Assembly: GCA_023248095.1 (NCBI GenBank)
Contig: JAHFFF010000002.1
Location: 2,717 to 40,230, forward strand
Direction: 5' to 3'
Origin: Candidatus Omnitrophota bacterium
GTDB lineage: Bacteria > Omnitrophota > Gorgyraeia > 1-14-0-20-64-10
Length of the DNA: 37,514 nt
In this document: one piece after another, positions 1-37,514 of the stretch
Numbering within the stretch: the stretch's first letter is position 1
Layout of the letters: every line of letters begins with the position of its first letter
The notes under the pieces: generated by a model
What the model was told of the DNA's origin: nothing
The model's database searches: none
Seen by the model: the letters and a program-made list of their open reading frames with translations, nothing else
Made by a program: the position numbers and the translations under genes

Positions 1-932
1 GCAAAGAGGCCGCCACCTCTGTACTCCTCGGCCTGTTTCTCGGGTGCGGGCTGGCCTTTCTTCGAGAGTTCCTCTCCAAGACCGTTCGCACGCGTCAGGA
101 CTTCGAGCTGCTGCTGGAGATCCCCTTCCTGGGCCACATCCCTCAGATACCCAGTCAACGTGTTAAGGGCAAAGGCCGCGGGGCCGTTCTGCTGGGCAAC
201 CCCAAGTCGCCGATTGCCGAGACCATCCGCTCTATTCGAACCACCCTGGAATTTATCCTTCCCGCTGGAGAGCCTCATGTGCTTTTGCTGACCAGCGCCC
301 TTCCAGAAGAGGGGAAATCCACCGTGACCTCCAATCTGGCCATCGCCTTACATGAGCTGGGCCGGAAGGTTCTCCTGATCGATGCCGACCTGCGGCGGCC
401 CTCTCTGCACCGCTACCTGCAGGTGAGTCTCGAGCCGGGCCTGAGCGGCTACCTGCAAGACACCGTCTCAGCAGAGGAGCTGATCCAGCCGATACCCTCG
501 GTGGAGGGCCTGCAGGTGATTTCTGCCGGACTAACCCCGTCCCAGCCTACCGACGCCCTGAGCAGTCCGAAGTTTCAAGAACTGCTGAAACTTCTGAAGA
601 AGGATTTTCAGTACATCCTCATCGATTCCCCGCCAGTCCTGGTGGCGGCTGACTCAGCCGTTATCTCTACAGCAGTGGCTGCCGTCATCTACGTTGTCCG
701 CGCGAACCGCACCCACAGCGAGGCAGTCCTGGCCGGCAAGCAAAGGCTCGTAGACGTGGGAGCAAAGGTGATCGGCGGCATCTTGAACGGCGCCCATTTG
801 GAGCTGGAGCGTGGTTACCGTTACTATTACTCCAACCGGTACGATCAGTATCGGGATAAGGCCAAACGGCCCCGTCGCTCGCATCGTCCATCCCCCGACT
901 TGCCCCTCTCCGAATCAGCAGAGGGGTCGTAA
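1..932 (+). CDS. BY-type tyrosine autokinase / polysaccharide co-polymerase (Wzc/EpsG-like), C-terminal part; 5' end lies outside the window
   Basis: Frame 3 is open from the window edge (KEAATSVLLGLFLGCGLAFLREF = last TM helix) into the listed 279..932 ORF. Walker A 'PEEGKSTV', Walker A' 'VLLIDADLRRP', Walker B 'ILIDSPPV', C-terminal tyrosine cluster 'RGYRYYYSNRYDQY'. Confidence 0.9.
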   Translation, partial: KEAATSVLLGLFLGCGLAFLREFLSKTVRTRQDFELLLEIPFLGHIPQIPSQRVKGKGRGAVLLGNPKSPIAETIRSIRTTLEFILPAGEPHVLLLTSALPEEGKSTVTSNLAIALHELGRKVLLIDADLRRPSLHRYLQVSLEPGLSGYLQDTVSAEELIQPIPSVEGLQVISAGLTPSQPTDALSSPKFQELLKLLKKDFQYILIDSPPVLVAADSAVISTAVAAVIYVVRANRTHSEAVLAGKQRLVDVGAKVIGGILNGAHLELERGYRYYYSNRYDQYRDKAKRPRRSHRPSPDLPLSESAEGS

Positions 933-937
933 CTTCT

Positions 938-2380
938 TTGCGCAGAAATCTTCCCCGGGATGCGAGCCGCGCCGTCCAGTGCGCTTTTGGAATGAGCCTC
1001 TTCTGGGCCTTCCTGACGATGACGAAACTGCAGTGGGCAAGCCTCCCCGAACAACTCTGGACCACAGCCCTCTTTGCGATCTGTTGTTTGCCTCTCATCC
1101 TGTACTTCTATCACCCCCATTTTCAGATACCCTTGGTTCCCATGTGGGGCTTCGGCTACTTCACTATGTTCGGGATGCCCATGCTGAGCGCCGAGGAAAG
1201 CTGGGTGGACTTCAGCTTGATCCCCAAAGAGGCTGTGACTGGGGCTCTGGGGCTGATCTCTTTGGGCGCATGCGCCTGCCTGCTCACCTGCTACACCCCC
1301 CTGGGACAGTGGGTGGAAACCCTCACCCCTCGAATCCGCCTGCCTTGGGAAGCTCATCGGGCTCCCAAGACGGGGGTCTTGCTCACCCTGGTGGGTCTTG
1401 CCATCTATCATTATCGGCTCACCAGCACGTTGATTCCGGAATTGCAGCAATTCTTATACATCGGAGCACAGTTCTCAACGGTTGGCATGCTGACGCTTTT
1501 CCTGCTGCAACTGCGGGGCGGGCTTTCTACGAAATTGAAATTCTTCCTCTGGGGATTTGCGTTGCCTGTGCAGCTCGTGTACAGCCTCGGAACGGGAGCC
1601 TTGTGGACCGTCATTCGCACGGTCTCCCCTCTCATGTTCTGCTATACGGCTGAACGCCATCGCATCCCCTGGAAATGGAGCTTGGTCTTCACAGTTTGCC
1701 TCATCCCCTTTTTAGGCATCAAGCATGAATATCGCTCGTACGCATGGGGTGGGGAGGGAGCCTTAGCGGATGCCTCTCCTTTTGAAAGAGGAGTGGCGTT
1801 TCTTCAATTGACCACGGAACGCCTGGCAGAAGGGGGCGTGGAAACCTATACCGTTGCCGCAGAAACGGCTGAAAGCCGGGTGAATCATCTTCAGCTGATG
1901 ATTCATACTCAGGAGATGACCCCTTATCAGGTCCCTTACTGGAGAGGGGAAACCTATCAAACACTTCTTTGGACCTTCGTTCCCCGGTTTCTTTACCCGA
2001 ACAAGCCCACGAAGACGCTCGGGAATGAATTCGGGCACCGCTACGACATCATCGCTGAAGAGGACACCTGGACCTCCATCAACCTGCCTCATCAGGTGAT
2101 CGAGATGTTCGTCAATTTCGGAACGGGGGGCGTTCTCATCGGCATGGCGCTGCTGGGGTTTGTGTATCGAGCCATCCTGGCCTTTTTAAGCCGACCCGAT
2201 GCGGGCGAGCGGGCGATCATCATCGGCTGTGCCTTGCTTGGGAATCTTCTTTCCTTGGATTCCGACTTCTCCTTGGTGTTCGGCGGATTGCTGTACTATG
2301 TCTTGGCCATGGTGGCCATCACTCGTTTTCTCCAGCCTATCGAACCATTGCCCCCGCAAGTGCAGGCGATTCACCCGTAA
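938..2380 (+). CDS. Polytopic membrane protein, Wzy / O-antigen-ligase-like (putative polysaccharide polymerase or ligase)
   Basis: 480-aa ORF with many hydrophobic helices and one large hydrophilic loop (about residues 255-360). It lies directly downstream of the tyrosine kinase. Start is uncertain: TTG at 938 or ATG at 992. Family call rests on topology and context only. Confidence 0.5.
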   Translation: MRRNLPRDASRAVQCAFGMSLFWAFLTMTKLQWASLPEQLWTTALFAICCLPLILYFYHPHFQIPLVPMWGFGYFTMFGMPMLSAEESWVDFSLIPKEAVTGALGLISLGACACLLTCYTPLGQWVETLTPRIRLPWEAHRAPKTGVLLTLVGLAIYHYRLTSTLIPELQQFLYIGAQFSTVGMLTLFLLQLRGGLSTKLKFFLWGFALPVQLVYSLGTGALWTVIRTVSPLMFCYTAERHRIPWKWSLVFTVCLIPFLGIKHEYRSYAWGGEGALADASPFERGVAFLQLTTERLAEGGVETYTVAAETAESRVNHLQLMIHTQEMTPYQVPYWRGETYQTLLWTFVPRFLYPNKPTKTLGNEFGHRYDIIAEEDTWTSINLPHQVIEMFVNFGTGGVLIGMALLGFVYRAILAFLSRPDAGERAIIIGCALLGNLLSLDSDFSLVFGGLLYYVLAMVAITRFLQPIEPLPPQVQAIHP

Positions 2381-2392
2381 AAGGAGCACAGG

Positions 2393-3268
2393 ATGCGGCT
2401 GCCCATCACGGCAATTGTGCTGGCTCACAACGAGGAGCTGAATCTGCCCGCCTGCTTGAAATCACTGAGCGATTGGTGCGAGAAGATCTTTGTCGTCGAC
2501 TCCGGCAGCTCGGATCGAACCCTGCAGATTGTACAAGAATTTCATGCAGAGGCCCTTTCCCATCCGTTCGAAACGCACGCCAAGCAGTGGAATTGGGCCC
2601 TCCAAAATCTGCCGATCTCAACGGAATGGATCTTGGCCTTGGACGCCGATCAAAGGGTTACCCCGGAGATGCAGGAGGAGCTGGGCCGCACCCTCCCCAA
2701 GACCCCGGCCGATGTGGCCGCCTATTATCTGCCCCGCAAGCAGTTCTTCCGCGGGCGCTGGATCCGATTCGGCGGGTACTGGCCGAAATACCTCCTCAAG
2801 CTTTTCCGAAAGGGGGCTGCCTGGTCGGATGAGCAGGAGCTTGTCGATTTCCGATTCTACGTACGGGGGAAGACCCGCCTTCTGAACCATCCCCTCATCG
2901 AACAGAATGAGAAGGAATGGCAGATTGTGTTCTGGCTGGAAAAACATCTGCGCTTCGTCCAGCTTCGGGCGCAGGAGGAATACCTGCGGCGTCATCAGAA
3001 AAACTCCTGGGCGGTTCAGCCTTCGCTGCTGGGGACACCGGACCAAAGAATCCTTTGGTGGAAGCAACGATGGTACGTATTCCCCCCTCTCTTGCGTCCA
3101 TTCCCCTATTTTCTTTATCGCTACATCCTTCAGCTTGGAATCCTCGATGGCTGGGAGGGTTTCTTGTTTCATTTCCTGCGCTGCTTTTGGTTCGAACTGA
3201 TGATCGGGGTTCGGCTCAAGGAGATCGAACGGGAGAAGGGCCCCGCGCGGAGGGAGTCCCCATCCTGA
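2393..3268 (+). CDS. Glycosyltransferase family 2 (WaaE/KdtX-like subtype)
   Basis: N-terminal 'ITAIVLAHNEELNLPACLKSL...IFVVDSGSSDRT' and 'ALDADQRV' (DXD). C-terminal amphipathic tail 'GWEGFLFHFLRCFWFEL'. Confidence 0.85.
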   Translation: MRLPITAIVLAHNEELNLPACLKSLSDWCEKIFVVDSGSSDRTLQIVQEFHAEALSHPFETHAKQWNWALQNLPISTEWILALDADQRVTPEMQEELGRTLPKTPADVAAYYLPRKQFFRGRWIRFGGYWPKYLLKLFRKGAAWSDEQELVDFRFYVRGKTRLLNHPLIEQNEKEWQIVFWLEKHLRFVQLRAQEEYLRRHQKNSWAVQPSLLGTPDQRILWWKQRWYVFPPLLRPFPYFLYRYILQLGILDGWEGFLFHFLRCFWFELMIGVRLKEIEREKGPARRESPS

Positions 3269-4992
3269 TTCTCGGAATCAACGCCTACCATGCGGAGGCC
3301 TCCGCAGCCCTGATCCAAGACGGACAACTCCTGGTGGCCGCTGAAGAGGAGCGGTTCGTCCGGATCAAACATGTGGCCGGCTTCCCGTCGGAAGCGGTCC
3401 GATATTGCCTTCGGGCCGCCCAGGCAAAACCGAAGGACCTGGATGTGGTCGCGGTATCCCGCAACCCGTGGGCTCATCTTCTCGACAAGGGATGGTGGGC
3501 TCTGCGCCACGGACTTTCCCCGCGCTCCGTGGGAGACCGTCTGCACAACCTGGCAAGCATTCGAACCTTACGCCAGACGCTGGCAGAGACTTTGCAAGTG
3601 GCCCCTGAGCAGTTTCACGCCAAGCTTCATTTTGTCGAGCATCACCGGGCCCACATCGCCTCCAGCTTTTATGCCTCCGGCTGGGACCGCGCCGTAGTTC
3701 TTTCTCTCGATGGATTCGGGGATTTTTTGAGCGGGATGTGGGGAATGGGAGAGGGGCTCCGGCTCTCCATCGACGGGGGGGCTGCCTTCCCCCATTCTCT
3801 CGGAATCCTGTACACTGCCGTCACTCAATTCCTTGGATTTACCCAGTGGGGAGACGAATACAAGGTGATGGGGCTGGCGGCTTACGGAAATCCGGGGCAA
3901 TATCAGCAGGCGATGAAAACGTTAGTTCGGGAGTCGGAGCAGGGGGTGTATCGTCTTGATCTGGATTACTTCCGGCATCCGCGGATGGATGTCTCCATGA
4001 CCTGGGCAGCAGGGGCACCCATCCTCTCCACCTTGTTCACTGAAAAGATCGAGGAGCTCTTAGGCCCCTCTCGCCCCTCAGAGGCCCCTTTGGAGCAACG
4101 ACACTCGGACATCGCCGCCGCCCTGCAGAACCGGTTGGAGCAGATCATCCTGGAATGGATGCGGAATCTGGGCGACCGCTATCGGATCCCGAGGCTCTGC
4201 TATGCAGGGGGCGTCGCGCTGAACTGCGCACTGAATGGAAAGATCTCGCGGGAAACTCCGTTTAAAGAGGTGTTCATTCAGCCGGCCGCTCATGACGCAG
4301 GCACCTCCTTGGGGGCAGCCCTTTATATCGCTCACCACATCCTCGGGCAGCCTCGAAGATTTATCATGCATCACGCTGCGTGGGGACCGGAGGTCCAGGA
4401 ATCGGAATGCCGGCCGGCGCTTGACAAAAATGGGCTGACCTATCGGCAGCTCGATGAGGCAGCCCTCTGCCGGTCAGCCGCTCAGGCCCTAAGCCAAGGA
4501 AAGATCGTCGGCTGGTTCCAGGGGCGGATGGAATTCGGGCCACGGGCGTTGGGACATCGATCCCTCCTGGCGGATCCACGCGACCCCGCAATGAAGGATC
4601 GGATCAATGAGCGCGTGAAGCGGCGCGAATCATTCCGGCCCTTTGCGCCATCGCTGCCCGCCGAAGCGGTCGCCACCTATTTCCCTGAGGGGCACCCGGA
4701 TCCCTTCATGCTCTTTGCCTATCCGGTTCTTGCTGACTTCAAGGATCGAATCCCCTCCGTCCTGCATACCGACGGCACGGGCCGCTTGCAGGCAGTGGAT
4801 CGCCAAACAGACCCGCTCTTCTGGAATTTGCTCAAGGCGTTTGAGATCCAAGCGGGTGTGCCTGTGCTGCTGAACACCTCTTTCAATGAGCAGGAGCCGA
4901 TTGTCTGCCGACCTGAAGAGGCCATCGCCTGTTTTCAAAGGAATGCCATCGACTGCCTAGCCCTGGGTCCATTCTGGGTAGAACGGAGATAA
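3262..4992 (+). CDS. Carbamoyltransferase, NodU/CmcH/NovN family
   Basis: 'ILGINAYHAEASAALIQDGQLLVAAEEERFVRIKH', 'VEHHRAHIASSFYASG', C-terminal 'LNTSFNEQEPIVCRPEEA'. The family N-terminus aligns at 3262-3270, where only ATC/CTG/ATT codons exist. A GGAGGGAG SD lies at 3249-3256. The listed ORF start at 2917 would overlap the GT2 by about 350 nt, so the exact start is uncertain. Confidence 0.85.
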   Translation: MLILGINAYHAEASAALIQDGQLLVAAEEERFVRIKHVAGFPSEAVRYCLRAAQAKPKDLDVVAVSRNPWAHLLDKGWWALRHGLSPRSVGDRLHNLASIRTLRQTLAETLQVAPEQFHAKLHFVEHHRAHIASSFYASGWDRAVVLSLDGFGDFLSGMWGMGEGLRLSIDGGAAFPHSLGILYTAVTQFLGFTQWGDEYKVMGLAAYGNPGQYQQAMKTLVRESEQGVYRLDLDYFRHPRMDVSMTWAAGAPILSTLFTEKIEELLGPSRPSEAPLEQRHSDIAAALQNRLEQIILEWMRNLGDRYRIPRLCYAGGVALNCALNGKISRETPFKEVFIQPAAHDAGTSLGAALYIAHHILGQPRRFIMHHAAWGPEVQESECRPALDKNGLTYRQLDEAALCRSAAQALSQGKIVGWFQGRMEFGPRALGHRSLLADPRDPAMKDRINERVKRRESFRPFAPSLPAEAVATYFPEGHPDPFMLFAYPVLADFKDRIPSVLHTDGTGRLQAVDRQTDPLFWNLLKAFEIQAGVPVLLNTSFNEQEPIVCRPEEAIACFQRNAIDCLALGPFWVERR

Positions 4993-4996
4993 GAGC

Positions 4997-7330
4997 GTGA
5001 AGGTTCTTCACGTGGTTCCCTCCTTAGCCCTGAGGCACGGTGGGGTCTCCTTGAGCGTCCGACAACTCTGCCTCGCCCTGGCCCAGAAGGGAGTTGTTGT
5101 CCAGGTCTGCACGACCCGCCGCGGATATCTTCCGTCTGTCGATGAGGCTGCGGACCGCAAGCTCATCTCCGCTGGGGTGGATCTCCATTATCTCCCCACC
5201 TTGCCTTGGAAATGGCTGAGCGACCGCACGGCCTACAGCCCGTCCATGAAGAACTTCCTTGAGGAAGCTATCCCCAGGGCAGATCTGGTCCACATTCACG
5301 CCCTCTGGCTTTATCCCACGCACATCACCGCTCAGCTCTGCCGCCGCGCTCAGGTCCCGTATGTCATCTCCCCTTGCGGCGCACTGGACCCCTATTCCCT
5401 CAAGCGAAAACTTCTTCTCAAGCGGATCTATGGCCTCTGCGTTGAAGGCCGCCATCTGCGAGGGGCGGCGGCCATCCACTTCACCAGCGATCTGGAGAAG
5501 GCGCAGGCCTATTGCTTCGGATCCCGCAGCCCTCGCGCAGTGATCTCTCGCTGTTTGGACCTGTCAGCTGTCCCCATCCTTCCGCCGGGGACTTTCCGAG
5601 GGCGCCACCCCGAGGTGGGTTCCCGAAAGATCCTTCTTTTCTTAGGCCGGCTCCATCCGAAGAAACGCTTGGATCTGGCGACCGAGGCGTTCATCCGTTT
5701 GGCTCAGCGCAGAGCAGATGTTCATCTTGTCATAGCAGGTCCGGATGATGGATCCAAAGGCGGTGCACGCCTTGCCCTCCAGAAGGCCCACCTCTTGGAC
5801 CGAGCCACATTCACTGGGTTGCTTCACGGAGAAGAGAAGTGGGCGGTACTGCAGGACAGCAGTCTCTTTCTCCTCCAGTCGGAAGATGAAAATTTCGGTT
5901 TGGCCGCCTTGGAGGCGATGGCCTCCGGCATTCCCGTGCTCATCTCTCCTCGGGTGGGCCTATCCGACATTGCAAGACAGGCCGGCAGCGCCCTGATCGT
6001 CAACCTGCACACTGCGGACTGGGCAGATCAGATGGACCGGGTCCTCAGCGATCCCACGCTGGCAAAAAAACTCGGTGAATCGGGACGGCGACTTGTGGAA
6101 GAACAGTTCTCTAGCGAACGAGTAGCTGTACAGATGAAGACGCTCTACGCCTCACTCCTTGCTGATTTCCGGCCGGATTCTGGATTGCGCTCCAAGGTCC
6201 AGGCTCACATCGTGAATAATCTTTACCGTGCTGAAAACAGCTTACTGGAGGTTGCGCGTAGGCTCCTATGGCCCGGCCCCAGGCCACAGGAGGCAAAAAG
6301 GATCTGTGTATACCGAATTGGCAATATAGGGGATGCGGTCTGCGCGCTGCCAGCCCTGGATGCCATCCGCCATGCCTACCCCCACGCACACCTGATGCTG
6401 CTTACCTCACCCGGGAGGATTGGATCGGTTGGCTTTTTAGAATTGCTCGAAGGGGCCGATTGGTTAAACGAGATCCTCCCTTACTACACCCATCAGGTGG
6501 CAACACTCCGCCAGAGGGCGTCATTCTTGGCTCAGCTTCGAAGTCGCCGCTTCGACCTTTGGGTCGAACTCCCAAATGACTTAGCGACGCTCCGCACCTC
6601 TTTCCGAAACATGCTCATGGCAAGATTGGCCGGTGCAAGATGGGCTTACGGCTGGAGGATCAACAACCTCCGTTGGGGCGCCCAAGCTCAATCGGAACAC
6701 CTGGCCTTTCCGGATGAAACAAGTCGTCTCCTCCAAGTGATTCGCGAAGCCGGATTACCCGTTTCACAACCAGCCTTTCCTCTGCCACTACGAGACTCCC
6801 ACAGGCAATCCGCGGACCGCCTCCTAAGAGAGAATCACTTAACGGATAAACTTCGGATCTGCCTCTCGCCCGCCGCTAAGCGTTCGACGAATCGCTGGCC
6901 ACCGGAGCGCTTCATCGAGGTTGGCCGCCATCTGATTGAGAGAGGGGTTGGAGTTATGGTCGTGGGAGGGCCCTCCGATGCCCAGCTTTGCCAGCAGATC
7001 TGCGACACCATCGGACAAGGGGCGGTTATGCTCGCAGGTAAAGTCTCTTTGTTGGAGACCGCTGAGTTGTTGAGAAGATGTAACCTCGTCGTTTGCAATG
7101 ATTCAGGCATCCAACACCTGGCTGCGGCGGTCGGAACTCGCTGTATCTCCATTTTCTCTTCTTGGCAACTGAGGACGAAATGGCACCCCTTTGGCCCGGG
7201 TCACATAGTCCTCCAAAAATGGGTCGGGTGTCACACCTGTTTTCTGGAAAAATGTCCTTTTGATCAAAGATGCATCCGGCTCACCGAATCCTCCGAAGTT
7301 GTTGATGCTATACTTTCACTAGGGTTGTAA
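4997..7330 (+). CDS. Bifunctional fusion of an N-terminal GT4 (GT-B) glycosyltransferase and a C-terminal GT9 heptosyltransferase-like domain
   Basis: GT4 part (about 4997-6160): 'MKVLHVVPSL..GG', 'ENFGLAALEAMASGIPVL'. GT9 part (about 6302-7327): 'ICVYRIGNIGDAVCALPALDAIRHAYPHAHLMLLTSP', 'GGPSD', 'LLRRCNLVVCNDSGIQHLAAAVGTRCISIF', Cys-rich tail 'CHTCFLEKCPFDQRC'. GTG start. Confidence 0.85.
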   Translation: MKVLHVVPSLALRHGGVSLSVRQLCLALAQKGVVVQVCTTRRGYLPSVDEAADRKLISAGVDLHYLPTLPWKWLSDRTAYSPSMKNFLEEAIPRADLVHIHALWLYPTHITAQLCRRAQVPYVISPCGALDPYSLKRKLLLKRIYGLCVEGRHLRGAAAIHFTSDLEKAQAYCFGSRSPRAVISRCLDLSAVPILPPGTFRGRHPEVGSRKILLFLGRLHPKKRLDLATEAFIRLAQRRADVHLVIAGPDDGSKGGARLALQKAHLLDRATFTGLLHGEEKWAVLQDSSLFLLQSEDENFGLAALEAMASGIPVLISPRVGLSDIARQAGSALIVNLHTADWADQMDRVLSDPTLAKKLGESGRRLVEEQFSSERVAVQMKTLYASLLADFRPDSGLRSKVQAHIVNNLYRAENSLLEVARRLLWPGPRPQEAKRICVYRIGNIGDAVCALPALDAIRHAYPHAHLMLLTSPGRIGSVGFLELLEGADWLNEILPYYTHQVATLRQRASFLAQLRSRRFDLWVELPNDLATLRTSFRNMLMARLAGARWAYGWRINNLRWGAQAQSEHLAFPDETSRLLQVIREAGLPVSQPAFPLPLRDSHRQSADRLLRENHLTDKLRICLSPAAKRSTNRWPPERFIEVGRHLIERGVGVMVVGGPSDAQLCQQICDTIGQGAVMLAGKVSLLETAELLRRCNLVVCNDSGIQHLAAAVGTRCISIFSSWQLRTKWHPFGPGHIVLQKWVGCHTCFLEKCPFDQRCIRLTESSEVVDAILSLGL

Positions 7331-7362
7331 ACTAACGGACTTTATTGAGGAGGGCCTCATCC

Positions 7363-8394
7363 ATGGAATGGAAGGGCAAGGCGGTCCTGGTCACAGGGGG
7401 CTGTTCATTCATCGGTTCCCACTTGGTCGACGCACTCGTGGAGCGAGGGGCTCGGGTGCGGGTCATCGACGATCTCTCCAGCGGCGCACGGGAGAACCTG
7501 GAACATCATTTCAAAACGAATCGGGTTGAGTCCCTGCAGGCCGACCTGCGGGGGCCAGGGGTGGCCCTCCGGGCCGTCCACGGAATGCAGGTGGTCTTTC
7601 ACCTCGCAGCCGCGCACGGAGGGCGTGGCTATGTGGACCTGCACCAGGCTGCCTGCGCGGGAAACCTGATGCTCGATGGGCTGGTCTTCCAAGCCTGCCA
7701 AGATGCGAAGGTGGAAAAGATCGTCTATGCCTCCTCCGGCTGCGTCTATCCCAATTACCTGCAAACCGATCCCGACAAGATTCTGCATCTCAAGGAGGAG
7801 ATGGTCGGCCCTCCCTACGACGCGGACAACATGTACGGCTGGGCCAAGCTCATGGCAGAAATGAGCCTTCGCGCCCTCTCTCGGGATTGCGGAATGAAAA
7901 CAGCCTCCTGCCGATATTTCACCGTCTATGGGCCACGAGGGGTCGAGAATCATGCCGTCATCGCCATGATTGCACGCGCCTTCGTCAAACAAGACCCTTT
8001 CGTCGTCTGGGGAACCGGCAAACAGATCAGGAACTGGACCTACGTCAGCGACATCGTTGCCGGAACGATCCTTGCCGCTGAAAAGATCGATGATGGGACC
8101 GCCGTCAACCTGGGCACGATGGAACGGGTCTCGGTGCTGGAGGCGGTTCAGGAGGTCCTGCGCTACACCCATCATGAGGCGAAGCTGGAATTCCATCCGG
8201 AGATGCCGACCGGCCCCTATAACCGGGTCGCCGATAACAACCTGGCAAAAAGGCTGCTTGGCTGGGAACCCAAAGTGCTCTTCCGTGATGGGCTCCGCAA
8301 AACGATCGACTGGTACTTCTCCACCAAGGATCCGGCGCGATTCCAGAGGCATTCCTTGGAGGAGATGCTGGTTGAACGAGGCGTCCATACTTAA
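7363..8394 (+). CDS. Extended-SDR NAD-dependent nucleotide-sugar epimerase/dehydratase (specificity unknown)
   Basis: 'VLVTGGCSFIGSHLV' Rossmann motif and catalytic 'YGWAKLMAE' (YxxxK). ATG at 7363 is preceded by GAGGAGG (7347-7353); the TTG at 7345 listed in the track is less likely. Confidence 0.85.
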   Translation: MEWKGKAVLVTGGCSFIGSHLVDALVERGARVRVIDDLSSGARENLEHHFKTNRVESLQADLRGPGVALRAVHGMQVVFHLAAAHGGRGYVDLHQAACAGNLMLDGLVFQACQDAKVEKIVYASSGCVYPNYLQTDPDKILHLKEEMVGPPYDADNMYGWAKLMAEMSLRALSRDCGMKTASCRYFTVYGPRGVENHAVIAMIARAFVKQDPFVVWGTGKQIRNWTYVSDIVAGTILAAEKIDDGTAVNLGTMERVSVLEAVQEVLRYTHHEAKLEFHPEMPTGPYNRVADNNLAKRLLGWEPKVLFRDGLRKTIDWYFSTKDPARFQRHSLEEMLVERGVHT

Positions 8395-8406
8395 TCCCTG
8401 ACTTCA

Positions 8407-9663
8407 TTGCACATCGTCTTCTTCAACCGGGCTTATTTCCCGGAGGTCAGCGCGACCTCTCAATTGCTCACGGAACTGACCGAAGGACTGGCGCGTGAGC
8501 ATGGCTGCCAAATCTCCGTCGTAGCAGGGATGCCCCAGGGAACCCCTTCGAAAGGATGGCAACCCCCGAAAGGATGGGGAATCGTTCGCAAGGAAAGGGC
8601 CGGCCAGATCCTCATCCTCCGAGCTTGGGGGACCCGATGGTCCAAACGGACCCTGCTTGGAAGGATCGCCAACTACCTAACCTACTTTGCCTCCTCCTGT
8701 TGGGCTACCCTGCATCTGAATCGTCCTGATGTTGTGATCGCATTGACCGATCCTCCGGTGGTGGGCTTGGCAGCACTGTTGGCGGCACACCGCTTCGGCT
8801 GTCCTCTGGTTATCTCATACCGAGATCTCTTTCCTGAGGTCTCACGATTGATCGATGGAAAGTGCAGACCGTTCATTGAATGGGCCCTCCATCGAGTCAA
8901 CCGCATTCTCATCCATTGCGCCAGCCGAATCATCGCATTGGGCGAGGACATGCGACAGCGTCTCATCTCAGAAAAGGGGGCCCATCCTGATCAGGTCGTC
9001 ATCATCCCCGATTGGGCGGATACCACCTTGATTTCCCCCAGTCCGAAAAGGAACCGCTTCTCGCTGGAACAAGGGGTCGCGGATCGCTTCGTCGTCATGC
9101 ATTCCGGCAACATTGGCCTTTCACAGAACCTGGGAGTCGTGGTGGAAGCGATGGGGGAGCTTCGGGACCTTCCCAACCTGATGTTCCTCATCGTAGGAGA
9201 TGGGGTGCAGAAGGAGGCCCTTCAGGAACAGGTGCGGGGGGCTGGCTTGCAGAACGTTCGTTTCCTTTCGTACCAACCACGAGATGTGATGGCGCAAAGT
9301 TATGCCACCGCCGACTGTTTCATCGTCTCCCTCAAGCCAGGGTTGGCAGGTTACATCACTCCCAGCAAACTCTACGGCATCCTCGCCGCAGGTCGCCCTT
9401 ACGTTGCCGCCGTGGAACCTTCATGTGACGTAGCCCGCGTCACGCAGAAGTATCGCTGCGGCCTACTGGCGCGCCCTGAAGACCCTTCCGACATCGCAGA
9501 GAAGATCCGCCGCTTCCACGCCGATCCAAACCTGGCCAGGGAACTCGGCGCAAACGCCCGAAAGGCCTCAGAGGATTTCAGCCAAGCGAAGGGGGTGTTG
9601 GAATATTTCCGTTTGTGCCAAGAACTTAGGTATCATACTGCACAGACGGGAGGCCGGAGATAA
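8407..9663 (+). CDS. Glycosyltransferase family 4 (WcaI/WbuB-like)
   Basis: 'IVFFNRAYFPEVSATSQLLTELTEGLAREHGCQISVV' and 'ITPSKLYGILAAGRPYV'. TTG start. Confidence 0.8.
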   Translation: MHIVFFNRAYFPEVSATSQLLTELTEGLAREHGCQISVVAGMPQGTPSKGWQPPKGWGIVRKERAGQILILRAWGTRWSKRTLLGRIANYLTYFASSCWATLHLNRPDVVIALTDPPVVGLAALLAAHRFGCPLVISYRDLFPEVSRLIDGKCRPFIEWALHRVNRILIHCASRIIALGEDMRQRLISEKGAHPDQVVIIPDWADTTLISPSPKRNRFSLEQGVADRFVVMHSGNIGLSQNLGVVVEAMGELRDLPNLMFLIVGDGVQKEALQEQVRGAGLQNVRFLSYQPRDVMAQSYATADCFIVSLKPGLAGYITPSKLYGILAAGRPYVAAVEPSCDVARVTQKYRCGLLARPEDPSDIAEKIRRFHADPNLARELGANARKASEDFSQAKGVLEYFRLCQELRYHTAQTGGRR

Positions 9664-9665
9664 AG

Positions 9666-10460
9666 ATGCGCGCGCAAGTCATACGCACCCCTCGACTCTC
9701 CATCCGCTGGAGCGCGGAGCTGCTGTGGGCATTATCGATCCACCGAGTGAATACCCGCTATAAGGAAACCCTCTTTGGGTTTGGGTGGATTCTCCTTCAA
9801 CCCATTGCACTGACCATCATCTTCGCGTATATCCGAAGAGTCGCCAACATCCCCTCGGGGGAGGTCCCCTATCCCCTCTTCTCGGCAACCGGGCTGTGCG
9901 CCTGGGCACTGACTTCGCTGGTCGTTTCCCAGTCGCTGGTCTGCATCAGCGGATTCACCCCAGTGATCAAGAGGGTAGCAGTCCCCAAGATCCTATTTCC
10001 TCTGTCTGTTATCGTGGCATCCATGGTGGATCTTTGCGTCATGGTGCTCTTCCTCATCGCTCTCCTCTTTTATTACGGGACCGCCATCTCCGTGACCATC
10101 CTCTGGCTGCCCGTACTCCTCTTCGTCCACCTCTGTTTTCTGTTTGCCTTGACTTGTCTGACCTCCCTCGCAAATGTTTACATGAGGGACATCAGCCACG
10201 CCTTGCCCTCTCTGCTGCAGTTGTGGTTCTTCGCCAGCCCGGTGTTTTATCCCTCCTCCATGGTCCCTGAGGAATTCCGAGCATTGTCTCATTGGAATCC
10301 GCTGACCGGTTTGATCGAAGGGTATCGCTCGGTCCTTCTACTCCACCAATCACCCTCTTTGCAACTGCTTGCCCACACCGCCATCATCACTTTCATCCTT
10401 CTGGGCATCGGACTCCCCATCTTTGTTCGGCTGGAATCCTGCGTGGCGGACGCCCTTTGA
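9666..10460 (+). CDS. wzm: ABC-2 type polysaccharide export permease (Wzm)
   Basis: 'RYKETLFGFGWILLQP' ABC-2 signature region and six hydrophobic segments. Its stop overlaps the start of the ATPase gene (ATGA at 10458-10462). Confidence 0.85.
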   Translation: MRAQVIRTPRLSIRWSAELLWALSIHRVNTRYKETLFGFGWILLQPIALTIIFAYIRRVANIPSGEVPYPLFSATGLCAWALTSLVVSQSLVCISGFTPVIKRVAVPKILFPLSVIVASMVDLCVMVLFLIALLFYYGTAISVTILWLPVLLFVHLCFLFALTCLTSLANVYMRDISHALPSLLQLWFFASPVFYPSSMVPEEFRALSHWNPLTGLIEGYRSVLLLHQSPSLQLLAHTAIITFILLGIGLPIFVRLESCVADAL

Positions 10461-11191
10461 TGGAACGCATTCGACTGGATTCCGTAAGCAAGCGCTTCTC
10501 CCGCGGCAGCGGGACCAAAACCTTGCTCGCCAGCGTGTCCGGAATCTCCTGGTTCCAATCCGAATGGTTTTTGGCCTTGGACCAGGTCAACCTTGCCATT
10601 CCCGACTCCGGGGTTTGCCTGGGGATCATCGGTCCAAACGGCTCCGGGAAGACGACCCTGCTGCGGATCATCGCAGGGGTGACCGCTCCCACGCAAGGCA
10701 AGGTGATGGTCCGGGGGCAGGTGGTTCCCTTGCTGGAGGCCTCTGCAGGGATGCAGCCGGAGCTAACCGGGCGGGAAAATATCTTCTTGAACGGGATTAT
10801 CTTGGGAATGCGCCGGCGAGAGATTCAGCGCAAGCTGGATTCCATCGTGGAGTTTTCAGGGGTCGACAAATTCCTCGACATGCCCCTTAAGCATTATTCT
10901 CTCGGCATGGTCACACGCCTGGGATTCAGCGTTGCCAGCCACGTGGATGCCAACATCCTCCTGGTGGACGAAAGCTGGAGCATGGCGGATGCCTCCTTCC
11001 AAACCAAGAGCTTTAGCCGCCTGACCCAATTGCGTAAACGGGGGGGTATCCTCCTGCTGGTTTCGCATGACCCGAATCTCATACGCCGCCTGGCGGATCA
11101 AGTCCTTTGGCTTCAGAACGGACGGGTTGTCCGGATGGGACCGACGGAAGAGATCCTTAAGGATTATTTGAGTGTTGCAGGTCTGCCGTAA
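10460..11191 (+). CDS. wzt: Polysaccharide ABC exporter ATP-binding protein (Wzt/TagH-like), short form without a C-terminal carbohydrate-binding extension
   Basis: Starts 'MERIRLDSVSKRF' at the ATGA overlap. Walker A 'GPNGSGKTT', signature 'YSLGM', Walker B 'ILLVDE', H-loop 'VSHD'. The protein ends about 30 aa after the H-loop. The track ORF start at 10292 is an upstream read-through inside wzm. Confidence 0.9.
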   Translation: MERIRLDSVSKRFSRGSGTKTLLASVSGISWFQSEWFLALDQVNLAIPDSGVCLGIIGPNGSGKTTLLRIIAGVTAPTQGKVMVRGQVVPLLEASAGMQPELTGRENIFLNGIILGMRRREIQRKLDSIVEFSGVDKFLDMPLKHYSLGMVTRLGFSVASHVDANILLVDESWSMADASFQTKSFSRLTQLRKRGGILLLVSHDPNLIRRLADQVLWLQNGRVVRMGPTEEILKDYLSVAGLP

Positions 11192-13022
11192 AAACCCGCT
11201 CATACCACAGGATGCAAACCAAACCCCTCCAAACAGAGTCCAGGCCCTCTTCCCCGCTTCCGGAGAAGAATCGCTCGACCAGGCGTCCCCATTCCGAGGT
11301 TTGAACGAGAGGACATCGCTTGGCCGAAGTACTGTGGGCGACGTCGCGGATCTGTCCCTTCAGCGCCCGCAGCCATGCGGAAAGCGGAGCAGGATATCCC
11401 TGCTTGGCGGTTCGCTGAATGATCTCGGCTGGGACCATTGGCTTGGCAATCTGCCGAAGGATGCTTTTGGTGGTTCCCCCCAGAAGCTTCTCATCGGAAT
11501 GGACCCGAAACATCTTCTCTGCAAGCCGGTAATCCAGAAAGGGCAGACGGGTCTCCACGCCGAATGCCATGGAATTGCGATCCTCGTAATGGAGGAATCC
11601 GGGGAGCGTCCACTGAGTGATGGAGTTTCTCAGGTAGCTCTCCAGTTCATCCCCGGAGGGAGCTGACATTTGCTCTTCCCGGCTGCGCACGGCCGACAGG
11701 ATCTCCGGCCCGATCCAGGCGCTGTTGTGCCTCATCACCCCCCGCCGGGCCACGGAGCGGACTGATCTCGGGAGCGAATAAAACAGGATCCGGCTCAAGT
11801 GAAGCCGCTGCGCATGGGCAGCCTGCCAGGCCCACCGGGCCGCGTGCAGCCACCTGCCTCTGCGAATCTGTGATCCAAGGTAAACCCACAGGTAGGTCGG
11901 ATATCCGGCAAAGATCTCATCCCCTCCCTGTCCCGTCAGCAGGACGGGAACACCGGCGAGGCGAGCCTCCCTCATAAGCGCATAGTGGGCAGCCATGGAA
12001 CCATCCGCGAAGGGCTGCTCCTGATGCCACAGAAGGCGCGGCAGGTCCTCCCAAAAGAGACGGGCTGTCGGTGTGTGGAAATGTGCCTGGAACCCTCCTT
12101 TTTTTAGCAGGCTCTCAATCCCTTCGGCTTCCTCCGTCGGAGGATCGGTCACGGTGGTGAAGAGATGGACCGGCCTTTCGGCGGGGCAAAGCGCCCGCAT
12201 CAGGCTTGCGATGGTCGACGAATCCAAACCGCCGCTCACCAAGCAGCCAATCGGTGTATCCGCCCGCAGACGGATGCGGACCGCATCCCTCAAGGCATCG
12301 GCTAGCTCTTCCAGGTTTGGCTTGGATTCCTCAACCTGGGCTAGGGTGGCCAAACTCCAATAACTCTTCTGCTCAACCTTTCCTTCACTCCAGATCATGG
12401 AGGTCGCCGGCGCCAGTTGGTGTATCTCTCGAACAAAGGTTTCCTCGAGGTGACTAACAACCCTCTGCGCACAGAAATCTGCAACGGCTTGCTCGTTGAG
12501 TGTGCGGTTCATGCCCGGCACGAGAAAAAGGGCCTTCATCTCAGAGGCGAAATAGAGACGCCCTTTCCCATCGAATGTGGTGTACAGGGGTTTCTTTCCA
12601 AATCGGTCGCGCGATAGAAAGAGCTTGCGCTCCTTAGAGTCCCAGAGCGCAAAGGCCCACATCCCGTTGAACCTTCCCAGGCAGGCCGGCCCCCATTCTG
12701 CATAGGCTGCCAGGAGAACCTCTGTATCCGTACGTGTCCGAAAGCGATGCCCCCGCGACTGCAGCTCTTCCTTAAGCTCGAGATAATTGTAGATCTCTCC
12801 GTTGTAGGTGATGCAAAATCTGCCATCGGCACTCTGCATCGGCTGGTGCCCAGCCGCGGTGAGATCCAAGATGCTCAGCCGCCGATGCCCTAATACCACA
12901 CCGGCAGAGGTCCAAAGACCGGAGTCATCCGGACCTCGATGGCTAAGCAAGGCCGACATGGCTCCGATCCGATCGGCCTCTCTTTCTGCCCCGGGGCCTA
13001 CCATACCGACGATCCCGCACAT
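11157..13022 (-). CDS. Asparagine synthase (glutamine-hydrolysing) family amidotransferase, AsnB-like
   Basis: N-terminal nucleophile 'MCGIVG', 'HRGPDD', PP-loop 'LVSGGLDSS'. Its 3' end overlaps the wzt 3' end by 35 nt (convergent). Confidence 0.9.
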   Translation of the reverse strand: MCGIVGMVGPGAEREADRIGAMSALLSHRGPDDSGLWTSAGVVLGHRRLSILDLTAAGHQPMQSADGRFCITYNGEIYNYLELKEELQSRGHRFRTRTDTEVLLAAYAEWGPACLGRFNGMWAFALWDSKERKLFLSRDRFGKKPLYTTFDGKGRLYFASEMKALFLVPGMNRTLNEQAVADFCAQRVVSHLEETFVREIHQLAPATSMIWSEGKVEQKSYWSLATLAQVEESKPNLEELADALRDAVRIRLRADTPIGCLVSGGLDSSTIASLMRALCPAERPVHLFTTVTDPPTEEAEGIESLLKKGGFQAHFHTPTARLFWEDLPRLLWHQEQPFADGSMAAHYALMREARLAGVPVLLTGQGGDEIFAGYPTYLWVYLGSQIRRGRWLHAARWAWQAAHAQRLHLSRILFYSLPRSVRSVARRGVMRHNSAWIGPEILSAVRSREEQMSAPSGDELESYLRNSITQWTLPGFLHYEDRNSMAFGVETRLPFLDYRLAEKMFRVHSDEKLLGGTTKSILRQIAKPMVPAEIIQRTAKQGYPAPLSAWLRALKGQIRDVAHSTSAKRCPLVQTSEWGRLVERFFSGSGEEGLDSVWRGLVCILWYERVFTADLQHSNNP

Positions 13023-13026
13023 CTCT

Positions 13027-14226
13027 TTACCGTTCCTCTAAGATTCGGCTGAGCAGCTCTTTCAGGCGCAAGGAATTGCTGTACTTCTCCACACAACGCC
13101 GATGCCCGGCCTGCGCAATCGCACGGCGTTCCTCTTCGCGACGCAGATAATAGTCAATCTTTTGGAACATCTCCGGGATGGAGGAGTAATACTCCGCTTC
13201 CCCTCCCTCCCGGAAAAGGGCTTTGTGTTCCTCGTTCCTTTCCGCCAGCAAGAAACCGCCACAGGCGGGAATCTCGACGGAGCGGGCCGTCGTCAGGTCT
13301 CCAAACCAGCGCGATAGCAGGCAGAGGCTGACCTTCGCACCGCAGATGGCTTTTGCATATTCCTGCCCGACCAGGTGGACAGCCCCGGAGAAAAGCGGGT
13401 GTCGCCGAAGGTGTGCGCACCGCCATCCTCCTCCCCAGACCTTGACGGAGTAGCCTTTCTCCAAGATCTGAAGCAGCAGCCTTTCTCGCCAGGGTTCCCA
13501 ATGCCCGACAAAACCGACCTCGCAGCCGAATCTCTTCTGCTCTTCAGCGCTGAGAATGATGGGGCGATGAATCTCGGGATCGAATCCTTTTCCCATGAGC
13601 CGAAGGCCCCGCGCTCCGCATTGCCGCAGCCAAGTCATGTCCTGTGATTTGGTCGTGACCTGGAGGTCATAGAGGCCCAGGGCGCGAAGGTAATGCCGAC
13701 TTTGATTCGCGAAGACCCTCTGGTTGTCGGGGCTGAAGTGAACAAGAAGCGGGCATCCTATCTGGCGGATCTGCTTCAAGGTTTCCGGCCAAATGTGAAG
13801 CCCCTTTTCCACCCACAGAAGCTGTGGGGAGAATCCCTCGGCCTTTTTCAGCAACTCCAGATTCAGCGATTTGACCCTTTCCCCGATATAGAAATGGTTG
13901 CTCTGGAGATGCTCCAACCATGGAAGCCCTTGGATATAAGCTGAGGCATTGAGCCTCTCCACAGAACCACAAAGGGTGCGGAAGGCCTTTAGCCGGGAAC
14001 CACCAGTGCTTCCTTCTTCCTGCTGTCCAACCACCAGCACCTTGAGAGAAGAGAGATTCACATGTCCATCTCCCTCTCTTCTACCCATCCCATTCGTGAT
14101 GGACGAGCCCGAGGGACGCAGCAGGGAACCGTAAAGTGCGCTGAAACGATACGGCAACCTCAGGCGGACAGCCGTCCACCGCGCCAGTTCCAACCCCAGC
14201 CAGGGAATCTCTTGCCATGCACTCAT
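13027..14226 (-). CDS. CgeB-like / DUF3880-type glycosyltransferase family protein
   Basis: C-terminal 'KVSLCLLSRWFGDLTTARSVEIPACGGFLLAERNEEHKALF...YYLRREEERRAIAQAGHRRCVEKYS' resembles the CgeB/Glyco_trans_1_2 family. ATGA overlap with the upstream gene at 14223-14226. Confidence 0.6.
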   Translation of the reverse strand: MSAWQEIPWLGLELARWTAVRLRLPYRFSALYGSLLRPSGSSITNGMGRREGDGHVNLSSLKVLVVGQQEEGSTGGSRLKAFRTLCGSVERLNASAYIQGLPWLEHLQSNHFYIGERVKSLNLELLKKAEGFSPQLLWVEKGLHIWPETLKQIRQIGCPLLVHFSPDNQRVFANQSRHYLRALGLYDLQVTTKSQDMTWLRQCGARGLRLMGKGFDPEIHRPIILSAEEQKRFGCEVGFVGHWEPWRERLLLQILEKGYSVKVWGGGWRCAHLRRHPLFSGAVHLVGQEYAKAICGAKVSLCLLSRWFGDLTTARSVEIPACGGFLLAERNEEHKALFREGGEAEYYSSIPEMFQKIDYYLRREEERRAIAQAGHRRCVEKYSNSLRLKELLSRILEER

Positions 14227-15410
14227 CCTTGACCGTCCCCCAAGGAAAGCGCTTCCTCATAGGCTCGAGCAATTCCTTCGGCCGCCTTCCCGACGGAATA
14301 TCCCTCTATTTTATTCCAGCACCATTCCCGTACTTCAGGCTGTCCGATCCATCTCAATCCTCGCTGGATTGCAGCCGATAGGTCACGGGCTGAATCCCCT
14401 CGGTAAATCTCACCTGTCCGTCCCGGCTCGATCAGATCGGGGGCGCAGCCAACCTGTTCCGATACCACCGCCGGCACTCCATGCCATAACGCCTCATTGA
14501 CCACTAGGCCCCAGGTCTCGGAACGCCGGCTGGGCAGGACCAGCAGATCCGCCGCCAGGTAGTGCCGGCTCAGGTGCGTCTGATTCTGAAACCCGAGGAA
14601 GCGTACCCTGCCTGATGGGAAGCCCTTAGCCTGCTGCTTCAGTGCAACCTCCAACTTGCCGCTGCCCATGAACAACAGCACGATCTGTTCTTGGATCTCC
14701 GGCGGCAGCAACGCAATCGCCGGGAGGAGGAGATCTACTCCTTTTCTTCGGCTTAATTTTCCGGAGAAAAGAAGGACGTCCTGATGGTCGCCAATGTCGA
14801 GTGATTGCCGGATTTTTTGTCGCCAGCGAACACGGGTTTCATCGTCTCTCCGAAAGACGTCCGTATCCACACAGTAGGGAGAAAAAACCATTCGCTGCCC
14901 TTCCACCCCCAATCGTCCAAAATGCTGCCGCGCCCGCTGCCCGATGGGGAGAACCCTAAAGCATCTGCCATAGATCCGCCGGAGGATCCCATCCCGAAGC
15001 AACGATTTCACCCGCCCGCGCCGCTCGGCATGATCCGACACCTCAGCCCTGAACAGAATGGGGATTCGATTGCGAATCCCATAGAGGAAGGCCCTCTGCT
15101 CAAGGGGTGGACGGTAGCCGGTCAGCAGCAGAGCTCCAATTCCCAGATGTCCAACCGCCCTTTCAAACCCAAGGCCCAGCTCGTGCAAAAACATCGGAGG
15201 AGAACCGGCCCTCGCCTTGTTCAGCACAACACTTTTATAGCCGGTGAGCAGATCGGTGTCCCAGGCAAAGGTGGATTGGAATTCCCGGTCTCGATAGCCC
15301 GAGACGCTGAAATCTGACCCATAGATCACCACCAGGGGGATTCCCAATTTCGCCTGCAGGAAGCGATAGACCGGCACCCGATACTGCACCGGGTGCGTCT
15401 CGACAACCAC
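14223..15410 (-). CDS. Glycosyltransferase family 4
   Basis: 'SRRSETWGLVVNEALWHGVPAVVSEQVGCAPDLIEPGRTGEIY' (E-x7-E motif). The track ORF (start 15635) overlaps the upstream gene by about 200 nt. A GTG at 15410 follows GGGGGAAAG, with an alternative GTG at 15446, so the start is uncertain. Confidence 0.8.
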   Translation of the reverse strand: MVVETHPVQYRVPVYRFLQAKLGIPLVVIYGSDFSVSGYRDREFQSTFAWDTDLLTGYKSVVLNKARAGSPPMFLHELGLGFERAVGHLGIGALLLTGYRPPLEQRAFLYGIRNRIPILFRAEVSDHAERRGRVKSLLRDGILRRIYGRCFRVLPIGQRARQHFGRLGVEGQRMVFSPYCVDTDVFRRDDETRVRWRQKIRQSLDIGDHQDVLLFSGKLSRRKGVDLLLPAIALLPPEIQEQIVLLFMGSGKLEVALKQQAKGFPSGRVRFLGFQNQTHLSRHYLAADLLVLPSRRSETWGLVVNEALWHGVPAVVSEQVGCAPDLIEPGRTGEIYRGDSARDLSAAIQRGLRWIGQPEVREWCWNKIEGYSVGKAAEGIARAYEEALSLGDGQG

Positions 15411-15429
15411 CAGTCTTTCCCCCTGTCCC

Positions 15430-16590
15430 TTAGACGGAATTCCCACGCCTGCCAAGGATCGCCTCGTAAACCGGTTTGAATTGCTCCTCGTAGTTCCATT
15501 CCTCCAAAATCCTTTGCCTGCCGGCCTCCGCCATTTTCTGTCTCTCCTGCGGATACTCCAGAAACCATTTGAGGGCCGCTGCGATACTTTCAGGCCCGGC
15601 CGGGTCGCACGCCAGGCCGTAACCCTCCCGGACAAACACCCTTTTCCACTCGGGCAAGTCCGAAACCAACAGGGCCAGGCCGCAGACCAGGTAATCGAAC
15701 GGCTTATTGGAAGCCCCTTCCATCGCCTGTTCGTTCAGATCAGCGCTGCCCCTGGGGATCAACGCGATTCCGACGTCACACCCCCGTGCACGCTGAAACA
15801 TCTCCTCTCTCGTTGAAAGGGTCCCGATGAACTCGAGCCGTTTCCCCAAACCGAGGCGATCGGCAGCGCGTCGAAATTCCTGACTGTAGGAGGGATGGCC
15901 GATGGTTGGGTAACCGATCACCCGCAAGAGGACCGATTCGGGCAGGCGCGCCATCGCCTCCAGCAAAGAGACAGGCAGGCGCGCCGGCACCAGGGAACCC
16001 AAATAAAGTAACCGAAGCCTATTTTCAGTCGTTTCCAGGGGTGCTGAAAGAACCTCCGCAAGACGGGGACAATTCCAAACACACAGAGGGGGCCTTGCTG
16101 GCCTTATCTCTTCCGCGAAACGCCTGGCCCGCTCCTGATTGGGAAGCACGCACAGTTGCGCTCTGCAGGCCAGGGCTCGTCGAGCCCGCAAGACCAGTCG
16201 GTAACTCCACGCCCGGTCGGATCCGCCTGCGCCGGGTGAATCGTGCTCATGATAGAGAACCCGCGCCCCAGGCAGATAGGAGGCCAGCCATCCGATGGGA
16301 CAGGAGAAGGGGTCCGAGGCGTAGATCCATTGCGGCCTCCAGGCCAGAATCCAGCCACTCGCCCATACGCAGAAGATCAAATAGTGGATCTTTCTCCACA
16401 GTTTTCCTTGTCCATACGGAAGCCGCCTAAAACGAATGTTCCGATAGGGGGAAAAGGTCATGGCGCTGGTTCCGAAAGGCTCGGTCCCTAGGAAAAGAAC
16501 CTGCGCTCCTGAATCGGAAAACAGATGGGAACTGTGCTCAAGCGGAGGATAGGCAGCAGGATTTGTGTATTGGAGATAGAGAATCTTCAT
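15430..16590 (-). CDS. GT-B fold glycosyltransferase (GT4-like, divergent C-terminal motif)
   Basis: 'MKILYLQYTNPAAYPPLEHSS' N-terminus, two-Rossmann length and operon context. ATGA overlap with the upstream GT at 16587-16590. Confidence 0.65.
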   Translation of the reverse strand: MKILYLQYTNPAAYPPLEHSSHLFSDSGAQVLFLGTEPFGTSAMTFSPYRNIRFRRLPYGQGKLWRKIHYLIFCVWASGWILAWRPQWIYASDPFSCPIGWLASYLPGARVLYHEHDSPGAGGSDRAWSYRLVLRARRALACRAQLCVLPNQERARRFAEEIRPARPPLCVWNCPRLAEVLSAPLETTENRLRLLYLGSLVPARLPVSLLEAMARLPESVLLRVIGYPTIGHPSYSQEFRRAADRLGLGKRLEFIGTLSTREEMFQRARGCDVGIALIPRGSADLNEQAMEGASNKPFDYLVCGLALLVSDLPEWKRVFVREGYGLACDPAGPESIAAALKWFLEYPQERQKMAEAGRQRILEEWNYEEQFKPVYEAILGRRGNSV

Positions 16591-17912
16591 GGGAGGAGGC
16601 TTTCATAGAGGCGGGCCATCTCTTCTGCAACGGCCTTCATGGTTCTCGGAAAACGGATTCCGCTCCGTAAGGAAATCATCTTCTGAGGATCCGTACTCAG
16701 GCGCTCCAGCTGCCTCCTCCAATCCTCGATGGATCCGGGCTCTATCCAGAGGCCGTTGACGCCATCCTCGATCCACTCCGTTAGCCCTCCTAATCGAGAC
16801 CCCAGCACTGGGACCCCGGCGGCGAAGGCCTCGAGCACTACTTGAGGTCCGGTCTCAAACGATAGGGAAGGGACGGCCAGGAGATCATAGCCTCTCAGGC
16901 ATTCGATCACGCGATCCGAGGAAATCGGCTGGGGAAAGGAAATTCTCGAATCTGCCTTTGCCAAGAATCGCAGATGTTCTTGATAAGCCGACTCCTCCTT
17001 CCCCTGCATAACGCCATAGATGCTCAGACCCACTGCCAGGGACGGATCCGCCCTTACTGCCTGGATCAAAATGTGAATCCCCTTCGTCGGATGAAACCGT
17101 CCGAAGAAGACCACGCGAAGGCGTCCGCTTGTGCCGGTGGCAACTCCATCGGACGTTCTTGTCTGTTGGGTCTGCTCGGCTATTCCGTGCCGGCAGAGGG
17201 TCACCCGACCGGAAAGGACCCCGTTTCTCAGCAATAGATCTCGCGCCCACAGGGAGGGGACGACGATGTGGTGGACCTCGCCCCACAGGGTACGCAAGGT
17301 CCTGTGCCGAAGCGTCATGAGCTGATGCATGCGCAACGCCGTCCAGGGTGCCCCGGAAAGGCCGGCCCTCCCGAGCGCCTGCCCAATCCCCGCGGGAACA
17401 AGGGCCAACCCCCTTGCGAGAAAACGGGGAACCCGAAGTCCCTGTAACGTGCAGGCGGCGCAGAGGATGGGCCTTAATCTTCCGTCGCAAGGTTCCGTTC
17501 CCCATCGCATGAGCGTTCCCCGCTGACAACTTACCGTCGGCGTGTGATAGGTGAATACGACGCGGCAACCCCTGCGCTTGGCTTGGCGGACAATTCGCAG
17601 GGAGCATGCCCGGGAGAAGGCATGCAGATGAACCACGTTTGGCTTCTCTTCCTCCAGAATCCGAGCGAACTTCTCGGCGGCAGCAGAATCCCCCTCACCG
17701 TACAATTCGGACAGATCGGACAGTTCCGGGAGAACGGCATAGCGCCTTACCTGCAGGCCATCGACCACGTAGGCCGCATCCCGTTCTCCTGGGGCGGCAA
17801 TCCGGGATTCGATCCCCTGGGCGGTCAGCGCCTTCGCGAGGTTCGCCACATAGACCTCGGTGCCACCCACCGGATCCGGATAGAAACAAAAGGGGACGTG
17901 GAGGATTTTCAT
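16587..17912 (-). CDS. Glycosyltransferase family 4 with a Cys4 insert (paralog of 20850..22193)
   Basis: 'MKILHVPFCFYPDPVGGTEVYVANLAKAL' and 'ETGPQVVLEAFAAGVPVLGSRLGGLTEWIEDGVNG'. Insert C-x12-C-x8-C-x2-C at about 17451-17528. ATG at 17912 is preferred over the track start at 17957. Confidence 0.8.
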   Translation of the reverse strand: MKILHVPFCFYPDPVGGTEVYVANLAKALTAQGIESRIAAPGERDAAYVVDGLQVRRYAVLPELSDLSELYGEGDSAAAEKFARILEEEKPNVVHLHAFSRACSLRIVRQAKRRGCRVVFTYHTPTVSCQRGTLMRWGTEPCDGRLRPILCAACTLQGLRVPRFLARGLALVPAGIGQALGRAGLSGAPWTALRMHQLMTLRHRTLRTLWGEVHHIVVPSLWARDLLLRNGVLSGRVTLCRHGIAEQTQQTRTSDGVATGTSGRLRVVFFGRFHPTKGIHILIQAVRADPSLAVGLSIYGVMQGKEESAYQEHLRFLAKADSRISFPQPISSDRVIECLRGYDLLAVPSLSFETGPQVVLEAFAAGVPVLGSRLGGLTEWIEDGVNGLWIEPGSIEDWRRQLERLSTDPQKMISLRSGIRFPRTMKAVAEEMARLYESLLP

Positions 17913-18008
17913 CCCACCATGAATCATACCCGATTCCAATGGAATAAACGCGCTCAAATTGCATCACAGGCATTCCGTGCCAGCGGTGTTATGTTAGGAT
18001 AAGCTGTT
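17913..18008. promoter_or_regulatory. Divergent intergenic region between the minus-strand GT operon and the plus-strand 18009 gene (promoters presumed)
   Basis: This is the only non-coding gap between two divergently oriented gene blocks. I could not identify a convincing -35/-10 pair by eye. Confidence 0.3.
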
Positions 18009-18629
18009 GTGGCAACAGAGCATCCGCCGAGGCGGCGCTTCTTCCGCCTGCTGCAATGGCAACTGATTCGGACCGCCATCTGGCTTGTGCCTGGCAGCCG
18101 CCGGATTCAAACCCATGACCGCACCCTTTTGGAGCAGGTGATCTTTCAGGAGATATTCCTCACCGGCCGATACAGAAACATCCTGTTCGCCGGCTGCGCT
18201 TCCTATACATCGTGGTACCCTTGGATCTTCGAGTGTTTTGATTCAATCCGCTTTGAGACCATCGATCAGGACCCAGCGAACCAGCAGCATGGGTGCCGCC
18301 GGCATCACCGGGTAGGCCGCTTGGAGGAGTTGGTGAATTCTTCCAATCAGGTGGGGCCCTATGACCTGGTCATCCTCAACGGCCTGTTTGGGTTCGGCAC
18401 GGATGATGCCGAAGGGATCCGCCAGGTGATCTCCGCAAGCCGTAAGGTCTTGCAGCCGGGGGGAATGCTTCTCATCGGCTTCAACGACGTGGCGGGCAAT
18501 GCTCGCTTCGATCCTGACTGGATAAGCGAGCGGGATTTCAGAAGGGGGATCATCCCTGGCACAAATGAGCACGATTTTCTGGCGCAAGGAGAACACCGGC
18601 ACCGGTTCGTCTCCTTCATCAGGAGGTAA
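18009..18629 (+). CDS. Class I SAM-methyltransferase-fold protein with a degenerate glycine loop (function uncertain)
   Basis: 'ILFAGCASYT' (motif I position), 'ETIDQD', 'DLVILNGLFGFG', 'VLQPGGMLLIGFND'. GTG start. Confidence 0.45.
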   Translation: MATEHPPRRRFFRLLQWQLIRTAIWLVPGSRRIQTHDRTLLEQVIFQEIFLTGRYRNILFAGCASYTSWYPWIFECFDSIRFETIDQDPANQQHGCRRHHRVGRLEELVNSSNQVGPYDLVILNGLFGFGTDDAEGIRQVISASRKVLQPGGMLLIGFNDVAGNARFDPDWISERDFRRGIIPGTNEHDFLAQGEHRHRFVSFIRR

Positions 18630-18637
18630 AGAGGTAG

Positions 18638-19615
18638 ATGGACCAGACACTGCTTCTGTTGCTGATAACCCTGGTATCGGGATTGGTTGGTCTAATCTAC
18701 GGCTTTTACGCAGCAACGACAGGCCGGCACGGACTCCTGCGGGTGGACTACAAGTGGGCCATCGGGGTTTACTCTGGCCAAAATCCATTCAACCTCATCC
18801 CCGCACCCGGCGTAAAAAATCCTGTGCTGGAGGTCCGGCACGTGCGCGACGTGAAGGCCTGTCTAATCGCCGATCCTTTCCTGATCCGACAAGGGAACCT
18901 ATGGCATCTCTTCTTCGAGGTTGTGGCTGCTGCGACGCGAAGGGGATCCATCGGGTTGGCGCAGAGCCCCGACGGTTTGCACTGGCAGTACCAAAGGATT
19001 GTTCTCTCCGAGCCGTTTCATCTGTCTTACCCCTATCTTTTCCATTGGAAGAGCTCCACCTACCTCGTCCCAGAAACAGAGTCTCAACAATCCGTCCGGC
19101 TTTATGCAGCCGAGGACTTTCCATTCCGGTGGAAGTTCGTTCAACCCCTCTTGACCGGTAGGCCGTTCCACGATCCATCCCTCTTCTTCCATCAAGGGAG
19201 TTGGTGGATGTTGGTCGGGATCGGAGCCAAGAGCGATACCCTCTGCCTCTTCCAAGCAGACGACCTGCTGGGGCCCTGGCGAGAGCACCCTCGAAGCCCC
19301 ATCGTGCAGGCCAATCCCCATGGAGCCAGGCCCGGAGGACGGGTGCTGGTCGTGGGAGACCGGATCATCCGCTTTGCCCAAGAGACCTGCCCGTACTATG
19401 GCAAGGGCCTGAGGGCCTTTGAGATTATCCGGCTGACCCCCCAGGAATACCAAGAGCGGGAAATTCCTTTACCGATCTCCGACCCGAAGAAAGACCGCGG
19501 CGCATGGAACAGTTACGGGATGCATCATCTGGATATCCAGCCGACGACAGAAGGCCGATGGCTGGCCTGTGCGGATGGGCAAAAACGGGTGCTTGCGCCT
19601 TCCTTTTGGAAATAG
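18638..19615 (+). CDS. N-terminally membrane-anchored protein, beta-propeller (GH43-like) / GINT1-like family candidate
   Basis: TM helix 'LLLLLITLVSGLVGLIYGFYA'. Repeated blade-like motifs 'DPFLIRQGNLWHLFFEVV', 'GLAQSPDGLHWQY', 'FHLSYPYLFHW', 'VPETES', 'HDPSLFFHQGSWWMLVG'. AGGAGG SD at 18622-18627. Confidence 0.4.
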   Translation: MDQTLLLLLITLVSGLVGLIYGFYAATTGRHGLLRVDYKWAIGVYSGQNPFNLIPAPGVKNPVLEVRHVRDVKACLIADPFLIRQGNLWHLFFEVVAAATRRGSIGLAQSPDGLHWQYQRIVLSEPFHLSYPYLFHWKSSTYLVPETESQQSVRLYAAEDFPFRWKFVQPLLTGRPFHDPSLFFHQGSWWMLVGIGAKSDTLCLFQADDLLGPWREHPRSPIVQANPHGARPGGRVLVVGDRIIRFAQETCPYYGKGLRAFEIIRLTPQEYQEREIPLPISDPKKDRGAWNSYGMHHLDIQPTTEGRWLACADGQKRVLAPSFWK

Positions 19616-19616
19616 G

Positions 19617-19690
19617 GGGCGATTAGCTCAGTTGGTTAGAGCACTTCCTTTACACGGAAGGGGTCGGAGGTTCGAGCCCTCCATCGCCCA
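19617..19690 (+). tRNA. tRNA-Val (anticodon TAC)
   Basis: Manual cloverleaf: acceptor GGGCGAT/ATCGCCC, D arm GCTC..GAGC, anticodon stem CTTCC/GGAAG with loop TTTACAC, T arm GGAGG-TTCGAGC-CCTCC, discriminator A. No encoded CCA. Confidence 0.9.
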
Positions 19691-19704
19691 TTTCTTCTTC
19701 AGCT

Positions 19705-20859
19705 TTATTTGATCAAATCCCCATAAGCCTTGCAGGCTCGTTGTCCGTACAACTCCCAAGAATACTGCTGTGCCTTCTTCCGTGCCGCCTCTGCCATGGA
19801 GACCTGGAGGGTAGCATCCCGATAAAGATTTTCGAGGCACTGCATCACCCGTTCCGGAGAACGCGCCGGAAGTACGAACCCCTCCCGCCCGTTTTCAATC
19901 AGATCTGGACCGCCTGAATTTTCTGTGCAGACGACGGGCAGCCCAGAGGCCATCGCCTCCAGTAGGACCATGCCGAATCCATCTTCAATGGAGCAGAGGG
20001 CAAACAGGGATCCCTGGGCATAAAGCTCGGCTAAACTTGCGTGGGGGTGCGGGGGAATCCAGCGGAAGGTCCCGGCGTATCGCTTCAGGATGGGGCGAGC
20101 CTCAGGCGCCACGGTACCAATGAGGCACAATTCCGACTGAGGCAGATGCAAGCGGGTGAATGCCTCCAGCAAGTCGTGGACCCCCTTTCGAAGGCTGATC
20201 GCTCCAACGTAGATCACCCGGAAGATTCCATCCGTTTTCGGGCGAGGATGGAATTGATGGATGTCTACGCCCAGCGGGATCTGCACCATTTTTTTGGCCT
20301 CTAGCCCTTCTTCCAGGAACGTCTTCTTCGCAAAGGTCGAGGGGACCACAATGAAATCAGCCTGCTCATACTCTCGCAGCTCCCGCTCCACAATTCCCGC
20401 CTCGGGCAACTCTCCGCGCAAACCGACCCGGGCGTACTCTTCCCGCAGCAGGCGTTCTTGCACGCGGATGTGGGAGGAAACTCTCTCGATGGCCGTCACC
20501 GCCCCGAGGCGCTTTGCCTGTACCAGCGTCTTCAGCGCAAAGCTGGACCACCCGATGTATAAGTCGCAGGGCCGCAAAGAAGCCGCCGCCTGGGCATCGT
20601 ACAATCGGTGAAGCTGAGCCTCGCTGAATAGGCGGAGTCCCCCAAATGGAAGAGACCGCTGGGCCCGATTGAGAAGCTCGGCGAAAATGAGGGAGGTCAC
20701 CCGCTCCGGGGGCAGGCCATCGGCCGCGGCAACCCATTTCGGGTAGCCGGTCAAGAGCTGCGACAGCCAGCCGCGCTGGTGGAAGGCGCGAGCCAACCGG
20801 TACGCGTGCCAGCGTCCGCCCGTCGAGATAGCGACCCGGTTAGGCTCGCCTAACGGCAT
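19705..20859 (-). CDS. Glycosyltransferase family 4
   Basis: 'EDGFGMVLLEAMASGLPVVCTENSGGPDLIENGREGF'. ATG at 20859 ('MPLGEPNRVAIS') overlaps the upstream stop by 10 nt. The track start at 21009 would overlap by 160 nt. Confidence 0.85.
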   Translation of the reverse strand: MPLGEPNRVAISTGGRWHAYRLARAFHQRGWLSQLLTGYPKWVAAADGLPPERVTSLIFAELLNRAQRSLPFGGLRLFSEAQLHRLYDAQAAASLRPCDLYIGWSSFALKTLVQAKRLGAVTAIERVSSHIRVQERLLREEYARVGLRGELPEAGIVERELREYEQADFIVVPSTFAKKTFLEEGLEAKKMVQIPLGVDIHQFHPRPKTDGIFRVIYVGAISLRKGVHDLLEAFTRLHLPQSELCLIGTVAPEARPILKRYAGTFRWIPPHPHASLAELYAQGSLFALCSIEDGFGMVLLEAMASGLPVVCTENSGGPDLIENGREGFVLPARSPERVMQCLENLYRDATLQVSMAEAARKKAQQYSWELYGQRACKAYGDLIK

Positions 20860-22193
20860 TTCAGCAATCGCTCGTAAAATCCAAGCAAGGCCTGCACATG
20901 ATTTTCCATGTTGCCGGGCGGACGCACCCCTGATTGAAGCTGCTTCAGCAAATCGGGCTCGGTCGCAATTCGCTGAAGACAACGCGCAAGGGCCCGCGCA
21001 TCCGCCCATGGGAAGAGCAATCCGTTCACGCCATCTTTCACAAGGGAGGGCAAGCTTCCCCAGCGGGGCCCAACCACCGGGATGCCCGCATGAAAGGCCT
21101 CCAGCGCCACCAGTGGCCCTGTTTCAAATGCAATCGATGGGACCACCACAACGTCCAGACCGGAAAAAACCTCAGCGAGATGAGCAGGTTCAAAGCTCCC
21201 TGCCAGTGCGACACGGGGATCGCGCTGAGCCAATGCCGCTACCAACGCTTGCACCTTCTTTTCCCGCTCCCCATGAGCCATCCCATAGAAGATGAACTGC
21301 AGCGGCAGCCGCTCAGGAATCTTCTGAATCGCCTGGACCAAAAGATGCGTCCCCTTCTCCGGGTGAAACCGGCCGATGCACCCTACGCGGATCACGGGAG
21401 ATTCCTTGCGGGTGATCGCAGCGGGGAGCTCTACGGCGTGGGGGATCATCTGGATGCGGCTCTCCGGCACTCCGTTGCGCAGTAACATCCCGCGTGTCTG
21501 GTCGGAGAAGGCATGCCAGCCGTCCACCTGTGAAATCAACCTATTCCAAGACCGAAGCTTGAGGCGGAACTGCCGCGTCAGTGAAAAGGCGGTGCCCATC
21601 TTGAATCTTAGTTCTCTCCCTCCGCTTTCTGTATTCGGCGAAGGGACGGCGCTGTCTCCCTGCCGCTCGGCCATCAGGGCCTTCACCTTGGTCAAACCAA
21701 AACAAACGCTGCACCGGCCTACGCGGACCTGGCCATCGCAAGGGTGATTCCATGCCTGCACAAAATCGCCGCGCGCACAAAGAAGCCCCGGATGGTGGAA
21801 ACTCATGGCCACCGGCAATCCCATCTGCTTGGCTGCCGTCACCAAGCTTCCCGAACAAACGGGGGAATAACCGTGCACATGCAACAGATCGTATGGGTTC
21901 CTCTTCAGCCATTCCCTCCACCAAGCGGTGAGGGCCTCCGCTTCCAGGCAGAGCAGCTCTTCCCAACGGAGGCCTTCGGTGCGGATGGAAAAAAAGTGGA
22001 CGGGGATCCCCTCGTAGTTTGTTTCTCGGATCTCAAACGGTGTGGTCGGGGAGCTTGTTGCCCTCGTTGTTCCGGCGACTACGGATACCGAGTGCCCAAG
22101 CCGGCGCAGGCCTCGGGCTGCGCCGGCCACGTAAACCTCCGTCCCGCCAAAACGCTCCGGGAAGAAGCAGTAGGTCGCCCACAGCATCCTCAT
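20850..22193 (-). CDS. Glycosyltransferase family 4 with a Cys4 insert (paralog of 16587..17912)
   Basis: 'MRMLWATYCFFPERFGGTEVYVAGAARGL' and 'ETGPLVALEAFHAGIPVVGPRWGSLPSLVKDGVNG'. Insert C-x12-C-x8-C-x2-C at about 21702-21779. Start could be 22193, 22187 or 22217. Confidence 0.8.
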   Translation of the reverse strand: MRMLWATYCFFPERFGGTEVYVAGAARGLRRLGHSVSVVAGTTRATSSPTTPFEIRETNYEGIPVHFFSIRTEGLRWEELLCLEAEALTAWWREWLKRNPYDLLHVHGYSPVCSGSLVTAAKQMGLPVAMSFHHPGLLCARGDFVQAWNHPCDGQVRVGRCSVCFGLTKVKALMAERQGDSAVPSPNTESGGRELRFKMGTAFSLTRQFRLKLRSWNRLISQVDGWHAFSDQTRGMLLRNGVPESRIQMIPHAVELPAAITRKESPVIRVGCIGRFHPEKGTHLLVQAIQKIPERLPLQFIFYGMAHGEREKKVQALVAALAQRDPRVALAGSFEPAHLAEVFSGLDVVVVPSIAFETGPLVALEAFHAGIPVVGPRWGSLPSLVKDGVNGLLFPWADARALARCLQRIATEPDLLKQLQSGVRPPGNMENHVQALLGFYERLLKCR

Positions 22194-22302
22194 CCGCTTA
22201 CCATCGCAGCAACGCATCTAAGGTACCACAAAAGAATCCCGGTCGCCTTCTTGCCTTGTGTTTCCACTCGGTGCCTGGTACCATTTTGATCGATTGCCTA
22301 CA

Positions 22303-22378
22303 GGGGCCGTGGTGTAGCCTGGTCTAACACGTCAGATTGTCAATCTGAAGACCGCGGGTTCAAATCCCGTCGGCCCCG
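22303..22378 (+). tRNA. tRNA-Asp (anticodon GTC)
   Basis: Acceptor GGGGCCG/CGGCCCC, anticodon stem TCAGA/TCTGA with loop TTGTCAA, T arm GCGGG-TTCAAAT-CCCGT, discriminator G. No encoded CCA. Confidence 0.9.
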
Positions 22379-22418
22379 TTTATAAACTTCGAAGCTGTGG
22401 TAAAGTAACTGCTTGACC

Positions 22419-23162
22419 ATGCAAGAGTTCCGCTGGAAAGACAGCCTCAGGTTGGTTCTGCCGCCTCTCCTAGTGGATATTTATCGGGCGGTTCTGATCC
22501 GCTCGGGTTACCGGGCGCCTCTGAGCGCATTGTTAAAGCTCCCCATTACACCCTTGGAAAAAATTTTCCCTGGCATTGGACAAGCAGAGATACAGATACC
22601 CTGTTCGCAGCTGAGTCGGGGACCGGGTGCCTTGCCGATGACAGAATACCTCTTCTTTTCTGCGATCTGCCGTTACCGGCAACCGCTCCGCGTTCTTGAG
22701 ATTGGAACCTTCCGGGGCTCAAGCACGCTGGCAATGGCAGTCAATTCGCCCGATAGGACAGAGGTATTCACGCTGGACCTGGATCCTTCGCACAAAAAAC
22801 CGACGAAGTACCCTCTGAACATTGGGGGGCTTGAAAACCATCCTTTCGCACCCGGGGAGCTGTTCCTGCAGACTCCCTACGCGAGAAAAATCCGCCAGCT
22901 TTACGGCGACTCCGCGTCGTTCGATTTTCAGCCGTTCTACGGCACGATGGACCTGGTCTTTATCGACGGCAACCACGGGTACGAGAACGTCCGCTCTGAC
23001 AGTGAGCAGGCTTTCCGTATGCTGCGTCCCGGAGGCCTCATCCTCTGGGATGACTACTACGACGCGTTTCCTTCCGTGGTGCGCTGCCTCAACGAAATCC
23101 ACGCCTCGCGGCCGCTTCTCCACATTGAGCGGAGCCGGTTGGTCCTCTATCTCTCCGCATGA
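22419..23162 (+). CDS. Class I SAM-dependent methyltransferase (O-methyltransferase family 3 / Methyltransf_24-like)
   Basis: 'VLEIGTFRGSSTLAMA', 'VFTLDLDP', 'DLVFIDGNHGYENV', 'LRPGGLILWDDY'. Start is ATG at 22419 or TTG at 22413. Confidence 0.8.
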   Translation: MQEFRWKDSLRLVLPPLLVDIYRAVLIRSGYRAPLSALLKLPITPLEKIFPGIGQAEIQIPCSQLSRGPGALPMTEYLFFSAICRYRQPLRVLEIGTFRGSSTLAMAVNSPDRTEVFTLDLDPSHKKPTKYPLNIGGLENHPFAPGELFLQTPYARKIRQLYGDSASFDFQPFYGTMDLVFIDGNHGYENVRSDSEQAFRMLRPGGLILWDDYYDAFPSVVRCLNEIHASRPLLHIERSRLVLYLSA

Positions 23163-23944
23163 GACTCTACGGTGTCTGCACCCCTTCTCACCAACCATTG
23201 CTACGGAACTGGCTGCTGCCTACCCTCCAAGATCCTTACGAACTGCGCATCCAATCGTACAACCAGATCGGCTCGGAGGAGCAGCATGTTTTCGGAACGC
23301 CCCAATTTATTCGGACGACGATGTTCAAATTGGACGTCGTGCTGAGAGCCCTTCGGGAAAACTGGGAAGATTTGTTCGTTTTCACTGACATGGACGTGCA
23401 GTTCTTTCGCCCCACCGAACTGCTGCTGCGCCGTTTGATCAATGGTTTCGACCTGCTCTTTCAACGCGATTCCCCGGAAGGGATCGCCTGCTCCGGGTTT
23501 CTACTGTGCCGGGCGACTCCGACCACTCTCCGCTTCTGGGAAAGCGTTCGGCGATACATGGAAACATTCCCCCAGAAAAACGACCAGGATGCCGTTAATG
23601 ACCTGCTCCTCATCGGGCGAGTGCGCCAGCAAAGATATCCCGGGTGGCAAGTGGTGAACCGGATTCTTGACATGGACAACCCAGCCAGTTTCAAGCTTCG
23701 AACCTTGGTCCGGTTCTTATTGAAGAAAAAAAACCAGTTCGGGCTTCGTTGGAACTATCTTCCGAACACGTTCATGAGCGGAGGAACGTTGACCGGCAGA
23801 CCCTGGAAACCCGGCATATCGCTGCCTGTGCCGCAAGGAATCATCCTTCACCACGCCAACTGGACTATCGGGATTGAAAACAAGATTGCACAGCTCCGCT
23901 TGGTGCGCCAAACGGTGGAGAGCCGCCGTGACAACCGAAAATAA
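23159..23944 (+). CDS. Nucleotide-diphospho-sugar transferase family protein (PF03407-like, GT-A fold with DXD)
   Basis: 'FVFTDMDVQFFRP', 'LLFQRDSPEGIACSGFLLCRATPTTLRFWESV', 'KNDQDAVNDLL'. ATGA overlap with the upstream methyltransferase. Confidence 0.6.
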   Translation: MRLYGVCTPSHQPLLRNWLLPTLQDPYELRIQSYNQIGSEEQHVFGTPQFIRTTMFKLDVVLRALRENWEDLFVFTDMDVQFFRPTELLLRRLINGFDLLFQRDSPEGIACSGFLLCRATPTTLRFWESVRRYMETFPQKNDQDAVNDLLLIGRVRQQRYPGWQVVNRILDMDNPASFKLRTLVRFLLKKKNQFGLRWNYLPNTFMSGGTLTGRPWKPGISLPVPQGIILHHANWTIGIENKIAQLRLVRQTVESRRDNRK

Positions 23945-24074
23945 CAAAAGCCGATTTGTGGTAGGCTGTAGCAATCAGGTCGCTATGAGAGATCGGGCTG
24001 CGGGTCCGACAGGTGGAGTTCCAAAATCGTCCCGTCGGGACTGTCGCGCCTCAACCGGAGGTTCCCAACAGCGG

Positions 24075-24773
24075 ATGCCGCTGATCCAAACGCCTGTTTC
24101 GGAGTTCGTCCTTCAGGAAACCTCTCTTAAAAGATTTTTTCGATCCATCACGCCAAAACCGCTATGGCGCCTGGGAGGAACCGCACTCCGCCGCACCGTC
24201 GGATGGCCACGCTACGCAGGGGAAACCTCCAGGGCTCGATCGCGCAGGAAACAGGAGGGTTTCTTTGAGAAATTCTGCCGCGGGAAAGGCCTGGACATCG
24301 GCTACGGTGGCGACCTCCTCTGCGGCAATTGCGTTGGCTGGGATTACGAGAAAGGCGATGCGCAATACTTAAACGGCATTGAAGATACCTCCTTCGATTT
24401 TGTCTATTCTTCCCACTGTCTGGAGCACATGGTCGACGCCCAAATCGCGCTTCGCCATTGGTGGCGGGTCCTCAAGCCGGGAGGGTACCTGATCCTGTTT
24501 GTTCCCCACCGGGACCTGTACGAGAGAAAGAAAATCCTTCCCTCCAATTGGAATCCGGACCACAAGCGTTTTTTCCTGGTTGAAAAAGACGATCCGCCAG
24601 ACACGGTCGGGCTGGTCCCGATGCTTCAACAAGCGCTCCCGGATGGCGAGATCTTGTATGCGAAGGAATGTGCCTTCGGTTATCGGGTCAACCAGGACGG
24701 ATATCCGATGGGGGAATACTCGATAGAAGCGGTCGTGAAGAAACCTCGCCCTGGAGAAGCCCTGCATGGGTAA
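24075..24773 (+). CDS. Class I SAM-dependent methyltransferase (Methyltransf_11/23-like)
   Basis: 'GKGLDIGYGGDLL', 'DFVYSSHCLEH', 'VLKPGGYLILFVPHRDLYE'. ATG at 24075 follows GGAGG; in-frame alternatives are 23985 and 23874. Confidence 0.75.
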   Translation: MPLIQTPVSEFVLQETSLKRFFRSITPKPLWRLGGTALRRTVGWPRYAGETSRARSRRKQEGFFEKFCRGKGLDIGYGGDLLCGNCVGWDYEKGDAQYLNGIEDTSFDFVYSSHCLEHMVDAQIALRHWWRVLKPGGYLILFVPHRDLYERKKILPSNWNPDHKRFFLVEKDDPPDTVGLVPMLQQALPDGEILYAKECAFGYRVNQDGYPMGEYSIEAVVKKPRPGEALHG

Positions 24774-25509
24774 TAACCGCTCGCAATACCTGGCGCGGCA
24801 AAAGGCGTTCTGGAACGTCACGGACGAGAAGATCGCTACATACCAGCGCATCTACGCCGATGGGACTGGGTCGGAAATCCGCTGCCGTACGCATACCCAA
24901 CAATCCCTGGCTCATATACTCGAAGGAATACACCCCCAGTCGGATTGGACCCTCTTGGAAATCGGGTGCGGAAATGGGCGCTTGATGCTCGAATTGAGCC
25001 GTCTCTTTCAGTTCCAACGCCTTATTGGCATTGACATTTCCGAGTCCATGATTTCCTTCGCGCGGAAAAATTTAGCCTACGACCCAAGGGTTGAATTATT
25101 TGTAAACAGCGGGTGCGATCTGGCTATGGTGCAGGATGATTTCGTCGATTTCGCATATGCCAATGATGTCTTCATTCATTTGTTCGACTACGACATTATC
25201 GTCGGCTATTTCCGCGAGGTTCACCGGGTTCTGAAAAGAAACGGCGTATTCCGTTTTAACATCAATCGATTTGACCCCGACACGGCGTTTGGAAACTCTC
25301 TAGGTGGCCGGTTCGCCAAATTCATGTATCGGTGTGGGCTGCGGTCTGCAGGCCGACACCGGTGGGAACCGCGTCAAGGAACGGGGTTCCATGGGAACCA
25401 GTTTATGATTCGAGAGATCCGCCACGCCCTCAAGCAGGGGTTCTTTCCCGTTGCCGAAATCCACCCGGAGGACATTTATCTCTGGTGTACCGTTCGAAAG
25501 ATTCAATAA
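24766..25509 (+). CDS. Class I SAM-dependent methyltransferase
   Basis: 'LLEIGCGNGRLMLEL', 'LIGIDISESMISFARKNL', 'FAYANDVFIHL', 'VLKRNGVFRFN'. 8-nt overlap with the upstream gene. Confidence 0.8.
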   Translation: MGNNRSQYLARQKAFWNVTDEKIATYQRIYADGTGSEIRCRTHTQQSLAHILEGIHPQSDWTLLEIGCGNGRLMLELSRLFQFQRLIGIDISESMISFARKNLAYDPRVELFVNSGCDLAMVQDDFVDFAYANDVFIHLFDYDIIVGYFREVHRVLKRNGVFRFNINRFDPDTAFGNSLGGRFAKFMYRCGLRSAGRHRWEPRQGTGFHGNQFMIREIRHALKQGFFPVAEIHPEDIYLWCTVRKIQ

Positions 25510-25515
25510 TTACCG

Positions 25516-26328
25516 ATGATAAAACGGCTTCGACGCCACATCACAGCCGCACTTAGAGGCATCTCTCCCCGGGAATTTGAAAACCCCAGGGCCCCCTGGA
25601 GGATAAGCCCCCAGGTGACAAGGCTCATTGAACAATTGCAGCCCTACACGTTGAATGACCCCATGCGGTTGTCTCTGCTCTATGGACTGGCGCGCGAAAT
25701 CTGCGAAAGCAAACTGGCTGGCGACATTGTCGAGTGTGGCGTATGCAAGGGGGGTTCCGCCGCCCTCATGGCGACCGCAATAGCCCATTGTCCCAACCAT
25801 CGCATTTGGCTCTACGATACATTCGAGGGAATGCCTCCCCCGGGCCCAAAGGATGCCCCGCTTGCGAAAACCGAAACAGGACGGCTTGCCGTAGGTACAG
25901 AACCCCTCCTTACGCTGTTCCATAAGATTCGGTTCCCGCAAGATCGCATGGTGCTTCGCAAGGGCCTTTTCCGTGACACCTTCAGGGAGCCGCTGCCCAG
26001 CAGGATTGCCTTATTGCATATCGATGCCGACTGGCACGATAGCGTACTTTCTGCATTACAGACGTTCTATCCTGCCGTCGTTGACGGGGGCTGGATTGTC
26101 TTGGACGATTTTGGCCACTGGGAAGGCGCGCGCAGAGCCTTTTACGATTTCTGTCGAACACAGTCCGTCGAGCCCCTGTTGGAACGGGTGGGCTACACGC
26201 AAGCCCTCTGGTGTAAGGGGAGGGAAACTAACCGAGAAACGGTGGGTGCTTATTGCTATGGCATTTACCAACCTGGAAGACAGCCTGTTTCAGATCGCCC
26301 GCCGCATTGCCCCCCAGTAGAAACGTGA
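25516..26328 (+). CDS. TylF/MycF (macrocin O-methyltransferase) family methyltransferase
   Basis: 'GDIVECGVCKGGSAALMA', 'WLYDTFEGMPPP', 'LLHIDADWHDSVLSAL', 'GGWIVLDDFGHWEGARRAFYDF'. Confidence 0.85.
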   Translation: MIKRLRRHITAALRGISPREFENPRAPWRISPQVTRLIEQLQPYTLNDPMRLSLLYGLAREICESKLAGDIVECGVCKGGSAALMATAIAHCPNHRIWLYDTFEGMPPPGPKDAPLAKTETGRLAVGTEPLLTLFHKIRFPQDRMVLRKGLFRDTFREPLPSRIALLHIDADWHDSVLSALQTFYPAVVDGGWIVLDDFGHWEGARRAFYDFCRTQSVEPLLERVGYTQALWCKGRETNRETVGAYCYGIYQPGRQPVSDRPPHCPPVET

Positions 26329-27285
26329 AAACACCAGTTGGGGGTGACGCAGCAGCAACCGCAGGAGGCGCGGGAGTTGGCCCTCTCCCTGGGCCATAGA
26401 GCGGCTAATCTGATTCGGCAGGCTATTCCATTCCATCTGCTGCTTGAGAATGAACCTCTCCAAGGGGTGAAGGGACGGAAGGACTGCCCTGCATAAGTGT
26501 TCTGCCTCTTCCATCACCTGCGGCATGTCCTTGATCATCTTCGCCTGGGGATGGCTCAGACAGCGGGAAAGGATGGCGTCCATCGAGACGATCTTGAGTT
26601 GTCCCCGCCGAGCACACATCAGCTGAAGGTAGAGGGCCCAGTCGAAGACGTACTGCAGCTCTTCCCTCACTCCACCCACTTCACGAACGAGCGAGAGCCG
26701 AAGAAAGGCCGATGGCTGTGCGATTTCTAGGCCCTCTTGGGAGTGCCAAAGAAAATCGAGGACATTCCTCGGCGCGCGCGGTTTCCATCGCCTCAGAACA
26801 CGCCGGGAAGAGGCCTCGATGGTAACGGCTTCCCCTAACAAAAAATCGGGCTGATGGAGACGCCACCTCCTGCCCACCTCCACCAGAGCCCCTGGTTGCA
26901 ACTGATCATCTGAATTCAACCAGTTGAAGATTTCCCCACGGCAGCGGGTAATCCCCTTGTTGACCCCCTGTGCCTGGCCGGTGTCTTTCTCGCTGACCCA
27001 AAACGAAAGCCATTTCTCATACTTCCTTAAGATCTCCACGGAGTCGTCGGTGGATCCCCCATCGATCACAACGTACTCCAGATTGGGGTAGCCCTGCAGC
27101 AAAACCGACCGAATCGTTTCCTCGATGAATCGGCCGTAGTTGTAGTTGGTCGTCACAATGCTGATGAGCGGCCAGGGATCCCCCGTTGGAGTTTGGTCAG
27201 GGAGAGGGGTGCTTGCTTCGGTCCACGGCCAACCGCTCCTTCCGGCGGGGGCCGGTGGGATTTCCTCCAGCCGCGGGCATCTCAC
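26290..27285 (-). CDS. Glycosyltransferase family 2
   Basis: 'ISIVTTNYNYGRFIEETIRSVLLQGYPNLEYVVIDGGSTDDS', 'DTGQAQGVNKG', 'WLNSDD'. GTG start in a GTGA overlap with the upstream giant gene. Its 3' end overlaps the convergent TylF-like gene by 39 nt. Confidence 0.85.
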   Translation of the reverse strand: MRCPRLEEIPPAPAGRSGWPWTEASTPLPDQTPTGDPWPLISIVTTNYNYGRFIEETIRSVLLQGYPNLEYVVIDGGSTDDSVEILRKYEKWLSFWVSEKDTGQAQGVNKGITRCRGEIFNWLNSDDQLQPGALVEVGRRWRLHQPDFLLGEAVTIEASSRRVLRRWKPRAPRNVLDFLWHSQEGLEIAQPSAFLRLSLVREVGGVREELQYVFDWALYLQLMCARRGQLKIVSMDAILSRCLSHPQAKMIKDMPQVMEEAEHLCRAVLPSLHPLERFILKQQMEWNSLPNQISRSMAQGEGQLPRLLRLLLRHPQLVFSRFYWGAMRRAI

Positions 27286-30281
27286 GAGGCCTTCCTCCGC
27301 AGCTCATATCTTCTCAGGGACAGCCAGCTCATCGCAACGTACCATCCGTAGAAAAAACTGAGGAAGATTCCCTGGGCTCCTCCCCACAACCCCCGATGGT
27401 GAAGGAGGTTAGATTTGATCCCCCGGGCTGTCTCCAAGGCCATGGCGCCCCAGGAAAACCGCTCCCCCGTCTCATAGCGGGCCTCCCCTTCCTGTGCGAT
27501 GTAACGCCAATGCTTCTGAAAAAGCTGCCGGTAGGAATCCATCCAGTCGTGCCGGATGAAATTCTCCTCCGTCGGCGTGATTCGAATCACAGCCTCCTGC
27601 CCAGGCACCTCCATGCCCCGATGAACATACGGGTGCAGCCGGACGATTCCCCTCCGGATCAAGATCCTTTTCCACTTATCCTTCCCCCCCCACACCGAAT
27701 GATCCAACGGCTGGCCTTTGAAGAAAAATCTCCAGGGAGCCTCCACCGCCGCCGCCATCGGGTTCCTTCGAGCCGCCTCCTGAAGTTGGGCCGCCAGACC
27801 GGGTGGAATCGCCTCATCCGGATCCAAGAGCAGCACCCAGTCGTTTTTAATCTGGGCGAGGGCAAACTGACGGACTTGCTCCACCACCGGAACCCGTGCA
27901 TGGCGAATAACCTTAGCGCCAAACTGGCTGGCGATTCGGGCAGAGGCATCTCGCGATTCCAGATCCACCACGACGATCTCGTCGCAAAACACAAGACTGG
28001 CCAGACAGCGCGGCAACCAGCGCTCCTCATTGCAGACAACCACCACCGCACTGATCCTAGCGGGGGGCAGAAAGGTCTTCGTTCCGGTTCCCAAAAAGCG
28101 GTCCATCTGCCGCACATCCTCCAGGTCCTTGAGTCCTCCTCGCTTTCTTTTCATCTCACGGACGATTCGAAGGGAGGCAAATTTCATGCCGTCGTAATAA
28201 AAATGGTTCTCCGGATTGAACAGGATGTCGTCCAGACCGGTGACATGGTTGTGCATTTCCTCGTTGTGACTACTGATGTCAGGGGTGCCCGACCTCACCC
28301 CTTCATAGCCGGATTGAAGGAAATCCAGATCGTGGACGTCGCGAATACCGTAGACAGCAAGGATGGCGCTGCTGTCCAGACAGAAGCGCTCCGAATCGGC
28401 TCCAATTCGTCCTAACCATTCTTTGTACATAGTGAAAAGTCGCTCGAAGGTGGGGTGGTGCTGGGGACGGGCCGAGTTAAAGAAATGGATGCTGTTTTCA
28501 TTGAGAAGCGCCCTCGCCAGTCGGAGGGTTCCTTCGTGCGTATCGTTCACATGGACGGCGTCGTTCCCAATGCCGAAAAGGTGTCGAACCCTTTCCTTCA
28601 TTTCCCGGAGACGCCCTGGTTGGTCCGACTGAAGGACAAAAATCCGCAGAGGACCCTCCTTCTGAAAGCAGGCCTCCATCTTGCTGCGAGCCCCCGCGAA
28701 GCTGTTCTCCCATCCTCCCAACCATTTCTCGCTGGCGTAAATCAGGCGGATCAAAAGCACGGGGCCCTCATTCTTCAGGGGTATATCCTTGCGGTAATAG
28801 ATGCGGCAGTACTCCCGTAGAATCTCCTCGATCTCCTCGTCCCGCCCGGATGCAGATGGGAAAACGATCGCCAAGAAACTGTCCTCCCGCAAACGGCAGT
28901 ATTCCAGTGCCATGGCGTCGCTCCATTTCGTCTGCAGACCTCTTCGGCCAAAAATGGCGTAGTCGAAATTCTGGTATTTCATATCCACCGAAAGACACGG
29001 AACATCCCGATCATAAAGGAGGCAGGCTGCCACCCGGTGAGACCCATCGATGACCACGTTGTCCCGGTCGATCGGAACCCACGAGAGATCTTCTCGGGCC
29101 CCTTCCTGCCGGACAGAGTCCAGGATTTGGTCGAATGCCTGCAGGAAAGCGGACAGCCCTATTTTTCCAGAGCTGTCCCCCTCCACGAACTCGTTGAATG
29201 CCTGCAGGTGCGCCGCGTAGAGCTGTCTGCCCCAGTCACTCTGTATTCGCAGGTGCCGATGCTTGGCATAGATGTATTTCGCCATCAGATCAAACCGCCT
29301 CTCGCTGAGCAAGGACCGCGGGTCCAGGGTAAGGTACCGCAGGCGACACGGACGCGCGAGAAGGGGTACCAAGGTGGGATTCAGCTTCGAAGCAGCTTCG
29401 GCGGCGGTCACTTCTCGGGGCTGGCCAGGTTCCCGAAGAACCATGGACTGGCCCCCTTTCTCCATAAAAAGGTCTTGCCCGTTATCCAAAAAGAGGGCAT
29501 TCCCCTGGCTCTTCAGAAACGCGAGAATGGCCGCGCGGTCCTGTCCGTACTCCACCACCAGCATCTGCGGCGCAAACCGGGAGAAGTCCAGACTTTGAAG
29601 AACAGCCAGGTTAAACCCCTCCGTGTCGATGGAAATCAGATCGACATCCTTCACCCCCTGCTCTTCCAGAAGCTGGGTTAAATTCCAAACAGGCACCCTT
29701 TCCTTCCGCCAGCGGGGAGCATAGGATTTCCATCGATCTTTCTCGCTTTCCACGAACGTTGCAACGTCGCTGCCCCACTCCGGCAGATGTGGATAGGAGG
29801 AAACGTGTATGTCTGCTTCGCCGGTCACCGGACCGATGGCGCCATGAACGCACCGAACCGGAAAACCGCGGTAGGACCGCTGGAGCTTCTTGAAATTCGA
29901 ACGGACCGGCTCGATTGAAATCCCCGCCCAACCATGCCGTTCCGCCAGGCGCCGCACGTTGCTGTAATGAACACCGTCGAACGCCCCCACCTCGACGAAG
30001 AACCTGCAACGCGGCGGATGGCTTCTGAAGTAGCCCTCGATGACCTCGTCCTGACCGGATTGAGCGTAAAACCCCCGCATCTGCTTGGGAAACTCACGAG
30101 CAAACCAGAATTCCGGCTGGAGAATCATCACGGCGGCACAGGCCCTCTCGGCCAGGGAATTCCAGCCGAGCCTGTGGAACAACTTCGCCGCCAACCAAAG
30201 GAGCCGCCACAATCCCAGAAAATTCAGGAAGCGGCTCCTCCTCAGGAGCCCTTTCAATATCCGACGCAAGCGGGGCTTCAC
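27282..30281 (-). CDS. Multidomain protein: N-terminal hydrophobic segment, FkbM-family methyltransferase, about 430 aa unassigned central region, C-terminal GT2 (WaaE-like)
   Basis: FkbM domain: 'FVEVGAFDGVHYSNVRRLAERHGWAGISIEPVRSNFKKLQRS' and 'VDLISIDTEGFNLAVLQSL' (about 29544-30005). GT2 domain: 'ISAVVVVCNEERWLPRCLASL..IVVVDLESRD', 'LLLDPDEAIP' (about 27354-28058). The centre contains 'VIDGSHRVAAC' and 'SSAILAVYGIRDVHDLDF'. Preferred start is the GTG at 30281 (GTGA overlap with the TagF-like stop, GGGGAGAG upstream). The track start at 30353 would add 24 aa. Confidence 0.8.
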   Translation of the reverse strand: MKPRLRRILKGLLRRSRFLNFLGLWRLLWLAAKLFHRLGWNSLAERACAAVMILQPEFWFAREFPKQMRGFYAQSGQDEVIEGYFRSHPPRCRFFVEVGAFDGVHYSNVRRLAERHGWAGISIEPVRSNFKKLQRSYRGFPVRCVHGAIGPVTGEADIHVSSYPHLPEWGSDVATFVESEKDRWKSYAPRWRKERVPVWNLTQLLEEQGVKDVDLISIDTEGFNLAVLQSLDFSRFAPQMLVVEYGQDRAAILAFLKSQGNALFLDNGQDLFMEKGGQSMVLREPGQPREVTAAEAASKLNPTLVPLLARPCRLRYLTLDPRSLLSERRFDLMAKYIYAKHRHLRIQSDWGRQLYAAHLQAFNEFVEGDSSGKIGLSAFLQAFDQILDSVRQEGAREDLSWVPIDRDNVVIDGSHRVAACLLYDRDVPCLSVDMKYQNFDYAIFGRRGLQTKWSDAMALEYCRLREDSFLAIVFPSASGRDEEIEEILREYCRIYYRKDIPLKNEGPVLLIRLIYASEKWLGGWENSFAGARSKMEACFQKEGPLRIFVLQSDQPGRLREMKERVRHLFGIGNDAVHVNDTHEGTLRLARALLNENSIHFFNSARPQHHPTFERLFTMYKEWLGRIGADSERFCLDSSAILAVYGIRDVHDLDFLQSGYEGVRSGTPDISSHNEEMHNHVTGLDDILFNPENHFYYDGMKFASLRIVREMKRKRGGLKDLEDVRQMDRFLGTGTKTFLPPARISAVVVVCNEERWLPRCLASLVFCDEIVVVDLESRDASARIASQFGAKVIRHARVPVVEQVRQFALAQIKNDWVLLLDPDEAIPPGLAAQLQEAARRNPMAAAVEAPWRFFFKGQPLDHSVWGGKDKWKRILIRRGIVRLHPYVHRGMEVPGQEAVIRITPTEENFIRHDWMDSYRQLFQKHWRYIAQEGEARYETGERFSWGAMALETARGIKSNLLHHRGLWGGAQGIFLSFFYGWYVAMSWLSLRRYELRRKAS

Positions 30282-31552
30282 ACCCAATCTCTCCCCTGAA
30301 GACAGCGGCTTAATTCCACGGCCTTCGCCCAACGCGCAGACTGTGGGCCGCACATCCTTCCCAAGGTGAGAAGGACCCTCACAACACGCTGGGCTGCCTC
30401 GCCCGCATACGGAAGAAAGGCCTTCTTCAATCTAAGTCTCCCTATCCGATGCCGCTCCGGGTGCCCCAGCGCGTGACGGCACTTCTCCGCCAGTCCTTCC
30501 AAGTCGGTAAAAGAATCCGCACCCTCTCGATACATCTGGTGCACCTGAGGGTCGAAGAAGGAAAATTGCGGATTGTCGAAAAATAGAATGGGACGGTCGA
30601 GGAGGGTGAATTCTATCAGGATGGAGCTGTGATCGGCCATCAGCAGGTCGGCCGCATTGAGATAGGGCATCTCGTTCTCATCCTGCAGAACTCGGAAGTG
30701 TGGATGCCGTCTCTGCAAAGACTCCAGTTCTTCTAGCGCAAGTGACTGGGTCGGCGAATCCTCCGCATGAATCCTTATCCAGAATCCCTCATGGGCAATC
30801 TGAATGACATTGTACTCACTCGCCTCTCGTAGTAACCGATGGGCAACCTCTGCCCCCCAAGCCCCCAAGAGGGACTGGGGACACCAGTGGCTGCTGATCA
30901 GAATCGTTTTGCGGTTCGTCGGGAGCCCAAGGTTACTCAAGGTTTGCTCTCTGGAGAATCTCCCCTGGATCAGCGCATCCCCCTTGGGGAACCCCACAGG
31001 GAAGAAAAGGCGGGATCCATCAGCAAACAGCGGTGGCGCCGCATTTCGTAAATAGGACAGCTCAGCCTCCGAGAAACCGAAATAGAGCCGGAATTGGGGA
31101 CTTGCGGCCCTTTTAATCGAGTCTGTTTCGATACCAAAGCCGGTGCCATGATTCAAGAATGTGTGGGTCGAATCCCGAAGGAACCATTTATCGCACAGGT
31201 GTGGATAAATAACGTAATGCCACTTGGATAAACTGGCCCAGACCCTACTCACTCCGTACTTCTTCCAAACCGCGTTGAATTCTGCCGTGGGGGGCATCCT
31301 TCCACCGACCGTCATCAGAAGACCGATCTGGACGGCTGGCTCCTGCTTGAGTGCCTCGATTACAGGGAGAGCGCTGTAGAAACCATTTGGCGTACTGAGC
31401 ACAAATAGGATACGGAGCGGACCGATTCTCTCGTAGAGGGCATCATCGATTCGACGCAGGAGGGCGCCAATCCGGCTGTCCCGGAGGCCCTTCAGGCGTT
31501 TGACGAACCGTTTGGATATCTCCACAGGCTTTAGTTTACCAGAAGAAATCAA
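30278..31552 (-). CDS. CDP-glycerol glycerophosphotransferase family protein (TagB/TagF-like)
   Basis: C-terminal 'NAADLLMADHSSILIEFTLLDRPILFFDNP' (the family's 'DYSS...D.P.i.F' region) and 'ILISSHWCPQSL'. Apparent TTG start. Confidence 0.65.
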   Translation of the reverse strand: MISSGKLKPVEISKRFVKRLKGLRDSRIGALLRRIDDALYERIGPLRILFVLSTPNGFYSALPVIEALKQEPAVQIGLLMTVGGRMPPTAEFNAVWKKYGVSRVWASLSKWHYVIYPHLCDKWFLRDSTHTFLNHGTGFGIETDSIKRAASPQFRLYFGFSEAELSYLRNAAPPLFADGSRLFFPVGFPKGDALIQGRFSREQTLSNLGLPTNRKTILISSHWCPQSLLGAWGAEVAHRLLREASEYNVIQIAHEGFWIRIHAEDSPTQSLALEELESLQRRHPHFRVLQDENEMPYLNAADLLMADHSSILIEFTLLDRPILFFDNPQFSFFDPQVHQMYREGADSFTDLEGLAEKCRHALGHPERHRIGRLRLKKAFLPYAGEAAQRVVRVLLTLGRMCGPQSARWAKAVELSRCLQGRDWV

Positions 31553-31639
31553 ACCTGCTAAAATAAGCGTCGTGGTTTCCCCTGAAAGGTTCCGCCACTC
31601 TAAGAGGCGCTTGTCCGTTTACCCCGGGTATCGTGTCGA
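31553..31639. promoter_or_regulatory. Divergent intergenic region between the TagF-like operon (-) and gmd-fcl (+) (promoters presumed)
   Basis: 87-nt non-coding gap between divergent gene blocks. No confident promoter hexamers identified. Confidence 0.3.
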
Positions 31640-33594
<1,955 letters not shown>

Positions 33595-33620
33595 CCCTGG
33601 AACTTTTTCCAGAGGGTTTT
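33595..33620 (+). terminator. Candidate intrinsic terminator after fcl
   Basis: CCCTGGAA-CTTT-TTCCAG(A)GG hairpin (8 bp with one bulge) followed by G-TTTT, immediately after the fcl stop codon. The T tract is short. Confidence 0.4.
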
Positions 33621-33639
33621 ACACATTTGGGGAACTTGA

Positions 33640-35535
33640 ATGGCAGACGAAAGAGAATTTGATCTCTCCGATGAGGGGCAGGCCCCGCACCACATCGTCC
33701 AGATAGATAAAGAGGGGCTGATGCGGGTCTTAAGGACCCGGGACCTCTTTGCCCTCGGGTTCAGCGACGTCGGCTCCTCCATCTATTACGCCCTGGGGGT
33801 CACCACCCTCTACGCCCTGGGAGCAACCCCTCTTGCCCTGGCCCTGGCCGGCATCGCCTTCTTCTGCACCACCCTGACCTACGCCGAGATGGCCTCCGCT
33901 CTGCCGGAGGCCGGCGGTTCTGCCAGCTTCGCACGGCATGCCTTCAACGATCTAGTTTCCTTCATTGCCGGCTGGGCCCTTCTCCTGGATTACATCGTGA
34001 CGATCGCGATCTCCGCCTTCACCGTGGGCCCATACCTGGCTTATTTCTTCCCGCCCTTAAAGCTGGCCTTCGCAAATATCCCCTTCAGCCTGATGGTGCT
34101 GGGAGTGCTTCTCACCCTCAACATCATCGGGATCAAGGAGTCCACCCGTATTTCGCTGCTCCTGTGCCTCTTTGCCATTGCCACCCAGTTGACGATCATC
34201 GTCATCGGCGCGCTGTTCCTGCTTAATCTGCCTTACCTAGCACACCACATGCGAATCGGGGTATTGGGAATGGATTGGTCCCCGACGTGGCCTCAGTTCT
34301 GGAAGGGGGTCTCGATGGCCATGGTGGCCTACATCGGGATTGAGTCCATCGCCCAGTTGGGGGGGGAGGCGCGTCGGCCTGGTCGAACAGTTCCTCGCGC
34401 AATGCTGCTGACGATGGCAACCCTGTTCGTGATGTACTTTGGAATCTCGACCATCGCCCTCTCTGCCATCCATCCGAAGATTCTTTCCACCCAGTATCTG
34501 GCGGATCCGCTGGCTGGAATCGCCGCCGCCTTGCCGGTGGGAAGTCGATTCCTAGCGCCGTGGGTTGGGATTTTGGGAGCCACCATCCTGTTCGTGGCGG
34601 CCAACGCCGGATTGATCGGCGCCTCCCGGATGACCTTCGCCATGGGGGAATACTATCAGGTCCCAAGGGTCTTCTACCGGCTCCATCCCAAGTTCAGGAC
34701 GCCGTATGTTTCCCTAGCGATGTTCGCCGGGCTGGCGGCCATCGTGATCCTGGTCGCCAAGCAGCTGACCTTTATCGCCGATCTTTACAATTTCGGCGCG
34801 ATGCTGGCCTTCAGCCTGGCCCATCTTTCCCTGTTGGGTTTGCGGGTACGCCAGCCGAATCTTGAGCGGCCGTTCAAGATCCCCTTCAACATTAGGTTCG
34901 GCCGAAGCAAGCTGCCGATCACCGCCATCATCGGTTTGCTGTCCACCATCGCCGTCTGGATCGACGTCGTGATCAGCAAGCCGGCCGGCCGGAATCTCGG
35001 CTTCGTCTGGATGGGGGTCGGCCTGATCTGCTATCTCGCCTACCGCAAGAAACAGCGGATCTCTGCCACCGGCCGCGTGGAGATCGAACGGGTCAAGATG
35101 CCGGAGTTTGAGGCGCTGAAAACCCGAAGAATCCTGGTGCCTACTCTCGGGGGGACCTATACGGAGAACCTGCAGATGGCCTGCGAATTGGCCAAGACCC
35201 GCGGGGCGGATGTTACCGCTTTGTACGTGATCGAAATCCCCGCCACCCTTCCGCTCGATACCTTTTTGCCGGACCGGCTGGCCGACGCGGACGTGGCCTT
35301 GAAAAGGGCTCAGGCCATCGGACGAGAGTTTGAAGTGGCGGTAGCCACCAACCTCCTGCAGGCTCGATCGGCAGGGCAGGCGATTGTGGACCTGGCCAAG
35401 GAGAAAAAGTACGACGCGATCATTATGGGAACCTCTTACCGTCGCGGCGCCTCCGCCTGGCTCGGGGCCACGACGGAGTACGTCATCCGCAACGCCCCCT
35501 GCCGGGTCCTGATCTGCAAAGCCGCCACGAAGTGA
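33640..35535 (+). CDS. APC-superfamily amino acid/polyamine permease fused to a C-terminal universal stress protein (USP) domain
   Basis: About 12 hydrophobic helices with 'GSSIYYALG' and 'LTYAEMASALPEAGGSASF'. C-terminal 'ILVPTLGG..ALYVIE...AIIMGTSYRRGASAWLGATTEYVIRNAPCRVLI' (USP ATP-binding type motif). Confidence 0.85.
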   Translation: MADEREFDLSDEGQAPHHIVQIDKEGLMRVLRTRDLFALGFSDVGSSIYYALGVTTLYALGATPLALALAGIAFFCTTLTYAEMASALPEAGGSASFARHAFNDLVSFIAGWALLLDYIVTIAISAFTVGPYLAYFFPPLKLAFANIPFSLMVLGVLLTLNIIGIKESTRISLLLCLFAIATQLTIIVIGALFLLNLPYLAHHMRIGVLGMDWSPTWPQFWKGVSMAMVAYIGIESIAQLGGEARRPGRTVPRAMLLTMATLFVMYFGISTIALSAIHPKILSTQYLADPLAGIAAALPVGSRFLAPWVGILGATILFVAANAGLIGASRMTFAMGEYYQVPRVFYRLHPKFRTPYVSLAMFAGLAAIVILVAKQLTFIADLYNFGAMLAFSLAHLSLLGLRVRQPNLERPFKIPFNIRFGRSKLPITAIIGLLSTIAVWIDVVISKPAGRNLGFVWMGVGLICYLAYRKKQRISATGRVEIERVKMPEFEALKTRRILVPTLGGTYTENLQMACELAKTRGADVTALYVIEIPATLPLDTFLPDRLADADVALKRAQAIGREFEVAVATNLLQARSAGQAIVDLAKEKKYDAIIMGTSYRRGASAWLGATTEYVIRNAPCRVLICKAATK

Positions 35536-35551
35536 TACAATAGCGCATCCT

Positions 35552-35623
35552 GCCGAGGTAGCTCAGTGGTAGAGCGCGGCTCTGAAAAAGCCGGCGTGGG
35601 CAGTTCGATTCTGCCCCTCGGCA
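35552..35623 (+). tRNA. tRNA-Phe (anticodon GAA)
   Basis: Acceptor GCCGAGG/CCTCGGC, D arm GCTC..GAGC, anticodon stem CGGCT/AGCCG with loop CTGAAAA, T arm GGCAG-TTCGATT-CTGCC, discriminator A. No encoded CCA. Confidence 0.9.
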
Positions 35624-35642
35624 CAACACCTTCTGAAAGTCC

Positions 35643-36044
35643 ATGGTCCGAATCCTGTTTCTTTGTGTTGAAAACGCGGGGCGATCGAAGATGGCGGAGG
35701 CCTTTGCTCGACGGCTCGCTCCCTCTGGAATCGAGGTGTTCAGTGCGGGCTCACGCCCCGCCCAGCAAATACATCCTGCTGTTCTGGCGGCGATGCGGGA
35801 GGTTGGCATCGAGTTGGGGGACCAAATTCCGAAGGGATTGGAATCTCTTCCCGCGGAGCAGTTCGATGCCGTTGTGGAGATGGGTTGTGGCGATGCCTGC
35901 CCAACCCAGGGTGGCAAGCGCATGATCTCCTGGGATATTCCCAACCCCAAGGATCAGTCCCTGGAGGTCGTCCGCCAAATTCGAAATCAGATCGAAGAGA
36001 AGGTCCGGGATTTGCTATCGAAACTCCCATTCCACCAGTCGTAG
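35643..36044 (+). CDS. LMW-PTP-fold arsenate reductase-like protein (ArsC type with CVxNAGRS and GCGDxCP motifs)
   Basis: 'ILFLCVENAGRSKMAEAF' (CX5R-S P-loop) and 'VEMGCGDACP', 133 aa. Confidence 0.7.
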   Translation: MVRILFLCVENAGRSKMAEAFARRLAPSGIEVFSAGSRPAQQIHPAVLAAMREVGIELGDQIPKGLESLPAEQFDAVVEMGCGDACPTQGGKRMISWDIPNPKDQSLEVVRQIRNQIEEKVRDLLSKLPFHQS

Positions 36045-37465
36045 GAAATCCTCTGCCGAGGCGGTTTCGCCTGCTCCCAACGATTCTCTGCGCCATTATC
36101 CTCTCGCTCGGCCTCGCCTTGGTGGCCCTCACCTCCCTGCGAGTATCCCCCGTGTACGGAGTCGCCTCCCCCGCCCGTTCTCTTGCGCTGGTCGCCGGCC
36201 GGACCATGGAGCTACGCCAGGCCTGCCGGCAGATTCCAGCGTGGGAACGCCGGTTCTATCAGATCTACGACTCCACCGTCGGAAGCGCTGAAGAGATCTC
36301 CGACCTTGTGGCTTGGCATCGAGAACTCGCTCCTCTCGTCCGAGACCCAATCACCGTCGCCCATCTAGGGATCCTCGAGGGGGAGACGGCCCAACTCGAC
36401 CTGCTGCGGGGACAAGCCAACCGGTGGAGCGCCCAAGCTCCGGAACCTCTGCGCAGTTTGTCCTTCCTTCTCCAAAACGCCTACCTAGGCGTTCCGCTCT
36501 CCGATCAACCTGAAAGAGTCCTGGCCTTTGTGAAAGAAACCCTGCCGCCTGGCTGGTTCCAAAACCGATTGGAGGAGAGGCTTGCCCGGAACCTGAGCGA
36601 TCTGAAAAGCGTCTCGGCCATTCAGCGCAGCGAAGCGGATCGTTCCCGGCATCTGCTCTGGCGATACCGGTTCATGACCGGCTTGGATCTGGCCATCCTA
36701 TTCGCGTTCGCAGGGGCGCTGCTGCCCTTCATCCGACGCCCTGCCAGCTCCTGGAGATTCAGCACCGCTTCAGTCCCGCCCCGCTGGGACGGGACTGTGG
36801 GCATCACCGTCCTGATTCGAGGATTCGCCTTAGGAATCCTTTTAGGCTTCGTTCCCGGATTGATCGTGAAGGGATCCGACGCCGTCGTGAACCTGATCGC
36901 CTATCTCCTGTGGAGCCTGCCCATCTTGTTCCTGGCGAAGCGCCATCTTTTCAACCCAGACCGCCTTCGTCTGCGCGACGAGTTGGGGATGACCGTTCCC
37001 CCCACAGCTTGGAAGAAGCTGGCGCTGATCATCGTCATCGGCCTGGGAATCGATTCGCTCGGAAGCTGGTTGATAGGAAGAACCGGCGTTCTTCTGCACT
37101 TGCCCAACCATTGGGCGGAGAGTTTTGAACCGGATCTGGCGTGGGGTAATCGGTGGACCGTAGGGGTTAGTCTTTTCGGAATGATCTTGTTGGGTCCTTG
37201 GATTGAGGAGCTGGTTTTTCGCGGACTTATCTATGGGACCTTGCGGAAACGATTTCTCTGGATTCCGGCGGCTCTCCTGAGCGCGGCACTCTTTTCATTC
37301 GTGCACGGCTATGGTCTGTTGGGATTCGTGTCGGTTCTTTGGAGCGGGGTGGTTTACGCCTGGATCTACGAAAAAAGCGGAAGCCTTGTGCCCGGATTCG
37401 CGGTGCACGCGCTCGGGAATCTTTTGTTCTCGCTCAACCTCATCGTGATGTACCGGCTGCCTTAA
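35885..37465 (+). CDS. CPBP-family intramembrane glutamic endopeptidase (CAAX protease/Abi) with a long N-terminal domain; start codon unresolved
   Basis: C-terminal 'WIEELVFRGLIYG', 'FSFVHGY', 'FAVHALGNL'. The ATG at 35885 overlaps the ArsC-like gene by 160 nt. There is no ATG/GTG/TTG between 36044 and the first TM segment ('LLPTILCAIILSLGLALVAL'). Confidence 0.75.
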   Translation: MWRCLPNPGWQAHDLLGYSQPQGSVPGGRPPNSKSDRREGPGFAIETPIPPVVGNPLPRRFRLLPTILCAIILSLGLALVALTSLRVSPVYGVASPARSLALVAGRTMELRQACRQIPAWERRFYQIYDSTVGSAEEISDLVAWHRELAPLVRDPITVAHLGILEGETAQLDLLRGQANRWSAQAPEPLRSLSFLLQNAYLGVPLSDQPERVLAFVKETLPPGWFQNRLEERLARNLSDLKSVSAIQRSEADRSRHLLWRYRFMTGLDLAILFAFAGALLPFIRRPASSWRFSTASVPPRWDGTVGITVLIRGFALGILLGFVPGLIVKGSDAVVNLIAYLLWSLPILFLAKRHLFNPDRLRLRDELGMTVPPTAWKKLALIIVIGLGIDSLGSWLIGRTGVLLHLPNHWAESFEPDLAWGNRWTVGVSLFGMILLGPWIEELVFRGLIYGTLRKRFLWIPAALLSAALFSFVHGYGLLGFVSVLWSGVVYAWIYEKSGSLVPGFAVHALGNLLFSLNLIVMYRLP

Positions 37466-37514
37466 GGACGCTCGACGTGCGGATCGGTAGACAGCCCCCG
37501 GCTGCCCGGCCTGC

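Follow-up and report, generated by a model that had tools for sequence, protein, structure and literature searches.

The five genes located downstream of the tRNA-Asp gene in the stretch of Candidatus Omnitrophota DNA examined here (37,514 nucleotides, hereafter the window) probably constitute a decoration module of a Wzm/Wzt-dependent surface-polysaccharide pathway, serving O-methyl decoration or capping. We base this reading on the family assignments of all five genes and on the context of the locus, in which Wzm/Wzt, many glycosyltransferases and gmd/fcl are encoded. On the present sequence comparisons, the cassette is an ordinary accessory module with a patchy distribution. The host is an uncultured groundwater bacterium with a small genome, the assembly of which is 79% complete.

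The cassette is surrounded by a large ABC-transporter-dependent polysaccharide locus that contains genes for Wzm/Wzt, about ten glycosyltransferases (GT4/GT2), a carbamoyltransferase, Gmd and an Fcl-like protein. The genes for Wzm, an ABC-2 permease, and Wzt were identified with Pfam and NCBIfam at 9666..11191 (plus strand), and those for Gmd (GDP-mannose 4,6-dehydratase) and the Fcl-like GDP-L-fucose synthase, which would supply a 6-deoxyhexose, with NCBIfam at 31640..33594 (plus strand). Gmd scored 531 bits against an NCBIfam equivalog cut-off of 415. The best NCBIfam match of the Fcl-like protein was Fcl at 303.7 bits, below the cut-off of 500, and the deoxyhexose could therefore differ from L-fucose. 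The first-pass annotation had suggested a multiply O-methylated deoxyhexose polymer; a glycan with multiple O-methyl groups is a reasonable product, and the deoxyhexose is retained only as something that it may contain.

The five gene families proposed in that annotation were all recovered by Pfam, and the genes are co-directional. The first gene (22419..23162, plus strand, with an alternative TTG start at 22413) encodes a cation-dependent family 3/Methyltransf_24 O-methyltransferase of 247 amino acids, here called MT24 (PF13578, 59.5 bits; PF01596, Methyltransf_3, 31.1 bits), which contains the motifs EIGTFRGSS, FIDGNH and LWDDYY and whose matches in the PDB are family-3, cation-dependent O-methyltransferases. 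It showed 69% identity to the copy in locus L112 of a relative and 41% identity to the TylF-adjoining gene in locus L023.

The second gene (23159..23944, plus strand) encodes a DxD nucleotide-sugar transferase of 261 amino acids that belongs to the PF03407 family (54.9 bits in Pfam), a family that includes the plant GT77 enzymes RGXT, RRA and XEG113. The protein matches most of the Pfam domain and represents a bacterial form that is short (about 250 amino acids) and lacks a membrane anchor; its nearest relatives are metagenomic proteins. It has a GT-A fold and probably a retaining mechanism: the DxD and HH residues (D77, D79, H231 and H232) are invariant across 42 homologs, the AlphaFold2 model has a GT-A fold with a pLDDT of 89.3, and the 50 Foldseek matches listed include the retaining GT-A enzymes LH3 glucosyltransferase, glycogenin, BoGT6a, LARGE1 and XXYLT1.

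The third gene (24075..24773, plus strand) encodes MT11, which is a small SAM methyltransferase of class I (about 232 amino acids; Methyltransf_11/23 in Pfam). Its reading frame is open from position 23874 and the recorded gene call starts at 23985, but the ATG at 24075 is the most likely start, since GGAGG is located 12 nucleotides upstream and the homologs are 207 to 240 amino acids long. A spacer of about 130 nucleotides would thus separate MT11 from the PF03407 gene. Of the overlaps described earlier, the ATGA at 23159 and the 8 nucleotides shared by MT11 and MT25 at 24766 were confirmed, whereas the one placed at the start of MT11 was not. More than 1,000 MT11 homologs in this size range, with 52% to 67% identity, were spread over phyla, and the family is not confined to glycan loci, one of its genes being located in L117 with parB on one side and metK-ahcY on the other, which means that the target of MT11 may not be a sugar.

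The fourth gene (24766..25509, plus strand) encodes MT25, a class I SAM methyltransferase of 247 amino acids (Methyltransf_25, 66.1 bits; also Methyltransf_11), for which only 6 homologs were obtained at E ≤ 1e-10 (94%, 55%, 51%, 48%, 45% and 44% identity). After a 6-nucleotide spacer follows the gene for a TylF-family metal-dependent sugar O-methyltransferase of 270 amino acids (25516..26328, plus strand; PF05711, 123.1 bits), whose non-conserved C-terminal tail overlaps a convergent GT2 gene by 39 nucleotides. In alignments with NovP and MycF (PDB 2wk1, 4x7u and related entries), which covered about 150 to 165 residues, the metal-binding Asp motifs HIDAD and LDD were in register and the SAM loop was aligned. 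The TylF/MycF/NovP proteins belong to the same Pfam family, but the E-values were just 1e-14 to 1e-10, and the context in the window is a polysaccharide locus rather than a PKS or aminocoumarin cluster.

Next to the cassette on the minus strand (26290..30353; Pfam) are the convergent GT2 gene and a gene for a fusion protein of 1023 amino acids, composed of an FkbM methyltransferase, an unassigned centre and a GT2 domain; the FkbM domain had been recognized previously and agrees with Pfam. The gene at 18009 had no match in Pfam or NCBIfam, and was placed with class I methyltransferase clusters in the ESM Atlas (feature score 0.98 to 0.99, structure TM 0.77). The 5 to 6 methyltransferase domains counted in the first-pass annotation hence correspond to 5 certain and 1 probable domain. 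They were said to be unusually many for one glycan, but 4 methyltransferase genes are located within 20 kb in L113, another PF03407-bearing locus, and three O-methyltransferases per-methylate one terminal fucose in the PGL-tb of Mycobacterium tuberculosis (PMC3594219).

In the pathway that we propose, assembly of the glycan by the GT4 and GT2 enzymes of the locus would take place at the cytoplasmic face, on a lipid carrier, and the PF03407 GT-A transferase would add a side or terminal sugar, probably alpha-linked, from a nucleotide sugar. MT24 and the TylF-type enzyme, both metal-dependent, would methylate sugar hydroxyls, most plausibly on a 6-deoxyhexose such as fucose from gmd/fcl, and the metal-independent class I enzymes MT11 and MT25 would attach further methyl groups. 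The TylF-type enzyme, probably together with MT24, would most likely methylate the non-reducing terminal residue, yielding a cap that blocks elongation. We infer substrates, positions and order of methylation only from family membership and gene neighbourhood.

The location of the methyl groups at the non-reducing end of the glycan is suggested by the nearest TylF relatives, many of the best-matching of which are encoded directly after a Wzt with a long C-terminal tail. A gene for Wzt with a C-terminal tail of 149 to 227 amino acids was located directly upstream, on the same strand, in 22 of the 80 loci of the closest TylF relatives, and 20 of these 22 relatives rank among the 28 best matches. 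All 5 tails tested matched Wzt_C (PF14524), 4 of them above the cut-off, and the gene order in L023 was Wzm-Wzt_C-TylF-MT24. Such an arrangement resembles the cap-dependent ABC O-polysaccharide pathways represented by WbdD and Wzt-CBM in E. coli O8/O9a and by the CPA TET operon in P. syringae, which share with the window the Wzm/Wzt transporter, cytoplasmic assembly by multiple glycosyltransferases and one or more SAM methyltransferases encoded in the locus (PMC3482155, PMC7820976). The methyltransferase WbdD controls the chain length of the O antigen (PMC3482155), and in the TET operon transport, elongation and termination are served by Wzm/Wzt together with a glycosyltransferase and an O-methyltransferase (PMC7820976). 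Unlike WbdD, a kinase/methyltransferase with a coiled-coil ruler, the methyltransferases in the window are small, have a single domain each and belong to the TylF and family-3 types, and the cassette differs from these pathways in encoding four methyltransferases plus the PF03407 transferase.

Although the TylF clade normally follows a Wzt_C-bearing Wzt, the Wzt in the window (243 amino acids) consists of the nucleotide-binding domain only and has no Wzt_C domain. The assembly, which is 79% complete, likewise yielded no Wzt extended at its C terminus, and the classical pairing of an enzyme that writes the cap with a transporter that reads it is therefore missing here. It is therefore possible, though clearly less probable than a cap, that the methyltransferases decorate only internal repeat-unit sugars or side branches, with effects on antigenicity and recognition by phages or predators, and play no role in termination. 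A glycosyltransferase inside the cassette would suit a side branch, and the methyltransferases of the P. aeruginosa CPA locus do not act like the WbdD terminator (PMC3560663). Against this stands the nearest TylF subclade, which is overwhelmingly found right after transporters of the Wzt_C-bearing, cap-recognising type.

The tRNA-Asp(GTC) gene (22303..22378, plus strand; ARAGORN) matched its counterparts in relatives at 74% to 96% identity, and at 98.7% in L112. It is preceded by tRNA-Val(TAC) and two minus-strand GT4 genes (19617..22217), which fill a Val-Asp gap that is just 20 to 130 bp in most relatives. In four relatives, a LAGLIDADG-type ORF is located in this gap. The right-hand anchor (33640..35624, plus strand) consists of an amino-acid permease/Usp fusion, the counterpart of which in genome G010 shows 82.6% identity, and tRNA-Phe. 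The order tRNA-Val, tRNA-Asp, tRNA-Phe was recurrent among the relatives, with tRNA-Asp as a conserved anchor. The distance from tRNA-Asp to the permease was 1.6 kb in G010 versus 11.2 kb in the window, and other methyltransferase genes directly follow tRNA-Asp in G008, G010 and G011.

We found no sign of a recent insertion at the tRNA gene, and the acquisition at tRNA-Asp proposed previously was not upheld: neither an integrase or recombinase gene nor a repeat of the tRNA 3' end was found in the window. It is unlikely that the cassette arrived recently as a genomic island and integrated at this site, even though its G+C content is at the 2.4th percentile of the 4-kb windows in the genome (sd 1.8 points), at least 10 phyla are intermingled in the TylF tree, PF03407 was not detected in any of the 19 other genomes of the family or the 150 genomes of the class that were searched, and a large serine recombinase gene abuts and overlaps tRNA-Asp in L112, indicating that the tRNA gene can serve as an integration site in the group. 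The 60-nucleotide counts that had suggested a low-G+C cassette were correct (43.3% and 63.3%) but unrepresentative and overstated the contrast, as the G+C content was 55.0% for the cassette, 57.6% for the window and 59.3% for the genome. Within the cassette, G+C was lowest for MT25 (0.52), and the five genes ranked at the 1st to 11th percentile for total G+C, the 6th to 30th for GC3 and the 5th to 41st for synonymous codon fit, so that codon usage was within the range of the genome and GC3 not outlying. Nor is the dip confined to the cassette: G+C is just as low in gmd and fcl (4th and 2nd percentiles) and across most of the glycan locus.

An older origin is indicated by L112, from a closer relative, in which the order is GT4g, TylF-MT24-PF03407, GT2b-FkbM/GT2, between the same flanking genes as in the window. 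Identities ranged from 58% to 74% overall and from 62% to 74% for TylF, MT24 and PF03407, the divergence of the cassette matching that of its neighbours (67% for the convergent GT2 and 71% for the FkbM-GT2 fusion, in the same relative position), and the TylF copies of the window and L112 were sisters in the tree (SH-aLRT 96). The cassette copies in L112 have a host-like G+C content of 0.64 to 0.69, and the tRNA-Val/Asp pair is located about 7 kb downstream; the core thus predates its present place beside the tRNA gene. MT11 was not present in L112, and an MT25 homolog (48% identity) was located elsewhere. TylF-like and MT24-like genes were identified in 16 and 8 of the 150 class genomes, respectively. 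The distribution among relatives, that of PF03407 included, is that of an accessory, patchy cassette, and in L112 no tRNA gene adjoins the core.

We suggest that at least one related lineage shares the core (TylF, MT24 and PF03407, beside GT2b and the FkbM-GT2 fusion), an accessory module of old age, and that in the window lineage TylF has shifted to the 3' end, with MT11 and MT25 between PF03407 and TylF. The glycan super-locus straddles the conserved tRNA-Val/Asp/Phe trio, the gaps carrying genus-specific glycan genes, often for methyltransferases. Conserved flanks, genus-specific glycan genes and a G+C content slightly below that of the genome are also seen in O-antigen, capsule and 'glycotype' islands, from which the window differs in having as anchors three tRNA genes that are scattered through the locus.

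It is very improbable that the cassette acts instead on a natural product or small glycolipid, tailoring its sugars as is done in Nod factors, in mycobacterial PGL/GPL or for macrolide deoxysugars: the closest solved TylF relatives are the antibiotic deoxysugar O-methyltransferases NovP and MycF, and the locus contains gmd/fcl and a NodU-like carbamoyltransferase, but the latter reached only 149 bits where the NCBIfam cut-off for NodU is 1000, genes for a PKS, an NRPS, a chitin synthase of the NodC type or a lipid core are lacking in the window, and about ten GT4/GT2 genes with Wzm/Wzt fit a polymer. Ojeda and co-workers reportedly described in 2010 that the O antigen of Rhizobium etli CE3 carries O-methylated fucose residues, and the same logic of clustered methyltransferases and deoxyhexose supply applies there and in PGL-tb. 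In the latter, glycosyltransferases and a supply of 6-deoxyhexose accompany several separate methyltransferases (Rv2954c, Rv2955c and Rv2956) in one cluster, and the methyltransferases act on one fucose, methylating different hydroxyls sequentially (PMC3594219), as may happen in the window if its acceptor is fucose. PGL-tb is a glycolipid of M. tuberculosis, whereas the product in the groundwater bacterium would be an exported polymer. O-methyl decoration or capping of ABC-exported polysaccharides is an already-known kind of system, and the cassette is probably a further member of it.

The window was found to represent a single large glycan locus. The genes located before the cassette code for a Wzc-like ATPase, a Wzy-like membrane protein, a GT2 protein, a carbamoyltransferase, a GT4-GT9 fusion protein, an SDR protein, and a GT4 protein, and the locus also contains genes for Wzm and Wzt, AsnB, a CgeB-like glycosyltransferase, 5 further GT4 proteins, and a GINT1_N-like protein. 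On the 3' side, the cassette is followed by genes for a GT2 protein, an FkbM-GT2 fusion protein, a TagF-like protein, Gmd, and an Fcl-like protein, after which come a permease/Usp fusion gene, the gene for tRNA-Phe, and a gene for a CAAX protease. The gmd gene scored above the NCBIfam equivalog cut-off, whereas fcl was the best match for its gene but fell below the cut-off. The Wzm and Wzt proteins matched ABC2_membrane and ABC_tran, respectively, and the best NCBIfam match for the ATPase was Wzt/RfbE. The genome is a metagenome-assembled genome (MAG) of 1.68 Mb from groundwater metagenomes, 79% complete, with a bacterial tmRNA (179.7 bits), and the class to which the organism belongs comprises more than 50 families with genome sizes of 0.9 to 2.2 Mb.

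Three tRNA genes were identified in the window with ARAGORN: tRNA-Val(TAC) at 19617-19690, tRNA-Asp(GTC) at 22303-22378, and tRNA-Phe(GAA) at 35552-35624. The cassette starts 40 nt past the tRNA-Asp gene and consists of 5 genes, all on the plus strand, here called MT24 (22419-23162; Pfam Methyltransf_24 and Methyltransf_3), PF03407 (23159-23944; Pfam PF03407 Nucleotid_trans), MT11 (open reading frame 23874-24773; Pfam Methyltransf_11/23), MT25 (24766-25509; Pfam Methyltransf_25/11), and TylF (25516-26328; Pfam TylF). Between the cassette genes, the overlaps (ATGA and 8 nt) and the spacer of 6 nt agreed with the first-pass annotation, except at the third gene. The initial 67 codons of the MT11 reading frame were non-coding in appearance, its homologs are 207 to 240 amino acids long, and a GGAGG motif is located 12 nt before the ATG at position 24075. 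The gene is therefore likely to span 24075-24773 and is predicted to encode a protein of about 232 amino acids, after a spacer of about 130 nt. The glycine-rich SAM loop was retained in all 4 methyltransferases of the cassette. In a scan of 22200-26500 for sigma-70 promoters and intrinsic terminators, the number of sites did not exceed that in shuffled sequence.

It was also noted that the PF03407 gene contains a run of 8 adenines at 23726-23733. The contig from run X1 that crosses this stretch differed from the window in only 2 letters, and no length variant was seen among the listed pieces, rare variants being beyond the reach of the contigs. The last 39 nt of TylF (26290-26328) are shared with the 3' end of the convergent GT2 gene, and the C-terminal tail of TylF, about 25 residues, showed no conservation in homologs, which fits a relocation of the gene to its present site.

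The TylF protein scored 123.1 bits against PF05711 (cut-off 23), with profile positions 68 to 263 of 264 aligned, and its motifs ECGVCKGG (residues 73-80), HIDAD (168-172), and LDD (196-198) were in register with ETGVWRGG, MDGD, and VDD in NovP. According to the paper on the NovP structure, the glycine loop is said to bind SAM and the aspartate residues (D-x-D and DD) to bind the metal. The protein is thus a member of the TylF O-methyltransferase family, for which SAM- and Mg2+-dependent O-methylation of a (deoxy)sugar hydroxyl is predicted. The MT24 protein matched PF13578 with 59.5 bits (cut-off 26.3) and PF01596 with 31.1 bits (cut-off 22), and its PDB matches were 2hnk, at 2.6e-06, and other cation-dependent family-3 O-methyltransferases, which places it by family among the cation-dependent class I O-methyltransferases.

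The PF03407 protein matched its profile with 54.9 bits (cut-off 22), and a sequence search of the PDB gave no match. Residues D77, D79, H231, and H232 were invariant in 42 homologs, and Foldseek searches with the AlphaFold model (pLDDT 89.3) retrieved retaining GT-A enzymes, namely the LH3 glucosyltransferase domain, glycogenin, BoGT6a, LARGE1, and XXYLT1, with a probability of 1.00 and TM scores of 0.45 to 0.50 for the best-fitting matches. The profile match, the invariant DxD motif, and the placement in the GT-A fold bear out the previous description of this protein as a DXD nucleotide-sugar transferase, and its structural neighbors GT8, GT6, and LH3 would imply a retaining mechanism. The homologs elsewhere were all located in glycan loci, with a methyltransferase gene adjacent in 3 of 6, a context that fits the addition of a sugar, either in a side branch or at the terminus, followed by its methylation.

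The MT11 protein belongs to a very widespread family of methyltransferases of about 215 amino acids whose conservation is unusually high, with more than 1000 matches at 52% to 67% identity, including homologs in Zixibacteria, Planctomycetota, and an archaeal MAG of the Methanomassiliicoccales. Since genes of this type occur both inside glycan loci (as in locus L115) and between parB and metK-ahcY (locus L117), the target of MT11 is the least certain among the cassette enzymes. The MT25 protein is rare, with a single match at 94% identity and the next at 55%. Another gene in the locus, at 18009-18629, encodes a protein of 206 amino acids that gave no match to Pfam and NCBIfam profiles but was placed among class I methyltransferase clusters of the ESM Atlas (feature score 0.98 to 0.99, structure TM score 0.77), and is probably a sixth methyltransferase-fold protein of the locus.

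To place the TylF enzyme in a genomic context, we examined 80 genome loci with its closest relatives. A gene for a Wzt homolog with a C-terminal tail of 149 to 227 amino acids was located directly upstream of TylF on the same strand in 22 of these loci, 20 of which were within the 28 best TylF matches. All 5 tails tested matched Wzt_C (PF14524), 4 of them above the cut-off. The best TylF match was found in L023, a locus in an Abditibacteriales MAG with the gene order Wzm, Wzt_C, TylF (55% identity), MT24 (41%), and GT4, in which Wzt (5180-6481) is followed by TylF at 6570-7283. In many phyla, genes of the subclade nearest to the TylF of the window lie immediately 3' of a gene for a Wzt_C-bearing Wzt. 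In the TylF tree, the copies of the window and of L112, a contig of a closer relative, grouped together (SH-aLRT 96) within a clade of 29 sequences from at least 10 phyla.

In the pathway for the O9a antigen in E. coli, WbdD writes a terminal modification that is then read by the exporter Wzt (PMC3482155), and the TET operon of P. syringae represents a further pathway of this kind (PMC7820976). The Wzt_C-TylF gene pairing in the loci of the TylF relatives is a genetic signature of such pathways. Because this is the signature of a cap that is written and read, TylF, probably together with MT24, would methylate the non-reducing end of the glycan.

A serious alternative is that the methyltransferases decorate internal residues. 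This is favored by the finding that the Wzt of the window (243 amino acids) matched ABC_tran only, with Wzt_C (PF14524) not found, and that no Wzt with a carbohydrate-binding domain was found in the 79%-complete assembly. For the same reasons, any cap that these enzymes might write would not be read by the transporter in the established manner. End methylation remains the reading to which the gene pairing points, and with either target we interpret the cassette as an accessory module of an already known kind, serving to O-methylate and glycosylate an ABC-exported surface polysaccharide. Membership in a Nod-factor pathway was rejected, as the carbamoyltransferase scored 149 bits against a NodU cut-off of 1000 and a chitin-oligomer synthase is missing from the window.

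The number of methyltransferases, previously considered unusually high for one glycan, did not stand out. L113, a Logan contig (SRR22388337) of a distant organism with a GC content of 50%, contained 4 methyltransferase genes in 20 kb, and a single fucose in PGL-tb is modified by 3 O-methyltransferases (PMC3594219). The genes in common between L113 and the window encode the PF03407 protein (45% identity), GT4e (53%), GT4d (48%), AsnB, an FkbM enzyme, a CgeB-like glycosyltransferase, a GT2 protein, and several class I methyltransferases. This common toolkit points to a heavily methylated glycan of a recurring, so far uncharacterised type.

The GC content was 59.3% for the genome, 57.6% for the window, and 55.0% for the cassette, which corresponds to the 2.4th percentile among 956 genome-wide 4-kb windows. 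Compared to 989 long open reading frames in the genome, the 5 cassette genes ranged from the 1st to the 11th percentile in GC content, from the 6th to the 30th in GC3, and from the 5th to the 41st in synonymous codon fit. The spot counts of 43% and 63% on 60-nt lines, cited earlier as consistent with acquisition, were numerically right but exaggerated the contrast. Since gmd, fcl, and most of the glycosyltransferase genes in the locus had comparably low GC values (the value for the conserved permease gene was high), the dip is more likely the mild depression usual in polysaccharide loci than a foreign signature specific to the cassette.

The 3 tRNA genes are conserved across the family, with a gap of 20 to 130 bp between tRNA-Val and tRNA-Asp in most relatives. 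The gene order in genome G010 is tRNA-Val, tRNA-Asp, a segment of 1.6 kb, the permease (82.6% identical), tRNA-Phe, and the CAAX protease, whereas the corresponding gaps in the window are 2.6 kb between tRNA-Val and tRNA-Asp, with 2 GT4 genes, and 11.2 kb between tRNA-Asp and the permease. In other genera, glycan genes also flank the tRNAs, and the slot after tRNA-Asp often contains methyltransferase genes of other types: 2 in genome G008, one in G010 that is 68% identical to one of these, and a gene for an FkbM enzyme in G011. None of them was orthologous to a cassette gene, the best match being 36% identity over 39 amino acids. The pair shared by G008 (L010:8192-9085) and G010 (L012:9164-9925) represents an orthologous class I methyltransferase that is unrelated to the cassette and was not found in the window's own genome.

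The gap between tRNA-Val and tRNA-Asp contained a LAGLIDADG_3 reading frame, co-directional with the tRNAs, in 4 genera of the family (L015:8929-9927 in G013, L022:8969-9958 in G001, L009:9202-10011 in G005, and L021:717-1706 in G003). The predicted proteins were about 330 amino acids long in 3 cases and 269 amino acids in L009, with 48% to 71% identity among themselves. This reading frame was not present in the window, where the gap holds the 2 GT4 genes, nor was it found elsewhere in the genome.

The cassette was missing beside tRNA-Asp in 14 relatives, but the closest relative L112 (GCA_964522725.1), located through a PF03407 protein with 76% identity, has the core in the same gene order away from the tRNA. 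The genes in L112 encode GINT1_N (63%), GT4g (58%, minus strand), TylF (62%), MT24 (69%), PF03407 (74%), GT2b (67%, minus strand), and FkbM-GT2 (71%, minus strand), followed by Fcl (66%), an MT25-like protein (48%), an SDR protein, tRNA-Val, tRNA-Asp (98.7%), and a serine recombinase. The core, that is TylF, MT24, and PF03407, thus has the same flanking genes as in the window, with a divergence similar to theirs, no tRNA gene adjacent to it, and a GC content of 0.64 to 0.69, like that of the contig. The TylF gene precedes MT24 in both L112 and L023; in the window it occupies the 3' end and is separated from PF03407 by MT25 and by MT11, a gene that L112 lacks. The large serine recombinase (L112:11868-13364, minus strand; Resolvase, Recombinase, and Zn_ribbon_recom domains) overlaps with its 3' end the tRNA-Asp gene (L112:11831-11909), which seems to be used by a mobile element in L112.

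This comparison indicates that the core is older than the split of the window and L112 lineages and has been ameliorated in each, and that it came to lie beside tRNA-Asp in the window by a later rearrangement. The module is accessory: PF03407-like genes were found in none of 19 other genomes of the family and none of 150 other genomes of the class, while TylF-like and MT24-like genes occurred in 16 and 8 of the 150, respectively. As the TylF clade mixes at least 10 phyla, horizontal acquisition at some earlier time is likely, judging from the tree. In a search of the source metagenomes for strains lacking the cassette, the region was covered by run X1 contigs that differed in 0 to 2 letters per listed piece, and no listed joint skips the cassette; since contigs cannot show absence, this speaks neither for nor against such strains. 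The joints from tRNA-Val to tRNA-Asp in the source metagenomes were from other organisms and rested on about 30 nt of tRNA.

We consider it very improbable that the tRNA-Val/Asp/Phe trio is a recombination scaffold for the exchange of glycan modules, in which a conserved LAGLIDADG-type endonuclease in the Val-Asp gap of at least 4 genera makes or made double-strand breaks and in this way causes nearby glycan genes to be replaced, with the GT4 pair and the cassette of the window as exchange products. Integration at tRNA-Asp, as proposed in the first-pass annotation, was not upheld, as there was no integrase or recombinase domain in any scanned open reading frame of the window, no repeat of the final 25 nt of tRNA-Asp with up to 3 mismatches, and no relevant direct repeat in 19500-36000 bounding the cassette or the segment from tRNA-Asp to the permease, and the core in L112 is not adjacent to a tRNA.

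O-methyl sugars make surface glycans more hydrophobic, block elongation, and alter how phages, predators, and lectins recognize them. It is otherwise ordinary biology for a variable polysaccharide locus to carry an accessory module for decoration, and the main points of interest are the association of Wzt_C with TylF, as a possible marker of cap-writing methyltransferases, and a locus that is interspersed with tRNA genes and varies slot by slot. The window represents a case in which an enzyme of the cap-writer type persists without a cap-reading exporter, and the identification of O-methyl writers in uncultured groundwater bacteria helps to read "glycotype" diversity from metagenomes.

Follow-up and report, generated by a model that had tools for sequence, protein, structure and literature searches.

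The window analysed here, a 37,514-nt stretch of a contig from a Candidatus Omnitrophota bacterium, contained three minus-strand genes in the order TagF-like gene, fusion gene, and second GT2 gene. These genes were joined by the 4-nt GTGA overlaps claimed in an earlier sequence-only reading (nt 30281–30278 and 27285–27282, read directly from the sequence), and GGAG or GGAGG was located 8–10 nt upstream of each GTG start. With its start at the GTG of the overlap, the fusion protein had 999 aa, an identical call being present in the public assembly, and the TagF-like protein had 415 aa (nt 30278–31525) in the public gene calls on the same metagenome contig. Residue numbers of the Pfam domains of the fusion given below are those of the 1023-aa longest ORF, not of the 999-aa public call. 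Wzm and Wzt were both encoded in the window; by Pfam, Wzt was of the short, NBD-only form and thus lacked the cap-binding C-terminal domain, as had been noted before. The fusion comes from a heavily methylating surface-glycan locus, and its features are listed in Table 1.

Table 1 Features of the three-gene unit, the domains of the fusion protein, and the adjoining genes
Feature	Position (nt)	Strand	Remarks
TagF-like gene	30278..31552	-	PF04464; putative polyol-/glycerol-phosphate transferase; first in the unit
Fusion protein, FkbM + three-fold nucleotide module + GT2	27282..30281	-	ORF; GTG start in overlap
N-terminal amphipathic segment, residues 17–36 of 999	30174..30233	-	Kyte-Doolittle 19-aa mean 1.12 (1.1); R/K inside
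FkbM-family SAM-dependent methyltransferase domain	29502..29993	-	PF05050, 8.8e-14; TIGR01444
Module domain 1, ParB/sulfiredoxin (Srx)-like	28887..29339	-	Invariant G-x-H-R; Foldseek
Module domain 2, nucleoside-diphosphate-kinase (NDK)-like	28467..28886	-	His 28551–28553, Asp 28542–28544
Module domain 3, small pol-beta-type nucleotidyltransferase (NTase)-like	28092..28466	-	SS-x12-DLD at 28323–28373
GT2 domain (GT2a)	27372..28064	-	Glyco_tranf_2_4 / GmaR-like subfamily; PF00535, 5.5e-14
C-terminal aromatic/hydrophobic helix, residues 971–989	27315..27371	-	Kyte-Doolittle 19-aa mean 1.29
Second GT2 (GT2b)	26290..27285	-	PF00535, 3.2e-23; coupled via GTGA, GGAGG upstream
GDP-mannose 4,6-dehydratase (Gmd) and GDP-fucose-synthase-like (GFS) genes	31640..33594	+	Pfam; transcribed divergently from the three-gene unit

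The FkbM domain matched PF05050 over residues 121–284 (52.4 bits versus a cut-off of 22.7) as well as the NCBIfam model TIGR01444 (52.8 bits versus 37.7), and was similar to the giant multi-GT proteins of two related loci, L003 and L012 (phmmer 3e-82 and 3e-70). GT2a matched PF00535 over residues 768–876 (52.9 bits) and GmaR in the PDB (22ao, 5.7e-10). These matches bear out the earlier assignment of an FkbM domain and a C-terminal GT2 to one large protein, and the GT2 was indeed paralogous to the stand-alone GT2 at nt 2393–3268, with 28% identity over 202 aa (E 5e-15); when compared, GT2a and the downstream GT2b were unrelated. The N-terminal part, previously described as a hydrophobic segment, was amphipathic instead, with a hydropathy below the usual transmembrane range, and was unconvincing as a transmembrane helix. 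It may be a peripheral membrane anchor, and the C-terminal helix may likewise serve as an anchor at the membrane interface.

Residues ~300–765 of the 1023-aa ORF had no match in Pfam, NCBIfam or PDB sequences, in line with the earlier remark that this centre belonged to no nameable family; nor did Pfam (E≤5) match this part in any of 79 members of the family. The AF2 model of the centre (residues 276–741) had a pLDDT of 95.2 and a pTM of 0.93. As modelled, the centre is a compact, rigid unit of ~420 aa composed of ParB/Srx-like, NDK-like and pol-beta NTase-like folds, designated here as the module. It is previously undescribed, having neither a Pfam or NCBIfam entry nor a solved structure, and no mention of it was found in the searchable literature.

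Domain 1 possessed the sequence DGSHR at nt 29034–29048, which belongs to a motif [D/N]-G-x-H-R with G138, H140 and R141 present in 79/79 relatives; R54, D56, K60, Y63, Y80 and K98 were, like these three, invariant or nearly so. The resemblance of DGxHR to ParB/sulfiredoxin proteins, suggested before, agreed with the Foldseek searches, in which several phage ParB/Srx proteins were matched over 52–126 columns (prob 0.9–1.0) and pNOB8 ParB-N (PDB 5k5d) was matched weakly (prob 0.33). Neither Pfam ParBc, in the scan of the 79 members, nor PDB sequences were matched by this domain. Homologues are named "ParB/Sulfiredoxin domain-containing" in UniRef, which implies an InterPro superfamily match. 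SerK of Thermococcus kodakarensis is a ParB-fold protein and a bona fide kinase that phosphorylates a hydroxyl group (PMC5120207). Sulfiredoxin and SerK share with domain 1 a phosphate-binding motif of the G-x-x-R / G-x-H-R type and probably a ParB/Srx-like fold, but domain 1 differs from them in being welded to two more nucleotide folds. A survey of ParB-CTPase fusions mentions no glycosyltransferase, FkbM or NDK partners.

The NDK-like domain lies between the two motifs pointed out by the sequence-only reading, in which it was overlooked. All of the top 45 PDB Foldseek matches of domain 2 were NDKs (prob 1.0, TM on target 0.5–0.62, rmsd ~4 Å), and NDK matches recurred in the viral library BFVD. 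The residues H302-x-x-D305 were situated on the fourth strand and may correspond to the catalytic His of NDK, on strand 4 (N-x-x-H-G-S-D); each was kept in 72/79 relatives and both were invariant in 45/45 multidomain representatives. Domain 2 and NDK/Nm23 have the same fold, and a conserved His followed by x-x-Asp probably lies on the equivalent strand. In other respects they differed: Phe stood in place of the KPD Lys of NDK (F199-P200 in place of K-P; Phe in 64/79), most of the Kpn loop was missing, leaving only ~25 residues between strands 3 and 4 in the AF2 model, and no significant sequence similarity was observed, hhalign against human NME2 being insignificant and a PDB sequence search reaching NDK at only E 0.89. 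In addition, domain 2 is part of a larger rigid unit, whereas NDK is a hexameric or tetrameric housekeeping enzyme.

Domain 3 modelled alone had a pLDDT of 94. Its residues S362-S363-x12-D376-L-D378, distributed over strand 1, a helix and strand 2, conformed to the pol-beta NTase pattern [GS]-[GS]-x9-13-D-x-[DE], and the two Asp of DLD were kept in 70/79 and 74/79 relatives. The best Foldseek match was JHP933 (4o8s; prob 0.92, TM on query 0.53), and further matches included 4ok0, 2rff, poly(A) polymerases, CCA enzymes and ANTs, all with E of at least 0.08. The fold searches agree with the earlier guess of a pol-beta-type NTase, with the spacing now read as SS-x12-DLD. As proposed before, a methyltransferase, phospho/nucleotidyl-transfer-type domains and a GT are combined in one protein.

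Conservation reached 90% or more at ~35 positions across the three domains, among them His, Asp and Lys residues of catalytic type; G138/H140/R141, K98 and K425 were invariant, and H302/D305 and D376/D378 were kept in about 90% or more of the relatives. In one subfamily, H302/D305 and S363/D376 were lost jointly while the ParB/Srx residues were still invariant, and ten giant-virus-bin contigs matched the NDK+NTase pair only, in keeping with a module made of two parts. Proteins of the ParB fold act as NTP-dependent switches; they have many fusion partners, and their NTP specificity varies (PMC12704722). The module could similarly be a non-catalytic NTP-binding scaffold or switch that would oligomerise or position the enzymes attached to it, either at the membrane or at the acceptor's polyprenyl-diphosphate end. 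The persistence of the subfamily lacking the NDK His and NTase Asp would fit such a role, as would the placement of a rigid block between catalytic domains in proteins that reach up to 4,050 aa. We nevertheless regard it as improbable, since the extent of conservation, catalytic-type residues included, exceeds the needs of a scaffold, and stand-alone copies in operons of single-domain enzymes suggest an enzyme with a step of its own.

The module family comprised 3,844 clusters (50% identity) at E≤1e-3 and 1,692 at E≤1e-30, with members in Bacillaceae, cyanobacteria, Omnitrophota, Chlamydiae, candidate-phyla bacteria and giant-virus bins, thus spanning many phyla, and more than half of them were stand-alone. 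Fusion partners, all glycan-acting, were FkbM (25), GT2 (20), GT10 (5) and GT25 (3) among the 45 multidomain representatives. FkbM domains, from two different FkbM subfamilies, were fused on either side of the module; GT10 was joined to it in proteins P0140, P0162 and P0126, GT14 (PF02485) in P0109, and Glyco_transf_7C was also a partner. The module is an independent evolutionary unit, found by itself as well as joined to other enzymes that act on glycans.

The order FkbM-module-GT2 was also found in P0136 and P0211, and a split cassette, [module-FkbM][GT2a][GT2b], was observed in loci L016, L018, L022, L038 and L011, where separate GT2a homologues adjoined the module (E down to 2e-48 in the first four); in these four, GT2b homologues came after GT2a (E 5e-23 to 3e-44). 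GT2b is the third member of this conserved cassette, whose general form is [module +/- FkbM][GT2a][GT2b]; in the window, its first GT2 and the module have become one protein. The architecture, which the sequence-only reading did not recognise from characterised systems, is recurrent and equals a cassette that is split in other phyla. Within two genes of the module in 34 loci, the neighbours included GT4 (26), GT2 (20) and Wzx (7). Most of the informative relatives adjoined Wzx flippases or lay in EpsG-type eps operons; those of Bacillaceae were in EpsG-type, eps-like operons with no methyltransferase nearby.

In Neobacillus kokaensis, a stand-alone module was part of a five-gene locus, Gmd-ManC-module-GFS-GT10, and the Gmd + GFS pair recurred near the module in the window and in locus L028. 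This repeated link to GDP-fucose genes and GT10, which made up 3 of 133 module neighbours, together with the nucleotide-binding nature of all three folds, raises the question of whether the module services the GTs rather than the glycan, by removing or re-phosphorylating the NDP product and/or re-forming the NDP-sugar, e.g. GDP-fucose. The partners also use different donors (GT2, GT10, GT25, Glyco_transf_7C, and GT14 in P0109), which would suit a general service of this kind. Against it, the enzyme most often fused to the module is a methyltransferase, and methyltransferases release no NDP. Moreover, the donor genes ManC, Gmd and GFS are already beside the module in N. kokaensis, the NDK Lys and Kpn loop are missing, and the sugar-1-phosphate nucleotidyltransferases known to us have a different fold. 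A servicing role is accordingly given little credence here.

The label of the TagF-like gene held in part: PF04464 was matched over cut-off (E 1.3e-8; 34.6 bits versus 22.1), but only by the C-terminal half (profile positions 160–363), and the NCBIfam Tar equivalogs (TagF/TarB/TarF/TarL) scored 12–15 bits against cut-offs of 500 or more. Only 3 homologues, all distant (38, 34 and 28% identity), were detected in 5.8 billion proteins; the two homologue loci examined were without a module, and no TagF-like homologue was found in 41 module loci (best E 0.1). The pairing of fusion and TagF-like gene is thus not conserved. In view of the 4-nt overlap of the two genes, the module NTase might make a CDP-alcohol or other NDP-activated phospho-donor for the coupled transferase; no cytidylyltransferase family, TagD/TarI-type enzymes included, was found in Pfam scans of the long ORFs of the window, whose ORF map had no sizeable gap. 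Given the loci just described, this cannot be the general role of the family, and a gene for the donor may well be encoded elsewhere, beyond the 37.5 kb of the window; we consider such a supply of donor very improbable.

According to the sequence-only reading, the fusion would terminate the chains of the Wzm/Wzt pathway whose genes lie in the window, capping the non-reducing end with methyl, phospho-methyl, or glycerophosphate via the TagF-like enzyme, and thereby setting chain length. The C-terminal FkbM domains of relatives weakly matched V_cholerae_RfbT (PF05575), RfbT being a terminal-sugar methyltransferase. In a cyanobacterial contig (L005/L011), the order was wzm, wzt with Wzt_C (PF14524), [module-FkbM], GT2a and GT2, [module-FkbM] thus holding the position of WbdD. 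The combination of a methyltransferase with a putative phosphotransfer domain mirrors WbdD of E. coli O9a and K. pneumoniae O3, whose kinase, of the eukaryotic protein-kinase fold, precedes a long coiled-coil ruler and whose product is methyl-phosphate on the terminal sugar (PMC3482155), and ORF6 of K. pneumoniae O7, which contains a methyltransferase, an AmiN-like kinase, a CBM, a coiled coil and two GT2 modules (PMC11231755). Pairs of this type making terminal-sugar methyl-phosphate arose at least twice, with unrelated kinase folds (PMC3482155, PMC11231755). Like WbdD, the fusion joins a methyltransferase to a nucleotide-dependent domain, but has ParB/Srx, NDK-like and NTase-like folds, no coiled coil, an FkbM-type methyltransferase and an attached GT2. 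ORF6-O7 shares the overall logic, whereas its 223-aa kinase is aminoglycoside-kinase-like and accompanied by CBM and coiled coil (PMC11231755), and the module had no sequence or fold relation to ORF6-O7. WsaE of Geobacillus stearothermophilus, with a methyltransferase that makes a 2-O-methyl cap and two rhamnosyltransferase domains, is similarly multifunctional and encoded in a wzm/wzt-linked cluster with overlapping start/stop codons (PMC2943079); by its description, it lacks the nucleotide-handling module that the fusion carries between methyltransferase and GT.

A coiled-coil ruler is common to all characterised terminators (PMC11231755) but does not fit the centre of the fusion: in the AF2 secondary structure of residues 276–741 the longest helix had 18 residues, and the linkers flanking the module were ~20–50 aa. 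Nor was a protein-kinase-like or aminoglycoside-kinase-like domain present beside the methyltransferase, no kinase family being found in the fusion by Pfam or NCBIfam and only NDK, ParB/Srx and NTase folds by Foldseek. The Wzt of the window, without a cap-binding domain, is encoded 16 kb from the fusion on the other strand. Wzm/Wzt adjoined the module in only 1 of ~34 related loci, other "Wzt" matches being NosDFY or a TOBE importer, whereas seven neighbour sets had Wzx and the Bacillaceae loci were EpsG-type, contexts in which cytoplasmic chain termination is inapplicable. The TagF link is not conserved either. The terminator proposal thus has support in part only, and we judge it unlikely for this fusion.

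Our preferred reading, plausible though somewhat short of probable, is that the module, as a phospho-group transferase dependent on NTP, decorates the sugar that the GT2s have added and works with the methyltransferase. On the cytoplasmic side of the membrane, GT2a and GT2b would extend a lipid-linked glycan by one or two sugars, and the module would spend a nucleoside triphosphate to place on that sugar a phospho-group, either phosphate or a phosphodiester-linked substituent. By analogy with sulfiredoxin and SerK, the always-retained ParB/Srx site may be the core phosphotransfer site, to which the NDK-like His and the Asp-x-Asp of the NTase would be coupled as an accessory site, and the FkbM domain would methylate the same residue or its phosphate. 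The decoration could be a chain-ending cap in ABC-transporter-type loci and a repeat-unit decoration in those of Wzx/Wzy type.

The high-pLDDT model, the conserved motifs in three folds, the glycan-acting partners, the split cassettes and the precedents argue for a phospho-group transferase. On the other side, three nucleotide-type domains exceed the needs of a simple kinase, the NDK-like domain is without the KPD Lys and most of the Kpn loop, its sequence similarity to NDK is insignificant, and the E-values of the matches to the NTase and ParB folds are weak. To our knowledge, the FkbM enzymes characterised so far (FkbM, NoeI, RfbT) methylate hydroxyls, not phosphates, and the stand-alone Bacillaceae copies have no methyltransferase nearby. 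That the module represents a new class of NTP-dependent glycan phospho-group transferases, with a ParB/Srx core assisted by NDK phospho-His and NTase sites, is possible but rather doubtful. If true, FkbM + module would be a third independent methyltransferase-kinase pair decorating or capping surface polysaccharides, employed by giant viruses as well as by bacteria of many phyla.

O-antigens, capsules, S-layer glycans and EPS are made mainly by multi-module glycan-assembly enzymes, whose "unannotated" segments have repeatedly been recognised as new enzymes; GT137 and the O7 kinase are examples (PMC11231755). The stand-alone module in cultivable Bacillaceae, e.g. in the fucose locus of N. kokaensis, is tractable. 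If the chemistry of the module were assigned, thousands of genes would gain an annotation, and phosphate-type or methylated decorations of many environmental glycans might be explained; the ParB/Srx fold would acquire a non-DNA, enzyme-type role and the NDK fold a non-housekeeping one.

The large fusion protein is the middle member of three minus-strand genes chained by stop/start overlaps, as the sequence-only reading had described, and both GTGA overlaps were read in the sequence (see table). GGAG or GGAGG was located 8–10 nt before each overlap GTG, and the start of the large protein is therefore most likely the GTG at 30281, giving 999 aa. Identical calls (415 aa and 999 aa) appear in a public assembly that includes this metagenome contig. 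Scans for promoters and terminators in 25900-31800 gave counts equal to the shuffled expectation. In the numbering of the 1023-aa longest ORF, FkbM (PF05050) occupied residues 121–284 and GT2 (PF00535) residues 768–876; between them no family was found in Pfam, with NCBIfam concordant, so the centre described as unmatched was indeed so. The GT2 domain shared 28% identity over 202 residues with the stand-alone GT2 (E 5e-15), confirming the proposed paralogy, and was unrelated to the downstream GT2; its nearest solved relative was GmaR. The Wzt was, as stated, of the short, NBD-only form. A hydrophobic N-terminal segment is present, but it is amphipathic, as is the C-terminal aromatic helix (Kyte-Doolittle 1.1 and 1.3), and neither is a clear transmembrane helix on this scale. 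The factual claims of that reading all stand: the feature is real and its description accurate.

Features of the fusion operon and of the surrounding glycan locus in the window
Feature	Position (nt)	Strand	Content or basis
480-aa ORF	938-2380	+	no Pfam match
Stand-alone GT2	2393-3268		
NodU/CmcH-type carbamoyltransferase, longest ORF	2917-4992	+	within glycan locus
777-aa single ORF	4997-7330	+	GT4 (Glycos_transf_1) and GT9 heptosyltransferase-like domain
AsnB-like glutamine amidotransferase	11157-13022		
206-aa ORF	18009-18629	+	no Pfam match
GINT1_N-like protein	18638-19615	+	PF24793, E 1.9e-62
Five consecutive small transferase genes	22413-26328	+	Methyltransf_24, Nucleotid_trans PF03407, Methyltransf_11, Methyltransf_25, TylF-like, in this order
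TylF-like gene	25516-26328	+	convergent with downstream GT2
Overlap of TylF-like and downstream GT2 3' ends	26290-26328	+/-	39 nt
Downstream GT2	26290-27285	-	ORF map
GTGA overlap, fusion and downstream GT2	27285-27282	-	sequence reading
Fusion, longest ORF	27282-30353	-	ORF map
GTGA overlap, TagF-like gene and fusion	30281-30278	-	sequence reading
TagF-like gene	30278-31552	-	ORF map
Amino-acid permease-Usp fusion	33640-35535	+	77-82% identity to proteins named Candidatus Omnitrophica/Omnitrophota

The centre is a large, enzyme-like and hitherto uncharacterised family. With its 466 residues as the query, 165 matches were obtained (E down to 1e-143, approximately 35–50% identity), the majority being stand-alone proteins of 420–500 aa and the remainder fused to FkbM, GT2, GT25, PF02485 or polysaccharide deacetylase; no Pfam domain fell on the centre-matching part of any of the 165. 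A 75% identical fragment (P0081) shared the centre-GT2 junction, and some homologues bear the UniRef name "ParB/Sulfiredoxin domain-containing protein". Exhaustive profile search yielded 3,844 clusters (50% identity) at E<=1e-3 and 1,692 at E<=1e-30, many of them in proteins of 1,000–4,050 aa. Searched by sequence against Pfam, NCBIfam and PDB (phmmer/hmmsearch), the centre gave nothing except a marginal NME5 match, and no consistent Pfam family was found in 79 aligned members at E<=5. This module was also carried by 41 viral-collection contigs (IMG/VR, L045-L085), giant-virus bins among them; Mimiviridae proteins annotated as "glycosyltransferase" matched it by Foldseek over approximately 340 columns (E down to 8e-16), and BFVD matches were A0A481Z0W0, A0A1V0SAX2 and A0A5K0UAL1. 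The module was not described in the literature searched on ParB/sulfiredoxin with FkbM or glycosyltransferase, or on giant-virus glycosyltransferases with NDK or FkbM; a 2025 survey of ParB-CTPase fusions mentions no glycosyltransferase, FkbM, polysaccharide or NDK partners.

From the alignment of 79 sequences, AlphaFold2 modelled the centre with very high confidence as a single rigid body (pLDDT 95.2, pTM 0.93), the domains of which resemble ParB/Srx, NDK and pol-beta nucleotidyltransferases (NTases) in fold and motif, and are not detected by the sequence models of these families. The ParB/Srx-like domain (centre residues ~40–190) carries the sole fully invariant cluster, Y63, Y80, K98, G138, H140 and R141; it matched several phage ParB/Srx proteins in a viral structure library and, weakly, pNOB8 ParB-N. 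The NDK-like domain (~191–330), absent from the sequence-only description, had nucleoside diphosphate kinases as its first 45 PDB Foldseek matches (prob 1.0; TM on target 0.5–0.62) and the strand-helix order of NDK. H302 on its fourth strand and D305, three residues later, form a pattern that resembles the H-G-S-D motif of NDK; each residue was kept in 72/79 sequences, and neither varied among 45 multidomain representatives. Phe stands in place of the K-P-D Lys, and the Kpn loop is likewise unlike that of NDK in being short. Sequence similarity to NDK was not significant; nor did the family profile align significantly with human NME2 in hhalign, where the strand-3 register alone was matched. 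The NTase-like domain (331–455), with a pLDDT of 94 when modelled alone, had pol-beta-type NTases as leading Foldseek matches: JHP933 (prob 0.92), then 4ok0, 2rff, poly(A) polymerases, CCA enzymes and ANTs, all with weak E-values; S362-S363-x12-D376-L-D378 lay on the expected strand-helix-strand.

In a subfamily of seven sequences including Laspinema (P0061, P0092, P0095, P0096, P0108, P0111 and P0113), H302 is replaced by Tyr, S363 and D376 are lost as well, and D305 is lost in five, with all invariant residues on the ParB/Srx side kept. In 10 giant-virus-bin contigs the match was restricted to the NDK and NTase part. From this joint loss and these contigs, the module appears to combine a core ParB/Srx site with a coupled NDK/NTase pair.

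Four loci (L016, L018, L022 and L038) carried a cassette of a ~720–765-aa module protein followed by two glycosyltransferase genes, the second gene being similar to the GT2 domain of the fusion (E down to 2e-48) and the third to the downstream GT2 of the window (E down to 3e-44). An FkbM domain was C-terminal in the first cassette protein of three of them, and the module protein of L038 had no Pfam match; the first two genes were also present in L011, the second being of the Glyco_tranf_2_4 type. Judged from these split cassettes, the fusion is such a cassette with its first two genes merged and FkbM at the opposite end. The FkbM C-terminal to the module in two-domain cassette proteins was RfbT-like; an FkbM of another subfamily was N-terminal in the window, in P0136, P0211 and P0126, and in the giant L003 and L012 proteins, so module and FkbM have been joined independently in either order. 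The architecture had been taken as unrecognised; it is recurrent, since the same order was found in P0136 (FkbM-module-GT2-MT) and P0211 (FkbM-module-GT2-Methyltransf_24). Among the 45 multidomain representatives, FkbM occurred in 25, GT2 in 20, GT10 in five and GT25 in three. Giant proteins of 2,000–2,800 aa (L003, L007-L009, L012) string together FkbM and several GT2/GT4 domains; the module lies inside them in L007-L009 and L012, and in Limnospira (L003, 1748-9793) is a separate, divergently transcribed gene.

Gene context was sampled in 36 genome loci and five contigs obtained by exact look-up, from Bacillaceae, cyanobacteria, delta- and gammaproteobacteria, Burkholderiales, Chlamydiae, Babeliales, Gracilibacteria and Kapabacteria. 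The 133 proteins within two genes of the module included 26 GT4, 20 GT2, seven Wzx-type flippases, four GDP-mannose dehydratase/epimerases, three FkbM, three GT10 and two ABC ATPases; all-against-all clustering of neighbour ORFs was uninformative, giving one cluster linked by giant multidomain proteins. Fucose genes recurred: in the window the operon is flanked by Gmd and a GDP-fucose-synthase-like gene, P0140, P0162 and P0126 are fusions of the module with GT10, and Neobacillus kokaensis (BNDS01000005.1, 7338-13329; L001/L006) has Gmd-ManC-module-GFS-GT10 with a stand-alone module and no further glycosyltransferase or methyltransferase in the set. An AsnB-like glutamine amidotransferase lay no more than 10 kb from the module in L004, L014, L026, L028, L031 and L040, and one is present in the window.

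The TagF-like gene matched PF04464 over its C-terminal half only (E 1.3e-8) and had only three homologues in a collection of 5.8 billion proteins (38, 34 and 28% identity). The module was absent from both homologue loci examined, and none of 625 ORFs around module genes was a TagF-like homologue (best E 0.1). The coupling read from the window is thus real there but not kept in relatives; it is a local arrangement, and the gene was rejected as a conserved partner in general. It is very improbable that the module supplies a donor for the TagF-like enzyme, a role rejected as general because the partnership was not seen at other loci.

The fusion had been proposed to terminate chains in a Wzm/Wzt pathway. 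A wzm and a Wzt_C-bearing wzt directly preceded the module gene in L005/L011 only; a Wzx flippase did so in L016, L028 and L038, and Bacillaceae loci are eps-like operons with EpsG polymerase, Bac_transf, PglD-like acetyltransferase, DegT aminotransferase and MsbA-type ABC exporter. In L012 and L013, the genes close to the module that matched "Wzt" encode NosDFY and an importer of the TOBE type, neither of them exporting O-antigen. The module thus has no fixed link to ABC-transporter-dependent termination, which may be one use but not its general role. In working, the fusion is most like WbdD, ORF6-O7 and WsaE, but it falls outside their group: it has neither a coiled coil nor a kinase-like fold, and the window has no cap-binding Wzt. 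The missing coiled coil and cap-binding Wzt, with relatives in Wzx and EpsG loci, make a dedicated terminator in the window's own locus unlikely, although the gene order of L005/L011 speaks for this reading, which overlaps with the explanation preferred below.

Apart from these genes, the window is taken up by a single large glycan locus, which encodes a Wzc-like ATPase, a carbamoyltransferase, a GT4-GT9 fusion, Wzm/Wzt, an AsnB-like amidotransferase, many GT4 proteins and a GINT1_N-like protein; GINT1_N is the N-terminal domain of plant glucosamine inositolphosphorylceramide transferase. The flanking permease-Usp fusion, by its identity to Omnitrophica/Omnitrophota proteins, points to that phylum as the probable source. 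Four of the five consecutive small transferases are methyltransferases, suggesting an unusually heavily methylated glycan, and the carbamoyltransferase implies a putative O-carbamoylated sugar; its true start is probably near 3270, since the longest ORF overlaps the stand-alone GT2.

The mechanism was approached from domain composition, rigidity, conservation pattern, fusion partners and neighbourhoods. We infer that the module is an enzyme acting on a lipid-linked glycan with a nucleotide co-substrate, because its partners all act on the glycan acceptor, not in sugar-nucleotide synthesis, and catalytic-type residues are kept. A nucleotide-servicing accessory for glycosyltransferases seems improbable, and an NTP-binding scaffold or switch equally so. 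Sulfiredoxin, whose fold the core site resembles, passes a phosphoryl group on to its acceptor. SerK, a serine kinase of the ParB fold, does likewise (PMC5120207), and methyltransferase-kinase pairs that build methyl-phosphate caps arose two times, the kinase folds being unrelated (PMC3482155, PMC11231755). The best explanation as a whole, a tentative one, is phospho-type decoration by the module with FkbM: since FkbM has repeatedly and independently been fused to it, the two may form a third methyltransferase-kinase-type pairing, and the group that they add to the lipid-linked glycan would be a cap where the locus has wzm/wzt and would decorate the repeat unit in Wzx/EpsG loci. The Neobacillus kokaensis five-gene set offers a minimal test system, and the size of the family and its experimental tractability are grounds for interest in it.
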